In this document: positions 1 through 64,000 of the stretch, piece by piece
Layout of the letters: the number at the start of each line of letters is the position of its first letter
How positions within the stretch are numbered: the first letter of the stretch is position 1
Origin: an uncultured Actinomycetes bacterium
Lineage (GTDB): Bacteria > Actinomycetota > Thermoleophilia > RBG-16-64-13
Direction of reading: 5' to 3'
DNA: 64,000 nt
NCBI GenBank assembly: GCA_963841735.1
Contig: CAWJDT010000005.1
Location: 160,001-224,000, forward strand
Notes under the pieces: model-generated
What the model was told of the DNA's origin: nothing
Databases searched by the model: none
Seen by the model: only the letters and a program-made list of their open reading frames with translations
Program-made: the position numbers and the translations under genes

Positions 1-468
1 ACACCACCGAAGCCATGGCTGAGGCCAAGAAGATGACCGACTCCGGCAAGCAGGTCTTCGCCATTCCCGTACGACTACGTCGGCGCGCTCGAGCAGGCTC
101 CCGCGGTCGCCCTGGGTGTGCCCTACTTCAACTGGGGCCCGCGAGTACCTGAAGGCCGTCACCGCGGCCCGCGACGGCGAGTTTGGTCGAGCTACTGGGA
201 CTGGGTCGGTCCCGATTGGGCCGACATCAACAACCTCGACACGTCCATGATCGGCTTCGTGAAGGGTGAAGGCCTCTCCGCCGAAGCTTCCGCCAAGGTC
301 GACGAGTTCATCGCCGCACTGGCCGGCGGTCTGAACCTCTGGACCGGCCCGCTGAATCTGCAGGACGGCACCGCCTACCTCGCCGACGGCGAAGTGGCCA
401 CCGACCAGCAGGTCTGGTACCTGCCTCAGTTGCTCGAGGGCATGGAAGGCCAGAGCGTAGCCGAGTAG
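1..468 (+). CDS. BMP-family ABC transporter substrate-binding protein (C-terminal part, frameshifted)
   Basis: Reads PYFNWGP...LNLWTGPLNLQDGT...VWYLPQLLEGMEG, a typical BMP C-terminus. It lies upstream of a nucleoside-type ABC ATPase and permeases. Confidence 0.75.
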
Positions 469-501
469 ATCCTTCGACCTTGACGAAGAACGTATCCGAG
501 C

Positions 502-538
502 GAAAGGGGAGACCACGCGTGGTCTCCCCTTTCTGTTC
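502..538 (+). terminator. Perfect hairpin after the substrate-binding protein gene (terminator or mRNA stabiliser)
   Basis: GAAAGGGGAGACCACGCGTGGTCTCCCCTTTC is a perfect 32-bp palindrome followed by TGTTC. Confidence 0.75.
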
Positions 539-582
539 TACTGATCGTAGACCTAACCCGAAACCGATAGACCCCGAGGCCC

Positions 583-2050
583 GTGGAAGTCCGACTCACC
601 GATATCCGCAAGCACTTCGGCCCCGTCAAGGCCAACGACGGCATCAGCCTGACCGTTCCCGCCGGCACCATCCAGGGCGTCCTGGGCGAGAACGGGGCCG
701 GCAAGAGCACCCTCATGAAGATCCTGTCCGGCTTCCAGCCCGCCGACAGCGGCACCATCGAGCTCGACGGCCAGACGGTGCGTATGCGCTCTCCAGCCGA
801 TGCCATCAAGCACGGCGTGGGCATGCTGCACCAGGACCCGCTGGACTTCCCGCCCATGTCGGTCATCGACGACCTGCTGATCGGCGCACCGGGACGCATC
901 ATGCCCCGCAGAGCCGCAGGCCGCAGCCGCCGTCACCGAGCTGGCCGCTTCGCTCGGGCATCTCGCTGGACCTCAAGGCCGAGGTGGAGTCGCTGACCCT
1001 GGGCGAGCGGCAGCAGCTGGAGCTTCTCCGCCTGCTGTGGCTGGGAGCCCGGGTCCTCATCTTGGACGAGCCCACCACCGGCATCAGCGCGCGCCAGCGG
1101 CAGGAGCTCTTCGATACCCTGCGCCGGCTGGCCGCTCAGGGCAAGACGGTGCTCTTCGTCTCGCACAAGCTGGAAGAGGTGCAGGAGCTCTGCACCCGGG
1201 TGGCCGTGCTGCGCCAGGGCCGTCTGGTAGGCGAGGCGCTTCCCCCGTTCCGAGTGCGACCGGCTGGTGACGATGATGTTCGAGCGGGAGGTCTCGCCCG
1301 GCGAGCGGCACCACCTGCGTCGCCGGCAAGACGATATTCCGGCTCTCCGGCCTGAGCGCCGAACACGGCCGCATCCGCTTCGAAGGTCTTGATCTGGAAG
1401 TGCGAGCGGGCGAGACCATCGGCCTGGCGGGCATGGAGGGCAGCGGCCAGAGCCTCCTGCTGGAGACATGCGCCGGGCTGGCTCCCGCCACCGGGGGCCG
1501 CATGTTCCTGGAAGACGTCGACCTCACCGGCAAGCCGTACCGGCACTTCAAGCGGCGGGGCGTCGCCTACGTCCCCGCCACCCGCCTGGAGGAGGGGCTC
1601 ATGCCCGGGCTCTCTCTGACCGAGCACTTCCTGCTCACCGAGAAGAAGCCGGGATTCTTCATCAACCGCGAGAAGAGGCCGCAGGATCGCCCAGGAGCGC
1701 ATCGCCGAGTTCAACATCAAGGGCACACCCGACCAACGCGGTGGAGTCGCTCTCCGGCGGCAACCAGCAGCGGGCCCTGCTCGCCCTGGTCAAGCCCGGC
1801 GCGAAGCTCATGCTGCTGGAGCACCCCACCCGGGGACTCGACGTCGAGTCGGTCATCTACCTGTGGAGCAAGCTCAAGGAACGCTGCGGACAGGGAGAGG
1901 CCATCATCTTCACCTCGAGCGACCTTGACGAACTGCTGCGCTACAGCGACCGCATCCTGGTCTTCTTCGCCGGACGGGTCTCGGGGCCGCTGGACGCCGC
2001 CGACCACCTCGGTAGATGAGTTGGGCCAACTGATCGGGGGCGGCGAGCGA
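583..2050 (+). CDS. ABC transporter ATP-binding protein, two-domain sugar/nucleoside type (several frameshifts; end approximate)
   Basis: Walker A GENGAGKST, LILDEPT, VSHKLEEV and a second domain with LSGGNQQR are spread across ORFs 583, 480, 1400 and 1468. Confidence 0.85.
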
Positions 2051-3195
2051 ACTGACCGACGGCGCACCTCAAGCCACCGGCAGACCTGGATCAATCTGGG
2101 CCTTCAGCTCGGCGCCCTGGTGCTGGCCTTCCTGCTCACCAGCGTGATCCTGCTGATAGCCGGCGCTCCCCCCTTCGAGGCCTTCAAGCAGATAGCGCTG
2201 GGCGCTGTCGGGTCGGTCTCCGGCTTCTCGGACGTGCTCGTGGCCTGGGTGCCGCTGCTTCTGGCTATCGGCCGGTGTGCTGGCGACTTTCGCCGCCGGG
2301 CTGTGGAACATCGGCGTCGAGGGGCAGATCGTGCTGGGCGCCGCCCTCACCACGCTTGTCCTGCGTCTGCTGCAGAACACCACTCTCTCCCCCGCCCTCA
2401 TCATCGTGCTGGCCATGCTCGCGGGCATCTGTGGGCGGCATGCTCTGGGCCGTCCTGGCCGGCATCCTCAAGACCTTCGGCGGAGTCAACGAGATCTTCG
2501 GCGGCCTGGGGCTCAACTACGTGGCCCAAGCCCTCATCCTGTGGCTCATCTTCGGGCCCTGGAAACGCGCCGGGATCGCCTCCATGAGCGGCACCGAGCC
2601 CTTCCCCGAGCCAACTGGCCCTGCCCACAGTGGGGGGACGCGCCTCAGCCTTTGGTCGCTGGCGCTGGGCGTCGTCGCTGTCATCGCGGTGTACGTGCTG
2701 CTCGAGCGCACCCACGCCGGTCTGCGTCTCAAGGCGGTGGGACGCAACCGTCGCGCCGCCTTCCTGCTGGGTGTGCCTACCTGGCAGTACGGGTTGCTGG
2801 CCTTCGCCCTCTGCGGCGCGCTGGCGGGACTGGCCGGGGCCGTGCAGGTGACGGCCGTCTATCACCGCCTCATCCCCACGATATCCAGCGGCTACGGCTA
2901 CCTGGGGCTCATGGTCGGCATGCTCATCCTCTACCGGGCCATCTGGGTGGCTCCGATCGCACTGTTCTTCGCCGCGCTCAACATCGGCAGCATCCAGTCT
3001 GCCCATCGTGCTCCAGCTCGACTCCACTCTCTCCGGCGTGCTCCAGGGCGCCCTGGTGCTGTTCGTATTGGGGGTCGAAGGGGCACGGCAGCGCTACATC
3101 CGCCGGGCCAAAGCCGCGGCTTGGCGACCTCCGGCCGGGACCCCAGCCGCTCGCCGGTAGCCCACGCCTCCCCGGATAGCACGGAGGCCGGCTGA
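2050..3195 (+). CDS. ABC transporter permease (nucleoside type, frameshifted; start approximate)
   Basis: Contains AGLWNIGVEGQI, GGVNEIFGGLGLNY and GYGYLGL motifs plus hydrophobic helices. Confidence 0.8.
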
Positions 3196-4196
3196 TGGAC
3201 GGCACCACCCTAGTCGTCGGACTGGCCGGTGTGCTGACGGCGTCGGCCCCCATCTTGGTGGCCACCATCGGGGAGACGCTCGACCGAGCGGGCCGGCGTC
3301 ATCAACCTCTCGGTCAACGGCAGCATCGTCCTTTCGGCCATGGGCAGCTTCGCCGTGGCTGTCACCACCGGCAGCCTCGTGCTGGGCTTCATCACCGGGG
3401 CCGCCATCGGAGCGCTGGTGGCGCTGATCGTGGCCTTTGGCAGCATCACGCTGCGCCAATCGCAGGTGGCCATCGGCTTCGTGCTCACCCTCTTCTGCCG
3501 CGAACTGGCCTACTTCCTGGGCAATCCCGTTCATGAGCGAGCAGGGCCCCACCCTCGCGGTGCACCCCATCCCCCTGCTGGAGGACATCCCCGTTCTGGG
3601 CACCCTGCTCTTCAAGCACGACATCATGACCTACCTCAGCTTCGTGCTGATCGTCGTGGCCTGGTGGTGGGTCTTCCGCACCCGCCCGGGACTTGACGCT
3701 GCGGGCGGTGGGCGAGCGTCCCGAGGCGGCCTTCGCCCGGGGGTCCCGGGTCAACTTGATCAGATACCTCTACACCGTCGTGGGCGGCGCTCTGGTCGGC
3801 CTGGCCGGCCCCATGTTCTCCCTGGGCGTCAAGGCGGGATGGAAGGGCAGCATATCCGGGTTGGACGGCCTGGGCTGGATCGTGCTCGCCATCGTCATCT
3901 TCGGCGCCTGGAACCCCGTCCGCGCCGCGGTGGGCGCCTACCTCTTCGGACTGCTCCAGTGGCTTAGCGTGGTCCTCCAGCCAAGCCTCCAAGACATCCC
4001 CACGCAGGTGATCCAAGTGGCTCCCTTCCCCTTGATGATCCTCACCCTGCTGCTGGTCAACATCGGCAGCGCCGAGTGGGTGGAGCGTCTGCTGGCCTCA
4101 CTGCCGGAGCCGGTGCGACGGCCGATCGCCCGCTTCTTCCGCTGGCTGCGTGTTTCTCAGCCGAGCGGCCTGGGAATTCCTTTCGAGCAGGACTAA
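3195..4196 (+). CDS. ABC transporter permease (nucleoside type, frameshifted)
   Basis: Contains ERAGVINL, LRAVGERPEAA and GLGWIVLAIVIFGAWNP motifs. Confidence 0.8.
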
Positions 4197-4389
4197 CCTT
4201 GTGAGCGGGCCTGCGGCCGGCTTGGCTTGGCCACATGTACTAGTCTACTTCGGCGAAATCTAGGCCTCTTGGACAAAGCCTGAGCCACCCTGCGTTGCTA
4301 TGCTCAGCCCAAGTTCGTCGGAAGGCCGAGAAGCGTACCGAGCCGGCACACGAGACCAACACCGGCACAGCAGGGGTGATGGGAAGATC

Positions 4390-5709
4390 ATGAGACGGAT
4401 GACCATGTTTTGGGGCTGCACCATCCCCGCCCGTTTCCCCTTCATCGAGAAGGCCACCCGGGTCGCCCTGCAGGACCTGGGCGCGGAGCCGGTCGACCTG
4501 GCCGGGTTCACCTGTTGCCCCGAGGCCACCCTGGTCAGATCGGCCGACGAGGAAGTCTTCTACCTCACCGCCGCCCGCAACCTGGCCCTGGCCGAAGAAC
4601 AGGGTCTTCCGTTGCTGACTCCCTGCAACGGCTGCTATTCCACCTTCAAGACCGTCCTCGCCGACCTCAAGATCGACTGGCGGCTGCGCGACAGGGTCAA
4701 CCAGCATCTGGCCGCGAGCCGGCCTGTCTCTGAGCGGTGACCTCGAGGTCTGGCATCTGGTGGAATGGCTGAGCGAAGACCTGGGACCGGCCGCTATGGT
4801 CAAGAAGATCGACAAAACCGCTGTGGGGCATGCGCTTGGCGGTGCACCACGGCTGCCACCTGCTCCGGCCCAGTCCAGCCGTGCGCTGGGACAGCCCCAC
4901 CGCGCCCACCAAGTTCGAGGCGCTGGTGCGCTCCCTGGGCGCGACGGTGGTGGACTATCCCACCAAGATGGACTGCTGCGGCAACGCCCTCGACCGAGTG
5001 GGCGCGCCGGCAGGATTCGCTGGCCATGCTCGAGCGCAAACTCAGCGACGTCCGAAGCCAGGAGATCGACGCCCTGGTGGTCTCCTGCCCCTCCTGCTTC
5101 CTGCAATTCGACCTGAACCAGGCCGCTCAGACGCCGCGCGACCGGCGGCGACATACCGGTGTTCTACATCACCGAACTCATAGCTCTCGCTCTCGGCCAC
5201 AAGCCCGAGGAACTGGGGCTCGCCCGGCACCGGGTGGAGGTGGCGCCGTTCCTGGAGAAATGGGCGGTCAAGCTGGAGCAACGCAAGGCCCTCGCCGAGA
5301 GCCTTCGATGTTGGTCTACTGCAGACCTGCGCCAGTTGCGGCGCCTGCGACGCCGACTGCCCGGTGGCCCAGACCGACACCGACTTCGTGCCGTCGGCCA
5401 TAGTGGGCGCGCTGCTCGCGGACGGACCTGCAGGCGATGCTTGAGAACCCGGATGTATGGCGCTGCGTGGACTGCATGACCTGCTTCGAGCGCTGCCACA
5501 GCCGCATCGGCATGGCCGAAGTGTTCGAGAAGCTGAAGCGTCTTGCCCAGGCGCGCGGCCTGGAACCGGCCGCCGTCCGCGCCAACTACGAGGCCTTTCT
5601 CGCCAACGGGACGCTGGGGAGCGGCCGCGCGGCCGTGAGAGAGAAACTCGGGCTCCCCCCTCTGCCCGAAGGCGGCACCGAAGACTGGAAGACCGTCCTC
5701 GCCGGCTGA
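4390..5709 (+). CDS. HdrB-like CCG-domain protein fused to a C-terminal HdrC-like 2x[4Fe-4S] domain (frameshifted)
   Basis: Two CCG domains (FWGC...TCCP...PCNGC; HHGC...DCCG...SCPSC) are followed by CASCGACDADCP and CVDCMTCFERC. Confidence 0.8.
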
Positions 5710-5721
5710 GGAGGAGGAGTC

Positions 5722-6982
5722 GTGAGCGGGTGGACCTCATCGCTGCCGGCCCGCGGGCCTCCGCCCGCGGCGGCGACGCGCCGGGGCGGGAGTTCGCTCC
5801 CCGTCCCGCCTACCGCGAGGAGGCCGAGCAGCGCCTGCTGGGCGGCTGCGGGCTCATGGGCGTGTGCGACCAGTCGGGCGCCCGCATGAGCGGTGAGCTG
5901 GCCCTGCGCAGCATGGCCTCCATGCACGACCGGGGCAACGGCCTGGGCGGCGGTTTCGCCGGCTACGGCATCTACCCCGAGTTGCCGCATCTTTACTGCT
6001 TCCATCTGCTCTACAACGACGACGCGGCCAAGGCCGACACCGAGTACTACCTCAAGAAGCATTTCCGGGTGGTCATGGACGAGCCCATCCCCACCAAGCC
6101 CATCCGCGGCATCGAGAACGAGCCCATCCTGTGGCGATACTTCCTGGACATCGCCGAGGAGCGGCTGCTGGAGACCCAGCTCACCGAGGCCGACTACGTG
6201 GTCCACGCGGTCATGGACGTCAACACCCACATCGACGGCGCGTTCGTGGCCTCGTCGGGCAAGAACATGGGCGCCTTCAAGGGGGTCGGCTTTCCCGAAG
6301 AGATCGGGGAATTCTTCCGTATCGACGAGTACAAGGGCTGGACCTGGACCGGCCACGGCCGCTTTCCCGACCAACACCCCCGGCTGGTGGGGCGGTGCCC
6401 ACCCCTTCGCCCTGCTGGACTACTCCATCGTGCACAACGGCGAGATCAGCTCGTACGGCATCAACCAGCGCTACCTGCAGACCTTCGGGTACAAGTGCTC
6501 GCTGCAGACCGACACCGAGGTGGTCACCTATCTGTTCGACCTGATGCTCCGGCGGCACGGACTGCCCGTGGAAATAGCGTGCAAGGCTTTGGCCAGCCCC
6601 TTCTGGAAAGACATCGACCTCATGCCTGAGGAACAGCGCAAGCTGTTCACCGCTCTGCGCATGGTGTACGGCCCGGCCCTGCTCAACGGTCCCTTCGCCG
6701 TGGTGCTGGGCATGGCGGACGGCATGGTGGCCCTCAACGACCGCATCAAACTGCGGCCTTTGGTCGCCGCCAGCCACGGCGACGTGGTCTACGTGGCCAG
6801 CGAAGAATCGGCCATCCGCGAGATCTGCCCGCATCCCGAGAAGAGCTGGATGCCCATGGCCGGCGAGCCGGTCATAGCGCGGGTCAGCGAAAAGGGCCGG
6901 CAGAAGGCGTTGGCCCAGGCCAGACTGGGTGAGGGTCAGCGGCGAGCGGCCCCGGGCACCCGGCCGGCGGGGGTGCTCGTGA
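5722..6982 (+). CDS. Class II (Ntn) glutamine amidotransferase, split glutamate synthase subunit (GltB1-type)
   Basis: Contains [57 protein letters not shown] and DRIKLRP. A TGATG overlap with the next gene suggests the apparent fusion in the ORF track is an indel artefact. Confidence 0.85.
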
Positions 6983-8500
6983 TGGCCAACGCCACTTTCA
7001 TCCCCTCGGAGTTCAGGGTGGTCATCGACAAGGACGCCTGCATCCAGTGCGGCCGCTGCGTCAAGCAGTGCGGCTGGGGCGTCTACACGTGGGACGAGGC
7101 CGAGAAGCGGCCCGTGCCCGACCACAGCAAGTGCTCGGCCTGCCACCGCTGCGTGACCTACTGCCCGGCCGGAGCCATCAGCATCAAGAAGAACGAACTG
7201 GCCTTCAAGCGCTCCGACAGCATGTCGCCGGATCTGATCAAGGCCATCTGGAGGCAGGCCGAGACCGGAGGCGTGCAGCTCACCGGCATGGGCAACGACA
7301 AGCCCTACCTGCGCATCTTCGACCATCTGCTGCTGGACGCCTGCCAAGTGACCAACCCCTCCATCGACCCGCTGCGCGAGCCCATGGAGATGCGGACCTT
7401 CCTGGGCCGCAAACCCGACTTCGTAGAAGTGGCCGCGGGTGGGCCCGGCGGGCCGCGCCTGCTCACCGAACTCGACCGCCAGCTCCAACTCGAGACGCCC
7501 ATCATGTTCGGCGGCATGAGCTACGGCTCCGTGTCGCTCAACGTGCACCGCTCGCTGGCCCTGGCCGCCAAGGAGCTCGGCACCTTCATGAACACCGGCG
7601 AAGGCGGCCTCCATGCCGACCTCGAGCCCTACCAGGACAACATCATCGTGCAGTGCGCCTCCGGCCGCTTCGGAGTGGACTCCAGCTACCTGCAGGCCGG
7701 CGCAGCCGTGGAGATCAAGATAGGCCAGGGCGCCAAGCCCGGCATCGGCGGCCATCTGCCGGGCGAGAAGATCGACTACGAGGTCTCCCTCACCCGGATG
7801 ATCCCGCAGGGCACCGACGCCCTCTCCCCTGCGCCCCATCACGACATCTATTCCATCGAAGACCTGCGGCAGCTCATCTACGCCCTCAAGGAAGCCACCG
7901 GCTACAAGCCCATCTCGGTCAAGATCGCCTGCGTGCACAACATCGCGGCCATCGCCTCTGGGGTGGTGCGGGCCGGCGCCGACATCGTCTATCTCGACGG
8001 ATTCCGGGGCGGCACCGGCGCCGCTCCCACCATCATCCGCGACCACGTGGGCCTGCCCATCGAGATCGGCATAGCCACCGTCGACCAGCGCCTGCGCGAC
8101 GAGGGCATCCGCAACCGGGCTTCGCATCGTCGCGGCCGGCGGCATCCGCAGCTCCGCCGACGTGGTCAAGGCCATCGCCTTGGGCGCCGACGCGTGCGCC
8201 ATCGGCACCGCCGCCCTGGTGGCGCTGGGCTGCCACGTTTGCCAGAAGTGCCACACCGGCGCCTGCTCCTGGGGCATATGCACTCAGCGCCCCGAGCTGA
8301 CCCGCAGGCTCGACCCGGAGTGGGGCGCCTCGCAGCTGGTCAACCTCGTGCACGCCTGGACCCACGAGATCGCGGAGGTCTTGGGCGCTCTGGGTGTCAA
8401 CGCCATCGAGAGCCTGCGCGGCAGCCGCGAGCGGCTCCGCGGCCTGGGCCTGGACAAGACCACCCTGGACATCATGGGCGTGAAGCCCGCCGGACTGTGA
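6982..8500 (+). CDS. Glutamate synthase FMN-binding subunit with N-terminal 2x[4Fe-4S] (GltB2-type)
   Basis: [11 protein letters not shown] and [12 protein letters not shown]; [42 protein letters not shown]; [16 protein letters not shown]. One frameshift near 8120. Confidence 0.9.
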
Positions 8501-8513
8501 GAGCGAGCCGGCC

Positions 8514-9410
8514 TTGACCAGCCAGCAAGAGAGAACAGCGGTCCCCAACTCGGCGGTGGTGCGCAACGTGCCCACCGGCCCGGCGCGCAAAGGGCCCACC
8601 GGCATCGAACCGGCGCGCCTCACCGCCGGCCAGCCCGGCACCACGCGCGGCGCGGCCGCACGCAAGGGCAGGCGGTCGGTCATCGACAGCCGCGGGGTCT
8701 ACTACAAGACCTTGAACGAACAGATCCGCGAGGAGATCGAGCGGGGAGCCACCGAGGTGGTGCTCGACAACGTCATCGGCCAACGCTACATCGGCACCGG
8801 ACTGGCCTACCCGGGCGTCACGGTGACCATCAACGGAGTGCCGGGCAACGACCTGGCCGCGTTCATGAACGGCCCCACTCTGGTGGTCAACGAGAACGCT
8901 CAGGACGGAGTGGCCAACACCATGAACTCCGGCCTCGTGGTCATCAACGGCGACGCCGGCGACGTGATCGGCTACGGCATGCGAGGCGGGTCGGTGTACG
9001 TGCGGGGCGATGTGGGCTACCGCGTGGGAATCCATATGAAGGCCTTTGGCGACAGCCATCCCCTCCTCGTGGTGGGAGGCCATGCTCGAGACTTTCTGGG
9101 AGAATACATGGCCGGTGGAGAGATCGTCGTATTGGGCCTGGGCAAGGATGACGGCCCGATAGTGGGCTCCTACGTGGGCACCGGCATGCACGCCGGGGTC
9201 ATGTACATACGAGGAGAAGTGGCGGAGCATCAACTGGGCAAGGAAGTCCGCATGATGGAGCCGTCAGACGCCGACAGCGCCCGCATAGCCGAGATCGTCA
9301 CCGACTACTGCCGGTTGATGGACCTGGACCCGCAGGAGGTCATGCAGGAGCCGTTCGTCAAGATCTATCCCTATTCTTCGCGGCCGTACGGCCGCCTGTA
9401 CGTCTACTAG
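8514..9410 (+). CDS. Glutamate synthase GXGXG beta-helix subunit (GltB3/FwdC-like)
   Basis: Repeated [26 protein letters not shown] and [10 protein letters not shown]; ends [11 protein letters not shown]. Confidence 0.88.
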
Positions 9411-9441
9411 AGTGCGCACCCGCACCGGAAAGGAGCAAGGA

Positions 9442-10776
9442 GTGGCAGAGAAGTTGACCAAGGAGGATGTCCTTCGAATCGTGGAGGACAAGCAGATCAA
9501 GTTCGTGCGTTTCTGGTTCACCGACGTTCTGGGAACCCTGAAGAGCTTCGCAGTGACCCCCGCCGAGCTGGAGGGCGCTTTCGACGAGGGCATGGGCTTC
9601 GACGGCTCGTCGATCGAGGGATTTCACCCGCATCGAAGAATCCGACATGATCGCCTACCCCGATCCCAGCACTTTCTCGGTGCTGCCGTGGCGGGCCGGC
9701 GCCGGCGGCGCGGCGCGGATGTTCTGCGAGATCCGCACGCCCGACGGCAACCCCTTCCCCGGCGACCCGCGCAACGTGCTCAAGAAGGTCGTCGCCAGAG
9801 CCGAGGCCCTGGGCTACACCATGTATCGTGGGCCCGGAGCTCGAGTTCTTCTACTTCGAGGACAGCAACGGCACCAAGGTGCTCGACCATGGTGGCTACT
9901 TTGACCTCACCACTCTCGACGCCGGCAGCGACCTGCGCCGCGACACCATCAACGCCCTGCACGCCTTCGGCATCCAGGTCGAGTACTCCCACCACGAAGT
10001 GGCGCCCTCCCAGCACGAGATCGACCTGCGGTACAAAGACGTGCTGACCATGGCCGACAACGTCATGACCTACCGTCTCACCGTCAAGGAGATCGCCGCG
10101 CAGAAGGGCCTGTACGCCACCTTCATGCCCAAGCCCATGTACGGCGTGAACGGCTCGGGCATGCACGTGCACCAGTCGCTGTTCAAGGGCGACCGCAACG
10201 CCTTCTTCGACGCCAGCGACCCGTGCAGCCTGTCCCCGGTGGGCCGCTCCTACATCGCCGGCCTGCTGGCCCACGTCAAAGAGATCGCCCTGGTCACCAA
10301 CCAGTGGGTCAACTCCTACAAGCGCCTGGTGCCGGGCTACGAAGCGCCCGTGTACATCTGCTGGTCGCGCAGAAACCGCTCGGCCATGGTGCGCGTGCCT
10401 CTCTACAAACCGGGCAAGGAGAACGCCACCCGGGTAGAGCTCCGCAACCCCGACCCGGCCTGCAACCCCTATCTGGCCTTCGCCGCCATGCTCGCCGCCG
10501 GACTGGACGGCATCGAGAAGGGCATGGAGCTTCCCGCCGAGCAGGGCGACAACATCTTCGAGATGACCGAGGCCGAGCGCGAACGCGGCCGGCATCGACT
10601 CGCTTCCCGGAGACCTGAACGAGGCCATCAAGGAGTTCGAGAAGTCCAGCTTCGTGCGCGAGGCGCTGGGCGATCACGTCTGCGACTACCTCATCCGCAA
10701 CAAGGTGGCTGAGTGGAACGAGTACAAGATGCTCATCACCCCGTACGAGCTCGAACGCTATCTGCCCAACCTCTAG
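9442..10776 (+). CDS. glnA: Glutamine synthetase type I (alpha), frameshifted
   Basis: Contains FDGSSIEGF, IEESDM, GPELEF, HHEVAPSQHE, ATFMPKP, NGSGMH, KRLVPGYEAP, NRSAMVRVP and RVELRNPD. Confidence 0.93.
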
Positions 10777-10793
10777 ACAACGATCCCTCCTGT

Positions 10794-10829
10794 CCGCCCG
10801 GCGGTCTCCGACCGCCGGGCGGCTTCTCT
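10794..10829 (+). terminator. GC-rich hairpin after glnA
   Basis: CCGCCCGGCGGTC-TCC-GACCGCCGGGCGG forms a 13-bp perfect stem followed by CTTCTCT. Confidence 0.7.
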
Positions 10830-10879
10830 GTGCCGCAAGTCTGGTGCCTTGCCCGCCGCGCGTTCTTTGGAGGAGTCCT

Positions 10880-11391
10880 TTGGTAGAGACCCTGCCCGTG
10901 ACCGGCGCCCGAGCCGTCACGGCTTTTATATGCGCCAACTGTTCGCGACCCTGGCCGGCCAGTCTGACCCCACCGGCTTGGCGCCTGCCGCAGCCGCCGC
11001 TGTTCGAGTGGCCCGTTCCGGTGCGCGAAGTCCTGGTGCCTGCACCGGACGGCTACAGCCCGAGCACGTGCTCAAGGCGTTCGAGTCGGGCGCCGACCTG
11101 GTGCTCACCGTGTCGTGCGAGCAGGCTGACTGCCGGTACCTCCAGGGCAGCGAGCGCTGGAGCCGCCGCGCGGACTACGTGAGGGCCATCCTCGACGAGA
11201 TCGGGCTGGGCGGCAACCGCCTGATGCACTTCCAGCTGACGGGCGCGACAGGGGCAGACGCCGTCCGCGACGCGGTGCTGCTGGCCCTTGAGGGGCTAGC
11301 CCCCAATCCTTTGCACCGCGAGCTCCCGGTCGATGCAGCCGAGGAGGCCTACCAACAAGTGGAAACGAGCGAGGAAGAGAATGAAGACTGA
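10880..11391 (+). CDS. mvhD: MvhD/FlpD-like [2Fe-2S] hydrogenase delta subunit (divergent copy, frameshifted)
   Basis: FICANC...VPCTGRLQPEHVLKAFESGADLVLTVSCEQADCRYLQGS...ILDEIGLGGNRL, with a GGAGGA RBS before the TTG start. Confidence 0.8.
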
Positions 11392-12238
11392 CCTTGGCCA
11401 GGCCCTCAGCTCCGGGCGGCTGCTGCTCACCGCCGAGTGCGTGCCGCCGCGCAGCGGCGGCGCAGAGGCCGTCCGCGCCCTCTCGGCCGCGCTGGCCGCC
11501 GAACCTTGACGCCGTAGTGGTGGCGGACAATCCGGACGAGATCCACGGTTCGGCGCTGGCGTGCGCCGCTCTGCTGGCCCGAGAAGGGCCGCGAGGTCAT
11601 ATTGACCATGGCCACGCGCGACCGCAACCGGATCGCTCTGGAAAGCGACGCCCTGGGCGCCTCCACCTTGGGTGTCAAGGGCATTCTCTGCCTCAGCGGC
11701 CAGCACCAGTCGCTGGGTGTATGCCCCCAGGCCGCGGGCGCCAACGACATCGATTCCTTGCAGCTCACTCAGGCCCTGAAGGGGCTCGAGACTCCCGAAC
11801 CTGCTGCTGGCAGCGGTGGCCCACCCCTATCTGCGACCCCTCGAACTGAACCTGATCAGGCTCAAGAAGAAGATCGCCGCCGGCGCGGACCTCCTGTTCA
11901 CCCAGCCGGTGTTCGACTTCGACGCCTTCGCCTCCTGGATGGACGCCGTGCGGGCCGCCGGGCTCGAGGGCCGGGCCGCCATCATAGCGAGCGTGCTCCC
12001 CCTCACCAGCGTGGAGCAGGCCGAGTTGCTCCGGCAGCGGCAGACCTACGGACCTCTGGACGAAGCCGTGATCGCCCGCCTGAACGAAGCCTCCGACGCC
12101 GCCAAGGAAGGACTGGCCATAGCGGCCGAGATCGCCGGCCGGCTCAAGACGGTCCCCGGCGTCCGCGGCATCCATATCCTGTGTGGCGGCGCCGAAGCCC
12201 TCTCGGGCCAGGTCGTCCAGGCGGCGGGACTGGCGTAG
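11381..12238 (+). CDS. metF: Methylenetetrahydrofolate reductase-like protein (MetF family, divergent, frameshifted)
   Basis: Contains LTAECVPP, VVADNP, TRDRNRIALESD, GILCLSGQH, RLKKKIAAGADLLFTQPVFD and PGVRGIHI. Confidence 0.82.
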
Positions 12239-12249
12239 GTGAGCATGTC

Positions 12250-13693
12250 GTGCCCGACCGCTATCACATCCACACCGCCGCCACGGCTCCCCGATTCCAC
12301 CGGGTGGGCAAGTTCGGCAACGTCGACTGGCGCGAGGACTGCTCGCGCTGCACCAACTGCGTCAAGCTCCGCTGCCTCTACGACGTCTACAAGCACGAGG
12401 CCGCGTACAACCGCGACCCGCTCGTCTCGGTCGACACGCTCAACGAATGCAAGTCCTGCCTGTCGTGCGTCCAGGGCTGCACCAAAGGCCTGCTGAGCGT
12501 CTCGGTCAACCCCGAGTATCCTCGCCATGGGCGACGAATACTGGAAGCCCGACATCCTGCTCACCACCTGGAACCAGGCCGACAACGGCAAGAGTCCCCG
12601 TCTCGGGCGCCGGCTACCGCGGGCGCTTCCACGGCCCGGGCTTCGACTCCATCTGGACCGACATGTCGGAGATCGTCCGCCCCACCCGCGACGGCATCCA
12701 CGGACGCGAATACATCTCCACCTCGGTGGACATCGGCACCAAGCCTATGCGTCTGCAGCTTCGCCGCCGACGGCAGTCTGCTCACTCCGCCTTCGCGCCT
12801 TGTGGAGCTGCAGCTCCCGGCCGTCCTGGACATGCCGGGCTGGCCCGTGGAGAGTCGCGACCTCTGGCCGCGGCCCGGGCAGAGGCGGCCGCGCAGCTGA
12901 AGACCCTGGCGGTGATGACGGCCGCCGAGGCCTCCCTGGTGCCGGCCGAGCTACTCGCGTCGGTGCGTGCCCCTGGTCAGCGAAACCGAAGCCGAGAGCC
13001 ACGGGCAGCTGCTCGACCAAGTGCGTCATGGCCCAGATCGCCGATCGCCGGCCACGGCCGGCCGGGCGACCTTGCCCGCAAGTTGCAGGCACGCCCACCC
13101 GCGGTTGCTGGTCGCCGTCCGCATGGAACTCCGCCCCAACAGTGCCGACCGCATCATCGAACTGAGCCGGCAGGGCATCGGGGTCTTCCAGTTGTGCGCC
13201 GACCTGCACGGGCGCGAGCGCCTGGAGAACGGCAGGCGCCGGCCGGCACATCAAGGACGCTATGCGCGAAGTCCACGGCCGGCTGGTCACGGCGGGCCTG
13301 CGCGACGAGGTGACGTCTGATCGTCTCCGGCGGCATCGCGCTGGCCGAGCACATGGCCAAGGCCATCATCTGCGGGGCCGACCTCGTGGCGGTGGACACA
13401 CCGCTCCTGGTCGCCCTGGGCTGCCGCGTCTGCGGTGGCGGCGGCGACTGCGACTCGGGCACGCGACTGCCCGGTGGACATCGGTTCGGCTCGATGCCGA
13501 CTACGCCGTCCACAGGATGGTGAATCTGATGGGCGCGTGGCACAGCCAGCTCATCGAGGTGCTCGGGGCTATGGGCATCCGCGAAGTCCGCCGCCTGCGG
13601 GGCGAAGTGGGACGAGCCATCTTCATGGAAGACATCGAGAAGGAGGCCTTCGGCGATCTCGCCCACGTGCCTCAGACTGAGGTGCACGCATGA
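12250..13693 (+). CDS. Glutamate-synthase-related FMN-barrel protein with N-terminal ferredoxin, degenerate barrel (frameshifted)
   Basis: CSRCTNCVKLRC and CKSCLSCVQGC; VSGAGYRG, GFDSIWTDMSEIVRPTRDGIHGREYI; SGGIALAEHMAKAIICGAD; MGIREVRRLRGEVGR. Confidence 0.75.
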
Positions 13694-15342
13694 CCACCGA
13701 CACAGCGATCCGCCCCGAAACCCCGGCTGAGGCCCCGGCTGCGGCTGCCGGCCGACGCGCCGCCGAGATCGCGGGCAACAGCGATTGGCCGCAAGGAGCA
13801 GGTGGAGCGCGCGAGTCCAGCCGGCCCCCGATCGCTACCGCAACGTCCTCGGCAAGTACAAGATCGACCGTCTGGCCCGCTGCCAGTCCTGCGGGCACTG
13901 CGTGGAGGTCTGCCAGTACGGCGTGCACGTCAAGCCCGAAGGCTACGCGTTCACCCTGCGCCCGCAGGACCACCTCTGCATCGGCCCCGAGTGCGCCGAG
14001 AGCGACAAGTCCTGCATCGCCCAGTGCCCGCAGAAGGCCCTCGTCCTGCGCCCCAACCCCAGTGCCGAGTGCATGGGCGATCCGCGCTGGCCGAGCGATC
14101 TGATCCTCTCCACCTGGCATCAGGCCGCCACCGGGCATGCCGCGCCGCCGCATCTCGAAGGCCGGTTCGGCGCCTCGGGCGGCGGGTTCGACCGGCTGCG
14201 CTTCAAGTTCGAACTGCCCGAGATCTTCGGCGAGGGTCCCGACAAGCTGGCGCCCACCGGTCGAGGCCGCGTCCCCGACCGACGCGGCCGACATCGACAC
14301 CAGCCTGGATCTCAACCACGAGCGACGACGGCCGGCCGCAGGTGCACATCGACATCCCCGTGTACGGCGGCGGCATGAGCTTCGGCTCGGTGAGCATCCA
14401 CACCATCCTCGCCAAGGCCCGCGCGGCCGACGGCCTGGAACAGCTTCACCTGCACCGGCGAGGGCGGCTATCACGACCGCCTCCGGCCCTACGACGACCA
14501 CGTGATCACCCAGGTGGCCACCGGGCTCTTCGGCGTGCGCGAGGAGACCATCCAGCGGGTGCGCATCGTGGAGTTCAAGTACGCCCAGGGCGCCAAGCCC
14601 GGTCTGGGCGGCCACCTCTTGGGCGACAAGAACACTCCCCCGGTGGCCCGCATGCGCGAGGCCGTGGCCGGCAACGCGCTGTTCAGCCCCTTCCCCTTCC
14701 ACAGCGTCTACAGCGTCGAGGACCACAAGAAGCACCTCGACTGGATCAAGGAGATCAACCCCGACTGCCTGGTGAGCGTGAAGGTCTCCACCCCCACCGA
14801 CGTCGACATGGTCGCCGTGGGCAGCTACTACGCCGGGGCGCACATCGTCCACCTGGACGGCAGCTACGGCGGCACCGGCGCGGCGCCCGACATCGCCAAG
14901 AAGAACATCGCCATGCCCATCGAGTACGCCATCCCCAAGGTGCACAAGTTCCTGGTGGCCGAGGGCATCCGCGACCAGATCACGCTCATCGCCTCGGGCG
15001 GCGTCCGCACGGCGCTACGACGCGCTGAAGGCCATCGCCCTGGGCGCCGACGGCGTGGTCATCGGCACCGCCGAGATGGTGGCCCTGGGCTGCGTCCGCT
15101 GCGCCTGCTGCGAGAGCGGCCGCGGCTGCCCGCGCGGCATCGCCACCACCGACCCCGAACTGGTGGCGCAGATGAGCATGGAGTGGGCCACGCAGCGCCT
15201 CATCAACCTCCAGAACGCCTGGCGGGAGCAGATGCTGGCCGTGCTGGCGCGCCTGGGCATGAAGTCCATCCGCGAGCTGCGAGGCCGCAGCGACGTGCTC
15301 TGCTACCTCGACGAGCGAGCACGGCTCCGGCCGGGGAGGTGA
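13690..15342 (+). CDS. Glutamate synthase FMN-binding subunit with N-terminal ferredoxin (frameshifted)
   Basis: CQSCGHCVEVC; GGGMSFGSVS, TGEGG, QVATGLFGV, EFKYAQGAKPGLGGHL, LDGSYGGTGAAP, ASGG; CVRCACCESGRGCPRGIATTDP. Confidence 0.85.
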
Positions 15343-15347
15343 GCGTC

Positions 15348-17972
15348 GTGAGCGATCTTCGCCGAACGCCTACTGGCCGCCCGCTCGCAGGTCTACACCG
15401 GCCCGAGACCGGCCGGCTCCGACCCTGTCGAGGAGGGCGGCTGCGGAGTCACCGGCTTCGCCTGCACCGTGCCGGTGAAGGGGCGCCACATCTACGAGCC
15501 CTCCAAGCAGATGCAGAACCGCGGCAACGGCAAGGGCGGCGGCATCGCCGCCGCGGGCCTGGTGCCCGAGCAGCTGGGCATCTCCGCCGACATGCTCGAG
15601 AGCCACTACCTGCTGCAGATCGCCCTGCTCGACCCCGACTGCCACGCCGAGTTGGAGCGGCAGTTCGTGCTGCCCCACTTCGACGTCGCCCTGTCCACCC
15701 GGCAGCCCCACATCGACGACTATCGCGACATCGGGCCTGGAGGTCCGGCCGCCCGACGTGCACCGCTACGTGGTGCGCGCCAAACCGAGCGCCCTCAAGG
15801 CCTTCGCCGAAGCGGCCGGGCTGCAGGACCTGGAGCCGCGCGCGCTCGAAGACGAGTTCGTGTGGCGCAACTCGTACGCAGCTCAACGACGCCTACTACG
15901 CCTCGCTCGGCGAGAAACGCGCCTTCGTGCTGTCGCACTCGCGCAACCTGCTCATCTTCAAGACTGGTGGGCTACGCCGAGCAGAACGTGGAGTACTACC
16001 AGCTGCAGGACTTCAGCGCCCACGTGTGGATCGCCCATCAGCGCTATCCGACCAAGGGCCGCGTGTGGCACCCGGGTGGCGCCCACCCCTTCGTGGGCAT
16101 GAACGAGGCCCTGGTGCACAACGGCGACTTCGCCAACTACCACTCGGTCAGCGAGTACCTGCGCCAGCGCAACATCCGGCAGCAGTTCCTCACCGACACC
16201 GAGGTCTCGGTGCAGCTCTTCGACCTGTGGGACCGTGTCTATCGACTATCCGCTGGAGTACATCATCGAGGCGCTGGCCCCCACCACCGAGCTGGACTTC
16301 GACCAGTTGCCGCCCGAGAAGCAGGCCATCTACCGAGAGATCCAGGCCACCCACATCCACGCCTCGCCCGACGGGCCCTGGTTCTTCATCATCGCCCGCA
16401 GCCAGGGCGACCGCTTCCAGCTCATGGGCATCACCGACACGGCCATGCTGCGGCCGCAGGTCTTCGCGCTCTCCGACAGCGGCGAGGTCCAGATCGGCCT
16501 CATCTGCTCCGAGAAGCAGGCCATCGACGCGACCCTGCGCAGCCTCGCCGAGGAAGACCCGCGCTTCTGCCCGGTGGCCGACAAGTACTGGAACGCGCGC
16601 GGCGGCTCGTCCACCGACGGGGGCGCCTTCATCTTCACCGTGGCGCCGGAATGGTGACGCCGGCCAGCATGCGGCTCTCCTGCACCGACAAGTTCGGCCG
16701 CGAGGTCACCTGCAGCGCCGGCTCGGTGCGCTGCGACCTGCCCGCTCGATGTCAACGACTCGTCGGACGCGGCTGCCCCGTCGAGCTCTTCAGCGCCGAC
16801 GAGGTGCAGGAGAAGCTCCGCAGAGGCGACCTCGACGCCCTCTTCGCCTCGGTGCGAGACATCGGCTCCTGGCCGGCCGACCAGCTGCGCCGCTTCTGCC
16901 AGTACGTGCTGGCCGCGGCCGACGACCCCAAGACGTGCCTGTCGGCCATCGATCCTGCTCACCGATCTGCACGACCGCCGCTTCGCGACCGGCGACAAGC
17001 GGCGCGCGACCGTGGTCCGCGTCCTCGAAGACGCCCTCGACCAGTTGTTCGACACCGCTCCGCTCTTCGGCGAGCCGGGCAATCGCTTCTGGCGACGGAT
17101 CAACTGGGACACCCGCGATCGTCTGCAGGCCCCGCAGGCCGGCGAAGAGCTGCTCTGCATCGACAGCCAGGGCTTCCCGCCCGAAGGCGACGACTGCGAC
17201 GCGGTGCTCATGCGCGAGGCCTACAAGCTGGGCTGGAAGCACTTCTGCGTCTATCGCCTGCGCGGCCAGCGCTTCCATGGCGTGGGTCTGGGCGCGGCCA
17301 CCGACGGCGTGCGCATCGACCTCTACGGCTCCAACGGCGACTACACCGCCAGCGGCATGGACGGCCTCGAGATGCACATCCACGGCAACGCCCAGGACCA
17401 GGTGGCTCAGATCGCCAAGCGCGGCAAGCTGGTCATCTACGGCGACGTCGGGCAGACCTTCATGTACGGCGCCAAGGGCGGTGAGGTCTTCATCCTGGGC
17501 AACGGGGCGGGCCGGCCGCTCATCAACGCGGTGGGACGGCCGCGGGTGGTCATCAACGGCACCTGTCTGGACTTCCTGGCGGAGTCGTTCATGGCCGGCG
17601 ACCCCCTGAACGGCGGCGGCTTCGTGATCCTGAACGGCGTCGAGTTCGACGACGACGGCGAGCATCGTCCCCCAGGCGACTCCCTACCCGGGCAGCAACC
17701 TGTTCTCGCTGGCCAGCGGCGGCGCCATCTACATCCGCGACCCTCACAACAAGGTGGTCGAGCGGCAGCTCAACGGCGGGGTGTTCTCGCCCCTGGACGA
17801 CAAGGACTGGCGCCTCATCCGCGGCTACCTGGAAGAGAACGAGCGTCTCTTCGGCATCAAAGTGCAGGACCTCCTGACGGTGGATGGCCAGGTCCGGGCC
17901 CCGCAGGATGTCTATCGCAAGGTCAGCGCGGTCACGCTGTCGGTGCTGGCCGGATCGGAGAAGAAGAAATGA
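15348..17972 (+). CDS. Fused class II glutamine amidotransferase + GXGXG domain glutamate-synthase-like subunit (frameshifted)
   Basis: EEGGCGVTG, NRGNGKGGG, AHQRYPTKG...GGAHPF, VHNGDFANY, TDTE, DTAMLRPQ, then GDVGQTFMYGAKGG and DFLAESFMAG. Confidence 0.8.
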
Positions 17973-17978
17973 CCCCCG

Positions 17979-18538
17979 GTGACCATAGAGATCAACACCA
18001 TCGGCGGGAGCCTGGCCGACGAGCTCAAGGCGCTGACCGGCGTCTCCCCCATGAGCTGCTACCAGTGCACCAAGTGCTCCAGCGGCTGCCCCGTGGCCGG
18101 CCGCGGCGATCTGCGGTCGCACGAGCTGGTGCGGCTGGTGCAGATGGACCAGCGCGAGGCGGTACTCTCCAGCCGCTTCATCTGGGAGTGCACCTCTTGC
18201 CATACCTGCGTCACCCGCTGCCCGCAGAAGGTGGACATCTGCGCCATGAACGACGCGCTCCGCGCTCTCAGCGTCAAAGAGGGACTGGCGACGCCGAGCA
18301 CGGCCGTGCCGGTGTTCAACGACGCGTTCCTGGCGAGCGTCCGCAAGCGCGGGCGCGTGCACGAGTTGGGCCTGATGGCGGCCTTCAAGCTGCGTACCCG
18401 GCGCTTCTTCGAAGACGTCGACAAGGCCCCCATGATGCTGTCCAAGGGCAAGCTGTCGCTGTTCGGCGACCGGGTCGCTGGGCGCAGCGAGCGCGAGAAG
18501 CTCTTCAGCCGGGCGAGCAAAGGCGGTGCGAGCGATGA
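17979..18538 (+). CDS. hdrC: Heterodisulfide reductase subunit C-like
   Basis: [12 protein letters not shown] and [15 protein letters not shown]; [17 protein letters not shown] overlap with hdrB. Confidence 0.88.
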
Positions 18539-19403
18539 AATACACGTTCTACCCTGGCTGTTCGCTGGAAGGCACCGCCAAGGACTTCCACAGTCTCAAC
18601 GCTGGCGGTGGCGGCCGGGCTGGGGCTCGAGCTGGCCGAGATGCAGGACTGGATCTGCTGCGGCTCCACTGCCGCCCACAACAGCAATCCACTCCTGGCC
18701 GACGCCCTGCCGGCGCAGAACCTGCGCGCGGCCGAGGGCCAACCGGTCGCGGTGGCCTGTGCCGCCTGCTACAGCCGCCTCAAGATGGCCAACCACCACA
18801 TCGCCGGCCGACGACAACCGTGCGCGCCAAGGTCGCCGAAGTGGTGGGCGGCGACTACGACGGACTCACCCCGGTGCGGCACCTGCTGGAGATCCTGGGC
18901 CAGGACATGGCGCGAGAAGACATCGCCGCGAAGATCCGCCAGCCCCTGACCGGGCTCAAGGTGGCCTGCTACTACGGCTGCCTGCTGTCGCGTCCGCCGG
19001 AGATAACGCAGTTCGACGACGCCGAGAACCCCACTCTCATGGACAAGCTCCTGGAGACGGCCGGGGCCACCCCCGTCGACTGGCCGCACAAGACCGAGTG
19101 CTGCGGCGCCAGCTTCTCCATCACCGATGCGAGCATCGTGCTCGAGCTGAGCGACAAGATCCTCGCTATGGCGCAGGCCGCCGGCGTGGACTGCATCGCC
19201 ACCGCCTGCCCGCTCTGCCAGCTCAACCTGGACATGAGGCAAAAGGACATCGAGACCAAGTACGGGCGCCGCTACGGCCTGCCCGTGTTCTACTTCACGC
19301 AACTGCTGGGCCTGGCCCTGGGCTGTTCGCCGAGCGAGGTGTCGCTCGACAGCCTGATAGTCGATCCACGAGAGTTGCTCCGATCCAAAGGATCTGCTCG
19401 TGA
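18535..19403 (+). CDS. hdrB: Heterodisulfide reductase subunit B-like (frameshifted)
   Basis: [49 protein letters not shown] and [12 protein letters not shown]. Confidence 0.9.
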
Positions 19404-19416
19404 ACGAGGCGGGACG

Positions 19417-22400
19417 ATGAGCACTAGCAACGGTAACAACGGAAACGGAAACGGCGACCCCGTGGCCCCGGTCGCCACCCCGGAAGCCCTCGGCGCCGCG
19501 CCTGAGGCTGTGGGCGCTGCGCCTGAGGCTGTGGGCGCTGTCCTGGTCTGCGGCGCCGGCATCACCGGCATCCAGGCTTCGCTCGACCTGGCCGAGAGTG
19601 GCTTCAAGGTCTACTTGGTGGACTCCTCGCCCGCTATCGGCGGCAGGATGGCCCAACTCGACAAGACCTTCCCCACCGGCGACTGCGCCATGTGCATCAT
19701 CTCGCCCAAGCTGGTCGAGGTGCGCCCGCAACAAGAACATCGAGATCATCACGCTGGCCGACATCCAAGGCATCTCGGGTGAGCCGGGCAACTTCAAGGT
19801 GAAGCTGCGCCAGAACCCGCGCTACATCGACCTGGCCAAGTGCAACGCCTGCGGCGACTGCAACCTGGCCTGCCCGGTGGACCTGCCCAGCGAGTTCGAC
19901 CGCAACCTGGGTACGCGCAAGGCGGTGTTCCGCCCCTACCCACAGGCCATTCCCAACGTGTTCGGCATCTCCAAGGCCGAGGGCAAGGCGCCCTGCAAGG
20001 CCGCCTGCCCCGCCGGCGTGAATGCCCAGGGCTACGTGGCCCTCATCGGCGCCTCGCAAGTTCAAGGAAGCCTACGAGCTGGTGCGCGAGCGTTGCCCTC
20101 TCCCCTCTGCGTGCGGGCGCGTCTGCCAGCATCCCTGTGAGGACGAGTGCAACCGTAGCGACATCGACCAGCCGGTGTCCATCCGTGATCTCAAGCGGTT
20201 TGCCGGCGACTACGTCATGAACAACCCCGAGGGCTGTCCCCCGGTCGCGACCCTCGTCGCCAAACTTGATAGCAAGGTCGCCGTTATCGGTGGTGGCCCC
20301 GCCGGTCTGACCGCGGCCTACGATCTGGCCCAACTGGGCTACGGAGTGACCTTGTTCGAGGCCCAGCCGCATCTGGGCGGCATGCTGCGCTACGGCATCC
20401 CCGGCTATCGCCTGCCCAAGGACGTCCTTGAGCGGGAGATCCAGTCGATCCTCGACCTGGGCATCGAAGCCAAGACGGGCACCAAGGTGTCCGATCCCAA
20501 GAGCCTGCTCGACTCGGGGTTCAAAGCCGTGTTCGCGGCCCCAGGCGCGTGGATCGGCCGCAAGCTGGGCGTGCCCGGCGAAGAAGCCTCGGGCGTGCGG
20601 ACGGGTCTGGAGTTTCTCCGCCAAGTGAACAGCGGCGAGACGCCCGCTCTCGGCGCGAAGGTGTTGGTCATCGGCGGCGGCGACGTCGCCATGGACGCGG
20701 CCCGCTGCGCTCTGCGCATGCCCGGCGTCAACTCGGTGCACCTGGCCTGCCTGGAGAGCCGCGCAGAGATGCCGGCCCACTCCTGGGAAGCGGCCGAGGC
20801 GCTTGAGGAAGGCGTGGTGTTCCACAACAGCCTCGGCCCGACGAGCATCGAGACCGGCGGCGACAAGGTCACGGGCGTAGCCTTCAGAGCCTGCACCAGC
20901 GTGTTCAACGACGAGGGCAAGTTCGCTCCCCAGTTCGACGATGCCAAGACGGAGCTTCTGCCCGCCGACACGGTCATCGTGACCATCGGCCAAGGCATCG
21001 ACGCCGCCGGACTCGGCGTAGCCACCGGCCCCGGCGGGCGCATCACAGCCGACAAAGACACCCTTGCCACCGACGTCGCCCGGCGTGTTCGCCGGCGGCG
21101 ATGCCGTGCTGGGCCCGGCCTCCATGGTCGACGCCATGGCCCAGGGCCACAAGGCCGCTGAGGCCATCGACGCGTACATACGAGGCGTCAAGCTGCCCCA
21201 GTCCCCGGCTTCGGCCGAGGCAGAAGCGGAGACTGGCCAAGAACCCCCGGCCCGACGCTCCCCGCGCGGACCGCGTCAAGATGCCCCAGACCGAAGCGGC
21301 CACGCGGGTGGCCGGCTTCGTCGAGATCGACCAGGGCTACAGCGTCGAACAAGCCGTGGCCGAAGCCCAGCGCTGCCTGGACTGTGGTCTTTGCAGCGAG
21401 TGCATGCAATGCGTCAAGGCCTGCACCGCCGGCGCCGTCTGCCACGACCAGCTGTCCAGAAGAGATCGAGATCGCCGCCGGTAGCGTGATCCTCACCCCC
21501 GGTTTCGAGGAGTTCCAGCCGGCTCTCCGTGGCGAGTTCGGCCACGGTCGCTACGCCAACGTGCTTTCGAGCGTCCAGTTCGAGCGCATGCTCTCGGCTG
21601 CGGGTCCCACCGGCGGCCACGTGGAGCGGCCTTCGGACGGCGGCGAGGTCAGAACGCGTCGGCTTCATCCAGTGCGTGGGCAGTCGTGATACCGCCCGCG
21701 GCAACGGCTACTGCTCGTCCATCTGCTGCATGAGCGCCACCAAAGAGGCGATGATCGCCATCGAACACGCTCACGGCCAGCACGACGTCGACGCCACCAT
21801 CTTCTGCATGGATGTCCGCGCGTTCGGCAAGGAGTTCGACGCCTACGTCAACCGGGCCCGCGACGAGAACGGTGTGAAGTACATCCGGGCGATTCCCTCC
21901 CGCGTGGTCGAGATGCCCGGCAGCAAGAACCCGCGAGTGCGCTACTTCGACCAGGACGGCGTCGAGCAGCAACCAGGAGTTCGACCTAGTGGTTCTGAGC
22001 GTGGGCATGCAGGTTCCGGCCAGCGTGCGCGAGACGGCCGGCAAGCTAGGCGTCGATCTAAACGAGTTCGGCTTCGCCCAGACCGAGCGGCTGGCCCCAC
22101 TGGCCACCACCAAGCCCGGCCTGTATGTGGCCGGAGCCTTCCAGGAACCCAAGGACATCCCCGAGTCGGTGGCCCAGGCCTCCGCGGCCGCGGCGTGCGC
22201 CATGGACCAGTTGGCCGAGGCGCGTGGAAATCTCATAACGCGCCGCGAGTACCCGTGGGAGCGTGACACCACCGACGAACCGCCCCGGGTAGGCGTGTTC
22301 ATCTGCCACTGCGGACAGAACATCGCCTCGGTCATCGATGTGAAGCACGTGGCCCAAGAGGCCACCAAGCTGCCCAACGTCTTCCATGCCGAAGCGAGTC

Positions 22401-23972
22401 TCTACACCTGCTCCGACACCACCCAGCAGCACATCAAGGACATGATCAAGGAGCACCGGCTCAACCGGCTGGTGGTGGCCTCCTGCACACCGCGCACACA
22501 CGAGGTCCTCTTCCAGGAGACGCTGCGCGACAGCGGACTCAACCAATACCTGTTCTCTATGGCCAACATCCGCGACCAGGGGTCATGGGTGCACAAGAAC
22601 GAACCCGTGGCGGCCACCGAGAAGGCCATAGACCTCATGGCCATGGCGGTAGCGCGCGCCCGGCACCTCAAGGCCCTGCAGACCGGCCAACTGCCGGTGA
22701 CGGCTTCGGCGCTCGTGTTGGGCGGCGGGCTGGCCGGCATGACGGCGGCGCTCGGCATCGCCGACCAGGGCTTCCAAGTGCACCTGGTCGAGAAGGAACC
22801 GGTGCTTGGCGGCCTCATGAGCCAGATCCACAGCACCCTGGAGGGCACCGACGTAGAGTCGTTCCGCGCCGCACTGGTGGACAAGGTGCAGACCCATCCG
22901 CTGGTGGACGTCTACCTGAACACCACCCTTGCCCGCATCACCGGGCACATCGGCCACTTCGAGAGCGTGCTTGACGGTGGAGGGGAGTGAGCAGCCGGTG
23001 CACCACGGAGTCATCATCGTGGCCACGGGCGGCCAGGAACGCACCACCGAGCTCTACCTGCACGGCAAGAACCCGCACGTCACCACCCAGAGCAAACTCG
23101 AGGCGCAACTGGCCGCCGGTGAGCTTCCAGCCGAGCTGCAGGGCAGGACCGACCCCACCGTGGTGATGATCCAGTGCGTCGAGAGCCGCAACGACGAGCA
23201 TCCCTACTGCAGCCGGGTGTGCTGCTCGGAGGCGGTCAAGAACGCGCTCGACATCAAGCGCAGGCTCCCCGGCGCCAACGTGGCGGTGCTGGGCCGGGAC
23301 ATCCGCACCTATGGTTTCCGCGAGCTCTTCTTCCAGCAGGCTCGGGAAGAGGGGATCATGTTCGTCCGCTACCCGGAGAAGAACGACCCTGTAGTGGCCG
23401 AGCAAGACGGCCGGCTCCAGGTGACTGTGCACGACGCCTCCAGCAACCGTGACCTGGTGCTGCGGCCCGACTTGCTGGTGCTCTCCACCGGCATCGCCCC
23501 GGCTACGAACAACCCGGTACTGTCTGGCCAACTGCGCAGCGCCCTTACGTCCGACGGCTTCTTCCTAGAGGCGCATCCCAAGCTCCGCCCGGTCGACCTG
23601 GCCAACGAGGGCGAGTACATCTGCGGGCTCTCCCACTCCCCCCGCTTCATGGACGAGACCATCGCCCAGGCCATGGCGGCGGTGGGCCGCGCCACTACGG
23701 TGCTCTCCAAAACACATCTGGAGATCCCCGGCCAGGTGGCCCAGGTGGACCCAACAGACTGCGTGGCCTGCGCCACCTGTGTGAAGACCTGCCCCTACGG
23801 AGCCCCCATGATCAACGAACTGGGCAAGGCTGAGATCCAAGTAGCCCTGTGCATGGGTTGCGGCAGCTGTGCCGCGTCCTGCCCGGCCCGCACCATCACC
23901 CTGCTTCATCAAGAAGACCAGGCGTTGGTGGCCATGCTGGACGAACTGCTGGTGGAAGGAGCGAGGCTATGA
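19417..23972 (+). CDS. hdrA: Large modular HdrA (HdrL-type): HdrA with an inserted GltD/NfnB-like NAD(P)H oxidoreductase plus a second HdrA module (frameshifted)
   Basis: GAGITG...[13 protein letters not shown]; [35 protein letters not shown]; IQCVGSRD...YCSSICC; [29 protein letters not shown]; C-terminal [12 protein letters not shown] and [12 protein letters not shown]. Confidence 0.88.
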
Positions 23973-24481
23973 CCCAGGCCACCACCCCAATGACGCCCTC
24001 GGAGACAACGGAGGCCACCACGGCGGCGACGCCCGCGGCGGCCGCTTGGGAGCCCCAGATCATCGCGTTCTGCTGCAACTACTGCGCCTATGCGGCGGCC
24101 GACCTGGCCGGATCAAAGCGTATGCAATACCCGGCCAACGTGCGGATCATCCACGCGCCCTGCACCGGCAAGATCGAGATGGAGCACATTCTTGACGCCT
24201 TCCTAAAGGGTATCGATGGCATCCTGGTGGCCGGTTGCCTGGAAGGTGGGTGTCACTTCATGGAGGGCAACCTCCGGGCGCGCAAGCGCACCGACCGCAT
24301 CCGCGAGATGTTGGCCGAGGTAGGCGTCGGCGAGGAGAGGCTCAAGATGGTCAACCTGTCGGCCGCCGAGGCTCCCACCTTTGTGAGGAGCGTACAGGAG
24401 ATGGTGAACACGGTCAGAGCGTTGGGACCGAGCCCTCTCAGGAGCTCGAACGAGTCTCAGACGTTGGAAAGCGAAGGTTAA
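23969..24481 (+). CDS. mvhD: MvhD/FlpD [2Fe-2S] subunit
   Basis: AFCCNYCAYAAADLAG...PCTGK...GCLEGGCHFMEGN...ERLKMVNLSAAE. Confidence 0.92.
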   Translation: MTQATTPMTPSETTEATTAATPAAAAWEPQIIAFCCNYCAYAAADLAGSKRMQYPANVRIIHAPCTGKIEMEHILDAFLKGIDGILVAGCLEGGCHFMEGNLRARKRTDRIREMLAEVGVGEERLKMVNLSAAEAPTFVRSVQEMVNTVRALGPSPLRSSNESQTLESEG

Positions 24482-24483
24482 GA

Positions 24484-25152
24484 ATGATTGTTGCTTCTCC
24501 CAAATCGATCACCGAGCTGAGGAACCTCATCTCGGGCCACAAGCGCGTGCTCTTCGCCGGCTGTGGCACTTGTGTCACAGTCTGCCTGGCCGGTGGCGAG
24601 CGTGAGGTGGGATTAGCCTCATACGCCATCCGCATGGCGCGCAAACTCGAAGGAGAGCCACTCGAACTCACCCAGATGACCATCGAGCGCCAGTGCGAGA
24701 ACGAGTTCATCAAAGACCTGGCCGAAGCGGCCGCCAAAGTCGACGCCATCGTCTCGTTCGGGTGCGGTGTGGGCGTGCAGGCCGTGGCCGAGAGCTTCCC
24801 CGAGAAGCCGGTCTATGCCGCCCTCAACACTCAGTTCATGGGCACTCTCGAGGAGCAGGCCGTCTGGGCCGAGAAGTGCCTGGGCTGCGGCGATTGCATG
24901 TTGGCGCAGTTCGGCGGGGTCTGCCCGGTGACGCGCTGCGCCAAGCGGCTCTTGAACGGTCCCTGCGGTGGTTCCACCGAGGACCATTGTGAAGTGGACG
25001 AAGACCGTCCCTGCGCCTGGCAGCTCATCTACACGCGCCTCAAGAACATCGAGCAGTTGGACCGGCTTGATGAGGTCGTTCCCGCCAAGGATTGGAGCAC
25101 CTCCTGGCACTCCGGAGCGCGCAAAGTGGTACGCAAAGAACACCGGGTGTAG
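24484..25152 (+). CDS. metV: MetV (MTHFR small Fe-S/Zn subunit, MTHFR_C domain)
   Basis: GCGTCVTVCLAGGE, RQCE, GCGVGVQ, CLGCGDC, GGVCPVTRCAKRLLNGPCGG and PCAWQLIY. Confidence 0.88.
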   Translation: MIVASPKSITELRNLISGHKRVLFAGCGTCVTVCLAGGEREVGLASYAIRMARKLEGEPLELTQMTIERQCENEFIKDLAEAAAKVDAIVSFGCGVGVQAVAESFPEKPVYAALNTQFMGTLEEQAVWAEKCLGCGDCMLAQFGGVCPVTRCAKRLLNGPCGGSTEDHCEVDEDRPCAWQLIYTRLKNIEQLDRLDEVVPAKDWSTSWHSGARKVVRKEHRV

Positions 25153-25178
25153 CCCGAACCTCACAGTCTGGCGAGCCT

Positions 25179-25216
25179 GGGGGCTCGGTCCCACTCGGGG
25201 CCGGGCCCTCTTCTTT
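25179..25216 (+). terminator. Rho-independent terminator of the Hdr/Met/Glt operon
   Basis: GGGCTCGGTCCC-ACTC-GGGGCCGGGCCC stem (two G-U pairs) followed by TCTTCTTT. Confidence 0.75.
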
Positions 25217-25324
25217 GCCGGACCGGGGTGTTCGCTACGCGCCGCCCTCCGACACCAGCTTTTCGCTACACTGATATTGACCAGTTGCGCTCGCGCGCGT
25301 AGCTGTATGTGGGCGCCGCGTTGA

Positions 25325-28300
25325 GTGGAGACTGGTATGAATATTCGGGATGCAGTCGGCCCAGCCGCAAGCAGAGACGTCAACAAGCGCTTCCCACCGG
25401 ACGGTGTTATGGAGCACAACCCAGAGTTCGCCTCCCTTATCTCTCAATTGGCGAGCGACTTCGGCTGCCTCTCACCTAAAACGGATGACGGACACATCAC
25501 CGATACGCTGAGGGAGCTTGCCCACCTTGCTCAGGCCGTTGGCGGTTTCGTGGTCGCCATTTCCCCCGATATGGCCTCCGCTTCCATCACACACGTCTGG
25601 AGCGCCAGCCTAGATGACCCCCCCACCGCTTTGTTCTCGTCCTTCCCGGTCGAGGGCCTTTCGTGGTGTGCCGATGCGCTCGGCCGTGGCGAGAGCGTCG
25701 CCTTGCGCACTCCGAAAGACGTTCCCCTGGAGGCGCGGGGCGCAAGGCAATTGATGGAGACCCACGGGTTTCGCCCCCTGCTCTTTGTTCCCATGAGGGC
25801 GGGGGGTGACCTGCGCGGATGTCTGGCCTTCTACGGAGCAGCGGGAGAAGAACAAGACTGGCCCAAAGATAGACTGCCGCTTCTGCAGTTCACCGCCGAC
25901 CTGATCGCGGAGCGCAGGCAGGCTGAAGAGGCATCACGCGAGAGCGAGAGACAGTACCGTGTCCTGATCGATAACGCACCCGTCGGCATCGGCGTGACCG
26001 ATGAGCACGGTAGACTACTGGCGTTCAACGACGCCATGCTCCGTCCCGGTGGACATAGCCGCGCCGATATCGGGAGGATCGGTCATATCTCCGCGTTGTA
26101 CTACGATGCGGAAGAACGGGATGAGGTCCGGGAGCTCCTCCAGAGGCAGGGCTTCGTCAAGGGCCACAAGGTACGCTTCAGACGCAAGGACGGCAGCCCC
26201 TACTGGGCATCGCTCTCCCTCTCCCAAGTGACATTCCAGGGGCGTCCCTGTACGCAGGCTCTGGTTGAGGACATCACCGAGCGCCAGCGCACCGACGAGC
26301 TGCTGCAACTGCGCGCCGGCCAGCAGACCGCCATCGCCTCGCTGGGCCTGAGGGCGCTGTCAGGAGCCGACCTCCCGAGCTTCATGCAGGAACTGGCAGC
26401 GCTGGTCACGCAGACACTGGGAGTCAAACACTGCCAGATCATGGAGCTGCTGCCGGACGGCCTCGCCTTGCAGCTGCGCGCGGGCGTCGGCTGGAGGGAC
26501 GGACTGGTAGGCAACGCCACCGTCGATGCGGAACTCGGCTCACAGGCCGGCTTCACACTCCATTCCGACGCGCCGGTGATCGTCGAAGACCTGCGCACCG
26601 AGACACGCTTCCACGCTCCCCCTTGCTGCGCGACCACCACATGGTCAGCGGCCTGAGCGTGGTCATCACCGGGAAGGACCGCCCCTATGGTGTGCTTGGG
26701 GTCTTCACCACTCGGCACCACAGTTTCACCGAGGACGACGCCCACTTTCTGCAGGCTGCAGCAAACATCCTGGCAGCGACAATCGAAGGCAGGCGAGCGG
26801 AAGAACAACTGCGAGAGAGCGAGGCGCGGTTTGCCGCTTTCATGAAGCATCTGCCCGCCACGGCCTTCATCAAGGATTCACACTCCCGCCTTATATACGC
26901 GAATCACCACGTGAAGAGGCACCTCGAAGATCACGAATGGGTCGGTCGTTCCGCGCCGGACATCTTCCCAGAGCCCCTCGCCCAGAAGATGGTCGCGGGT
27001 GATCAGGAGGCGCTCGAGAGCGGATACACCCTGACGATAGACGAGGTGCCCGACGCGGACGGCGATGTCAGAACCGTGGAGACCCGCAAATTCCGTATCG
27101 ACCGCGAGAATCAAGAGCCGTTGCTTGGCGGATTCGCTCTTGACATCACCGAGCGCACGGAACTGGAGCGGTCCCTGCGCTTCACTCAATACTCAGTGGA
27201 CCACGCCGCCGACAATATCTTATGGCTGGACGAGGACGGCAGAATCATCTACGCGAGCGAGGCAACTTGCGAGCGGCTGGGCTACACGCTCGAGGAGATG
27301 CTCGCCCTGAAAATACATGACATCGACACCGCGGCGCCAGCGCCTTGGCACGAACACTGGGAGAAAGTGAGACACGAGGGACGTCGGACCTTCGAGGTCA
27401 TCCACCGGGCCAAGGACGGCACATGCATGCCCGTGGAGGTGAGTACCAGCCTCGTGGTCTACGAAGGCAAGGAGTACCACTTCTCGTATGCCCGCGACAT
27501 CACCGAGCGCAGGCAGGCCGACGAGGAGCGGGAGAGGCTCCAGGCTCAGCTGCTCCAAGCTCAGAAGATGGAGTCGGTCGGGCAGTTGGCTGGAGGTGTA
27601 GCCCATGACTTCAACAACATGTTGGAGGTGATCCTCGGCCGTGCGGAGCTGGCGATGGACCAGTTGGGCCCTTCTCACCCAGTGACTGCCGACCTATCGG
27701 AGATCCGCAAGGCGGCCGAGCGCTCCGCCCACATCACGCGCCAGCTCTTGGCCTTCGCCCGCCGCCAGATCGTCACCCCAAGGCTGATCGACCTCAACGA
27801 AACCGTCGCCGGCACCCTCAAGATGCTGGAGAGGTTGATCGGTGAAGGCATCGAGCTGGTCTGGCGCCCAGGCGCCGACCTGGGGCCTATCGAAGTAGAC
27901 CCAGCGCAGATCGACCAGATCCTGGTGAACCTCTGCATCAACAGCCGGGATGCTGTCGATGGTGCCGGTAGAATCACCATCGAGACGGCCGCCACGATCA
28001 TTGACGAACCCTTCAGCGCGACGCGCGAGGAATGCGAGCCCGGTGAGTATGTGCTGCTCACCGTGAGTGACAACGGCTGCGGCATGAGTCAGGAACTGCA
28101 GACCCACCTGTTCGAGCCCTTCTTCACCACGAAGGAGACGGGCAAGGGCAGCGGCCTGGGTCTGGCCACCATCTACGGCATTGTGAAGCAGAACAACGGC
28201 TTTCTGGAAGTGCAGAGCGAACCGAGCCTTGGCACCACCATCAGTGTCTATCTGCCCCGACACGCAGGAGACCCCGTAGCCGAGGCGCAAGACCGACCGG

Positions 28301-28698
28301 CGCCCAGCTCCACGCTCCCCATGGGCAACGGAGAAACACTTCTGGTGGTCGAAGATGAGCTGCCCATACTGGCATTGATCGAGAAGGTACTCACCCAAGC
28401 CAACTACCGGGTACTCGCGGCATCGGCTCCCTCCGAAGCGCTGAGCTCCGCTGCGGCTTTTCCCGACAAGATAGCCCTGCTCATCACCGACGTGGTCATG
28501 CCCCAGATGGACGGCTGGGACTTGGCGAAGCAGTTGGTTTGCATCCGACCGGACCTCAAGACCCTCTTTATGTCGGGCTACGCGGCCGACATCGTGTCCG
28601 GCCGCGATCTTCTGGGCAGAGAGGTACGCTTCATGCAGAAACCGTTCTCGCCTCGTGACTTGGTCATCGCGGTCAGGGCGACTCTCGACCAGAAGTGA
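25325..28698 (+). CDS. Multi-sensor hybrid histidine kinase (GAF, PAS x3, HisKA, HATPase, receiver); one frameshift near 26620
   Basis: PAS ends DITER; QAQKMESVGQLAGGVAHDFNN; DNGCGM, FEPFFTTK, GSGLGL; receiver VVEDE...LITDVVMP...KPF. Confidence 0.9.
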
Positions 28699-28747
28699 GC
28701 AGGCCGCCCGCGACGTCGCGGGCGCCGGCCCCTATCGCCCGACGCTG

Positions 28748-29089
28748 CTAGGCCAGGGCCGACACTCCCGTCTCACCCGTGCGGATGCGCAGGCATTCTT
28801 CCATCTCCAGCACGAAGATCTTGCCGTCGCCAATGTTGCCTGTGTGCGCCCCCCGGGTGATGGCGTCAACCGCGTGCCATACATTGGAGTTGCTCACGGC
28901 CACTTCCACCTTGATCTTGTGAAGCAGTCCGCCCCTCTCCACATGACTCCGATAAACCTCAGCTATGCCCTTCTGCCTGCCCCTGCCCATCACCTCCGAG
29001 ACAGTAACCAGGTTGATCTCTTCCGACTCGAGAGCGGCCATGACCTCATCCAACTTGTCGGGCTGGATGATGGCGATGATGTATTTCAT
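28748..29089 (-). CDS. glnK: P-II nitrogen regulatory protein
   Basis: IIAIIQPDKL, GRGRQKG, TGNIGDGKIFV and RIRTGETG. Lies downstream of amt. Confidence 0.93.
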   Translation of the reverse strand: MKYIIAIIQPDKLDEVMAALESEEINLVTVSEVMGRGRQKGIAEVYRSHVERGGLLHKIKVEVAVSNSNVWHAVDAITRGAHTGNIGDGKIFVLEMEECLRIRTGETGVSALA

Positions 29090-29123
29090 GATCTCGGCTC
29101 CTTATTCGTCATCTATCCGGCGG

Positions 29124-30360
29124 CTATCCGACGACCGTGTACGCCGATTCGCGGTGCTGGGTTAGATCCAGGCCGATGTTCTCTTGGTCCGGGTTCACCC
29201 TTAGGCCGATGAACTTATCGACAAGTTTGAGCAGGCCCCACGACAACACGAACGAGTAGGCGGCACAGACCGCGACGGCCGCGATTTGCAGCAGCATCAG
29301 CTTGCCTCCCCCGTGAAATACCCCGTTAGCGCCGGCCGGGTTGATCACGGTACTCGCCCACAACCCGGTGGCCAGGGCACCCACTATCCCCCCGACACCG
29401 TGCACTCCGAAGGCATCGAGCGAGTCGTCGTAGCCCAGCTTGCCCTTTACCACTACCACCGACACGTAGCACACCAGACCGGCCAGGGCTCCGATGCCCA
29501 TGGCCCCCAGCGGGCCGACGAAGCCGGACGCCGGTGTCACCGCCACCAAGCCGGCCACAGCGCCTGAGATAATGCCCAGCGCCGTCGGCCGCTTGCGGGT
29601 GATCCATTCAAGTGCCGCCCAAGCTACGGCCGAAGCAGCCGCCGCCATGTGGGTGGCCAGGAAGGCCGAGACCGCCAACCCTCCTGAGGAGAGTGCGCTG
29701 CCTGACGTTGAAGCCGAACCACCCGAACCACAACAGCGCCGCTCCCAGGATGGCGAAGGGCAGGTTGTGCGGCGGAGAGGTGTCGGGGTAGCCCTTGCGC
29801 TTGCCTATGACCAGCGCGGCCGCCAGCGCCGCCATGCCCGCATTGATGTGCACCACGGTGCCACCAGCGAAGTCGAGGGCCCCCAGCTCACGCAGCCAGC
29901 CGCCTACCCCCCAGACCCAGTGGGCCATGGGGTCGTAGACGATGGTGGTCCACAGCAAAGAGAACACCAGAAACGCGCTGAACTTCATGCGCTCGGCGAA
30001 GGCGCCGATGACGAGGGCGGGAGTGATGATGGCGAACATCATCTGAAACGCCATGAACAACTGGTGGGGCACCGTGGCCGCATACGCTGCGTTGGGCTCG
30101 AGGCCGACACCATTCAAGCCCAGCCAGCTGAAGTCGCCGATGAAGCCCCCGTGGTCTGGGCCAAAGGCCAGGCTGTAGCCAAAGACCACCCACTGCACAC
30201 TGATCACGCCCACCAATATGAAGCACTGCATCATGATGGAGAGAACATTCTTGCGGCGCACCAGCCCGCCATAGAAGAAGGCCAACCCAGGAGTCATCAA
30301 CATCACGAGTGCAGTGCTGATGATCATCCAGGCGGTATCGCCGGTGTCTACGCTCGTCAT
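29124..30360 (-). CDS. amt: Ammonium transporter (one frameshift near 29700)
   Basis: [54 protein letters not shown] and [14 protein letters not shown]. Confidence 0.93.
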
Positions 30361-30579
30361 GTCCACCCTCCTAGGCCGGATCTGCTGTTCGCCCGCATGC
30401 GCCCGGGGCAACAAATCCGGTGGCCATGCGTGTTCTCAATTACAGCGGAGGGAGCCTAGAAAGGAAACCGCCTAACGTACAAGGATTGGCGCGTTTCGTT
30501 GTACCTTTGGAGCCAGCGCCGTACTATTGCGCCGCCCAGCGCGTTCTGGGCGACCGGGACGACCGGGGCGCCGCTGCGC

Positions 30580-32232
30580 TCAGGTCATCAGTAGGCTGCG
30601 GGCCTTGAGACCCAGGCCGAGGCGCTCCTTGTGCTCAGTCTGGAAGACACTCAGCCCAGATATGTCGGCGATCTTCTCCAGCCGGTAGCGGATGGTGTGC
30701 CGGTGGGCAAAGAGGTCGGCGGCACTCTGAGTGAGACTCTCGTTGTTCCGAAAGAACACCACCAGGGTCTCGGTAAGCTGCGTGCCGTTGGCTTGGTCGT
30801 AGCGGTCCACCGGTCCGATGGTGTCCTCGTACAGACGGCGGATCTCGTCGGGGTCCCGCTCCCAGATGTCCAGCAGCAGCCTATAGGTGCCCACGTCCTC
30901 GAAGTGCAACAGGCTGCCCACGCCGCTGAGCCTGCGCGCCACCTTCAACGCGACCAATGCTTCCTGATACGCCCGGCCCATCTGCCCGGCGTCGGGCGTG
31001 AAGCCCCCGATACCTGCCGAGATACTCAAGTCGGCGGACGTCCTCCCAAGAGCCTGCAACGTGGTGGCGAGCTTCTTTAGAGAGGTCGCATCCTGGGCGG
31101 TCTTCCCGCACACAAAGATCACCACGTGGCCGGACTTCAGGCTGGCGAGCGACGAGGGTTCGGTCGAGCCCAGGTGGCGCGAGCACTGGGAGAAGAACTG
31201 CTCGGCCCTCCGATCCAGCTCCTCCTGACCCCAGCCCTTGCGGGGCACCAAACCGTCGAAATCATCCACCCCGAGCAAGATGACGGTGGACCCCTGGCTC
31301 AGGTCACATCCCAAGAACGCGCCGCGTCGTGAGAGGGAGTCTCCATCCCGCGCCCCTCCGCTCACCACGTCGTCCACGAAGTCGCCCTTCAAACGCACCT
31401 CGGTCTCGAAGCGCACCCGGTCCTGAGCCATCTCGAGAGCCGCGATGGTGACGGAGTGCTCCAAGATCATGATCTCATTGGCCGAAAGCTCCTCCGCCTC
31501 AGTGAGTGAGCACACATAGCCCAACCGCCTGTGACTGGCCACGATGGGCAGCGCAAACATGGCCGGCAGCCCTTCTTCGCTCAACCGCACCGGCTTTTGC
31601 CCCTCCCCCATTCCCGCGAACAGCTCTCGTGCTTTGGCGCCGGCCAGGCCCGTCTTCAGGTGGATCCAAGCCGCGGCCAAGCCCTTCGAGGCTGCCAGCA
31701 CCTCCAGGGAAGTGTCAAGCACCAGTGCAGGGCTCTCCAGCAGGCGGGAGGCCTCATCGGCCAGGTCTTGCCAGCCGCCTCCCCGAATCACCACTCCCAG
31801 TAGACTCCGGTGAATCGACTGCGACTGCTCCAGCAACGACGCCTGCCGGTTGATGATCAGCTCGGTGGCGTCCTGCATAAGCCGCGTCCAGCGAAGGCTC
31901 TGCGCCACCTCGACAATGGGGAACCTGCGCTTCTCGGCCAGCTCCAAGATGTCCCCCGGCAGGCTCTCGACAAAGCGAGTGGTCTTGATGAACAGCGCAG
32001 CCGCGTCGGCCATCATCACCCTGCGGCAAAACTCACGCTGCCTCTCCGGATCGCCCTTCACAGCGAAAAGCGTGGAGAGCACCAGCTCTCCCCCCGACAG
32101 CCAATCGGCGATATCGGGGACTTCTCCCACGGTCACCGACGAGACCCTGCGGTCCAGACCGCCCTCGCCGGCAAGCATCCGAGCCTCTTTGAGCACCTCA
32201 AGCTGGAGTATTTGTGAAACCGTTACAGGCAT
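30580..32232 (-). CDS. PucR-family transcriptional regulator
   Basis: N-terminal PucR domain (GLDRRVSSVTVGEVPDIADWLSGGELVL), GAF and GGDEF-like regions, C-terminal HTH (AADLFAHRHTIRYRLEKI). Confidence 0.9.
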   Translation of the reverse strand: MPVTVSQILQLEVLKEARMLAGEGGLDRRVSSVTVGEVPDIADWLSGGELVLSTLFAVKGDPERQREFCRRVMMADAAALFIKTTRFVESLPGDILELAEKRRFPIVEVAQSLRWTRLMQDATELIINRQASLLEQSQSIHRSLLGVVIRGGGWQDLADEASRLLESPALVLDTSLEVLAASKGLAAAWIHLKTGLAGAKARELFAGMGEGQKPVRLSEEGLPAMFALPIVASHRRLGYVCSLTEAEELSANEIMILEHSVTIAALEMAQDRVRFETEVRLKGDFVDDVVSGGARDGDSLSRRGAFLGCDLSQGSTVILLGVDDFDGLVPRKGWGQEELDRRAEQFFSQCSRHLGSTEPSSLASLKSGHVVIFVCGKTAQDATSLKKLATTLQALGRTSADLSISAGIGGFTPDAGQMGRAYQEALVALKVARRLSGVGSLLHFEDVGTYRLLLDIWERDPDEIRRLYEDTIGPVDRYDQANGTQLTETLVVFFRNNESLTQSAADLFAHRHTIRYRLEKIADISGLSVFQTEHKERLGLGLKARSLLMT

Positions 32233-32410
32233 AGTGCCACGAACGATAGCAGTCGGAACGAGCGCCGTCGAATGGAGCGAGCCGGGCAGCCGATGGACAC
32301 CGCGGGTTAGGGGCCGCCGACCTATGCCAGCTCGGCCTTGCGCACCGCCTTCCTAGCTGGGACGATTCAGTGGATAGATCCGTCTGACCGAAAGAGGAGG
32401 GGGAGCCGCG

Positions 32411-32995
32411 GTGGACCGGACCGAGCTGAGGCATCTGTTCGCGTGGCGGCGCTGCCATAACTGCATGACTGTGACCGAGGACCAGGAGATTGCAGAGTCC
32501 GCGCCGGACCAATGCCCAAGTTGCGGCCAGACGGGCTACTTCCTGGATTGGCCGCCGGAACCCGCCCGGCTGTTGCTCAGAAGCGCCTTCCGTCAGAGCA
32601 TCGAGGACTACGAAGGCCTTGCCACGATGAGCTTCCTGGTCGCCTCATCTATGGACTCGATCGTCCAGTGGGTGGTCGGGGCAGCCGCGGAATATCTGGC
32701 GCCCGAGGGCCAACGCGGCGCGCAACTCATCGAGAGCGCCCACGATCCGGCCCTTTCCACCGAAGAGCGACTGCATCTGCTGAAGAACATCGCCGACCTT
32801 GACTACAAGGGGGTCGCGGAGAGCCTCGACGAGCCAGGCTTTGCCTCGAGATGGAAAGACCTGCGCAATGGACGAGATCAGTTCGTCCAGTTCTGCGATC
32901 CTTCCGCCTTTCAGTCCGTGACCGAACAGGACCTGTTCGACCTCGCCCGCATGGCAGTCAAGGTCTTCGCCCGGCTCAACAACATGATCTGGTGA
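32411..32995 (+). CDS. Hypothetical protein with N-terminal zinc ribbon
   Basis: CHNC...CPSCG motif, 194-aa ORF, GAGGAGG RBS. Confidence 0.6.
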   Translation: MDRTELRHLFAWRRCHNCMTVTEDQEIAESAPDQCPSCGQTGYFLDWPPEPARLLLRSAFRQSIEDYEGLATMSFLVASSMDSIVQWVVGAAAEYLAPEGQRGAQLIESAHDPALSTEERLHLLKNIADLDYKGVAESLDEPGFASRWKDLRNGRDQFVQFCDPSAFQSVTEQDLFDLARMAVKVFARLNNMIW

Positions 32996-33007
32996 GACCC
33001 GAAAGCC

Positions 33008-33157
33008 CTACGCCACGGGCGCGTCCCACATGATCGCCACAGCCTCCGGATCGCCCGAGCTGACCATCACAGCTAGGCTGGCCCCGGGAAGCACCCGCGA
33101 CGCGTAGACCACCGCCACCGTTTCCTTTAAGCCTTTCATCTGCTTGAAGAGTCCCAT
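33008..33157 (-). pseudogene. Short gene remnant (possible internal deletion)
   Basis: MGLFKQMKGLKETVA...PGASLAVMVSSGDPEAVAIMWD behind an AAAGGA RBS. It looks like the N- and C-termini of a longer protein joined together. Confidence 0.35.
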
Positions 33158-33323
33158 GTCGAATCCTTTACTATCGCCATTCGATTCGAGGAACACTGGC
33201 CACACGGTCTGGCGTGTTACCAGATGGAGCGCTTTGCAGGCTATGGGCATTGCGATTGACCCTCGGGGCCCGAGATGCAAATCCGGCGCGCACTCCCGCG
33301 GCGCGGGGGGCACGGCCTCGGTA

Positions 33324-34631
33324 CTACGCGTCGGCCACGAAGGAGCGATCGTCTTCCCCTCGCTTTTGCTTCAGCCACTCGGCATACCAGGTCGCATGGC
33401 CTTCGCGCGCGATCTCTCTCGGTAGCCTGCCCTTGACCATGGCTCTCAGCCCTCCTCGCCCATGCCGAGTGAGCAACGCTATGCCGAGATGACCAAACAG
33501 GAGCATGGCGCTGGTGACTGCCAAGACCTTGTGCCCCAAGAGGAGCCCTGGCAGCAGCCAGAGGGGCAGATGGAACCGGAACAACAGCAGGATGCCGGTG
33601 ACGACGAAACCCAACGCCAGGCCCGCCACCAAGTGGGAGTTGACCTTCTGCCCAGCGTTGAACCGGCCCTGAGGGGGCATCTTCCCACCGCGAAGCATGC
33701 GCCCGCTCAGCGCGGCGCGGAGCCAGCGGCCATCGTTGGCGTCCCATTCGTCCACCGCGCGCCGAGTCTCTGCCAGGCGCCGGCGATCAAGCACCAGGAA
33801 GATCAACAACGGGACGAGCACCATCGCGAGCCCCACATAGCCATGGTACTGAGACACCGTGTAGCGAGCTCCGGCCATCCACGTCCGGGTCGACGGGATC
33901 CACATGAGCGCGCCACTGAGCCCCGCGACGAGGAAGCAGAAGGCATAGACCCAATGCGCGAGGCGCTCGGCGAGCACGAACCGCACCGGCCCGCTTACTG
34001 TTGCCCCCCCATTCGCCGAGGTCCGCCGGTTCCCTGACCACTGGATGGCCATTCCGGCCCAACCGATCAAGGCGAAGACACCGAGCAACGACATGAAAGC
34101 GATCCACCCGCCGGTGAGTCCGCCACCGCCGCCACCGGTCCCCGCCAACGCCGCGATCGAGTCGGTGCTGGTCGTGGTCGCTCCCTCAACGGTCGTGGTC
34201 GGCTCCAAAGAACTCGTGCTCGAGTCCAGGATGGTCGTGCTCGAGTCCAGGATGGTCGTGGTCGATCCCGCGATGGTCGTGGTCGATCCCACGATGGTCG
34301 TTGCCGCCGCCCCAGCGCCCGCCGCCGAAAGGCTCGTCGGCGTCGTTTTTGGCAAGGCCGGCTTCGTGGTGGCCGACGCCGGTGGCTTCGTGGTGGCCGG
34401 CGCGGGTGGCCTGGTGGTGACCGGCGCTGGTGGGCTGGTGGTAACCGGCGCTGGTGGAGATGTGGTGACTGTAACGTGGCAACCGGGAGTGCCGTGCCCA
34501 GTATCAGGATTGCAGGTCTTGCCCGGCGTAGCTCCCGCCGGTTGTACGTAGCCCCAACCGAGCAGAGCAGCAGCCGCGACCGCCACGATCACCAAGCTCA
34601 GGGCAAGATAGCGTTTCCTTCTCTTCATCAT
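33324..34631 (-). CDS. FdnI-like di-heme cytochrome b with N-terminal signal/anchor and Pro/Thr-rich linker
   Basis: RFVLAERLAHW, YHGYVG, GRFNAGQK, GHKVLA and GHLG give four His residues in TM helices. Confidence 0.78.
   Translation of the reverse strand: MMKRRKRYLALSLVIVAVAAAALLGWGYVQPAGATPGKTCNPDTGHGTPGCHVTVTTSPPAPVTTSPPAPVTTRPPAPATTKPPASATTKPALPKTTPTSLSAAGAGAAATTIVGSTTTIAGSTTTILDSSTTILDSSTSSLEPTTTVEGATTTSTDSIAALAGTGGGGGGLTGGWIAFMSLLGVFALIGWAGMAIQWSGNRRTSANGGATVSGPVRFVLAERLAHWVYAFCFLVAGLSGALMWIPSTRTWMAGARYTVSQYHGYVGLAMVLVPLLIFLVLDRRRLAETRRAVDEWDANDGRWLRAALSGRMLRGGKMPPQGRFNAGQKVNSHLVAGLALGFVVTGILLLFRFHLPLWLLPGLLLGHKVLAVTSAMLLFGHLGIALLTRHGRGGLRAMVKGRLPREIAREGHATWYAEWLKQKRGEDDRSFVADA
34210..34462 (-). 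repeat. Coding tandem repeats (about 24-bp PPAPVTT[S/R/K] x4 and 21-bp STTTI[A/L][G/D] x3-4)
   Basis: Visible in both DNA and protein. Confidence 0.7.
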
Positions 34632-34713
34632 GCTGTGCTTATACCTCCAGACAGGACCGACGCTCGGGACGGTCTCGGGACGACAAGATGTCTACTAGCT
34701 CGCCAGGATCTGG

Positions 34714-35274
34714 CTAGTCATCCTCGTCGGGGTGTTCGTCGTCGGTATGCGATGCGGGCAAGTGATCGGAAGGCTCGTCGACCTCGTCGACCTCGTCCAA
34801 GCTCGGTGCATCCTCGTCGTGCTCGATAGCCGGCAGGTCAGATGGCTCCTGAACGGTGGTGGGCGGCGAAGCGGGCTGCGTGGTCGGCGGCGAGACCGGC
34901 CGTGTGGTCACCGGCCTAGTCGGCTGTATGGTGGCCGGCGAGGCCGCAGGCCTCTGACTGCCTGTAACCAGTACCGGGCCGGCCGGTGCGGCCTGGCCCA
35001 GCGCGGCGCTTTGATCGATGAGTGGTTGCAGCAAGCCCTCGCTGGTCACGGTTGTCTCGGTTTCGGTTGTCTCTGCCTCCGTCGTCTCCGTCTCCACCAC
35101 AGTGGCCGGGTCGGTCGCGGCAGCCACAACGGAGTTCAGTGTGGAGTCAAGAAGGGTCACGCTTGCATCTCCGCGGTGCACTTGCCCCAAGACTATCCCC
35201 GTGCCAACGAGCGCCACGACCGTCAACATGGCAAGAATCGGTGTCAACACGCTAGCTTTGATCCGCATTTGCAC
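34714..35274 (-). CDS. Membrane-anchored Thr/Pro-rich hypothetical protein with acidic, His-containing tail
   Basis: N-terminal TM helix, AGGAG RBS, tail DDEHPDEDD. Confidence 0.6.
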   Translation of the reverse strand: MQMRIKASVLTPILAMLTVVALVGTGIVLGQVHRGDASVTLLDSTLNSVVAAATDPATVVETETTEAETTETETTVTSEGLLQPLIDQSAALGQAAPAGPVLVTGSQRPAASPATIQPTRPVTTRPVSPPTTQPASPPTTVQEPSDLPAIEHDEDAPSLDEVDEVDEPSDHLPASHTDDEHPDEDD

Positions 35275-35353
35275 TCCTCCTCGCTAGGACCCGTCACCCA
35301 CAATCGCTGAGGCGACGAGGCCCGACCGGCAACCAGGAGTTTAGACCTCGGTC

Positions 35354-35391
35354 GTAAGAGAACCTTAACAAGAGCTTAAGAATGCTCTTAT
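35354..35391 (-). promoter_or_regulatory. Putative OmpR/PhoB-type tandem binding boxes
   Basis: GTAAG, TTAAC, TTAAG and CTTAT start at 35354, 35365, 35376 and 35387 (11-bp period), between the kinase gene and the downstream gene pair. Confidence 0.5.
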
Positions 35392-35419
35392 CTTTGGACT
35401 TTTCCCGTCTTTCAGACCG

Positions 35420-36892
35420 TTACCGGCGTCTATTTGCACGTGGCCGCCGCGTCCCGTCCACACCGTCGGGCTCCCCTTTCGCCAACGGCGGCAGCAAGAC
35501 GGTGAAGGTGCTCCCCTCCCCCTGCCGACTTACAACTTCAAGCGATCCTCCGTGCGCGACCACAATATCGCGGGCAATGGCAAGCCCCAGGCCCGAGCTC
35601 TCCTCGTCCCCCGAGAGCAGTCCTCTCCCCCGGTAGAACGGTTCGAAGATGTGGGGCAGGTCGTCCGCGGCGATGCCCGCGCCGGTATCGACCACATCGA
35701 CGCAAATGGAGTCGGCCTGCGCCCGCGAGCAGCCTCGAGCTAGAACCCGGATGCGGCCCGACGGCGGGGTGAATCTTATGGCGTTGGCCAATAGATTAGA
35801 CAGGACTCGAGCCAGGTCTTCGGCGAATCCGCTGACGTAGATGCCCGGCGGCACTTCGGTCTCAAGCTCGACCCCCTTTTCTTGGGCGAGCGGTTCCATA
35901 TGCTGAACGGTGACTCCCAGTAGGTCGCTGAGGTCGACGGTCTCTGGCTCGTCGCTTCTGGCCCGACCGGCCCGGGCGACCACCAGAAGGTTTGTGCTAA
36001 GGCGAATCAGTCGGTCCACTTGACCCTCCAGATCGCGCAGAGCCTCTTCGTACTCTGCCGGAGTCCTGCGTCTCGAGAGTGTGACTCCGATGCCCCCCTT
36101 TATGGCCGTGAGCGGAGTGCGCAGCTCATGGGAGGCATCCGACGTGAAGCGCCGTTCGCGCATAAACGCCTGCTCCACTCTGTCGAGCATCCGATCGAAG
36201 GCCGCCGCCAGCCTACCGATCTCGTCGCCCGGACCCCGATAGCGTATGCGCCGGCCGAAGTCGCCCGCGCGGATCGAGTCGGCTACCTGCGAGATGGTGA
36301 CCAACGGACGAAGCGTCCGTCCGGTAAGAACATAGGCGGCCAGAGCGGCCAGTACGAGAGCGATGGGCAAAACCAGATACAGCTGTGTACGTAGAGTCTG
36401 CAGAAGACTTTCGGTAGGCGTCAGCGGTCTGGCCACCTGGATCCAACCGCGCGTCTGCCCGTCGGCGCCCGGGACCGCTTCTGTCAGGACCCTCCAGTTC
36501 TCGCCCGATGCGTTCACGGTCAGATATCCCGGCGCGGGAGGCGTGGGCAGTCCTGCGATGGCCTGCCCGGCGCCATCGGACTGCTCACCGTCGGCCCTAA
36601 GCACCAGGAGTGCAAAGCCGGCCTCCATATCGGCGTGCGAGAACGTCGCTCCCTCGCCGCGAAGAACGAGTCGGCCATCCTCTTCCTCAAGCGACAGCAG
36701 GGCCTGAGAAGCGGCAGCCCGCAGACTGGAATCGACCTCCTGCAAAAGCCGGTGCTCAGTCTGAAAGTAGACATAAGTGCCCACCCCGAGCAGACTCATG
36801 CCTACCAGGATGACAAAAGATGCGACCACTCTCTGACGCAGCGTGCCGCGCAGTCGCCTCCGCGGGTCAGCCTGCGCCCGAACCATCGTCAT
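35420..36892 (-). CDS. HAMP sensor histidine kinase
   Basis: Two TM helices, HAMP, DASHELRTPL, NLLANAIRF, DTGAGI and GLGLAIA. Confidence 0.92.
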   Translation of the reverse strand: MTMVRAQADPRRRLRGTLRQRVVASFVILVGMSLLGVGTYVYFQTEHRLLQEVDSSLRAAASQALLSLEEEDGRLVLRGEGATFSHADMEAGFALLVLRADGEQSDGAGQAIAGLPTPPAPGYLTVNASGENWRVLTEAVPGADGQTRGWIQVARPLTPTESLLQTLRTQLYLVLPIALVLAALAAYVLTGRTLRPLVTISQVADSIRAGDFGRRIRYRGPGDEIGRLAAAFDRMLDRVEQAFMRERRFTSDASHELRTPLTAIKGGIGVTLSRRRTPAEYEEALRDLEGQVDRLIRLSTNLLVVARAGRARSDEPETVDLSDLLGVTVQHMEPLAQEKGVELETEVPPGIYVSGFAEDLARVLSNLLANAIRFTPPSGRIRVLARGCSRAQADSICVDVVDTGAGIAADDLPHIFEPFYRGRGLLSGDEESSGLGLAIARDIVVAHGGSLEVVSRQGEGSTFTVLLPPLAKGEPDGVDGTRRPRANRRR

Positions 36893-37556
36893 CTTCCAGC
36901 ACGAACCCAGTGCCCCGAAGTGTGCGGATTACCGAGGCGCCCGGGCCGTGGCCGAGTTTCCGCCTTAGATAGCCGACGTAGACGGCGACGACGTTCGACT
37001 CGTTGTAGAAGTCGAATCCCCAGACCCGTTCCGCGATCTGAGTGCGGGTGAGCACCTCGCCAGGGTGGTGCATCATGTACTCCAAAAGGGCAAACTCCCG
37101 GCGGCTCAGCGCAACAGGCCGGTCGCCCACGCGGACCTCACGACGGAGCACATCCATCTCTATTGAGCCCACGCGCAGCATAGGTTGAGCATCCGGCTGC
37201 GGACGCCGCAGCAAAGCGCGTACCCTCGCGACCAGCTCCGGGAAGGCAAAGGGCTTGACCAGATAGTCGTCCGCTCCCGAGTCCAGACCGCGTACGCGAT
37301 CCTCGACGCCGTCGAGAGCCGTCAGCAGCAGAACGGGGCAGGTGATGCCCGCTGCGCGGGCCTGGACGAGCAGATCCAGCCCACTGATGTCGGGCAAAAG
37401 GACATCAAGGATAAGAAGATCGTGGACGCCGGTCAGGGCCTTTTCAAGGCCGCGTGCACCGTTGCGCTCCCAATCGATCTCATAGCCGGCTTCGACAAGA
37501 CCTTGGCGAATGAATCTACCGATACCGGCGTCGTCTTCCACCAACAATAGCCGCAA
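36867..37556 (-). CDS. OmpR-family response regulator
   Basis: LLVEDD, LDVLLPD, GADDYLVKPF and winged helix NVVAVYVGYLRRKL...TLRGTGF. TTG start after AGGAGG. Confidence 0.92.
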   Translation of the reverse strand: MRLLLVEDDAGIGRFIRQGLVEAGYEIDWERNGARGLEKALTGVHDLLILDVLLPDISGLDLLVQARAAGITCPVLLLTALDGVEDRVRGLDSGADDYLVKPFAFPELVARVRALLRRPQPDAQPMLRVGSIEMDVLRREVRVGDRPVALSRREFALLEYMMHHPGEVLTRTQIAERVWGFDFYNESNVVAVYVGYLRRKLGHGPGASVIRTLRGTGFVLEDDDGSGAG

Positions 37557-37721
37557 TGCAAGCCTCCTTGCTGGGGCCAGCCGGAGTATACACCCCACAA
37601 AGCGGCGCCCGGAGAATGCTTCGGCCGGCCCGCGCCTTGCGCGGACCGGCCGAATCGGAGGGGGTCTATGTTCTGAAGCACCGTGTCCGGCGCGGGCGCC
37701 GCCGAGCCGAGCGCCGTCCGG

Positions 37722-38063
37722 CTACCCGATGGCCACGTGTCCTGTCTCGCCGGTGCTGATGCGCACGCACTCCTGCAGGTCCAAGACGAAGATCTTGCCG
37801 TCGCCTATGCTGCCGGTGCGGGCACCCTTGTTGATGGCGTCCATGGCCGGCGCCAGGAATTCGTCGTTCACCGCTATCTCGATTTTCACCTTGCGCAGCA
37901 GGCCGCCCGGTTCCACATGGCTCCGGTAGACCTCGGCCACACCCTTCTGCCTGCCGCGTCCCATGACATCCGACACCGTCATCAGGTTGATCTCGGCCTC
38001 GGTGAGCGCTTCCACCACCTCGTCCAGGCGATCGGGCTGGATTATGGCGATTATGTATTTCAC
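37722..38063 (-). CDS. glnK: P-II nitrogen regulatory protein (second copy)
   Basis: GRGRQKG and TGSIGDGKIFV. Close paralogue of 28748..29089. Confidence 0.93.
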   Translation of the reverse strand: MKYIIAIIQPDRLDEVVEALTEAEINLMTVSDVMGRGRQKGVAEVYRSHVEPGGLLRKVKIEIAVNDEFLAPAMDAINKGARTGSIGDGKIFVLDLQECVRISTGETGHVAIG

Positions 38064-38171
38064 GTCTCGAGCCTCCTTAGGTCCAACTGGTCACTGTCGC
38101 GAGTCGGCGGTCAGGCAACGATGGCGCCGGTCGCCGGCCACACATCGATGCCATGAGTCGCCGCTCACTTC

Positions 38172-39713
38172 TCATAGGTGCGGCGAAGCCGGGTAGGCCG
38201 GAACGCCCATCTCGGGTATGTCGAGCCCTATCATCTCTTCGTCGCGCGACACCCGGATACCTTGCACCCTCTTCTGGATGCGGAAGAACGCGTACATCAG
38301 CCCGAACGACCACGTTACCACCACGACGCAACCTATGGCCTGAGCAGCAAGCTGTCCGGCGCCGCCTCCGTAGAAGAGACCACGGATGGTGCCTTCCACT
38401 CCGTTCCAACCTTCTCCGTAGGTACCATCGGCGAAGAGTCCCAGCGCCAGCATGCCCCAAAGGCCGTTGATGCCATGCACCGAAACTGCGCCCACCGGGT
38501 CGTCCACCTTGAGCACGCGCTCTACGAAAACGATGGAGCCCACCACGAGCAGCCCCGCGACGATACCGATGATCGCGGCACCCGTGGGGCTTACGAACGC
38601 ACACGGTGCGGTGATGGCCACCAGACCGGCAAGCATGCCGTTGGCTGTCATCGACGGGTCGGGCTTGCCCCACAGCTTCCACACCAAGAACATGGCCGCG
38701 AGCGAACCGGTGGAGCAGGCGATGAACGTGTTGACGATGGCCACTACAAAGCGCAGGTCGGTGGCCGCGAAGGTGGAGGCTCCGTTGAACCCTATCCAGC
38801 CGAATACCAGAACGATCACTCCCAGGATGGCCATGGGCATGTTATGTCCAAGAATGGCCTTTGGTTTTCCGTCCTTGCCGAACTTGCCTATCCGCGGACC
38901 CAAGACGATGGCTCCGGCCAGCGCGGCAAACCCGCCGACTGCGTGCACCACACTCGATCCGGCGAAGTCCACAACTCCGTGACCAATACCTACGTTGCGG
39001 CCCAGCGCCGACAGCCAGCCGCCGCCCCACACCCAGTTGCCGTAGATGGGATACAAGATGGCCGCGATGAACACTCCGTACACGGCAAAAGCCGAGAACT
39101 TCCACCGTTCGGCCATAGCCCCGGTGGGGATGGTGGCTGTGGTGTCCATAAACACGAGCTGGAAAAAGAACATCGCCAGAATGGCTACGTCGTAGCTACT
39201 GCCCGACAGGAAGAAGCCTTTGGTGCCTATGAGACCCCAGCCCGACCCGGCCGAGGCCAGACCGTCCAAGGCCTGAGTGCCACCCAGCGTAGCGAAAGTG
39301 CCCACACCTCCAAACTGGAAGGCGAAGCCTACGGCCCAGTAGGTCACACAGCCGATGGCGAAGATCACGAAGTTGGTCATGATGACGTGCACCGCGTTCT
39401 TGGAACGCGAGAACCCGGTCTCGACCATGGCGAAGCCCATCTGCATGAAGAACACCAGCGCGCCGCCCATGATCAAGAAGAACATGTTGAGCGAGATCTT
39501 GGTGTGCCCCAACTCAGTGGCGAGCTCGCCCACAGTCGGACTGCCGCTGGTAGCAGCGGTAACGTCGGCCGCGGTGCCGGTGGCCGCTCCGGTGGGGTCG
39601 TTGGCCAGAGCCAGCCCCGTAACCAGCACCAGGGTCAGTCCGGCCAGCGCAATGATTGTGGCGAGCCTCTTCGCCCACGGCGACCAGGCCCAAGGTGGGG
39701 GTGCTTCTCTCAT
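38172..39713 (-). CDS. amt: Ammonium transporter (second, long type with N-terminal extension)
   Basis: LVFFMQMGFAMVETG, FQLVFMDT, GAMAERW, DFAGSSVVH, FGWIGFN and DDPVGAVSVHG. Confidence 0.93.
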   Translation of the reverse strand: MREAPPPWAWSPWAKRLATIIALAGLTLVLVTGLALANDPTGAATGTAADVTAATSGSPTVGELATELGHTKISLNMFFLIMGGALVFFMQMGFAMVETGFSRSKNAVHVIMTNFVIFAIGCVTYWAVGFAFQFGGVGTFATLGGTQALDGLASAGSGWGLIGTKGFFLSGSSYDVAILAMFFFQLVFMDTTATIPTGAMAERWKFSAFAVYGVFIAAILYPIYGNWVWGGGWLSALGRNVGIGHGVVDFAGSSVVHAVGGFAALAGAIVLGPRIGKFGKDGKPKAILGHNMPMAILGVIVLVFGWIGFNGASTFAATDLRFVVAIVNTFIACSTGSLAAMFLVWKLWGKPDPSMTANGMLAGLVAITAPCAFVSPTGAAIIGIVAGLLVVGSIVFVERVLKVDDPVGAVSVHGINGLWGMLALGLFADGTYGEGWNGVEGTIRGLFYGGGAGQLAAQAIGCVVVVTWSFGLMYAFFRIQKRVQGIRVSRDEEMIGLDIPEMGVPAYPASPHL

Positions 39714-39996
39714 GGTTCCTCCTTTTGTCCAGGCAATGCTCCCGCGTCAATGCTACCGACCGGGAAGCCGTCCGCCATTCGCCCCACAACAAGAGAGAAA
39801 CGGGACTTGTTTAGACACAAGGAGTAGCCGGAGACCAGCTCGGCCTCGTCGCTACCTGTAGTTTCGTGCTATTGGAGTGATGACTGTTTCGCTAGCTTGG
39901 CCTTATGGCCAAGCGGGACAGGGGTTGGCTGGGGCCCGCTGCCTGGTGCCTCCGCCAAGAATGCATGCAACAAGGCGCCAGGCCGCCCAGAAGCGA

Positions 39997-40515
39997 CTAT
40001 CCTCGCCTCAGGCACGCAAAGTGTCCAAACCGCTCCAGCCACTCCTCGTCAAGCTCCTCGTTCCCATCGGCATAGAGCCAGGCCAAGTCATCATGGGAGA
40101 TCCTGAAGACCACCCGCCCAGAAGAAGAGACGATATGGCAGTCCCACCCCGCGTAGAGAACGTAGCGGACCAAGGAGAGCAAGTCAGCGTGGTCATCCGG
40201 CCCGAAGAGATGACCTGGCTTGTCAAGAAGTTCGGCACCATCGCCCAGGGCCTGCCTGAACCTCAGGAACAGGTTGTAGTCGTAGTACTCCAGCGAACCC
40301 GCTCCCGCTACCTCGGTGTAAGCCAGTACTTCTGGGTCGTCCGAAAACAGGCAGGCAATAGGCGTCGCAATCACGGTTCTTGTCGCGGCCTCTTCACGAA
40401 TGCCAAAGGAGAACACCTTTCGAAACCCCGAGAGGTTCATCCCCTCGTGCTTCCTGGCCAGCCTTCGCTCGCGAAGCCACGCGTCCATCTCTGAAAACTC
40501 GATGATCCTTGCCAT
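39997..40515 (-). CDS. Hypothetical protein
   Basis: 172-aa ORF with GGAGG RBS, directly downstream of abiEii in the same orientation. Confidence 0.55.
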   Translation of the reverse strand: MARIIEFSEMDAWLRERRLARKHEGMNLSGFRKVFSFGIREEAATRTVIATPIACLFSDDPEVLAYTEVAGAGSLEYYDYNLFLRFRQALGDGAELLDKPGHLFGPDDHADLLSLVRYVLYAGWDCHIVSSSGRVVFRISHDDLAWLYADGNEELDEEWLERFGHFACLRRG

Positions 40516-40519
40516 GCAA

Positions 40520-41410
40520 CTAACCTCCCCCGAGGACGCTTGGAATCCAGTCCTGAAGGTCCCTGATCACGATCTTGAACTCCGGCAGGAGCCTGACGAG
40601 ATCGGCAAGACTCGAGTCCCACTGTCTTGCGGCCTCGGCGACGACAATCGAAGGGAAGAAGTCCTCCGAGCCTTCAAAGCTCACGTCTCTCACGGAGCAC
40701 TTTTGCCGCAGGATGCTCCCAACGACAGCGCTATTGACACTATCGACGCCGGCCGCGTTCATCGAGGTCAACCACCAGAGATCGTAGTAGTCGCGAGCGC
40801 AGTTGCGCAGCCACCTGCCCTCTCGAGCCCGCTTCACGGCCTGGAGCGGAGTCCGCAGCTTCTCGGCGACGATCTCCTCCAACGAGTAGCAGACCAACCC
40901 GGCGTCCAATTGCTCCGCGTAGGCGTTCAGCAAGAGTCGATGGCTTGGCGGCAGTAGAACGGGTTCGTCCGTGGTTATCTCCACCTTGAGGTTACACATC
41001 GGCCGCGCATGCCAGGGGTATTTGATCTGCACTTGGAAGGCCTCTTGGGCAGCAGGGTGTGCTTCCCGCTCGGCTCTCCGGGACGAGACGACCCGAAACG
41101 GGCCTCGTTCCAGCAGAGTCTTCTCCGTCTCTCCGGCGACCTGAGCGACGGCCGCTTCCAGGTCCTGGCCTCGAGGCCCCCCATTTGCGGTAAAGTCGAG
41201 ATCGACCGAGAAACGATAGCCCGGGAAGTAAGCTTTGCGAAGCGCAGTGCCACCCTTGAAGACAAGGCTTGAGGCCAACCCCTCGTTGCGAAAGATCGCC
41301 GCCAGGACATGGCTCAAGCCATAGTCCTTCTCGATGACCTCGAGCGGCACCCCCAGCTCGAAGGCCTTCGCTCTCAGCATGTCCTTCAGGGAAGGCGGCG
41401 AGTCACTCAC
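40520..41410 (-). CDS. Type IV TA toxin, AbiEii/AbiGii-family nucleotidyltransferase
   Basis: IEKDY, LVFKGGTALRKAY...RFSVDLDF, EIVAEKLR and ARDYYDL. Confidence 0.92.
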   Translation of the reverse strand: MSDSPPSLKDMLRAKAFELGVPLEVIEKDYGLSHVLAAIFRNEGLASSLVFKGGTALRKAYFPGYRFSVDLDFTANGGPRGQDLEAAVAQVAGETEKTLLERGPFRVVSSRRAEREAHPAAQEAFQVQIKYPWHARPMCNLKVEITTDEPVLLPPSHRLLLNAYAEQLDAGLVCYSLEEIVAEKLRTPLQAVKRAREGRWLRNCARDYYDLWWLTSMNAAGVDSVNSAVVGSILRQKCSVRDVSFEGSEDFFPSIVVAEAARQWDSSLADLVRLLPEFKIVIRDLQDWIPSVLGGG

Positions 41411-42257
41411 CTGCGGACTCTTGACTCAAGTTGGCGATGATCTTCCAGCGGCGGTCGTGCTCACCTCGGCGCATGCGTCCTGGGTCCAGAGGGCTGTAGT
41501 GGGAGGCGGGCAACTCAAGCAGTGGCATGACGGTCTTCATGTCGACGCCGGCGCGCTCCAGAGTCCACCCCAGGCGCTTGGCCACAGCCACGGACTTGTA
41601 CTGCAGAGCGTAGTGGACCAGCTTTCCCAGATTGAGCTCATCACGATGGCGGTCGACAACCGAGAGCGCCTCACCTATCCCCCCAAACATTCTCGGGAAA
41701 GCAAAGAGGTCGAGGACGGTGCGCTCCCGATCGGTGATGCTGACGCGAAAGCGTTCCTCCAGCCAGATCGTCTCCAGGCCAAGCTGGAACCGGCGAGGGA
41801 TGACCGTGACGTACCGACAGTCGATGCCGGCCACGTGCCAAAGGTGCCGGGCTTCTTCTACGGCGCCCCCTTTGCGCATGCTTGGGGTGACTACCTTCTT
41901 GGTAGTCGAGACAGTAATGACAAGTGGGATCTGGTCCGTCAAATCATGATAGGCAAGCGCAGACAGGTGACTCACGGCCGATGGAGTGAACAGCGCGGTC
42001 GCGATCAAGAAAGTGGGCACATCCACCCCGCCGGGTAGACGACCCGTTCCGGCGTAGAGATCGCGCCGCAGACGAACGATCCAGCCCGCGTCAGCCAACG
42101 ACTTAAGAAGAGAGCGGACACGCCGAGGGTCAACGCCCTGGGGCGCCAGCTGCGTGGCGCGTTCCGTCGTGAAGATGTATGTCCCGGCCTTCGCGAGCGA
42201 AGCTGCAAGAGCCACGCCGGCCGACACGCCGTACTCCCTTGTCTCCGACTTGTCCAT
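41403..42257 (-). CDS. Type IV TA antitoxin, AbiEi-family
   Basis: N-terminal wHTH (GWIVRLRRDLY), SHLSALAYHDLTDQIP, TDRERTVLD and KRLGW. Overlaps the toxin start. Confidence 0.88.
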   Translation of the reverse strand: MDKSETREYGVSAGVALAASLAKAGTYIFTTERATQLAPQGVDPRRVRSLLKSLADAGWIVRLRRDLYAGTGRLPGGVDVPTFLIATALFTPSAVSHLSALAYHDLTDQIPLVITVSTTKKVVTPSMRKGGAVEEARHLWHVAGIDCRYVTVIPRRFQLGLETIWLEERFRVSITDRERTVLDLFAFPRMFGGIGEALSVVDRHRDELNLGKLVHYALQYKSVAVAKRLGWTLERAGVDMKTVMPLLELPASHYSPLDPGRMRRGEHDRRWKIIANLSQESAGE

Positions 42258-42260
42258 GTG

Positions 42261-42313
42261 TGCGATTCTACTGCGTTAATGCGTTATTAGCAAACTTACG
42301 CAGTAGTGTCGCA
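42261..42313 (-). promoter_or_regulatory. abiE promoter (TTGCTA-17-TAGAAT) embedded in an inverted-repeat operator
   Basis: Arms TGCGATTCTACTGCGT (42261-76) and ACGCAGTAGTGTCGCA (42298-313) are 14/16 complementary. The -10 box lies 7 nt before the ATG. Confidence 0.7.
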
Positions 42314-42323
42314 TAGGCAGCGG

Positions 42324-42761
42324 TCACACCCTTGCCGGTGGCACTGGTAGCGGCCCGAGCCTCTGTTCCAGCGCCGCCAAGAAGGTCATCCGCTGCGCAT
42401 CTGCGACATGGTCCAAGCGGAGCTTGACCCTCTTGCCGCCGCAGATGGTCAATTCGACGATGCCCCAACTCTTGCGTCTTGCGCCCTGTACCGAGGACCA
42501 CTGAATCACCCTCCGTGGCCTAAAGCATGGCGGTACAGGCCGAAGCAGGCTCGTAAACGTGAGGCTCTCCCGCGACACGCGGGCGTATGGCAGGAGCGAG
42601 AGGACAGCGTTCGTCCCGGCGAGCACCGGCAAAGCCAGCCATAGCGCTAGCCAAACGAGGCCAGCCCCATCCAGGACCTTGACAACGCCGAAGCCGGTCC
42701 ACACCAACTCAAGGAGCAGATTGCTGTAGAACCAGGCTCTGGGATGTCGGAACTCAAGCAC
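42324..42761 (-). CDS. Hypothetical membrane protein (two TM helices, possible bacterial PH-like domain)
   Basis: Hydrophobic N-terminal half, then RVIQWSSVQ. Confidence 0.5.
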   Translation of the reverse strand: MLEFRHPRAWFYSNLLLELVWTGFGVVKVLDGAGLVWLALWLALPVLAGTNAVLSLLPYARVSRESLTFTSLLRPVPPCFRPRRVIQWSSVQGARRKSWGIVELTICGGKRVKLRLDHVADAQRMTFLAALEQRLGPLPVPPARV

Positions 42762-42794
42762 CGTGCGCTCTCCCCCCCGTGAGCAGCCCCTGCC

Positions 42795-43517
42795 TCAGTA
42801 AGACGGTATCGCGGCGTAGTGGGCCGCCTTCGCGGCCGTGTAGGCCGCCTGCGCGCCGGAGGCCGCGCCAAGATACGGCACCCCGTTGGTCACCATCCCT
42901 GTGCTCTTCATAGCGTCGATAGCCACGACGAGGTTGGCGATCCAGGACAGCATGCTACCGGCCGCCTGCCCCAACCAGTACTGGGCATTTTCGTAGCCCG
43001 CGGGGGGAGTCGTGGACGCCTCCGGCAAGTACATGGTGATGAAGTCGGTCATGCCCACCAGCTCCTCCCGCACCGAGCCGGGGGTGCCGAGGCCCATGCT
43101 GCTGATCTGAGCAGCCAACTCCGGGATGCGTGTTTCGTCGACGTCGATCTCGTTCAGCAGGTGGTGTACCGACTGGATATACCCGATGTGCACCACCGAC
43201 GGGTCCAAGGTAGTAGTCGTGATAGGCGGGGCGGTGGCGTGGGTAGTGGTCGTCGCCGGCGCAGCCGTCGTGGTAGTGGCGGGAGCTGCGGTGGTAGTTG
43301 TAGTCGAGACCGTGGTGACCACGCTGGTCTCGACGCCCACGAGCGTCGTGTCGCTCGAAGATACCGCGGTGGTGGGCAGCCCGCCCGGGAGGTCTGTGCA
43401 CGCTGCCGCCAAGAGGCTGGTTCCTGCCAGCGCCAGCACCAGCCCCGCCACCATCAGCCATCTGATCTTCAGGCGATTCACGGTCCCCTCCTTGAGTCTC
43501 GGCAACACCTCACGCAC
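42795..43517 (-). CDS. Putative lipoprotein with Thr-rich linker
   Basis: Signal peptide ending LAAAC, then poly-Thr. Confidence 0.65.
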   Translation of the reverse strand: MREVLPRLKEGTVNRLKIRWLMVAGLVLALAGTSLLAAACTDLPGGLPTTAVSSSDTTLVGVETSVVTTVSTTTTTAAPATTTTAAPATTTTHATAPPITTTTLDPSVVHIGYIQSVHHLLNEIDVDETRIPELAAQISSMGLGTPGSVREELVGMTDFITMYLPEASTTPPAGYENAQYWLGQAAGSMLSWIANLVVAIDAMKSTGMVTNGVPYLGAASGAQAAYTAAKAAHYAAIPSY

Positions 43518-43603
43518 CTTGACCGACCAACACGTCGATTCTACGCCGCAACACCGGCACCTTGCTCAGTGGTCACGTGTGGAGCGCGCCCCCCCGCCTC
43601 CAC

Positions 43604-43843
43604 TCAGGATTCCCACCACTCGATATCCACGCCTTCGGAGTCGCCCACGGCTTCCCGAAGCATCTCGATGAGCTCGGGGGCCGCCCCGGCTTCCTCCATC
43701 ATCTCGATGGTCAGGGAGGTGATGTAGTAGTCGGTGTCTTCCTCGTCTTCCTCTACCAGTTGGTCGATAAGAAACTGGAGTTCAGACTCGTCGATCTCCC
43801 CCAGCACCTCACCGCTATCCTTCAATGACAACGTATACATCAA
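43604..43843 (-). CDS. Small acidic hypothetical protein
   Basis: LGEIDESELQFLIDQLVEEDEEDTDYYI with a GGAGG RBS. Confidence 0.7.
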   Translation of the reverse strand: MMYTLSLKDSGEVLGEIDESELQFLIDQLVEEDEEDTDYYITSLTIEMMEEAGAAPELIEMLREAVGDSEGVDIEWWES

Positions 43844-45135
43844 GCAACCTCCATTCGCAGTAGTTCCTGTAACGCCCTTTGTCCAACCTCCAGCTGTTCC
43901 GTGGTGGGTTCACTGGTGGTCAAGCGCTTCTGGATGGCCCGCCCCGGCATGAGCATCAACCGGGCCAGCACCGAATCGCCGTGTTTGGTGGCCCAGCGCA
44001 GGGCCTCAAGAGCCAGGCCCAGACTGGCCGCGCCGGCCAGAGCCGACCCGACGGGTGTCTTCTTGCCCGAGCGACCCCGGGCAATCAGGTTGGTGGCCAC
44101 GGTGGCGAGCAGATAGGGCCCCACCAGGTTGGAGCCGCAGCGGTCGTGCTCTTTGGCGGCGGCGGCCGAGTCGCCGATGAGGGTCGCGTCGACCGCGTCG
44201 GGCGCGGGGGCGGCATCGACCGCCCCGCCTGCCACGTCCGCGTCGACCGCGGCGCCGGGCGCGCCGGCTCTGCCCACCTCAAGCGCGTCCGCCCCGGCGT
44301 TGAGGGCGACCGGACCCGGCGCCGCTTCGCGGCCGCGGGCGCCGCCCGCCGCCCCCCGCGCCGCGGCCCGCAGGGCCTCCTCGCGTCCACCGATGACCTT
44401 GTGTTCGGCACCGTGATATCCGGAGATGGCGGAATTCTTGAGCGCCAGCATCGCGGGAACAAAGGCGGCAAGGGCCGTGCCGGTCTCCTGCGCCAGAGCC
44501 GACTTGGGAGCCGCCGCGCGGACCCCAGAGCTCACGGCCACGGAAGCCGCCAGCGCCGCCAACACCCGTCCTCCTTCGAGGGGCATCTTGGCATTGGGCA
44601 GCTTTGACTTCACTATGCCCAGCACCATAAGGCTCTCTCCAAACCGGCCAAGGCCGCGCAACAGTGGCACGCCCGCGCTCGCGCCGCGCCGCAGGCCTGC
44701 GCCGGCTGCGCGGAGCGCTCCCGCGTCTGGGGTGGCGGCACCTGCGGCGGCGGCACCCGCACCGGCTTCTGTGACCGCGCCGCCGCCCACCACCGCGTAC
44801 GTGCCCCCGCCCGGGGCGCGGCGCGTCGCCGGCGCCTCACGGGCCGGTCCTCCGCTGCCGGGCACGTGGGGCTTCGGGCCCGAAGCCACGCTGATAGAAC
44901 CGTCGGCTTCGCGGATGGCCGCGGCCCAGTTGCGCTCCGACACCAGCACCAGGCCGTTCTTCAGCGCGATGCCGCCCATGCGCAGAGCCGGATCGGCAGC
45001 GGGGTCGTACTCACCTTGAGGGGGCCGCCCGCCGGCGCCTGCCGCCGCGGGCGCGCCCGCGGCACCGCTCACACCCGCGCTCCCGGCGCCGCCCCCGCCG
45101 CCCGCTGCCGCCCCGAGTCTCTTGTCGCTACTCAC
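43840..45135 (-). CDS. DUF1385-family membrane protein with Ala/Gly-rich insertions
   Basis: LRMGGIALKNGLV, YHGAEHK, HDRCGSN and QKRLTTSEP. Confidence 0.8.
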   Translation of the reverse strand: MSSDKRLGAAAGGGGGAGSAGVSGAAGAPAAAGAGGRPPQGEYDPAADPALRMGGIALKNGLVLVSERNWAAAIREADGSISVASGPKPHVPGSGGPAREAPATRRAPGGGTYAVVGGGAVTEAGAGAAAAGAATPDAGALRAAGAGLRRGASAGVPLLRGLGRFGESLMVLGIVKSKLPNAKMPLEGGRVLAALAASVAVSSGVRAAAPKSALAQETGTALAAFVPAMLALKNSAISGYHGAEHKVIGGREEALRAAARGAAGGARGREAAPGPVALNAGADALEVGRAGAPGAAVDADVAGGAVDAAPAPDAVDATLIGDSAAAAKEHDRCGSNLVGPYLLATVATNLIARGRSGKKTPVGSALAGAASLGLALEALRWATKHGDSVLARLMLMPGRAIQKRLTTSEPTTEQLEVGQRALQELLRMEVA

Positions 45136-46457
45136 TTCACGTCCTCCATCCCGGCCTCCTCGGCCGCTATCGCCCACACTTTCACCGGGTCGCCCCGGGC
45201 CGCCGACCGGGCCGCCCTGCGGGCGGCTGCCCGGGTGTTACCCGACGCCAGGGCCGCTTCCCAGGCAGCGTGCCCCCGTCGCGACGACGCCACTCTATAG
45301 GGCAGGTAGACGGCCACACCCATGAGCATCGCCGCCAGTCCCGCCATCAAGAAGGTCCGGCGGATGCCCACAACGTCGCCCAGCACTCCGCCCACCAAAA
45401 AGCCCACGGTGGCTCCTATCTGCCCAAAGCCGCCCCGCACCGCAAGCAGCCGTCCCTTGTCCGCTTCGGCCGGGATCTCCTGGAACATGGTGATGGAGGG
45501 TATCACCATCCCCACGTTCATCAGACCGGCTATACCCATCAGGGCGATCGCCACACCCAGATAATCGGTGGCCCACACCCCCACCAGGCAGGCGGCCACC
45601 AGCACCAGCGACAAAAGCACGTAGGCATTCTTGTCACCTTTCAAAGACATGCGACTGATGACCAGCGCCCCGGCTATGGACCCCACGGCCACTGCCGCCT
45701 CCATGAACCCCATGGCCAGAGCACCGGCGTCGAACACCTCCAGCACCAGCCCGTACGAATTGGGCATGCCCATCATCACGGCCATCGCCGGCAGCACCAC
45801 CAGCAGCATGTTGGTGCGCAGGGCCGGATGCCGCCACATGCGCATGAGCACCGCGGGCGACTCGGCTATGAGCGTGCGCACCGAAGCCGGCGGCTCCGCC
45901 CGCCGCGCGGCGCGGGGCAGCCCCAGCAGCAGCAGCCCCGAAGCCACGTAGCTGGCCGCGTCGATAGCGAAAGCGATCTTGTAGCCCAGGGCCAGCACCA
46001 GAGCGCCGCCGACCACGTAGCCGATCCACTCGGTAGAGTCCCGCGAGATGCTCGCATACGAGTTGGCCTTGACCAACTGCTCCCGCTCTACCAGTTCCAG
46101 AATCAGCTTTAGCTGTCCCGGGTTGAAGCAGGCCGAGAAGATGCCCAGCAGGCAGGCGATAACGTAGATAAATCCGATGGCCGCTTCGGCCGCAAAGGGC
46201 AGCAGCAAGATCAAAACCGCCCGGGCCGCGTCGGCCCCCACCATGATCCACTTGGCGCTGAACCGGTCGAGCAGGGCGCCGCCTATCCAACTGGTCACTA
46301 TGAGCGGAAAGGCCGAGATGGCCATGACCCCGCCCATTTGCAGCATGGATCCGGTGAGCTGGTAGACCATGATGCCAAGCGCCACCGTCGACACCGAGGT
46401 GCCAAAGCTGGAGAGGGCTTGAGCCCCCAAGAGCCGCCACAGAACTTGCAGACGCAT
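45132..46457 (-). CDS. MFS transporter (macrolide-efflux/H+ antiporter-like)
   Basis: About 12 TM helices with GGALLDRFSAKWIMVGAD. Confidence 0.88.
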   Translation of the reverse strand: MRLQVLWRLLGAQALSSFGTSVSTVALGIMVYQLTGSMLQMGGVMAISAFPLIVTSWIGGALLDRFSAKWIMVGADAARAVLILLLPFAAEAAIGFIYVIACLLGIFSACFNPGQLKLILELVEREQLVKANSYASISRDSTEWIGYVVGGALVLALGYKIAFAIDAASYVASGLLLLGLPRAARRAEPPASVRTLIAESPAVLMRMWRHPALRTNMLLVVLPAMAVMMGMPNSYGLVLEVFDAGALAMGFMEAAVAVGSIAGALVISRMSLKGDKNAYVLLSLVLVAACLVGVWATDYLGVAIALMGIAGLMNVGMVIPSITMFQEIPAEADKGRLLAVRGGFGQIGATVGFLVGGVLGDVVGIRRTFLMAGLAAMLMGVAVYLPYRVASSRRGHAAWEAALASGNTRAAARRAARSAARGDPVKVWAIAAEEAGMEDVK

Positions 46458-46541
46458 GATCCCCCAACACCGAACGCGGGTAAGTCCCCGCTATCCTACC
46501 AAGCGCGGGCCATGCCGGGTCAAGCCCGGACCGGCCCTAGG

Positions 46542-48217
46542 TCATTCCTCTCCGTCGGTCTCCCGCCTAGATGCCCGGGCACCGCGCGTCGCCATCGCCC
46601 CCACCGGCACGCGCGCCATCGCAGCTATCCCCTCCTCTGCCTGCCGCGCCCCCGCGGGCCTCGGCTGCCGATCGGTCCGCCGCCGCCCGCGCGCCACCAC
46701 CGGCTCCGGCGCGGGCTCCGGAGGCTCGTAGTCCAGATCGTCCTCGGATTCGGCCGGCAGGTCGCGCAAGAACTTCACCGCCTGCACCTCCAAGCGGAAG
46801 TCGGCCTTCTCGCCCATGACGTAGGCCGTGTCGCTCCGCCCCAAAAGGCCCAGGAAGCAGTCCACCACCTGGGGATCAAACTGCGTGCCCTTGCGGTATT
46901 CCAGCTCGGCCTGGGCGATCTCCGCGGGCAACGGAGGCCCATAGGGCCGGTCGCTTATCATGGCCGAATAGGAGTCGGCCACCGAGATGATGCGGCTGGC
47001 CAAGGGGATGCTCTCTCCCGACAACCCATAGGGATAGCCGTTGCCGTCAAAACGCTCGTGGTGATGGAGCACCACCGTAGCCGGCTCATCGAACTGATCG
47101 ATCTGTCTCAAGATCTTGTAGCCGTGCTGGCAGTGACCCTCCACCTCCACCCAGTTCTCGGCGCTCAACTTCTCGGGCGACCGCAGGAGCTGCTCCGACA
47201 CCCCTATCTTGCCCACGTCGTGCAAAAGGCTGGCCATGTGGGTGAGGTTGACGTCGTACTCGTTCAGCCCCATGGCCTCGGCGATATCCCCGGCCCACTG
47301 CGCCACCGCGGCCGAGTGCTGAGCGGTGTAGTTGTCTTTGAGGTCCAGTGCGTAGATAAGGCTCACCACGGCCTGCAGGGCCAGGCGCTCGTTGCGCACG
47401 GCCAGACGAGCGTTGCGCTTGGCCAGCCCGTGTTGGCGACCGTAGGCCCTAAAGGAGTAGATGAGGCCAACTACCGGCAGCAGACAGAGCATCACCAACA
47501 TGGTGGCCTGGAGGGTATTGGCCCCGCCCGGTATCAGGCAGATAGGTGCGGTAGACCGCGATGAGCCCCAGGCTAATGGCCAGGAAGAACACGTGGAAAG
47601 GCAAGAAGGGCTTCTCCCCTTCGCGCCAGAGCATCTTCATGCCGATGCCCCGCCGCATATAGGCGACGGGTGCCACCACGGCGAAGTTGAGCAGGGGATA
47701 GAAGACGCCAGCCCCCACGCCGATTAGAGATGATCTTCCAGATCGCGGCGTTCTCAAAGCCGCCCACCCAGCTTAGCGCCGCCCAGTAGAGAAGAGAGGA
47801 ACCGCCGGCAACGATGCCCGCGGTCGAAATGAAACACGTATGCCGTTCCCATTCGCTCAGCCTGAACCGGAAAATCTGGCTAGCGACGGCAACGGCCAAG
47901 GCCGCTAGCGGGCCAGCGATGGCCCCGCTCAGAAAGAACGTGAGAAAACTCGCAGACAGCTCCATGCCCGATCCAATGCGAACGGTACATGTCTCTGCCA
48001 ACACGGCCAGAATCATCAAGAAGACGAAACTCGCCCACGGGAATGGACCGGAAGGACCTATCCTTGGAAGAGAAACCTGAGCAAAGACAAGATACAACAC
48101 AAGGCCAAGGGTGACAATCGCCAAGGCCCTGATATATAGCCCGGCCCCACCGGCTCTTGTCGTCTTCAGCCGAATGGTAGCCGGGCCCGCTACTCTCGCT
48201 GCGCGTTCTTTGGTCAT
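46542..48217 (-). CDS. Membrane-bound HD-GYP cyclic-dinucleotide phosphodiesterase (frameshifted)
   Basis: Multi-TM N-terminus in ORFs 47573 and 47449; KDNYTAQHS, LLHDVGKIG, HHHERFDGNGYP, IISVADSY and GTQFDP. Confidence 0.88.
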
Positions 48218-48307
48218 CTATGCCGGTCCTAGCAAGTGGACAGAGGCTGCTTATAGTCCAATTGCGATATCGACCAGATGCCTCGAGAACGTTAGCGTAG
48301 GATTAGC

Positions 48308-48328
48308 CTAGTAGACCTTGAGCCACAT
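48308..48328 (-). CDS. Candidate micro-ORF MWLKVY (amber stop)
   Basis: GAGGAG SD lies 6 nt before ATG TGG CTC AAG GTC TAC TAG. Confidence 0.35.
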   Translation of the reverse strand: MWLKVY

Positions 48329-48356
48329 ATCTCTCTCCTCTCGTGCGAAAGTCCTC

Positions 48357-48519
48357 TCGGAAACCCCCGCCCAACGGCGGAGTTCCCGACCCATATGGCC
48401 CTTCCTTGTACCCAGAACACCCGGACGGTCCCATTCACCTCCGGAGTCCCAGCTTCAGACTTGAGCGCCCCATTCGGGCTTCAGTCTATGGCACAAGCGA
48501 GCCTGGCTCCAAAAGCCAG
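48357..48519 (-). ncRNA. Candidate structured 5' leader RNA (unassigned family)
   Basis: Four hairpins plus a closing stem. Two hairpin tips carry GAAUGGG. Confidence 0.4.
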
Positions 48520-48526
48520 TGACCGT

Positions 48527-48556
48527 ATCGTAAGGCCATCTAGGTCTGATTGTCAA
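48527..48556 (-). promoter_or_regulatory. Sigma70-type promoter TTGACA-18-TACGAT
   Basis: The minus strand reads TTGACAATCAGACCTAGATGGCCTTACGAT. Confidence 0.65.
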
Positions 48557-49030
48557 TGTATTGAGGTCAAGTTAGAGAAGAGTAATAGAAGTAAGCCGAT
48601 AGTGAAGTCAATATACGTTGTTTTATGTATAGTCGCTTGCATCTAAGAGACAACTCTTAGACTCTAAGGCAAAATAACCTGATCTTTCCCAGGCAGGAGC
48701 AGGTCACCGGGATATCCTAAGGATGACAGCGATAGCCAGCCGTAAGCCGAAGATACCAAGGATATCCGCGGAAACCAGGCGGTAGAGGTTGTCCTGGACG
48801 GCAGCCGCAATTGCAGGCCCCAGAAACGCCAGCGCGTAGAGCCAGCATGACCCGACCAACAGTGAAGACCCTCCAACTTGATCTTCCCCCCCACGTTCTC
48901 TCCGATAGCGCGGCCATCGGCCCACCCATCGGATAGCCTAAGTCCGTGTCCCGATATAGGTGGTCATGTACTTCGACGTCCTCAGCATGCGCTGAGCCAC
49001 GTAGTGAGCACAGACGACGCTAGTTCTAGC

Positions 49031-50025
49031 TATGGAATCCACGACCTTGGTTGACACAAGCTATAGAGTAGCGAGAGTCAATCGGAGGTCGTTAGGATGA
49101 CGAAAGCTGAGAGGGACATCAGGCGCAAGCTGGCCGTCTTTAGGTACGCCGAAGAGTCAGGCAACGTATCGCTCGCCTGCCGCCATTTCGGGATCTCACG
49201 ACAGTGCTTCTACATCTGGAAGCGAGCCTGCGAGAAACATGGCGAGACGGGTCTCGTGAACAAGAAGCCCTGCCCGCAGAATGTGGCCCTACGCACGCCG
49301 GCCCCCGTCGAGGAGAAGATCCTTCACCTACGCCGTAACTATCACTTCGGACCGCGGAGGATAGCCTGGTACCTGGAGCGCTATCACGGGATACCCATCT
49401 CGGCGAGCGGGGTCCACCGCGTGCTCACCCGGAATGGTCTCAGCCGGCTGCCCGCCAACTGTCGCACCCGCTCGATCATGAGCAAGCGCTACGAGAAGCA
49501 GATGCCCGGCCACCACGTGCAGGTGGACGTGAAGTTCCTGAAGTTCGTGGATCCGGCCGGCCGCAAGGTGCAGCGTTACCAGTTCACCGCCGTGGACGAC
49601 GCCACCCGCATCCGCGCTCTCAAGGTCTATAACAAACACAACCAGGAGAGCGCCATCGACTTCATCGACCACGTCGTGGAGCGTTTCCCCTTCCGCATCC
49701 ACACCGTGCGGACCGACAACGGCCACGAGTTCCAGGCCAAGTTCCATTGGCATGTGGAGGACCGGGGCATGAGGCACACCTACATCAAGCCGGGGAGCCC
49801 GAACCTCAACGGCAAGGTGGAGCGCTCCCACCTCACCGATCAGCTCGAGTTCTATCAGCTCCTTGAGTACACCGACGACGTCGACCTCAAGGAAAAGCTC
49901 GCGGTCTGGGAGGAGTTCTACAACGTCCACCGACCGCACGCCGGGCTCAAGGGGCAGACCCCGTATGAGGTCCTGAGAGGGAAGTTGGTATCGTGAAGCT
50001 GTCAACCGAGGTCGTACAGGTCACA
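49031..50025 (+). mobile_element. IS481-family insertion sequence
   Basis: Imperfect 26-bp terminal inverted repeats (inner 16 bp ACGACC-T[T/C]-GGTTGACA, 15/16 identical). Both ends are flanked by NCTAGN. Confidence 0.88.
49097..49996 (+). CDS. IS481-family DDE transposase
   Basis: HTH (NVSLACRHFGISRQCFYIW), VQVDVK, VDDATR, TDNGHEF, NGKVERSH and YNVHRPH. Confidence 0.93.
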   Translation: MTKAERDIRRKLAVFRYAEESGNVSLACRHFGISRQCFYIWKRACEKHGETGLVNKKPCPQNVALRTPAPVEEKILHLRRNYHFGPRRIAWYLERYHGIPISASGVHRVLTRNGLSRLPANCRTRSIMSKRYEKQMPGHHVQVDVKFLKFVDPAGRKVQRYQFTAVDDATRIRALKVYNKHNQESAIDFIDHVVERFPFRIHTVRTDNGHEFQAKFHWHVEDRGMRHTYIKPGSPNLNGKVERSHLTDQLEFYQLLEYTDDVDLKEKLAVWEEFYNVHRPHAGLKGQTPYEVLRGKLVS

Positions 50026-50560
50026 GCTAGTCACCGCCAGAACCTCGCCGAATTCCCTCGCCACTAGGACCTTCGTCTCCTCAAGGGCACAACAACCAGC
50101 GGCAACCATGCATCGCACCGAAACCCGCCGAGGGTGATATCCAGCCCGTCTCGGAGCTTGCCTTGAACTCCACCCCCAGAAGCTCCGTGTGCACACCATG
50201 TACCTTTCCCGGTCCCGGTGCCGTCGCTTTCATCCTCTTTCGATCATCGCCCTTCGTCAATCCGACGAGCCAACTGCGTGGGCGGAATGAGGGTTAAACC
50301 GATACCCCGGTTGAGTGGTATGCGTAGCGACTTAGCCGCAGCCTCTCTCAATCTGCCGCAAACCGGCCGGGAAGCGATACGAACGATTTCCTGCCAGTCC
50401 TTGCTGGAATCACGCCAGAAACCCCATGACCTCGGACCACGCCCTTGTCCAACTCGACCCCAACCTGCTCGCAAGACGTGTCACGTTCACGGGCGGCTTC
50501 AGCTACTCCTGCCCGTACCCTGCCTCCCGTCCCGCTCTCCTGGGGTACGATAAGTGTTCT

Positions 50561-50788
50561 GTGAACACGCCCGCCATACTCACCTACCTCGCCGCCGCCC
50601 ACCGGGTCAACCCGGAGGCGGAGGTCTCGGGCCCCGAACTGCAGCACGAGCTGGGGCTCGACGCCGCCACGGTGCGGCAGTGCGTGGCCGAGTTGGCCCG
50701 GCAAGGGCTGGTGGAGTGGGACCCGCTGCTCACCAACCTGTGGCTCCGAATCACCGACAAGGGGTTGGTTCACGCCGGCGGCTTCTGA
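50561..50788 (+). CDS. Small winged-helix protein
   Basis: VSGPELQHELGLDAATVRQCVAELARQGLVEW...RITDKG. Confidence 0.55.
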   Translation: MNTPAILTYLAAAHRVNPEAEVSGPELQHELGLDAATVRQCVAELARQGLVEWDPLLTNLWLRITDKGLVHAGGF

Positions 50789-50845
50789 CGGCTAGGGCCA
50801 AGGGCTGGCTGCCGGCGGCTCCAAAAGCCCGGTCCAGACGATCAC

Positions 50846-50959
50846 CTAGTGCTCAACGGCGCTTGCGTTGACGCTTAGCAGGTCGGCGATAGACTTGGGC
50901 ACCGGGCCTTTCAGGGGACTTATCAGCAACATGCCTCCGTCCATGCCCAGGCACGGACC
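50846..50959 (-). pseudogene. Remnant C-terminus of a paralogous cell-wall-binding protein
   Basis: Translates GPCLGMDGGMLLISPLKGPVPKSIADLLSVNASAVEH*, homologous to GPFLANDGGLLLLTPLKGPVPPPIVALLTTNRTAVK in the adjacent gene. Confidence 0.7.
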
Positions 50960-50978
50960 GACGAGCTCCTCTAGTTGC

Positions 50979-53042
50979 CTATTTCAACAGCCCCTTTACC
51001 TGACTCAGCACCGGCTCGATCATAGCGATATAGCTGAAGCGCTTGACAGCGGTTCGGTTGGTGGTAAGAAGGGCGACGATGGGCGGCGGCACAGGGCCCT
51101 TGAGCGGGGTGAGCAGCAAGAGGCCCCCGTCGTTGGCCAAAAACGGCCCGGCGGCCAGCGCGTCGGGGAACTTGTCTCCGGTGGCCAGGCCGGTGTGGGT
51201 GAAGGTGAGTCCGGCATAGGCCTGGGCCCACTTGGCCACGTTGGCGTTGGTGTAGTAGCGATCGGCTCCGGAGAGGTTGTAGTAGTTGACCGCGGCGGGA
51301 GTTTTGACGTAGGTGCCCACCTTGATGGCCTGGGTAATGCCTAGCTCAGATAGAGCCTGGGCGGCTTTGGGGTTCAGGACTGGATTGGGGTTGGCGGCGG
51401 TAGGCCCTTCGGTCAACAAGATGGGCCACAGCTTGGCACAAGCTAGGGGCGATACCCCGATGGCGTCGGGGAACTTGTTGCCCACGGTGATGATGGCCAT
51501 AGCGTCGCTCATGTCTTCCAGCCCGATCTCCATCATCTTCGCTACCCTGTAACTCATGTCGTAGACGTTGGCGCCATTGATGGGGATGACAAGGACGTCG
51601 TCGCCCAGAGCCGTCTGCACCTGCCCAACCACAGTCCCAGACAGCCCGATGCAGAACACCAAGTAGGGGTCCAGCCGGAGCATCTCCGCTCTGGTGCCGT
51701 TTTCGAGACCGGTGGAGGGTGTGAGAAGCACCGGGCCTCCCACCGCGGCGGCCAGGGGCGCCCCACACAGCGCCTCCTGGAAGGTCTCACCCGGGGCAAG
51801 AACCAGCCCGGAATAGGCCGGGAGCCCGCCGGGGAACATGGCCTGGGAGATGAGCTGGGCGGTGTGGTAGCGGTGGGTGCCGCGAATGGAGGTGTAGGCC
51901 AACCGCGGGACCGCGGTGTAGATCTCGTAGTTGGGGTCGGCCCCTCCGATGTTCAGCCACACGACCCGATCACCAGAGACCATCGGGGCGCGATCCTGGT
52001 CACTGTTGGTGCTGATCTGGGTCAAGCCTGCCGTCGGTGTCCACGTGATGGTCTCGGGGTCCCCGTCGGCCGAGTCGGTCCACACAACGCGGTTGCCCGA
52101 AACCTGCGGGTTGGCGCTCGTATACGTACCGCCGCTCAACCGTACGATCCCTCCGGTGGGAGTCCACATCATTATCTCCGACCAGGGCATGCCATGAGAC
52201 GACCAGACCACCCGCTCACCGGACACGCTGGGTTCATCGTCGGTAAGGTCGTCGACAGATATCTGGACGATCCCCCCCGTAGGCGTCCAGGTGAAGATCT
52301 CAAGGTCGTCGGCGGGAGCGGGCCCGCCGCGGCCCGTCCAAACGACCCGATCACCGGATACACGTGGTTCGAAGTCATCCCCGCTGTTGATAGTGATCTG
52401 GGTCGTTCCCCCCGTAGGCGTCCAGGTGAAGATCTCGGAGTCAGCACCGTCGCGGCCCATCCACACGACGCGGTCGCCCGACAGCTTTGGTTCGGCGTCC
52501 TCGTAGGCGTTGGTGGTGAGCTGCACCACCCCGCCGCCGGGCGTCCAGGTGAAGATCTCTCTGTCTGCGTAGGCGTCGGAGTCTCCCGCCCCGCACCACA
52601 CCACGCGGTCTCCCGAAACCCATGGCCACTCCTGCACCTTGGAATCGAGCGTGAGCTGCACCACTCCGCCGCCGGGCGTCCAGGTAAAGACCTCCATGTC
52701 TGTGCCGCCGTCGGAGCCTCCCGTGCCGCACCACACCACGCGATCGCCGGAGACCTGCGGCATGTCATCCCCGTACAGGTTGGTGGTGAGTTGTACCACC
52801 CCGCCGCCGGGCGTCCAGGTGAATATCTCCGTGTCTGTGCCGCCGTCGGAGCCTCCCATGCCGTACCAGACCACACGATCGCCGGAGACTTCCGCGGCTC
52901 CATCGTAGTCGGTGTTGGTAGTGAGTTGGGTTAGCGCGAAGGACTCAGCGGCCCACGCCGTGCCGCACAAGCCCGCGGTAGAAAGCGCCCACAGCAGCAC
53001 ACCGGCGAAAATCGCCACGACAGCACAGTTTGAACGGTGCAC
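50979..53042 (-). CDS. Secreted beta-propeller-repeat protein with three cell-wall-binding repeat 2 (CWB2) domains
   Basis: Signal peptide ending AWA; about eight VSGDRVVW...EIFTWTP repeats; GTHRYHTA, FPDAIG...PILLT, GADRYYTN and FPDALAAGP. Confidence 0.85.
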   Translation of the reverse strand: MHRSNCAVVAIFAGVLLWALSTAGLCGTAWAAESFALTQLTTNTDYDGAAEVSGDRVVWYGMGGSDGGTDTEIFTWTPGGGVVQLTTNLYGDDMPQVSGDRVVWCGTGGSDGGTDMEVFTWTPGGGVVQLTLDSKVQEWPWVSGDRVVWCGAGDSDAYADREIFTWTPGGGVVQLTTNAYEDAEPKLSGDRVVWMGRDGADSEIFTWTPTGGTTQITINSGDDFEPRVSGDRVVWTGRGGPAPADDLEIFTWTPTGGIVQISVDDLTDDEPSVSGERVVWSSHGMPWSEIMMWTPTGGIVRLSGGTYTSANPQVSGNRVVWTDSADGDPETITWTPTAGLTQISTNSDQDRAPMVSGDRVVWLNIGGADPNYEIYTAVPRLAYTSIRGTHRYHTAQLISQAMFPGGLPAYSGLVLAPGETFQEALCGAPLAAAVGGPVLLTPSTGLENGTRAEMLRLDPYLVFCIGLSGTVVGQVQTALGDDVLVIPINGANVYDMSYRVAKMMEIGLEDMSDAMAIITVGNKFPDAIGVSPLACAKLWPILLTEGPTAANPNPVLNPKAAQALSELGITQAIKVGTYVKTPAAVNYYNLSGADRYYTNANVAKWAQAYAGLTFTHTGLATGDKFPDALAAGPFLANDGGLLLLTPLKGPVPPPIVALLTTNRTAVKRFSYIAMIEPVLSQVKGLLK
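51930..52930 (-). repeat. Intragenic tandem repeats of about 40-44 codons
   Basis: Recurrent DNA unit CCGCCGGGCGTCCAGGT and protein unit PxVSGDRVVW. Confidence 0.8.
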
Positions 53043-53273
53043 GTCCCCCCCCTTCGGCGGCCGGCCTCGATGACCGTTCCGCGTCTTTATTTCCGCACAG
53101 GCAAAACTAACGGCTAGCACATTATCAAACCGCACCGCCTGCAGTCTAGCCTCCGCAATCCGCAGGAGTTTCGGTGGGCGCGTGGCGATGTGGGGCACGG
53201 CCGCGCCCACCGTAAGCCCGGTCCAGGCGATCACCTGCTTAAACACGTCCGGAACTCCGGCGGACGCCGGCCC

Positions 53274-54164
53274 TTAGGGCAAGATGAAGATGGGTGTGCC
53301 GGGAACCACCGACTTAACCACCTGGGTGATGTCCTTGTTGTACATGCGGACGCAGCCGTGGCTTACGCTCTTGCCCACGCTGTCGGGGTTGTTGGTGCCA
53401 TGGATGCCCACCACTCCCCCGCCCGGCCAGTCGAGCAGGGTGTCGGAGAAGGCACTGGTGGGGATAGCGTAGGGCCCATAAGCACCGCCCGGTTCGATCA
53501 CCCCCAGGGCACAGAAGACGCCCAGCGGAGTGGGATTGACGTTGGTGCCTATGCACACCGGGTAGGAGTCCACCTTCACCCCCCCGTCGAAGAGGGTCAG
53601 CCGGTGGGCCGCCCGCTCGATGACGATGGCATGGGTGAGCGTGCGGGCGACAACCTCGTCGGCCGCGACCCAGCCTGTGCTCCCGTTGGGCCTCTGCGCC
53701 AGCCGCACCTCATACCAGCCGGACACCTTGTCGAAGCTCCCCAGGCCAACCACGGGCAGACTGGTGACTTCCTTGATGGCGTTGAGACGTGAGAGGGTCT
53801 TCACCACGGCGCCGCCGGGCGAATCGAGCACGTGCACCTGGCCGATGGCGGTCACTACGGCGTAGGAGGCGTGGATAGCCAGACCACCCGGCAACGTGAC
53901 CAAGGTAGTGGTAGTGGTTGGGGCCACGGTGGTGGTGGTCGGCGCGACGGTGGTGGTTGTGGGAGGGGGCGCGGTAGTGGTGGTGGTGACCGCGGATGCC
54001 TCCGGCGTAGCCGTGAGGTCGGGCGCGGTGCCGGCCGACGGACTCCCTGTGGCCGCGGGCAAACCGTCATCGGTGGCCGGGCCGGTGCCGGCGAAGATGG
54101 CGGCCGCGATTAGGCCGCACACCAGTACCACCCCTATGCCAAAAAATATCCGCGACTTCTTCAT
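53274..54164 (-). CDS. L,D-transpeptidase (YkuD family)
   Basis: PTPLG, VGIHGTN...SVSHGCVRM, with TM anchor and Thr linker. Confidence 0.9.
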   Translation of the reverse strand: MKKSRIFFGIGVVLVCGLIAAAIFAGTGPATDDGLPAATGSPSAGTAPDLTATPEASAVTTTTTAPPPTTTTVAPTTTTVAPTTTTTLVTLPGGLAIHASYAVVTAIGQVHVLDSPGGAVVKTLSRLNAIKEVTSLPVVGLGSFDKVSGWYEVRLAQRPNGSTGWVAADEVVARTLTHAIVIERAAHRLTLFDGGVKVDSYPVCIGTNVNPTPLGVFCALGVIEPGGAYGPYAIPTSAFSDTLLDWPGGGVVGIHGTNNPDSVGKSVSHGCVRMYNKDITQVVKSVVPGTPIFILP

Positions 54165-54198
54165 GGCGCGTCCCCCGATGGGTCAGGCCCCTCGGCCG

Positions 54199-55202
54199 CT
54201 ACTCCAGCTGCCCGCGTAGCTCCCCGTTGCGGTTGGCTGCAGTGCCCACGTTGAGGTACACCGTGCCGGTCTCGAGAAGAGCCACCAAGTCGGCGATGGT
54301 CTTGCCCGCCAGAGGGCCCAGCAACTGAGCCGCTGTGAACGACCCCTCGGCCACCACCCCGCTGAATGAGCCCACTATGGTGGGACCCGGGTAGAGGGTA
54401 AGAATCTCGTCACCTGAGGTCCCTGCCGCTCCCACGCGCACACGAGCGACCGTGAGATCGGAAAGGTTGTCCACCTCAAACACGTAGTCTACAGAGGCAC
54501 CGTCCTCGGCCACGGTCATGGTCAGGGTGCCGGTGGCGTCGGTTGTGACAGCGGGAACGGCTTCAGCGCCGGTGAGTTGGGCCACGAAGGTGGGAGTGAG
54601 ATCCACCTCGGTGGTGGTGGTAGCTCTGATGGAAGTCGTTGTGGACGAACTCGTGGTGGAGCTGGTGGTGGTCACCGGCGGAGCAGTGGTGGTGGTAACA
54701 GCCGGCGATGTTGTGGTGGGGGCCGTGGGCTCCCCGCCCATCAGCAAGATGAGCAAAACGGCCACAACCACCGCGGCCACCAGGCCGCCCAGCGCCACCA
54801 ACAGCCACCAGCGCGGACGCCGGCGGCCCAGGTTCCCGCCCGAGTGCCTTGGCGGTGTAGGTGCCCATTCCCGTGACTGTGGGGGCGGAAACGGGGCGCG
54901 CTCTGAAGGACCCGCCCGAAACCAGGGCGCGGGCCAGCACCCACTTCTCCATGTCTTCCCAGCTATGCGGGTCGGCGGGGAATCTCCCCGGCTCAGAAGG
55001 CTCAGCGCCGGCCAAGTCGCTCGCGTACGGCGGCCATCATTGCCTGGATCTCGGCCGCAACCGCCTCGACGGTGCGCTCCCCCGTCACGATGTCCTGCTC
55101 ATAGCCTTGAGCCGCCAACATCTCCCACTGCAGGTCGGTAAAAGGCCTGGGGAAGTATTTCTCTAAAGCCTCTCTGGCTTTGCTGCCGTTACTCACCTGC
55201 AA
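54199..55202 (-). CDS. Membrane-anchored CHRD-domain protein (5' part probably frameshifted; start uncertain)
   Basis: FVAQLTGAEAVP...ATGT...YLNVGT...GELRGQL. Upstream ORFs 54563 and 55002 appear to continue the gene. Confidence 0.7.
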
Positions 55203-55353
55203 GTCTCCCCAATCTGGTGAACACGTCTATCCCGCTCGCAACCTAGGCGTCTGAGTTTATCAGGAGAGACGGGCGGGGCACACGGGCCGGAAGGTTTCCC
55301 GTCGGTGCACATGCTTGACCCCGGCCCCCTCCCGGCTACCGTCGAGGCCGGCG

Positions 55354-57404
55354 ATGAGCACCGTGACCCCAGAGATCGAAGCCCGCGCCCGCGCTCTGCG
55401 CGACCGGCTCACCCCGGCCGAGAAGCTCGGGATGCTCTCCGGCGGCGTGGACTTCTACCGCTTCATGGCCGGGATGCCCGGCACCGAAGCCGGCGTGGAG
55501 GCGGCCGCCGAGGCGGGCCGCCGGCCCACGCCGGCGGCCGCTGTCGAGCGCCTGGGACTGGCGGGCTCAGCTTCGCCGACGGACCGCGGGGCATCGCGGT
55601 GGGAGTGTCCACCTGCTTTCCGGCGCCCATGGCCCGGGCGGCCACCTTCGACTACGACCTGGAGGAACGGGTGGGCGAAGCCATGGGCCGGGAGGCACGG
55701 GCCCACGGGGTGAACATCGTGGCGGCGCCGTGCATCAACCTGCTCCGCCACCCCGGCTGGGGCCGCGCCCAGGAGACCTATGGCGACGACCCCACCCACG
55801 TAGGCGAGATGGGCGCCGCGCTGACGCGAGGCCTGCAGAAACACGTGATGGCCTGCGTCAAGCACTTCGCCTGTAACAGCATAGAGAACACCCGCTTCCG
55901 CCTTGATGTGCGCGTGGACCCCGAGGTGCTGGACACCGTCTACCTGCCCCACTTCGAGCGGGTGGTGCGGGAGGGCGTGGCTTCGGTGATGTCGGCCTAC
56001 AACTCGGTCAACGGCGAGTGGTGCTCCGAGAACCGCTATCTGCTCACCACGGTGCTCAAGGAGCGCTGGGGCTTCGATGGCTTCGTGATGAGCGACTTCG
56101 TCTTTGCCCTCCACGATGGGCCCAAGGCCGTCAACGCCGGCCTGGACCTGGAGATGCCGTCTCCCCTCTTTTTGGGCAAGCGGCTGGCGCGCGCGGTGGA
56201 ACATGGCTTGGTGCCCTGGGAGCGCATCGACGACGCCGTGTTGCGGCTGATAAGGCAGCAGTTGCGGTTTCGCGCCGCCGGGGGCGGCGGCGGATGCGTG
56301 GGAGCACCGGGACTTGGTGCCGCCACCGCGGGGAGCACCACCGCCCTGGGGAGCGCCGCCACCGGAGTGCGCCGCCGAGCCATGTGGAATCGCCGCCCCG
56401 ACCCCGGGCTACGGCCCCGAGGTAGCACCGACCTCGGCTACGCGAAGTGAGCCTGTGCCGCACACCGGGCTCTCGCTCGCGAGGTAGCCACCAGGGCCAT
56501 CGTGCTGCTGCGTAACGAACCGGTGGATGGGGAGCCGGTGCTGCCGCTGCGCGCGGGCGCGGCGGACGTGGGCTCCGCCACGGGCGAGGGCGCCACCCTA
56601 GGCACCACAGACGGCGCCGCCGCGCAGCTGCGGCGCGTGGCGGTCATTGGCAGGTTGGCCGCCATACCCAACACCGGCGACCACGGTTCGAGCGATGTCG
56701 TGGCTCCCTATGTGGTCACCCCGCTCGAAGGACTGCGGGCGGCACTGGAGCCAATGGGAGTGCAGGTCGTCCACGACCCGGGCGACGACCCGGCCCGGGC
56801 CGCGCGACTGGCGGCGGAGGCCGACGCAGCCCTGGTGGTCGTCGGCTACGACTACCGCGACGAGGGCGAGCTGATAGCCGCTCCCCTGCCCGCTGGGTTC
56901 CTGCGCAAACTCCCCCGGCCGCCGCTCAAGAGCCTACCTGGAGTGGTGGCTAAGGCAGCCAAAGCGGCGTGGGTCATGGTAGCCGCCAGGCTCCTCGGCA
57001 GAGGCGGCCTGGCCGGCGGCGGCGACCGCAGGAGCCTCACCCTCCCCGATTCCGACGAGAATCTGCTCTTGGCCGTCGCGGCCGCCAATCCCAGGACCGT
57101 GACAGTGCTCATGTGCGGCTCGGCCGTGCTGATGGAGCGCTGGCGGCAGAAGGTGCCTGCCATCCTCATCCTCTGGTATCCGGGCATGGAGGGCGGTCAC
57201 GCCCTGGCCGACATCGTGCTGGGCCGCCGCTCACCCACCGGACGTCTCCCCTTCACCATCCCCACCAGCTCGGAGCACCTGCCCTTCTTCGACCCCGACG
57301 CGACCAGCATCGAGTACGGCCCGCTCCACGGGCAGGCCCTGCTGGACCATCTGGGGGTGCCGGCCGCCTATCCGTTCGGGTTCGGGCTGACCTACAGCGA
57401 CTGA
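55354..57404 (+). CDS. Glycoside hydrolase family 3 (beta-glucosidase-like), frameshifted
   Basis: DGPRG, WGRAQETYGDDP, VKHFACN, VMSAYN, GFVMSDF, AGLDLEMP, WYPGMEGG and YPFGFGLTY. Confidence 0.9.
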
Positions 57405-57572
57405 CAGCCGCTACGGCAGATGCCCGTCAGGGGTTTAGCAGAGTCCCCCGCAGACCGCTACGTAGTCCCTCTTCACAAAGCTCGGATCCGCTACAGGCCG
57501 AGACCTGCTTCGGTCAAGCTGCAGAAGACGAGCCCCCTTGTCCTCTGTCGATTGGCTCCGTGAAGCGCGGAC

Positions 57573-58194
57573 CTACCGGATGAAATTGGTCGATGAGCCG
57601 CGGCTCTGTTTCGGGTAGGGCACTGTGCCTTTCGCCGCTTCGAGGCACTTGAGCAGCCAGGCCATGTTGCGGCCCAGGGTCCTCATGATCTGCATGCCCT
57701 CCAGGTCCTGCCTCACCTCTTCAGGTGTATTCCCGTGGGTCGCGTTCCAATACTGCGAGGACACGACGGGCATGCTGGAGATCGTGAAGTACTTGTTGAG
57801 CCTGTCAAACGCGGCGCTGGCGCCACCGCGGCGGCAGTTCACGACGGCGGCCGCCGGCTTGTAGGCATATCCCGCACTCTTCCCGAAGAACATCCTGTCG
57901 AGGAAGGCACAGAGCGAGCCGTCGAGACCGGCGTAGTAGACAGGAGAGCCGACCACGATGCCATCGGCCTTCCTGGCTAGATCGATGCATTCATTCACGG
58001 AATCGTCCTCGAAGACGCAGTACCCGCTCTTGAGGCAGCCACCGCAGCCGCTGCATCCCTGGATCGCCTCGTCTCCAATGTGGAAGATGCTGCTATCGAT
58101 GCCCTGTTTCTCGAGTCTGTCCGGCAACTTCCGAAAGCGCCGTATACGTGCAGCCCTTCTCGTGCGGGCTTCCGTTGATCATGAGCACCTGCAT
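57573..58194 (-). CDS. Flavodoxin-family / NADPH-dependent FMN reductase (iron-sulfur flavoprotein-like), one frameshift
   Basis: INGSPHEKGCT, GCSGCGGC, GSPVYYA, RRGG, SSQYWN and LGRNMAWLL. Confidence 0.88.
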
Positions 58195-58366
58195 TGTTCC
58201 GCCCTTTCCTGTGCACCTGGTCCGCGAGCCGACGCGCTCCAAGGAACGCAGGGCGATGCTGGATTTTAGCGCCCAAGCGGCGCCCTGTGGTTCTGCCGTG
58301 GATAACGCGGCGCCTCTCCCCCGCGCCCGAGGCCAGGCTGGACGGCACGCTGCGGCCGCAGGCGCC

Positions 58367-58426
58367 CGCTAGGTGGCGCGCACCGGCGCTCTCCGGCCCG
58401 CGGGGCCCTCGCTAGGTGGCGCGCAC
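58367..58426. repeat. 17-bp direct repeat pair
   Basis: CGCTAGGTGGCGCGCAC occurs at 58367-58383 and 58410-58426. Confidence 0.8.
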
Positions 58427-60820
58427 AGGCCCCAGACGCCCGTTCCTGGCATTGCCCCATGCCCAGATGGTGCCGTCCCTGCCGAGGGCGAAGTTGTGAT
58501 TGAAGCCGGTGTAGATCTCCCGGATGTCCGTCAGACCCAAGGCGCGGACCGGCGACCTGCTGCCGTCCAGGCTGCCTGCCCCCAGGACTCCGCTTCCCAT
58601 CTGCTTGTTGTAACCCCAGGTCCACACACTGCCGTCTGCCTTCAGAGCTACCGTATGGTTCATTCCCGCCGTGATCTTCGCCACGCCTTCCAGCCCATCC
58701 ACCCTCCTGGGATGCACAACAGTCGTAAAGAACTCCGGATTGGCATGGGGATCGTTTGGATCGATCTCAGGCATATATTCGCCGAGGCCCAGCTCTCCGT
58801 GACGGTTGAGTCCCCAGCTATGCACGGTGCCGTCGCTCTTTAGCACCGCCGTGAAGCAGCGGCCTTCCGCCGCGCCATTGACCCCGGTCAGGTAGCCGGT
58901 GGCATCGGACTTGTCCAGCGACTTGAAGGGCAGTGTGGTACCCGGACCGTGGCTAGCCACTCCCTTCCCTATCTGCCCGTATTCCCCGTCGCCCCAGCAG
59001 CGGATGGTGCCATCGCTCTTCACCGCGACAACGGTGCGCACACCGGCCTCCAGATGCACCACATCCGTCAGAAATCCGCTCGCGTCATCGGGATCTTTGA
59101 CCTGGCTGGGCTCGTGACTCCTAGTGTAGGTGCCGTTGCCAAATTGCCCGTTGATGTTGGCCCCCCAGGCCCACACGGTGCCGTCCTGCTTCAGCGCGAC
59201 GCCGTAGCTGTCGCCGGCATCGATCTGCCTCACCGTGGAGAGACCCCCGATCACAACCGGCGCCGTATGGCGCTTTGTGGTGTCGGGGTCCCCCATCTGG
59301 CCGCAGTTGTTGCTCCCCCAGCCGTAGACGCTTCCATCTGCCGTGAGGGCGAGGCTGAAGTTGTTTCCCGCAGCGACCTGCACGATATCTTTCAGACCCT
59401 CTACCTGCACGGGAGTGTTCTGATCGGAGAACGCGCCGCACCTGCCGTTGCCCACCTGGCCGGTGCAGTTGAAGCCCCAGGCGAACACGCGCCCCTCCTC
59501 CAGCAAGGCCACGTTATGCCGGTTGCCGGCGGCGATCTGCTTGACCTGCGACCCGTCGAACCCCAAGTTGACCATCACAGGCACGTGTTCGGCGGGCATG
59601 TTGTATTTGTAGGCCTCGGCCCAGGGCTCCGGATTCACATGAGAGAACAGCCAGTCGCGCACAGCCTCGTTGGTAATGGCGGGCCGCGCACCGAATTCGT
59701 GAGCCCAGCCGCCCAAGATGCTGCCCTCCCGATACAACGTGTGCAGAGTGTGCCCGCCTTTGGCCAGTTGCTCCTTGGCCATGCGGACGGCCGCCTCTCC
59801 ACGCAACGACCCGTCCCAAACAGCCCGGTTGATGACGGCGCCGGCGCTCTCCAGCGTCTCCATGTTGTCAACGTTGCCGGGCATCGCCTTGTCGTCGTCC
59901 TCGCCGTGAAAGACCCAGAGGTTGTGGTCTTTCAGCACCTCGAGTTCCTCATAGTTGCTCTGGCCCGCAAAAACGATGCTGGCGGCGAACATCCTGTAGT
60001 ACCGTTTGCTCGCTTCCCAGGACGACATCCCCCCCATGGAGAAGCCGGTGCAGTAGAGGCGGGTGCGATCCACGCTGTACTGCTCGAATAGGGAGAACAT
60101 CAGCCCGCAGACGGCATCGAACACGCCCGTCATCTCATATGTGTCGGGATCGATCCAGTCGCCGTCGATGGGGCATTGGGGAACGAAGACGAAGCAAGGA
60201 TGCTTCTTCTGCTCTTCTTCCGTCGCCCAGATCACACCGTTCAAGGAACACAGCATGCTCTTGAGGTTGTTGTTGCCCTTCTCGCCGCCGCCGTGCCAGT
60301 ACAGAACGAACGGGTACTTCTTGTCCGGCCGGTAGTCCCTGGGCACGAACAATGAGTAGGCGACGGTGGTACCGTTCACGGGGTCCCGGTACGAATCCTT
60401 CTTGAACTGGTCGAACTCCAGGTTTGCGCCGTCCTGCACCTCGACATGCTCCATCCAGGGACTGCAGACCCCTTCGTCGGCATAGACGACATCTTTGAGC
60501 TGACGCACGTCATAGGCGATTCTGACTCTCTCGTTCACCTCCCAGTGGAAAGGGAGCGTGGTGGCCGCCTTGTCGGACGGATCCATCTCCACGATCACGT
60601 AGCGTCCGTCATGCCCGCGCCCGTCTGGGTCCTGCGCCGCCTGCTCATTCGCGTAGGCCCTCAGGATCACCCTGCTGCTCACCGAGAACGATTCGGCGCC
60701 CAGGTCGGCGTTGCATACCGGCTGCGGGTACTCGATCGCGATGGCGACATTCTTTTCGCCGTCTTCCATCACTCGGTGGATAGCAAGGATATTCATAGTC
60801 TTTGGTGGTCTCCTATTCAT
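58412..60820 (-). CDS. Alpha/beta-hydrolase esterase (EstA-like, Ig-like N-domain) fused to an RCC1-repeat propeller
   Basis: YPFVLYWHGGGE, FVPQCP, nucleophile TGFSMGG, VFHGEDD; then repeated AAGNNFSLALTADGSVYGWGSNNCGQMG units. Confidence 0.82.
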   Translation of the reverse strand: MNRRPPKTMNILAIHRVMEDGEKNVAIAIEYPQPVCNADLGAESFSVSSRVILRAYANEQAAQDPDGRGHDGRYVIVEMDPSDKAATTLPFHWEVNERVRIAYDVRQLKDVVYADEGVCSPWMEHVEVQDGANLEFDQFKKDSYRDPVNGTTVAYSLFVPRDYRPDKKYPFVLYWHGGGEKGNNNLKSMLCSLNGVIWATEEEQKKHPCFVFVPQCPIDGDWIDPDTYEMTGVFDAVCGLMFSLFEQYSVDRTRLYCTGFSMGGMSSWEASKRYYRMFAASIVFAGQSNYEELEVLKDHNLWVFHGEDDDKAMPGNVDNMETLESAGAVINRAVWDGSLRGEAAVRMAKEQLAKGGHTLHTLYREGSILGGWAHEFGARPAITNEAVRDWLFSHVNPEPWAEAYKYNMPAEHVPVMVNLGFDGSQVKQIAAGNRHNVALLEEGRVFAWGFNCTGQVGNGRCGAFSDQNTPVQVEGLKDIVQVAAGNNFSLALTADGSVYGWGSNNCGQMGDPDTTKRHTAPVVIGGLSTVRQIDAGDSYGVALKQDGTVWAWGANINGQFGNGTYTRSHEPSQVKDPDDASGFLTDVVHLEAGVRTVVAVKSDGTIRCWGDGEYGQIGKGVASHGPGTTLPFKSLDKSDATGYLTGVNGAAEGRCFTAVLKSDGTVHSWGLNRHGELGLGEYMPEIDPNDPHANPEFFTTVVHPRRVDGLEGVAKITAGMNHTVALKADGSVWTWGYNKQMGSGVLGAGSLDGSRSPVRALGLTDIREIYTGFNHNFALGRDGTIWAWGNARNGRLGPVRAT

Positions 60821-61844
60821 CGGTTCTGCTTGCGTCTGTGTGGCGAGGTTCTTCGCCCCCTGAGTGGCGCCAACCCGCGGGCCGGGAACCCGGCACGTTG
60901 ATCTCGCTCACCCGGCAGCACAGCACGTGGTGATGAGGTTCCACTTCCTCCATCACCTGACGCTCTTGACATCTCTCTTGCGCGTAGGGGCACCTGGCCG
61001 CGAACCGGCAGCCCGGCTTGGGGTTGATGGGTGACGTGAGTTCGCCCTTGAGTTCGACTCGCTTCATGGGATGGTCGATATCGATGGAGGGCACCGCGGA
61101 GAGCAGGGCCTTGGTGTAGGGATGCATCGGCCTGGCGAAGAGGCCTTCTGAAGTGCTGGTCTCAACGAGTTGGCCGAGGTACATGACGCAGATGTCGTCG
61201 GATATGTGGCGTACGACCGACAAGTCATGAGTCACGAACATATAGGTGAGGCCAACCTCGTCCTGTAGGTCCATGAGGAGGTTGAGTATCTGAGCCTGTA
61301 TGGACACGTCCAAGGAGGACACGGGCTCGTCGCACACCACAAAAGCTGGGTTGAGGGCGATAGCGCGGGCTACACCGACCCTCTGCCGTCTACCACCGTC
61401 CAGTTCGTGCGGATATGCGTTGCGCAGGCGCTGGTCGATACCAACCAAGTCCATGAGCCTGGTGACCTCGGTTGCCAACCGTCCCCTGCCAAAGCGCCCG
61501 GACAGCTTGAGGGGCTGTCTGATGATCTCCTCCACACTCCGTCTGGGGTTGAGCGAGGAGTAGGGATCCTGAAAGATGATCTGCATATCCGACCGTAGGC
61601 CGCGCAGCCCGCGCCCCTTAGCCTCCGTGACGTCCTTGCCCTCAAAGAGTATCTGGCCGTCGGTTGAATGCTGGAGGTGGATCATGGTGCGCCCAAGGGT
61701 GGACTTGCCGCAGCCCGACTCACCTACTACGCCCATGGTCCGACCCTTTTCTATGGAGAAGGAGACGTCGTCCACAGCGTGCAGTAGGCCGGTGCCCACC
61801 CGGAAGTACTTCTTGAGGTTACGGACTTCGATCAAGGCCGCCAT
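60813..61844 (-). CDS. Oligopeptide/dipeptide ABC ATPase (OppF/DppF)
   Basis: GESGCGKST, FQDPYSSLNP, DEPVSSLDVSIQ and GCRFAARCP. Confidence 0.92.
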   Translation of the reverse strand: MAALIEVRNLKKYFRVGTGLLHAVDDVSFSIEKGRTMGVVGESGCGKSTLGRTMIHLQHSTDGQILFEGKDVTEAKGRGLRGLRSDMQIIFQDPYSSLNPRRSVEEIIRQPLKLSGRFGRGRLATEVTRLMDLVGIDQRLRNAYPHELDGGRRQRVGVARAIALNPAFVVCDEPVSSLDVSIQAQILNLLMDLQDEVGLTYMFVTHDLSVVRHISDDICVMYLGQLVETSTSEGLFARPMHPYTKALLSAVPSIDIDHPMKRVELKGELTSPINPKPGCRFAARCPYAQERCQERQVMEEVEPHHHVLCCRVSEINVPGSRPAGWRHSGGEEPRHTDASRTDE

Positions 61845-61845
61845 G

Positions 61846-62832
61846 TCATTCCTCCGAAAGCGCCGGGTAGAGACAGCGGCAGCGATGTCCGGGCGCGATG
61901 TCGGCCAAGGGGATACTCTCGCCTCTGCACTTGTCTGTCGCTCGCGGACAGCGAGGATTGAACCGGCAACCGTCCGGCAGGTTCGAGGGATCAGGCATAA
62001 GACCCTCGATGGGCTGAAGTCTTCTGGAATCCTTGGACATGCTGGGCAGCGAGGCGAACAGGCCCAGCGTGTAAGGATGCGCCGCGCGCTTGAAGATGTC
62101 GCGCTTGCTGCCGTGCTCGATGATCTCGCCCGCGTAGATAACCGCTACGTCGTCGCAGACCTCGGCGACTACACCCAGATTGTGGGTGATCATTATCATG
62201 GCGGTGTTGAGCCTGTCCCTGAGGTTGCGGATCATCTCGAGCACCTGGGCTTGGATGGTCACGTCCAGCGCGGTGGTGGGCTCGTCGGCGATGAGCAATT
62301 CAGGATTGCAGGCCAGCGCCTCGGCTATGACCACCCGTTGTCTCATGCCGCCCGAGAACTCGTGGGGGAACTGCTTGAACCGCTCCGCCGGAATACCGAC
62401 CATCTCCAGCATCTCTGTGGCGCGTCGCTCGGCGTCCACGCGGCTGACCGCGTTGTGCAGGCGGACGGCCTCGGCAATCTGTTCGCCCACAGTCATGAGG
62501 GGGTTGAGCGCCGTCATAGGGTCCTGGAAGATCATCGATACCTTCTCGCCTCTGATCCTGCGCATGTCCTTCTCGGGCAGGCCCAGAAGGTCCTCGCCGT
62601 CCAGGATGATCTCGCCGTCGGCGACCCGAGCCGTAAACTCGGGGAGTATTCGCATGATGGTCTTCGCAGTCGTGGTCTTGCCGGCGCCCGTCTCTCCTAC
62701 CAGCCCAAGGGTCTTTCCACGCACCAGGTCGAAAGACACGTCGTTCACCGCGTGTACGATGCTCTTGCCCGAGCGGTACTCGACCTTCAGGTTCCTGACC
62801 GACAAAAACACGTCGTTACCGTTGTTCACCAA
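61846..62832 (-). CDS. Oligopeptide/dipeptide ABC ATPase (OppD/DppD)
   Basis: GETGAGKT, FSGGMRQRV and DEPTTALDVTIQ. Confidence 0.92.
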   Translation of the reverse strand: MVNNGNDVFLSVRNLKVEYRSGKSIVHAVNDVSFDLVRGKTLGLVGETGAGKTTTAKTIMRILPEFTARVADGEIILDGEDLLGLPEKDMRRIRGEKVSMIFQDPMTALNPLMTVGEQIAEAVRLHNAVSRVDAERRATEMLEMVGIPAERFKQFPHEFSGGMRQRVVIAEALACNPELLIADEPTTALDVTIQAQVLEMIRNLRDRLNTAMIMITHNLGVVAEVCDDVAVIYAGEIIEHGSKRDIFKRAAHPYTLGLFASLPSMSKDSRRLQPIEGLMPDPSNLPDGCRFNPRCPRATDKCRGESIPLADIAPGHRCRCLYPALSEE

Positions 62833-62845
62833 GGCCTTACCCTCC

Positions 62846-63709
62846 TCATCGCTTCATCTTGGGGTCAAGCGCATCACGTAGGCCGTCCCCGAAGATGCTC
62901 ACGGCGAGAACCGTGATCACGATGGCAAGACCTGGGAAGAGGATGATGTGCGGATGAGCAAGGACGCTGGCGATACCTTCAGTGACCATGGCGCCCCATT
63001 CGGGTGTCGGGGGGCGTACGCCGAAGCCTAGGAAGCTCAGCGATGCGGCCACCAGAATGGTGCCCCCTATGGCCGTGGTGGTGTGCACTATCAGAGGCGA
63101 CAAGGTGTTGGGCAGGATCTCCGAGAACATGATGCGCATCTTGCCGCTGTTTATCGACTCGGCCGCTTCTACGTATTCCCTGGTCCGTTCTCCCAAGATC
63201 TGTCCACGGGTGATCCTGGTTGCCGGTACGATGCCTCCCACGGTGAGGGCGATGACGGTCTTCCAGAAGCCGCCCCCCAAGACGGCCGCGATGAGGATAG
63301 CTATGAGGATGCCCGGAATAGCCTGCAAGACGTCCATGAAGCGCATGATGCTGTTGTCGATCCATCTGCCGAAGTAACCCGCGAAGGCGCCAAAGACCAC
63401 TCCGATGATGGTGCTGAGCAGCGCACCGGCGAGCCCGAGAACTAGGGAGTACCGGCCGCCGTAGAGCAACCGGGTGAGGATGTCGCGTCCCTGCTGGTCG
63501 GTGCCGCAGAGGTGCTGCCAAGAGGGGCCCAGGTTCGCGTTGTTGAGATCCATCTTGGCGGGGTCGTAGTGGGTGAGCAACGGAGCCAGCAAGCACAGCA
63601 ACACGATAATGAACAGAAGAGCCAAACCGGCGACGGCGAGCTTGCTGTGGAATACACGTATGAGGGTCTGCAGGGCCAGACTGCGTCTCTGTGGATGGCT
63701 GGTGGTCAT
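62846..63709 (-). CDS. Peptide/nickel ABC permease (OppC/DppC)
   Basis: GTDQQGRDI, EYVEAA and LSFLGFGVRPPTPEWG. Confidence 0.92.
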   Translation of the reverse strand: MTTSHPQRRSLALQTLIRVFHSKLAVAGLALLFIIVLLCLLAPLLTHYDPAKMDLNNANLGPSWQHLCGTDQQGRDILTRLLYGGRYSLVLGLAGALLSTIIGVVFGAFAGYFGRWIDNSIMRFMDVLQAIPGILIAILIAAVLGGGFWKTVIALTVGGIVPATRITRGQILGERTREYVEAAESINSGKMRIMFSEILPNTLSPLIVHTTTAIGGTILVAASLSFLGFGVRPPTPEWGAMVTEGIASVLAHPHIILFPGLAIVITVLAVSIFGDGLRDALDPKMKR

Positions 63710-64000
63710 ACCCTCGCGTCTCCCTTGTACTGAGCCTTTATGCGAGGATCGACGAACCCATAGGCTAGGTCGGTAAGTAGCATGACAACCGTCGTGATGA
63801 GCGACAGAAACACGACCACGCCTTGGACTATGGGGTAGTCACGGTTCATGATGGCGTTCATCAGCAGCAGCCCCAGTCCAGGGATGGCGAACACCATCTC
63901 GATGATTATCAGACTGGTAAGGACCACGGCGAACGAGAAGCCGGTGACGGTGATCACTGGTATCAGCGCGTTAGGCAGCACGTGCCGGTAGATGACGCGT
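63706..64000 (-). CDS. Peptide/nickel ABC permease (OppB/DppB), C-terminal part
   Basis: RHVLPNALIPVIT, FAIPGLG, RDYPIVQG and DPRI. Confidence 0.9.
   Translation of the reverse strand, partial: RVIYRHVLPNALIPVITVTGFSFAVVLTSLIIIEMVFAIPGLGLLLMNAIMNRDYPIVQGVVVFLSLITTVVMLLTDLAYGFVDPRIKAQYKGDARV

Follow-up and report, generated by a model that had tools for sequence, protein, structure and literature searches.

An operon in which glutamate-synthase genes lie between metF and metV and are accompanied by hdrCBA and mvhD genes

The window, a 64,000-nucleotide stretch of DNA from an uncultured Actinomycetes bacterium, contains ten genes on the forward strand between 10880 and 25152, in the order mvhD'-metF'-FMNa-FMNb-GATase/GXGXG-hdrC-hdrB-hdrA(L)-mvhD-metV. 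Glutamate synthase is the enzyme that brings nitrogen into amino acids, and Hdr/Mvh/Met-type electron-handling proteins are known from methanogens and acetogens. Here we confirm that the region is one real, conserved operon, with a full glutamate-synthase domain set enclosed between metF and metV and accompanied by hdrCBA and mvhD. The gene order and domain content put forward in the sequence-only reading are borne out by Pfam searches on stop-to-stop pieces of the window and are found intact in a relative, G019. From 5' to 3', the pieces matched FlpD (10777-11388), MTHFR (11780-12235), Fer4 followed by Glu_synthase (13731-15339), GATase_6 and GXGXG (15352-18535), Fer4_8 (from 17973), two CCG domains (18436-19779), Fer4_20, Pyr_redox_2, FAD sites and Fer4 (19421-23969), a second FlpD (23834-24478) and MTHFR_C/DUF5981 (24196-25149).

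The operon starts at a TTG codon (10880), 4 nt 3' of a GGAGGAG ribosome-binding site, and ends with the metV stop (25152). It is flanked by two strong terminator-like hairpins on the same strand, one with a 13-bp stem just 3' of glnA (10794-10822, the upstream boundary) and one with a 14-bp stem (25179-25210, the downstream boundary); a scan of the window found 18 such sites, versus 7.5 +/- 3.0 in shuffled sequence, and these two were the strongest. The hairpins had been noted at both ends, and the tight coupling of the genes noted with them also holds, as read in the intact G019 copy: overlaps range from 4 nt (FMNa/FMNb, ATGA) to 26 nt (mvhD1/metF), and gaps do not exceed 14 nt. A search of the sequence preceding the operon here revealed neither a sigma-54 promoter nor any other nitrogen-control signal.

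The first gene, mvhD1 (mvhD' above; 10880-11391), encodes an MvhD/FlpD-like [2Fe-2S] adaptor, recognized by its Pfam FlpD match, by tblastn to G019 and by a CTGR motif in the window, and cysteines 29, 65, 90 and 95 (G019 numbering) are kept in 18/18 sequences. The next gene, metF' (11363-12238), encodes an MTHFR fold according to Pfam and PDB alignment. Beyond the glutamate-synthase genes lie hdrC (17979-18538), a 2x[4Fe-4S] ferredoxin-like Fer4_8 protein with CxxCxxCxxxC motifs at 18066 and 18198, and hdrB (18535 to approximately 19430), with two Pfam CCG domains and CCG motifs at 18644 and 19087; the ten CCG-motif cysteines of HdrB are kept in all 26 orthologues. The hdrA gene (approximately 19468 to 23972), assigned from Pfam, NCBIfam and motifs, encodes an HdrL-type protein of some 1500 aa, in which a GltD/NfnB-like module comprising 2x4Fe-4S, an FAD site and an NAD(P)H site is inserted into a double HdrA. 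Its sites are readable in the window as GAGITG (19552), GGGPAG (20289), GGGDVA (20673) and GGGLAG (22721). The operon HdrAs contain the GltD-like insert and its FAD site in 21/21 cases, and a second dinucleotide site was found in 19/21 and in the window; this site is variable, with YRR in G019 and CLE in the window, and the donor could therefore be NADH or NADPH. A full FlpD domain (164 bits; also tblastn) identifies mvhD2 (23849-24481), whose frame is open from 23849 with a probable start near 23969, right behind the hdrA stop. Four of its five G019 cysteines (C58, C87, C112, C117) are kept in 36/36 orthologues, and the fifth, C61, in 20/20 Hdr-type sequences versus 1/16 others. The last gene, metV (24484-25152), an MTHFR_C/DUF5981 Fe-S protein by Pfam, is intact in the window, 88.7% identical to G019 over 222 aa, and retains 13 cysteines in 52/52 orthologues.

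The glutamate-synthase part consists of three genes. FMNa (12250-13693) is a degenerate twin of the glutamate-synthase FMN subunit, with many frame changes, a 2x CxxCxxCxxxC region at the N terminus, a cluster of Cys at the C terminus and the motif WTDMSEIVRPTRDGIHGRE at 12654; it lacks the KxxQGAKPGxGG and GGTGA motifs. It had no Pfam match in the window, and its intact G019 orthologue matched Glu_synthase over the C-terminal half (60 bits). FMNb (13690-15342) is the catalytic FMN subunit, with an N-terminal ferredoxin-like domain, motifs at 14577, 14868 and 15085, and Glu_synthase scores of 184 + 70 bits in the window and 299 bits in G019. KxxQGAKPGxGG and GGTGA[AS]P occur in 53/53 FMNb and in 0/54 stand-alone FMNa sequences; in eight loci the two are fused into a single protein. 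The third gene (15349-17972) encodes a class II GATase/GXGXG fusion (Pfam GATase_6 and GXGXG; window motifs at 15436 and 16114) in which the Cys nucleophile sits after an N-terminal leader, and orthologues keep GGCGV in 70/71 cases and HNG in 71/71. All of these glutamate-synthase motifs are readable in the window as well.

Most of the operon genes have no intact reading frame in the window. Small indels occur at about 10952, 11002 and 11039 in mvhD1, and the frame changes at about 11502, 11586 and 11811 in metF' and at about 19723, 20056, 21078, 21196, 21459, 21650, 21970 and 22976 in hdrA. Nucleotide alignment to the G019 operon (77.6% identity) gave 51 gap runs that are not multiples of three, none of them 3' of 22976; in 39 the window has one extra base, which is G/C in 32 cases and stands outside homopolymers in 29. 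Some 39 frame-disrupting insertions within 12 kb, mostly outside homopolymers, in a genome only 89.7% complete and with a second glutamate synthase directly upstream, could be taken as real breaks in a decaying array of pseudogenes. We consider this highly improbable, however: all 39 single-base differences are insertions and none is a deletion, GC3 follows the coding frame through every shift, and the catalytic motifs are all readable, unmutated, in one frame or another. The adjoining upstream glutamate synthase and glnA are frame-broken too, and breaks of this kind recur in other few-contig relatives but not in the intact G019. Short-read contigs from four runs in four studies, 90-99% alike and possibly derived from relatives or from the source sample, have one base fewer at 8 of 10 distinct listed indel sites, within 4 nt. 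Based on the intact G019 operon and these contigs, the roughly 39 breaks are most likely assembly errors and not gene decay, although this is short of proof.

The combination of genes is widespread. Among 80 loci fetched as the best 80 of 540 species-level matches to the GATase/GXGXG protein, and spanning about nine submitter-labelled phyla, 65 had usable flanks (15 were too short). It had been asked whether glt-like and hdr/met genes are syntenic elsewhere; this proved to be the rule, not the exception, with the glutamate-synthase genes linked to MetF/MetV and/or Hdr in 61/65 loci and to MvhD in 64/65. Within these best 80 of 540, 29 loci have Hdr and MetF, and another 3 have Hdr but are cut on the upstream side; MetFV without Hdr occurs in 25, and 4 more have MetF(V) but are cut on the downstream side; 3 have MvhD alone and 1 has none. 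Hdr-type loci carry seven submitter phylum labels, and in shorter versions, which have no Hdr, these glutamate-synthase genes adjoin either MvhD-MetVF or just MvhD. The FMNa paralogue was always present beside FMNb in the loci compared; glnA, which immediately precedes the operon in the window, occurs within the flanks of 8/80. Our literature searches found no paper that describes the operon.

What is new here is a contrast in the folate-site triad of MetF (E28/D120/Q183), which is intact in 25/27 Hdr-less operons versus 6/28 Hdr-type operons. In the window the triad reads E/Q/Q, with Gln at the position of the E. coli pterin-binding Asp120, and because of this the MetF' encoded here is probably non-catalytic. 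Other Hdr-type MetFs have N, A, Y, T, S, L or R at position 120 (N in G001, G012, G019 and G023), and the accessible part of one study reports that E. coli MetF D120N has 0.3% of kcat left and a folate Km raised more than 40-fold (PMC11094777). Of 62 MetF columns that are at least 90% conserved in Hdr-less and WL-type sequences, 24 are still so in the Hdr clade. The folate site of Hdr-type MetF' thus appears to be lost, and this decay accompanies the HdrL module. The Hdr-type MetFs all fall into one clade (SH-aLRT 96), so the link between Hdr and a degraded MetF counts as one evolutionary event; at least six changes of triad state occur on the tree, and an independent-pairs test yielded two pairs only. 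Redundancy alone fails to explain the decay, since Hdr-less genomes also possess separate hdrA-mvhD-metVF clusters and still keep the triad in the operon MetF. E/D/Q is kept in those 6/28 Hdr-type MetFs and in a second, partial copy (G000:C2), and folate chemistry may persist in some of them.

These observations bear on two alternative readings of the operon. In one, folate C1 redox would be tied to glutamate synthesis within the complex, with methyl-THF oxidised at MetF to supply electrons to the synthase, or with a ferredoxin-fed MetV shared by MetF and the synthase. The presence of MetF/MetV with these genes in 61/65 loci fits such coupling, as do the Hdr-less operons, where the pterin-binding Asp and the other triad residues are kept in 25/27 despite other MetFs in the same genomes and the MetFs interleave with WL-type MetFs on the tree. 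On rough redox values, methyl-THF, at about -200 mV, could reduce the 2-oxoglutarate/glutamine couple. Yet nitrogen assimilation would be tied stoichiometrically to methyl-THF with no obvious physiological logic, and the degraded site, here and across the Hdr-type clade, makes a folate link unlikely for Hdr-type operons. The earlier suggestion of an enzyme joining C1-folate redox to amine/glutamate chemistry is consequently not supported for this operon type, and we judge folate coupling as a whole to be unlikely.

The other reading is that an archaeal-type split glutamate synthase is merely co-transcribed with an independent enzyme, a methylene-THF reductase of the Moorella MetFV-HdrCBA-MvhD type. 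The operon does encode the full six-subunit Moorella set, and other genomes contain hdrA-mvhD-metV-metF clusters without glutamate-synthase genes. Against this, metF and metV enclose the glutamate-synthase genes from opposite ends in the 29 Hdr and MetF loci, the Hdr-less versions keep MvhD-MetVF or MvhD alone by the same genes, and the triad is degraded in the window as in 22/28 Hdr-type operons, which speaks against a functional reductase of the Moorella type. It had been noted that the window contains no Wood-Ljungdahl gene, which is correct for the window, but CdhC, FTHFS and a separate metV-metF pair lie on another contig of the genome; that pair adjoins FTHFS and serves the Wood-Ljungdahl pathway. 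Two separate enzymes are accordingly unlikely.

Directly upstream of the operon (5890-10776, forward strand) lie an archaeal-type glutamate synthase, 5890-9407, and glnA. The former comprises GATase, 2x4Fe-4S and FMN domains (5890-8514, with a frame change near 8075) and a GXGXG protein (8484-9407); glnA (9412-10776) has one frame change and matches NCBIfam GlnA type I with 347 bits on its C-terminal piece. A conventional split enzyme at this position had been recognized and is confirmed, but it does not show a different role for the operon. The operon FMNb is the only strong Glu_synthase domain in 5/6 Hdr-less genomes examined, and the module is therefore a working glutamate synthase there. 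Each of the five Hdr-type genomes examined, among them this one, has a further glutamate synthase, and the complex is therefore not needed for basic assimilation in them. The module might instead use another amide donor or 2-oxo acid, or catalyse an N-methylglutamate-synthase-like reaction: no scanned operon protein passes a curated cut-off of NCBIfam, the GATase domain has diverged (GATase_6 scores about 30 bits, with no GATase_2 match at the thresholds used), and FMNa carries a strongly conserved motif with no assigned role. We regard this as very improbable, given that GltS substrate and FMN motifs are kept in 53/53 FMNb, that FMNb aligns with A. brasilense GltS (183 bits over residues 857-1172, including the three 3Fe-4S cysteines), that the neighbour is a type I GlnA and not a GmaS-like ligase, and that this is the only GltS-type enzyme in those 5/6 genomes.

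We favour, with modest confidence, a single complex, as gene order suggests: a glutamine-dependent glutamate synthase, possibly electron-bifurcating, that receives electrons from NAD(P)H by way of the GltD-like insert in HdrL, with MetF' and FMNa non-catalytic. The GATase/GXGXG protein would release ammonia from glutamine and FMNb would make glutamate from 2-oxoglutarate at its FMN, with FMNa as a non-catalytic, Fe-S-bearing twin. An Hdr-type module of HdrL, HdrC, HdrB, two MvhD and MetV would supply electrons in place of a free GltD, and MetF' would most likely be a scaffold or flavin carrier that no longer reduces methylene-THF. In the path we infer, NAD(P)H enters at the GltD-like FAD and electrons pass through Fe-S clusters to the HdrA FAD, then to MvhD and the FMNa clusters, and on to the FMNb cluster and FMN to reduce 2-iminoglutarate. 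Strongly exergonic glutamate formation could drive ferredoxin reduction at HdrA by flavin-based bifurcation; the flavin-bifurcating or confurcating synthase first suggested stays a live reading in its bifurcating version, bifurcation itself being conjectural. In methanogen HdrB, CCG cluster motifs form the disulfide-reducing site. HdrB keeps both motifs here, and a thiol/disulfide substrate may be part of the reaction, which the one-complex model does not explain.

The operon shares with A. brasilense GltBD (PDB 1ea0, 2vdc, 6s6s) a class II amidotransferase whose N-terminal Cys is preceded by a leader, an FMN domain carrying KxxQGAKPGxGG and three cluster cysteines, a GXGXG domain and a GltD-type NAD(P)H/FAD/2x[4Fe-4S] unit. 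It differs in that the alpha subunit is split in three (FMNa, FMNb and the GATase-GXGXG fusion), a degenerate FMN twin replaces the central domain, the GltD unit is an insert in a 1500-aa HdrA, and HdrBC, two MvhD, MetV and MetF' are extra. Archaeal-type split glutamate synthases have a separate GATase, a ferredoxin-fused FMN subunit and a GXGXG protein. Like these, including the upstream copy, the operon has split subunits and a 2x[4Fe-4S] ferredoxin-like domain before the FMN domain; unlike them, it has a GATase-GXGXG fusion, a second, non-catalytic FMN paralogue and attached MvhD/MetV/Hdr genes. Moorella thermoacetica MetFV-HdrCBA-MvhD, a methylene-THF reductase according to the portions consulted of later accounts (Mock et al. 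2014 via PMC7325909, PMC9012536, PMC6085437), has the same six protein families and a double-type HdrA, and a WL-type HdrA relative in G045 matches operon HdrA residues 18-182 and 656-1507. In the operon, by contrast, metF and metV are 12 kb apart with glutamate-synthase genes embedded, HdrA has the GltD-like insert and the MetF triad is degraded. Published HdrL, in the passages available, is likewise a large HdrA into which a GltD/NfnB-like NAD(P)H module has been inserted; those passages describe no link to GltB-type genes, whereas the operon HdrL sits with a complete glutamate-synthase set. The F420-dependent glutamate synthase candidates (FGltS) outlined in the accessible part of PMC9012536 use FrhB-type F420 input where the operon has Hdr/MvhD/MetV, and offer a precedent for the exchange of the electron-input module in glutamate synthases.

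The operon at 10880-25152 of the window (+ strand) is real and conserved, and is best read as encoding a glutamate synthase whose Hdr-type electron module is undescribed. Pfam searches of stop-to-stop pieces of the window returned, in order along the + strand, FlpD (MvhD), MTHFR, Fer4, Glu_synthase, GATase_6, GXGXG, Fer4_8 (HdrC-like), two CCG domains (HdrB), a long HdrA-like stretch, a full FlpD and MTHFR_C (MetV), with no Pfam match for the gltFMN(a) piece (hereafter FMNa; its paralogue is FMNb). The HdrA-like stretch carries Fer4_20 and Pyr_redox_2, a GltD/NfnB-like unit, together with more FAD and Fer4 sites. The operon starts at a TTG codon (10880) four bases 3' of GGAGGAG and ends at the metV stop (25152); it lies between two strong hairpins, one with a 13-bp stem just 3' of glnA (10794-10822) and another with a 14-bp stem (25179-25210). 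A DNA search of 40 relatives found the 14-kb block in seven genomes of the same genus or family at 71-82% identity. In the relative G019 (9 contigs, 100% complete) the ten genes are intact and overlap by 4-26 nt or are separated by gaps of at most 14 nt. The operon order, domain content and terminal hairpins of the sequence-only reading are thus borne out, as is its tight gene coupling, which is read in G019.

The window copy itself is frame-broken. The G+C content is 63-70% across the operon region, which has many spurious ORFs, and in a GC3 plot the coding frame switches every few hundred bases from 5 kb to 23 kb. Alignment with the G019 operon (77.6% identity) contains 51 gap runs with a length not divisible by three, 39 of which are single extra bases in the window, 32 of them G or C and 29 outside homopolymers. 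All 39 single-base differences are insertions relative to G019, and none falls after 22976, where the downstream genes look intact; as an error profile, this one (10880-22976) is odd. The upstream glutamate synthase and glnA are likewise frame-broken. The breaks could reflect real gene decay, to which we give a small probability. Contigs from four public runs (four studies), 90-99% alike, have one base fewer at eight of the ten distinct indel sites in the list, all eight no more than 4 nt away from an insertion deduced by comparison with G019, and the catalytic motifs of the operon are all still readable. The source genome, G000, is a long-read metagenome-assembled genome (8 contigs, 89.7% complete), and we read the frame breaks as assembly errors and the window copy as a noisy version of an intact operon. 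In a wetland metatranscriptome (run X24), 1047 contigs match window 10777-25152, 143 of them at least 99% alike, a weak hint at transcription of this operon or a close relative, with DNA carry-over or relatives as possible sources; in the public sequencing-run search the share of sampled words exceeded 0.10 in none of the runs, and we claim neither a habitat nor a strain.

The GATase/GXGXG fusion has at least 7663 database relatives at E <= 0.001 (8000 candidates scored), or 1322 representatives at 50% clustering, and a one-genome-per-species scan confirmed 540 relatives. Synteny was classified by tblastn with the ten G019 proteins on the best 80 of these 540 loci; picked by likeness to one operon protein, they yield counts that describe the GATase/GXGXG family and not glutamate synthases at large. 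Hdr genes with MetF (ten genes, or eight without hdrBC) occur in 29 loci, and MetFV without Hdr, ordered mvhD-metV-metF-FMNa-FMNb-GAT or mvhD-FMNa-FMNb-GAT-metV-metF, in 25. Hdr was seen in three loci cut on the upstream side and MetF(V) in four cut on the downstream side; three loci have MvhD only, one has none of Hdr, MetFV and MvhD, and in 15 the flanks are too short. The association of glt-like with hdr/met genes, on which the earlier proposal turned, therefore recurs elsewhere. Submitter labels assign the loci to Acidobacteriota, Planctomycetota, Myxococcota, Chloroflexota, Thermodesulfobacteriota, Actinomycetota and other phyla, and the constant core is MvhD, FMNa, FMNb and GATase/GXGXG.

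Protein anatomy was read mainly from the G019 orthologues. The GATase/GXGXG fusion (867 aa) has the motifs of a class II (Ntn) amidotransferase with a catalytic N-terminal Cys: GGCGV follows a leader of ~30-50 residues in 70 of 71 orthologues, HNG is kept in 71 of 71, and the window reads EEGGCGVTG at 15436. The leader is probably cleaved. The C-terminal beta-helix (GXGXG) domain is present (Pfam, 46 bits for G019 and 35 for the window). FMNb (544 aa from an ATGA-coupled start) consists of a ferredoxin-like domain followed by a full GltS FMN domain (Pfam Glu_synthase, 299 bits in G019; 183 bits to residues 857-1172 of A. brasilense GltS, 2vdc), and its KxAQGAKPG motif and three 3Fe-4S cysteines align with GltS. 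The GltS substrate and FMN motifs are found in 53 of 53 FMNb orthologues and can be read in the window as well. The central domain of the GltS alpha subunit is sub-threshold inside FMNb (Glu_syn_central, 20.6 bits against a cut-off of 22.8), and in its place FMNa is present.

FMNa (474 aa in G019) has two N-terminal CxxCxxCxxxC motifs and keeps the C-terminal Cys cluster motif, while its Glu_synthase barrel is recognisable in the C-terminal half only (60 bits in G019; 22 bits to GltS in the PDB comparison). The GltS catalytic motifs are absent from all 54 stand-alone FMNa proteins. FMNa is nevertheless the best conserved of the three proteins aligned, with 65% mean column identity across phyla and an invariant WTDMSEIVRPTRDGIHGRE block. 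In eight loci (L034, L035, L049, L053, L060, L061, L070 and L072), with submitter labels mostly of Planctomycetota, FMNa and FMNb form a single fused protein of 920-993 aa, which supports their working as a pair. NCBIfam curated cut-offs were reached by none of the scanned operon proteins. A reading as N-methylglutamate synthase (MgsABC/GmaS) was set aside, as the scanned operon proteins gave no such NCBIfam match and the adjoining ligase, considered as a GmaS-type neighbour, best fits type I GlnA (347 bits on a partial piece). Outside the window, three relatives of the GATase/GXGXG protein (P0153, P0171 and P0205) are single giant proteins of 2526-3152 aa that fuse a GlcD-like FAD-linked oxidase (FAD_binding_4 and FAD-oxidase_C), a Glu_synthase FMN domain and the GATase/GXGXG region, one of them with Fe-S domains; they may represent a 2-hydroxyacid dehydrogenase directly feeding a glutamate synthase.

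HdrB has both Cx31-39CCx32-34CxxC motifs (CCG, non-cubane cluster), the ten CCG-motif cysteines being kept in 26 of 26 sequences, HdrC is a Fer4_8 protein with 2x[4Fe-4S], and HdrA carries FAD and Fe-S sites, so the structural features of HdrABC are all present; scores fall below the NCBIfam cut-offs for both HdrB (182 against 345) and HdrA (922 against 1100). MvhD1 (202 aa) and MvhD2 (a 194-aa ORF in G019, with a probable start at residue 41) are both FlpD proteins with invariant cysteines. MetV (222 aa in G019) has 13 invariant cysteines; it has no sequence relative in the PDB, where a designed repeat protein was the sole weak match. HdrA (1510 aa in G019) begins with an FAD site (GAGITG29) and a Fer4 domain, continues with a GltD-like unit at residues 173-572 that has GGGPAG270 for FAD and GGGDVA401 for NAD(P)H, and ends with a second HdrA half (GGGLAG1095) and a C-terminal 2x[4Fe-4S] domain. 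After the second dinucleotide motif of the insert, YRR is found in G019, L022, L025, L027, L030 and L033, and CLE followed by S, K, Q, G or N in the window (~20673) and most others (loci L013-L079). Given this variation the HdrA donor could be NADH or NADPH, and the pattern suggests that the preference may have switched within one operon family. A complex prediction for FMNa, MetF' and MvhD1 from G019 (24-row alignments) scored 0.49, 0.00 and 0.00 in its runs, values that speak neither for binding nor against it.

Every Fe-S ligand checked is invariant, in contrast with the active site of MetF. MetF' (290 aa in G019) has the MTHFR fold and is distant from E. coli MetF (35 bits); a protein homologue search with it returned close, generically named relatives only, and no named acetogen MetF. 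We aligned 56 operon MetFs with E. coli MetF and seven non-operon MetFs of the same genomes, three of the seven coming from hdrA-mvhD-metV-metF clusters without glutamate-synthase genes. In the E. coli enzyme, according to PMC11094777, E28 is the catalytic acid, D120 makes a bidentate bond to the pterin and Q183 is the third residue; E28Q leaves ~0.01% activity, D120N cuts kcat to 0.3% with a more than 40-fold higher Km for folate, and changes at Q183 raise Km more than 250-fold. The E/D/Q triad is intact in 25 of 27 operon MetFs without Hdr, the exceptions being one alignment gap and L091, a locus with its downstream flank cut that sits in the Hdr clade, but in only 6 of 28 Hdr-type operons. 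Here position 120 is replaced by N, A, Y, T, S, L or R, position 183 by D, H, S or R, and E28 by A in three. The window MetF' reads ...ILCLSGQHQSLG..., with Gln at position 120 (triad E/Q/Q), while G001, G012, G019 and G023 have Asn there (G019 triad E/N/Q). Wood-Ljungdahl-type MetFs from hdrA-mvhD-metVF clusters keep E/D/Q, and the D120 equivalence was reproduced independently by phmmer.

Of the 62 columns at least 90% conserved in Hdr-less and Wood-Ljungdahl-type MetFs, only 24 still reach that level in the Hdr clade. Among those that have decayed are E. coli positions 59, 61, 88, 120, 181, 219, 223, 226-228 and 276-277, several of which we take to line the flavin and folate site. All Hdr-type MetFs fall in one clade (SH-aLRT 96), Hdr-less operon MetFs interleave with Wood-Ljungdahl-type MetFs, and the triad state changes at least six times on the tree. 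Since Hdr was gained once on this tree, its association with a degraded MetF counts as one event; for an independent-pairs test of the two, no more than 2 pairs were available. The replacements are varied enough to show that selection no longer maintains the folate site in the Hdr clade. Coupling of folate C1 redox to glutamate chemistry, one of two options in the sequence-only reading, is thus unlikely for the Hdr-type operon. It is plausible for the Hdr-less relatives, where the conserved pterin-binding Asp suggests that folate may be a real substrate of the complex.

The source genome has three MTHFR-type genes: metF' of the window, one in a partial operon head on contig C2 and one in a metV-metF pair on contig C1. 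The C1 pair has an intact triad and lies ~2 kb from FTHFS, with CdhC on the same contig (C1:1317009), so that the genome has Wood-Ljungdahl genes with their own reductase. The stretch G000:C1:1419777-1428073, partly covered by locus L100, holds FTHFS, GltD-like genes and the metV-metF pair. On C2 (9.4 kb) the partial head, mvhD1-metF-FMNa, is on the minus strand (L101:32-2263) and is cut off where the contig begins. The MetF it encodes shares 72% identity with G019 MetF across residues 4-174, with Asp at position 120. This copy could belong to a paralogous operon or to a second strain in the bin (contamination 2.3%).

Glu_synthase domains in the source genome are those of FMNa, FMNb, an upstream archaeal-type enzyme and one weak match, and a second glutamate synthase is also present in the Hdr-type genomes G019, G023, G041 and G043. 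Of six Hdr-less genomes, five, namely G042 (a complete chromosome) and G045-G048, have no Glu_synthase match above ~50 bits other than FMNb of the operon (completeness is not given for G044-G048), which indicates that the module serves these relatives as a working, even sole, glutamate synthase. Directly upstream of the operon (5890-10776) lie the archaeal-type enzyme (GATase, 2x4Fe-4S and FMN, then GXGXG) and type I glnA, and one glutamine synthetase is thereby flanked by two glutamate-synthase systems. This context is not conserved at the DNA level in the 12 best fetched loci, and glutamine synthetase occurs within the flanks of 8 of 80 loci only. Upstream of the glutamate-synthase genes, 3651-4737 holds a BPD_transp_2 fragment (branched-chain amino-acid/urea-type ABC permease) and a separate CCG-domain protein; downstream on the same strand, 25325-28695 encodes a GAF-PAS protein and a PAS-HisKA-HATPase-receiver hybrid sensor kinase. 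Scanning for the sigma-54 consensus TGGCAC-N5-TTGCA gave a best site of 7/11 positions in the window and no candidate in G019, and sites of at least 10/11 in only 3 of 55 loci (L026, L042 and L043) against 2 of 3000 control windows; with so weak a result we make no claim of nitrogen control for the window operon.

The complete and conserved glutamate-synthase motifs, the conserved Fe-S chain, the GltD-type module inside HdrA and the MetF site pattern can be read directly. We infer that the operon encodes a single complex. NAD(P)H would, in the Hdr type, enter at the GltD-like unit of the HdrL-type HdrA, a unit that naturally partners GltB-type FMN subunits, and electrons would reach FMNb through the Fe-S carriers MvhD and FMNa, perhaps also MetV and HdrBC. 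The HdrA flavin may bifurcate: NAD(P)H electrons would be split there, and strongly exergonic reduction of 2-iminoglutarate would pay for reduction of ferredoxin. Glutamate synthesis with NADPH releases roughly 45-50 kJ/mol by our approximate values, which suffices to drive another pair of electrons from NAD(P)H onto ferredoxin. For the Hdr-less form, the donor may be methyl-THF; alternatively, MetV may feed electrons to MetF as a second acceptor. The ancestor would have been a smaller MvhD-MetVF-glutamate-synthase enzyme with electron entry at the MetF folate site; once HdrL took over electron entry, MetF would have decayed to a pseudoenzyme, in parallel with FMNa, the dead twin of the FMN subunit. 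The role of the conserved HdrB cluster sites would lie outside what this model explains. The sequence-only reading had also raised a bifurcating glutamate synthase, an idea that stands as an inference; a flavin-based bifurcating enzyme with HdrL input and ferredoxin reduction, evolved from an MvhD-MetVF enzyme and with MetF now a pseudoenzyme, is a tentative proposal, one we consider rather doubtful.

Nitrogen enters biomass chiefly through glutamate synthase, for which the electron donors known to us are ferredoxin, NAD(P)H by way of GltD and, putatively, F420. The Hdr/MvhD/MetV wiring suggests another means of powering the enzyme, perhaps an energy-saving one, in uncultured anaerobes from soils, peat, wetlands and sediments; if the bifurcating reading is true, anaerobes would conserve energy as they assimilate nitrogen. 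The contrast in the MetF folate site, which persists in the absence of Hdr and is lost in its presence, offers a testable handle on the electron-entry subunit in each form. For annotation, a 'metF' in these operons should not be taken to imply a folate reductase or Wood-Ljungdahl capacity. To our knowledge, the Moorella-type MetFV-Hdr complex is still without a known second electron partner.

Among known systems, published accounts cover MetFV-HdrABC-MvhD clusters of acetogens, Actinobacteria and 'Ca. Syntrophoarchaeum' (PMC7325909, PMC9012536, PMC6085437), HdrL as an HdrA/GltD fusion (PMC2702500), a type III HdrA with a GltD insert (PMC12054007) and candidate F420-linked glutamate synthases (PMC9012536). 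In them we found no link of GltB-type genes to Hdr, MvhD or MetFV, although supplement tables of PMC7325909, PMC2702500 and PMC9012536 could list such clusters, and the phrase 'electron-bifurcating glutamate synthase' was not found in the literature searched. With GltS the operon shares the class II amidotransferase, an FMN domain with substrate motifs and three cluster cysteines, and GXGXG, and it differs in the central domain. With the Moorella-type MetFV-HdrABC-MvhD reductase it shares all six subunit families, encoded together (Pfam), but it lacks that enzyme's MetF with intact catalytic and folate residues: the triad is degraded to E/Q/Q in the window and complete in 6 of 28 Hdr-type operons. 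It differs further in that metF' (11363-12238) and metV (24484-25152) are not adjacent, and the same split is found in 29 loci.
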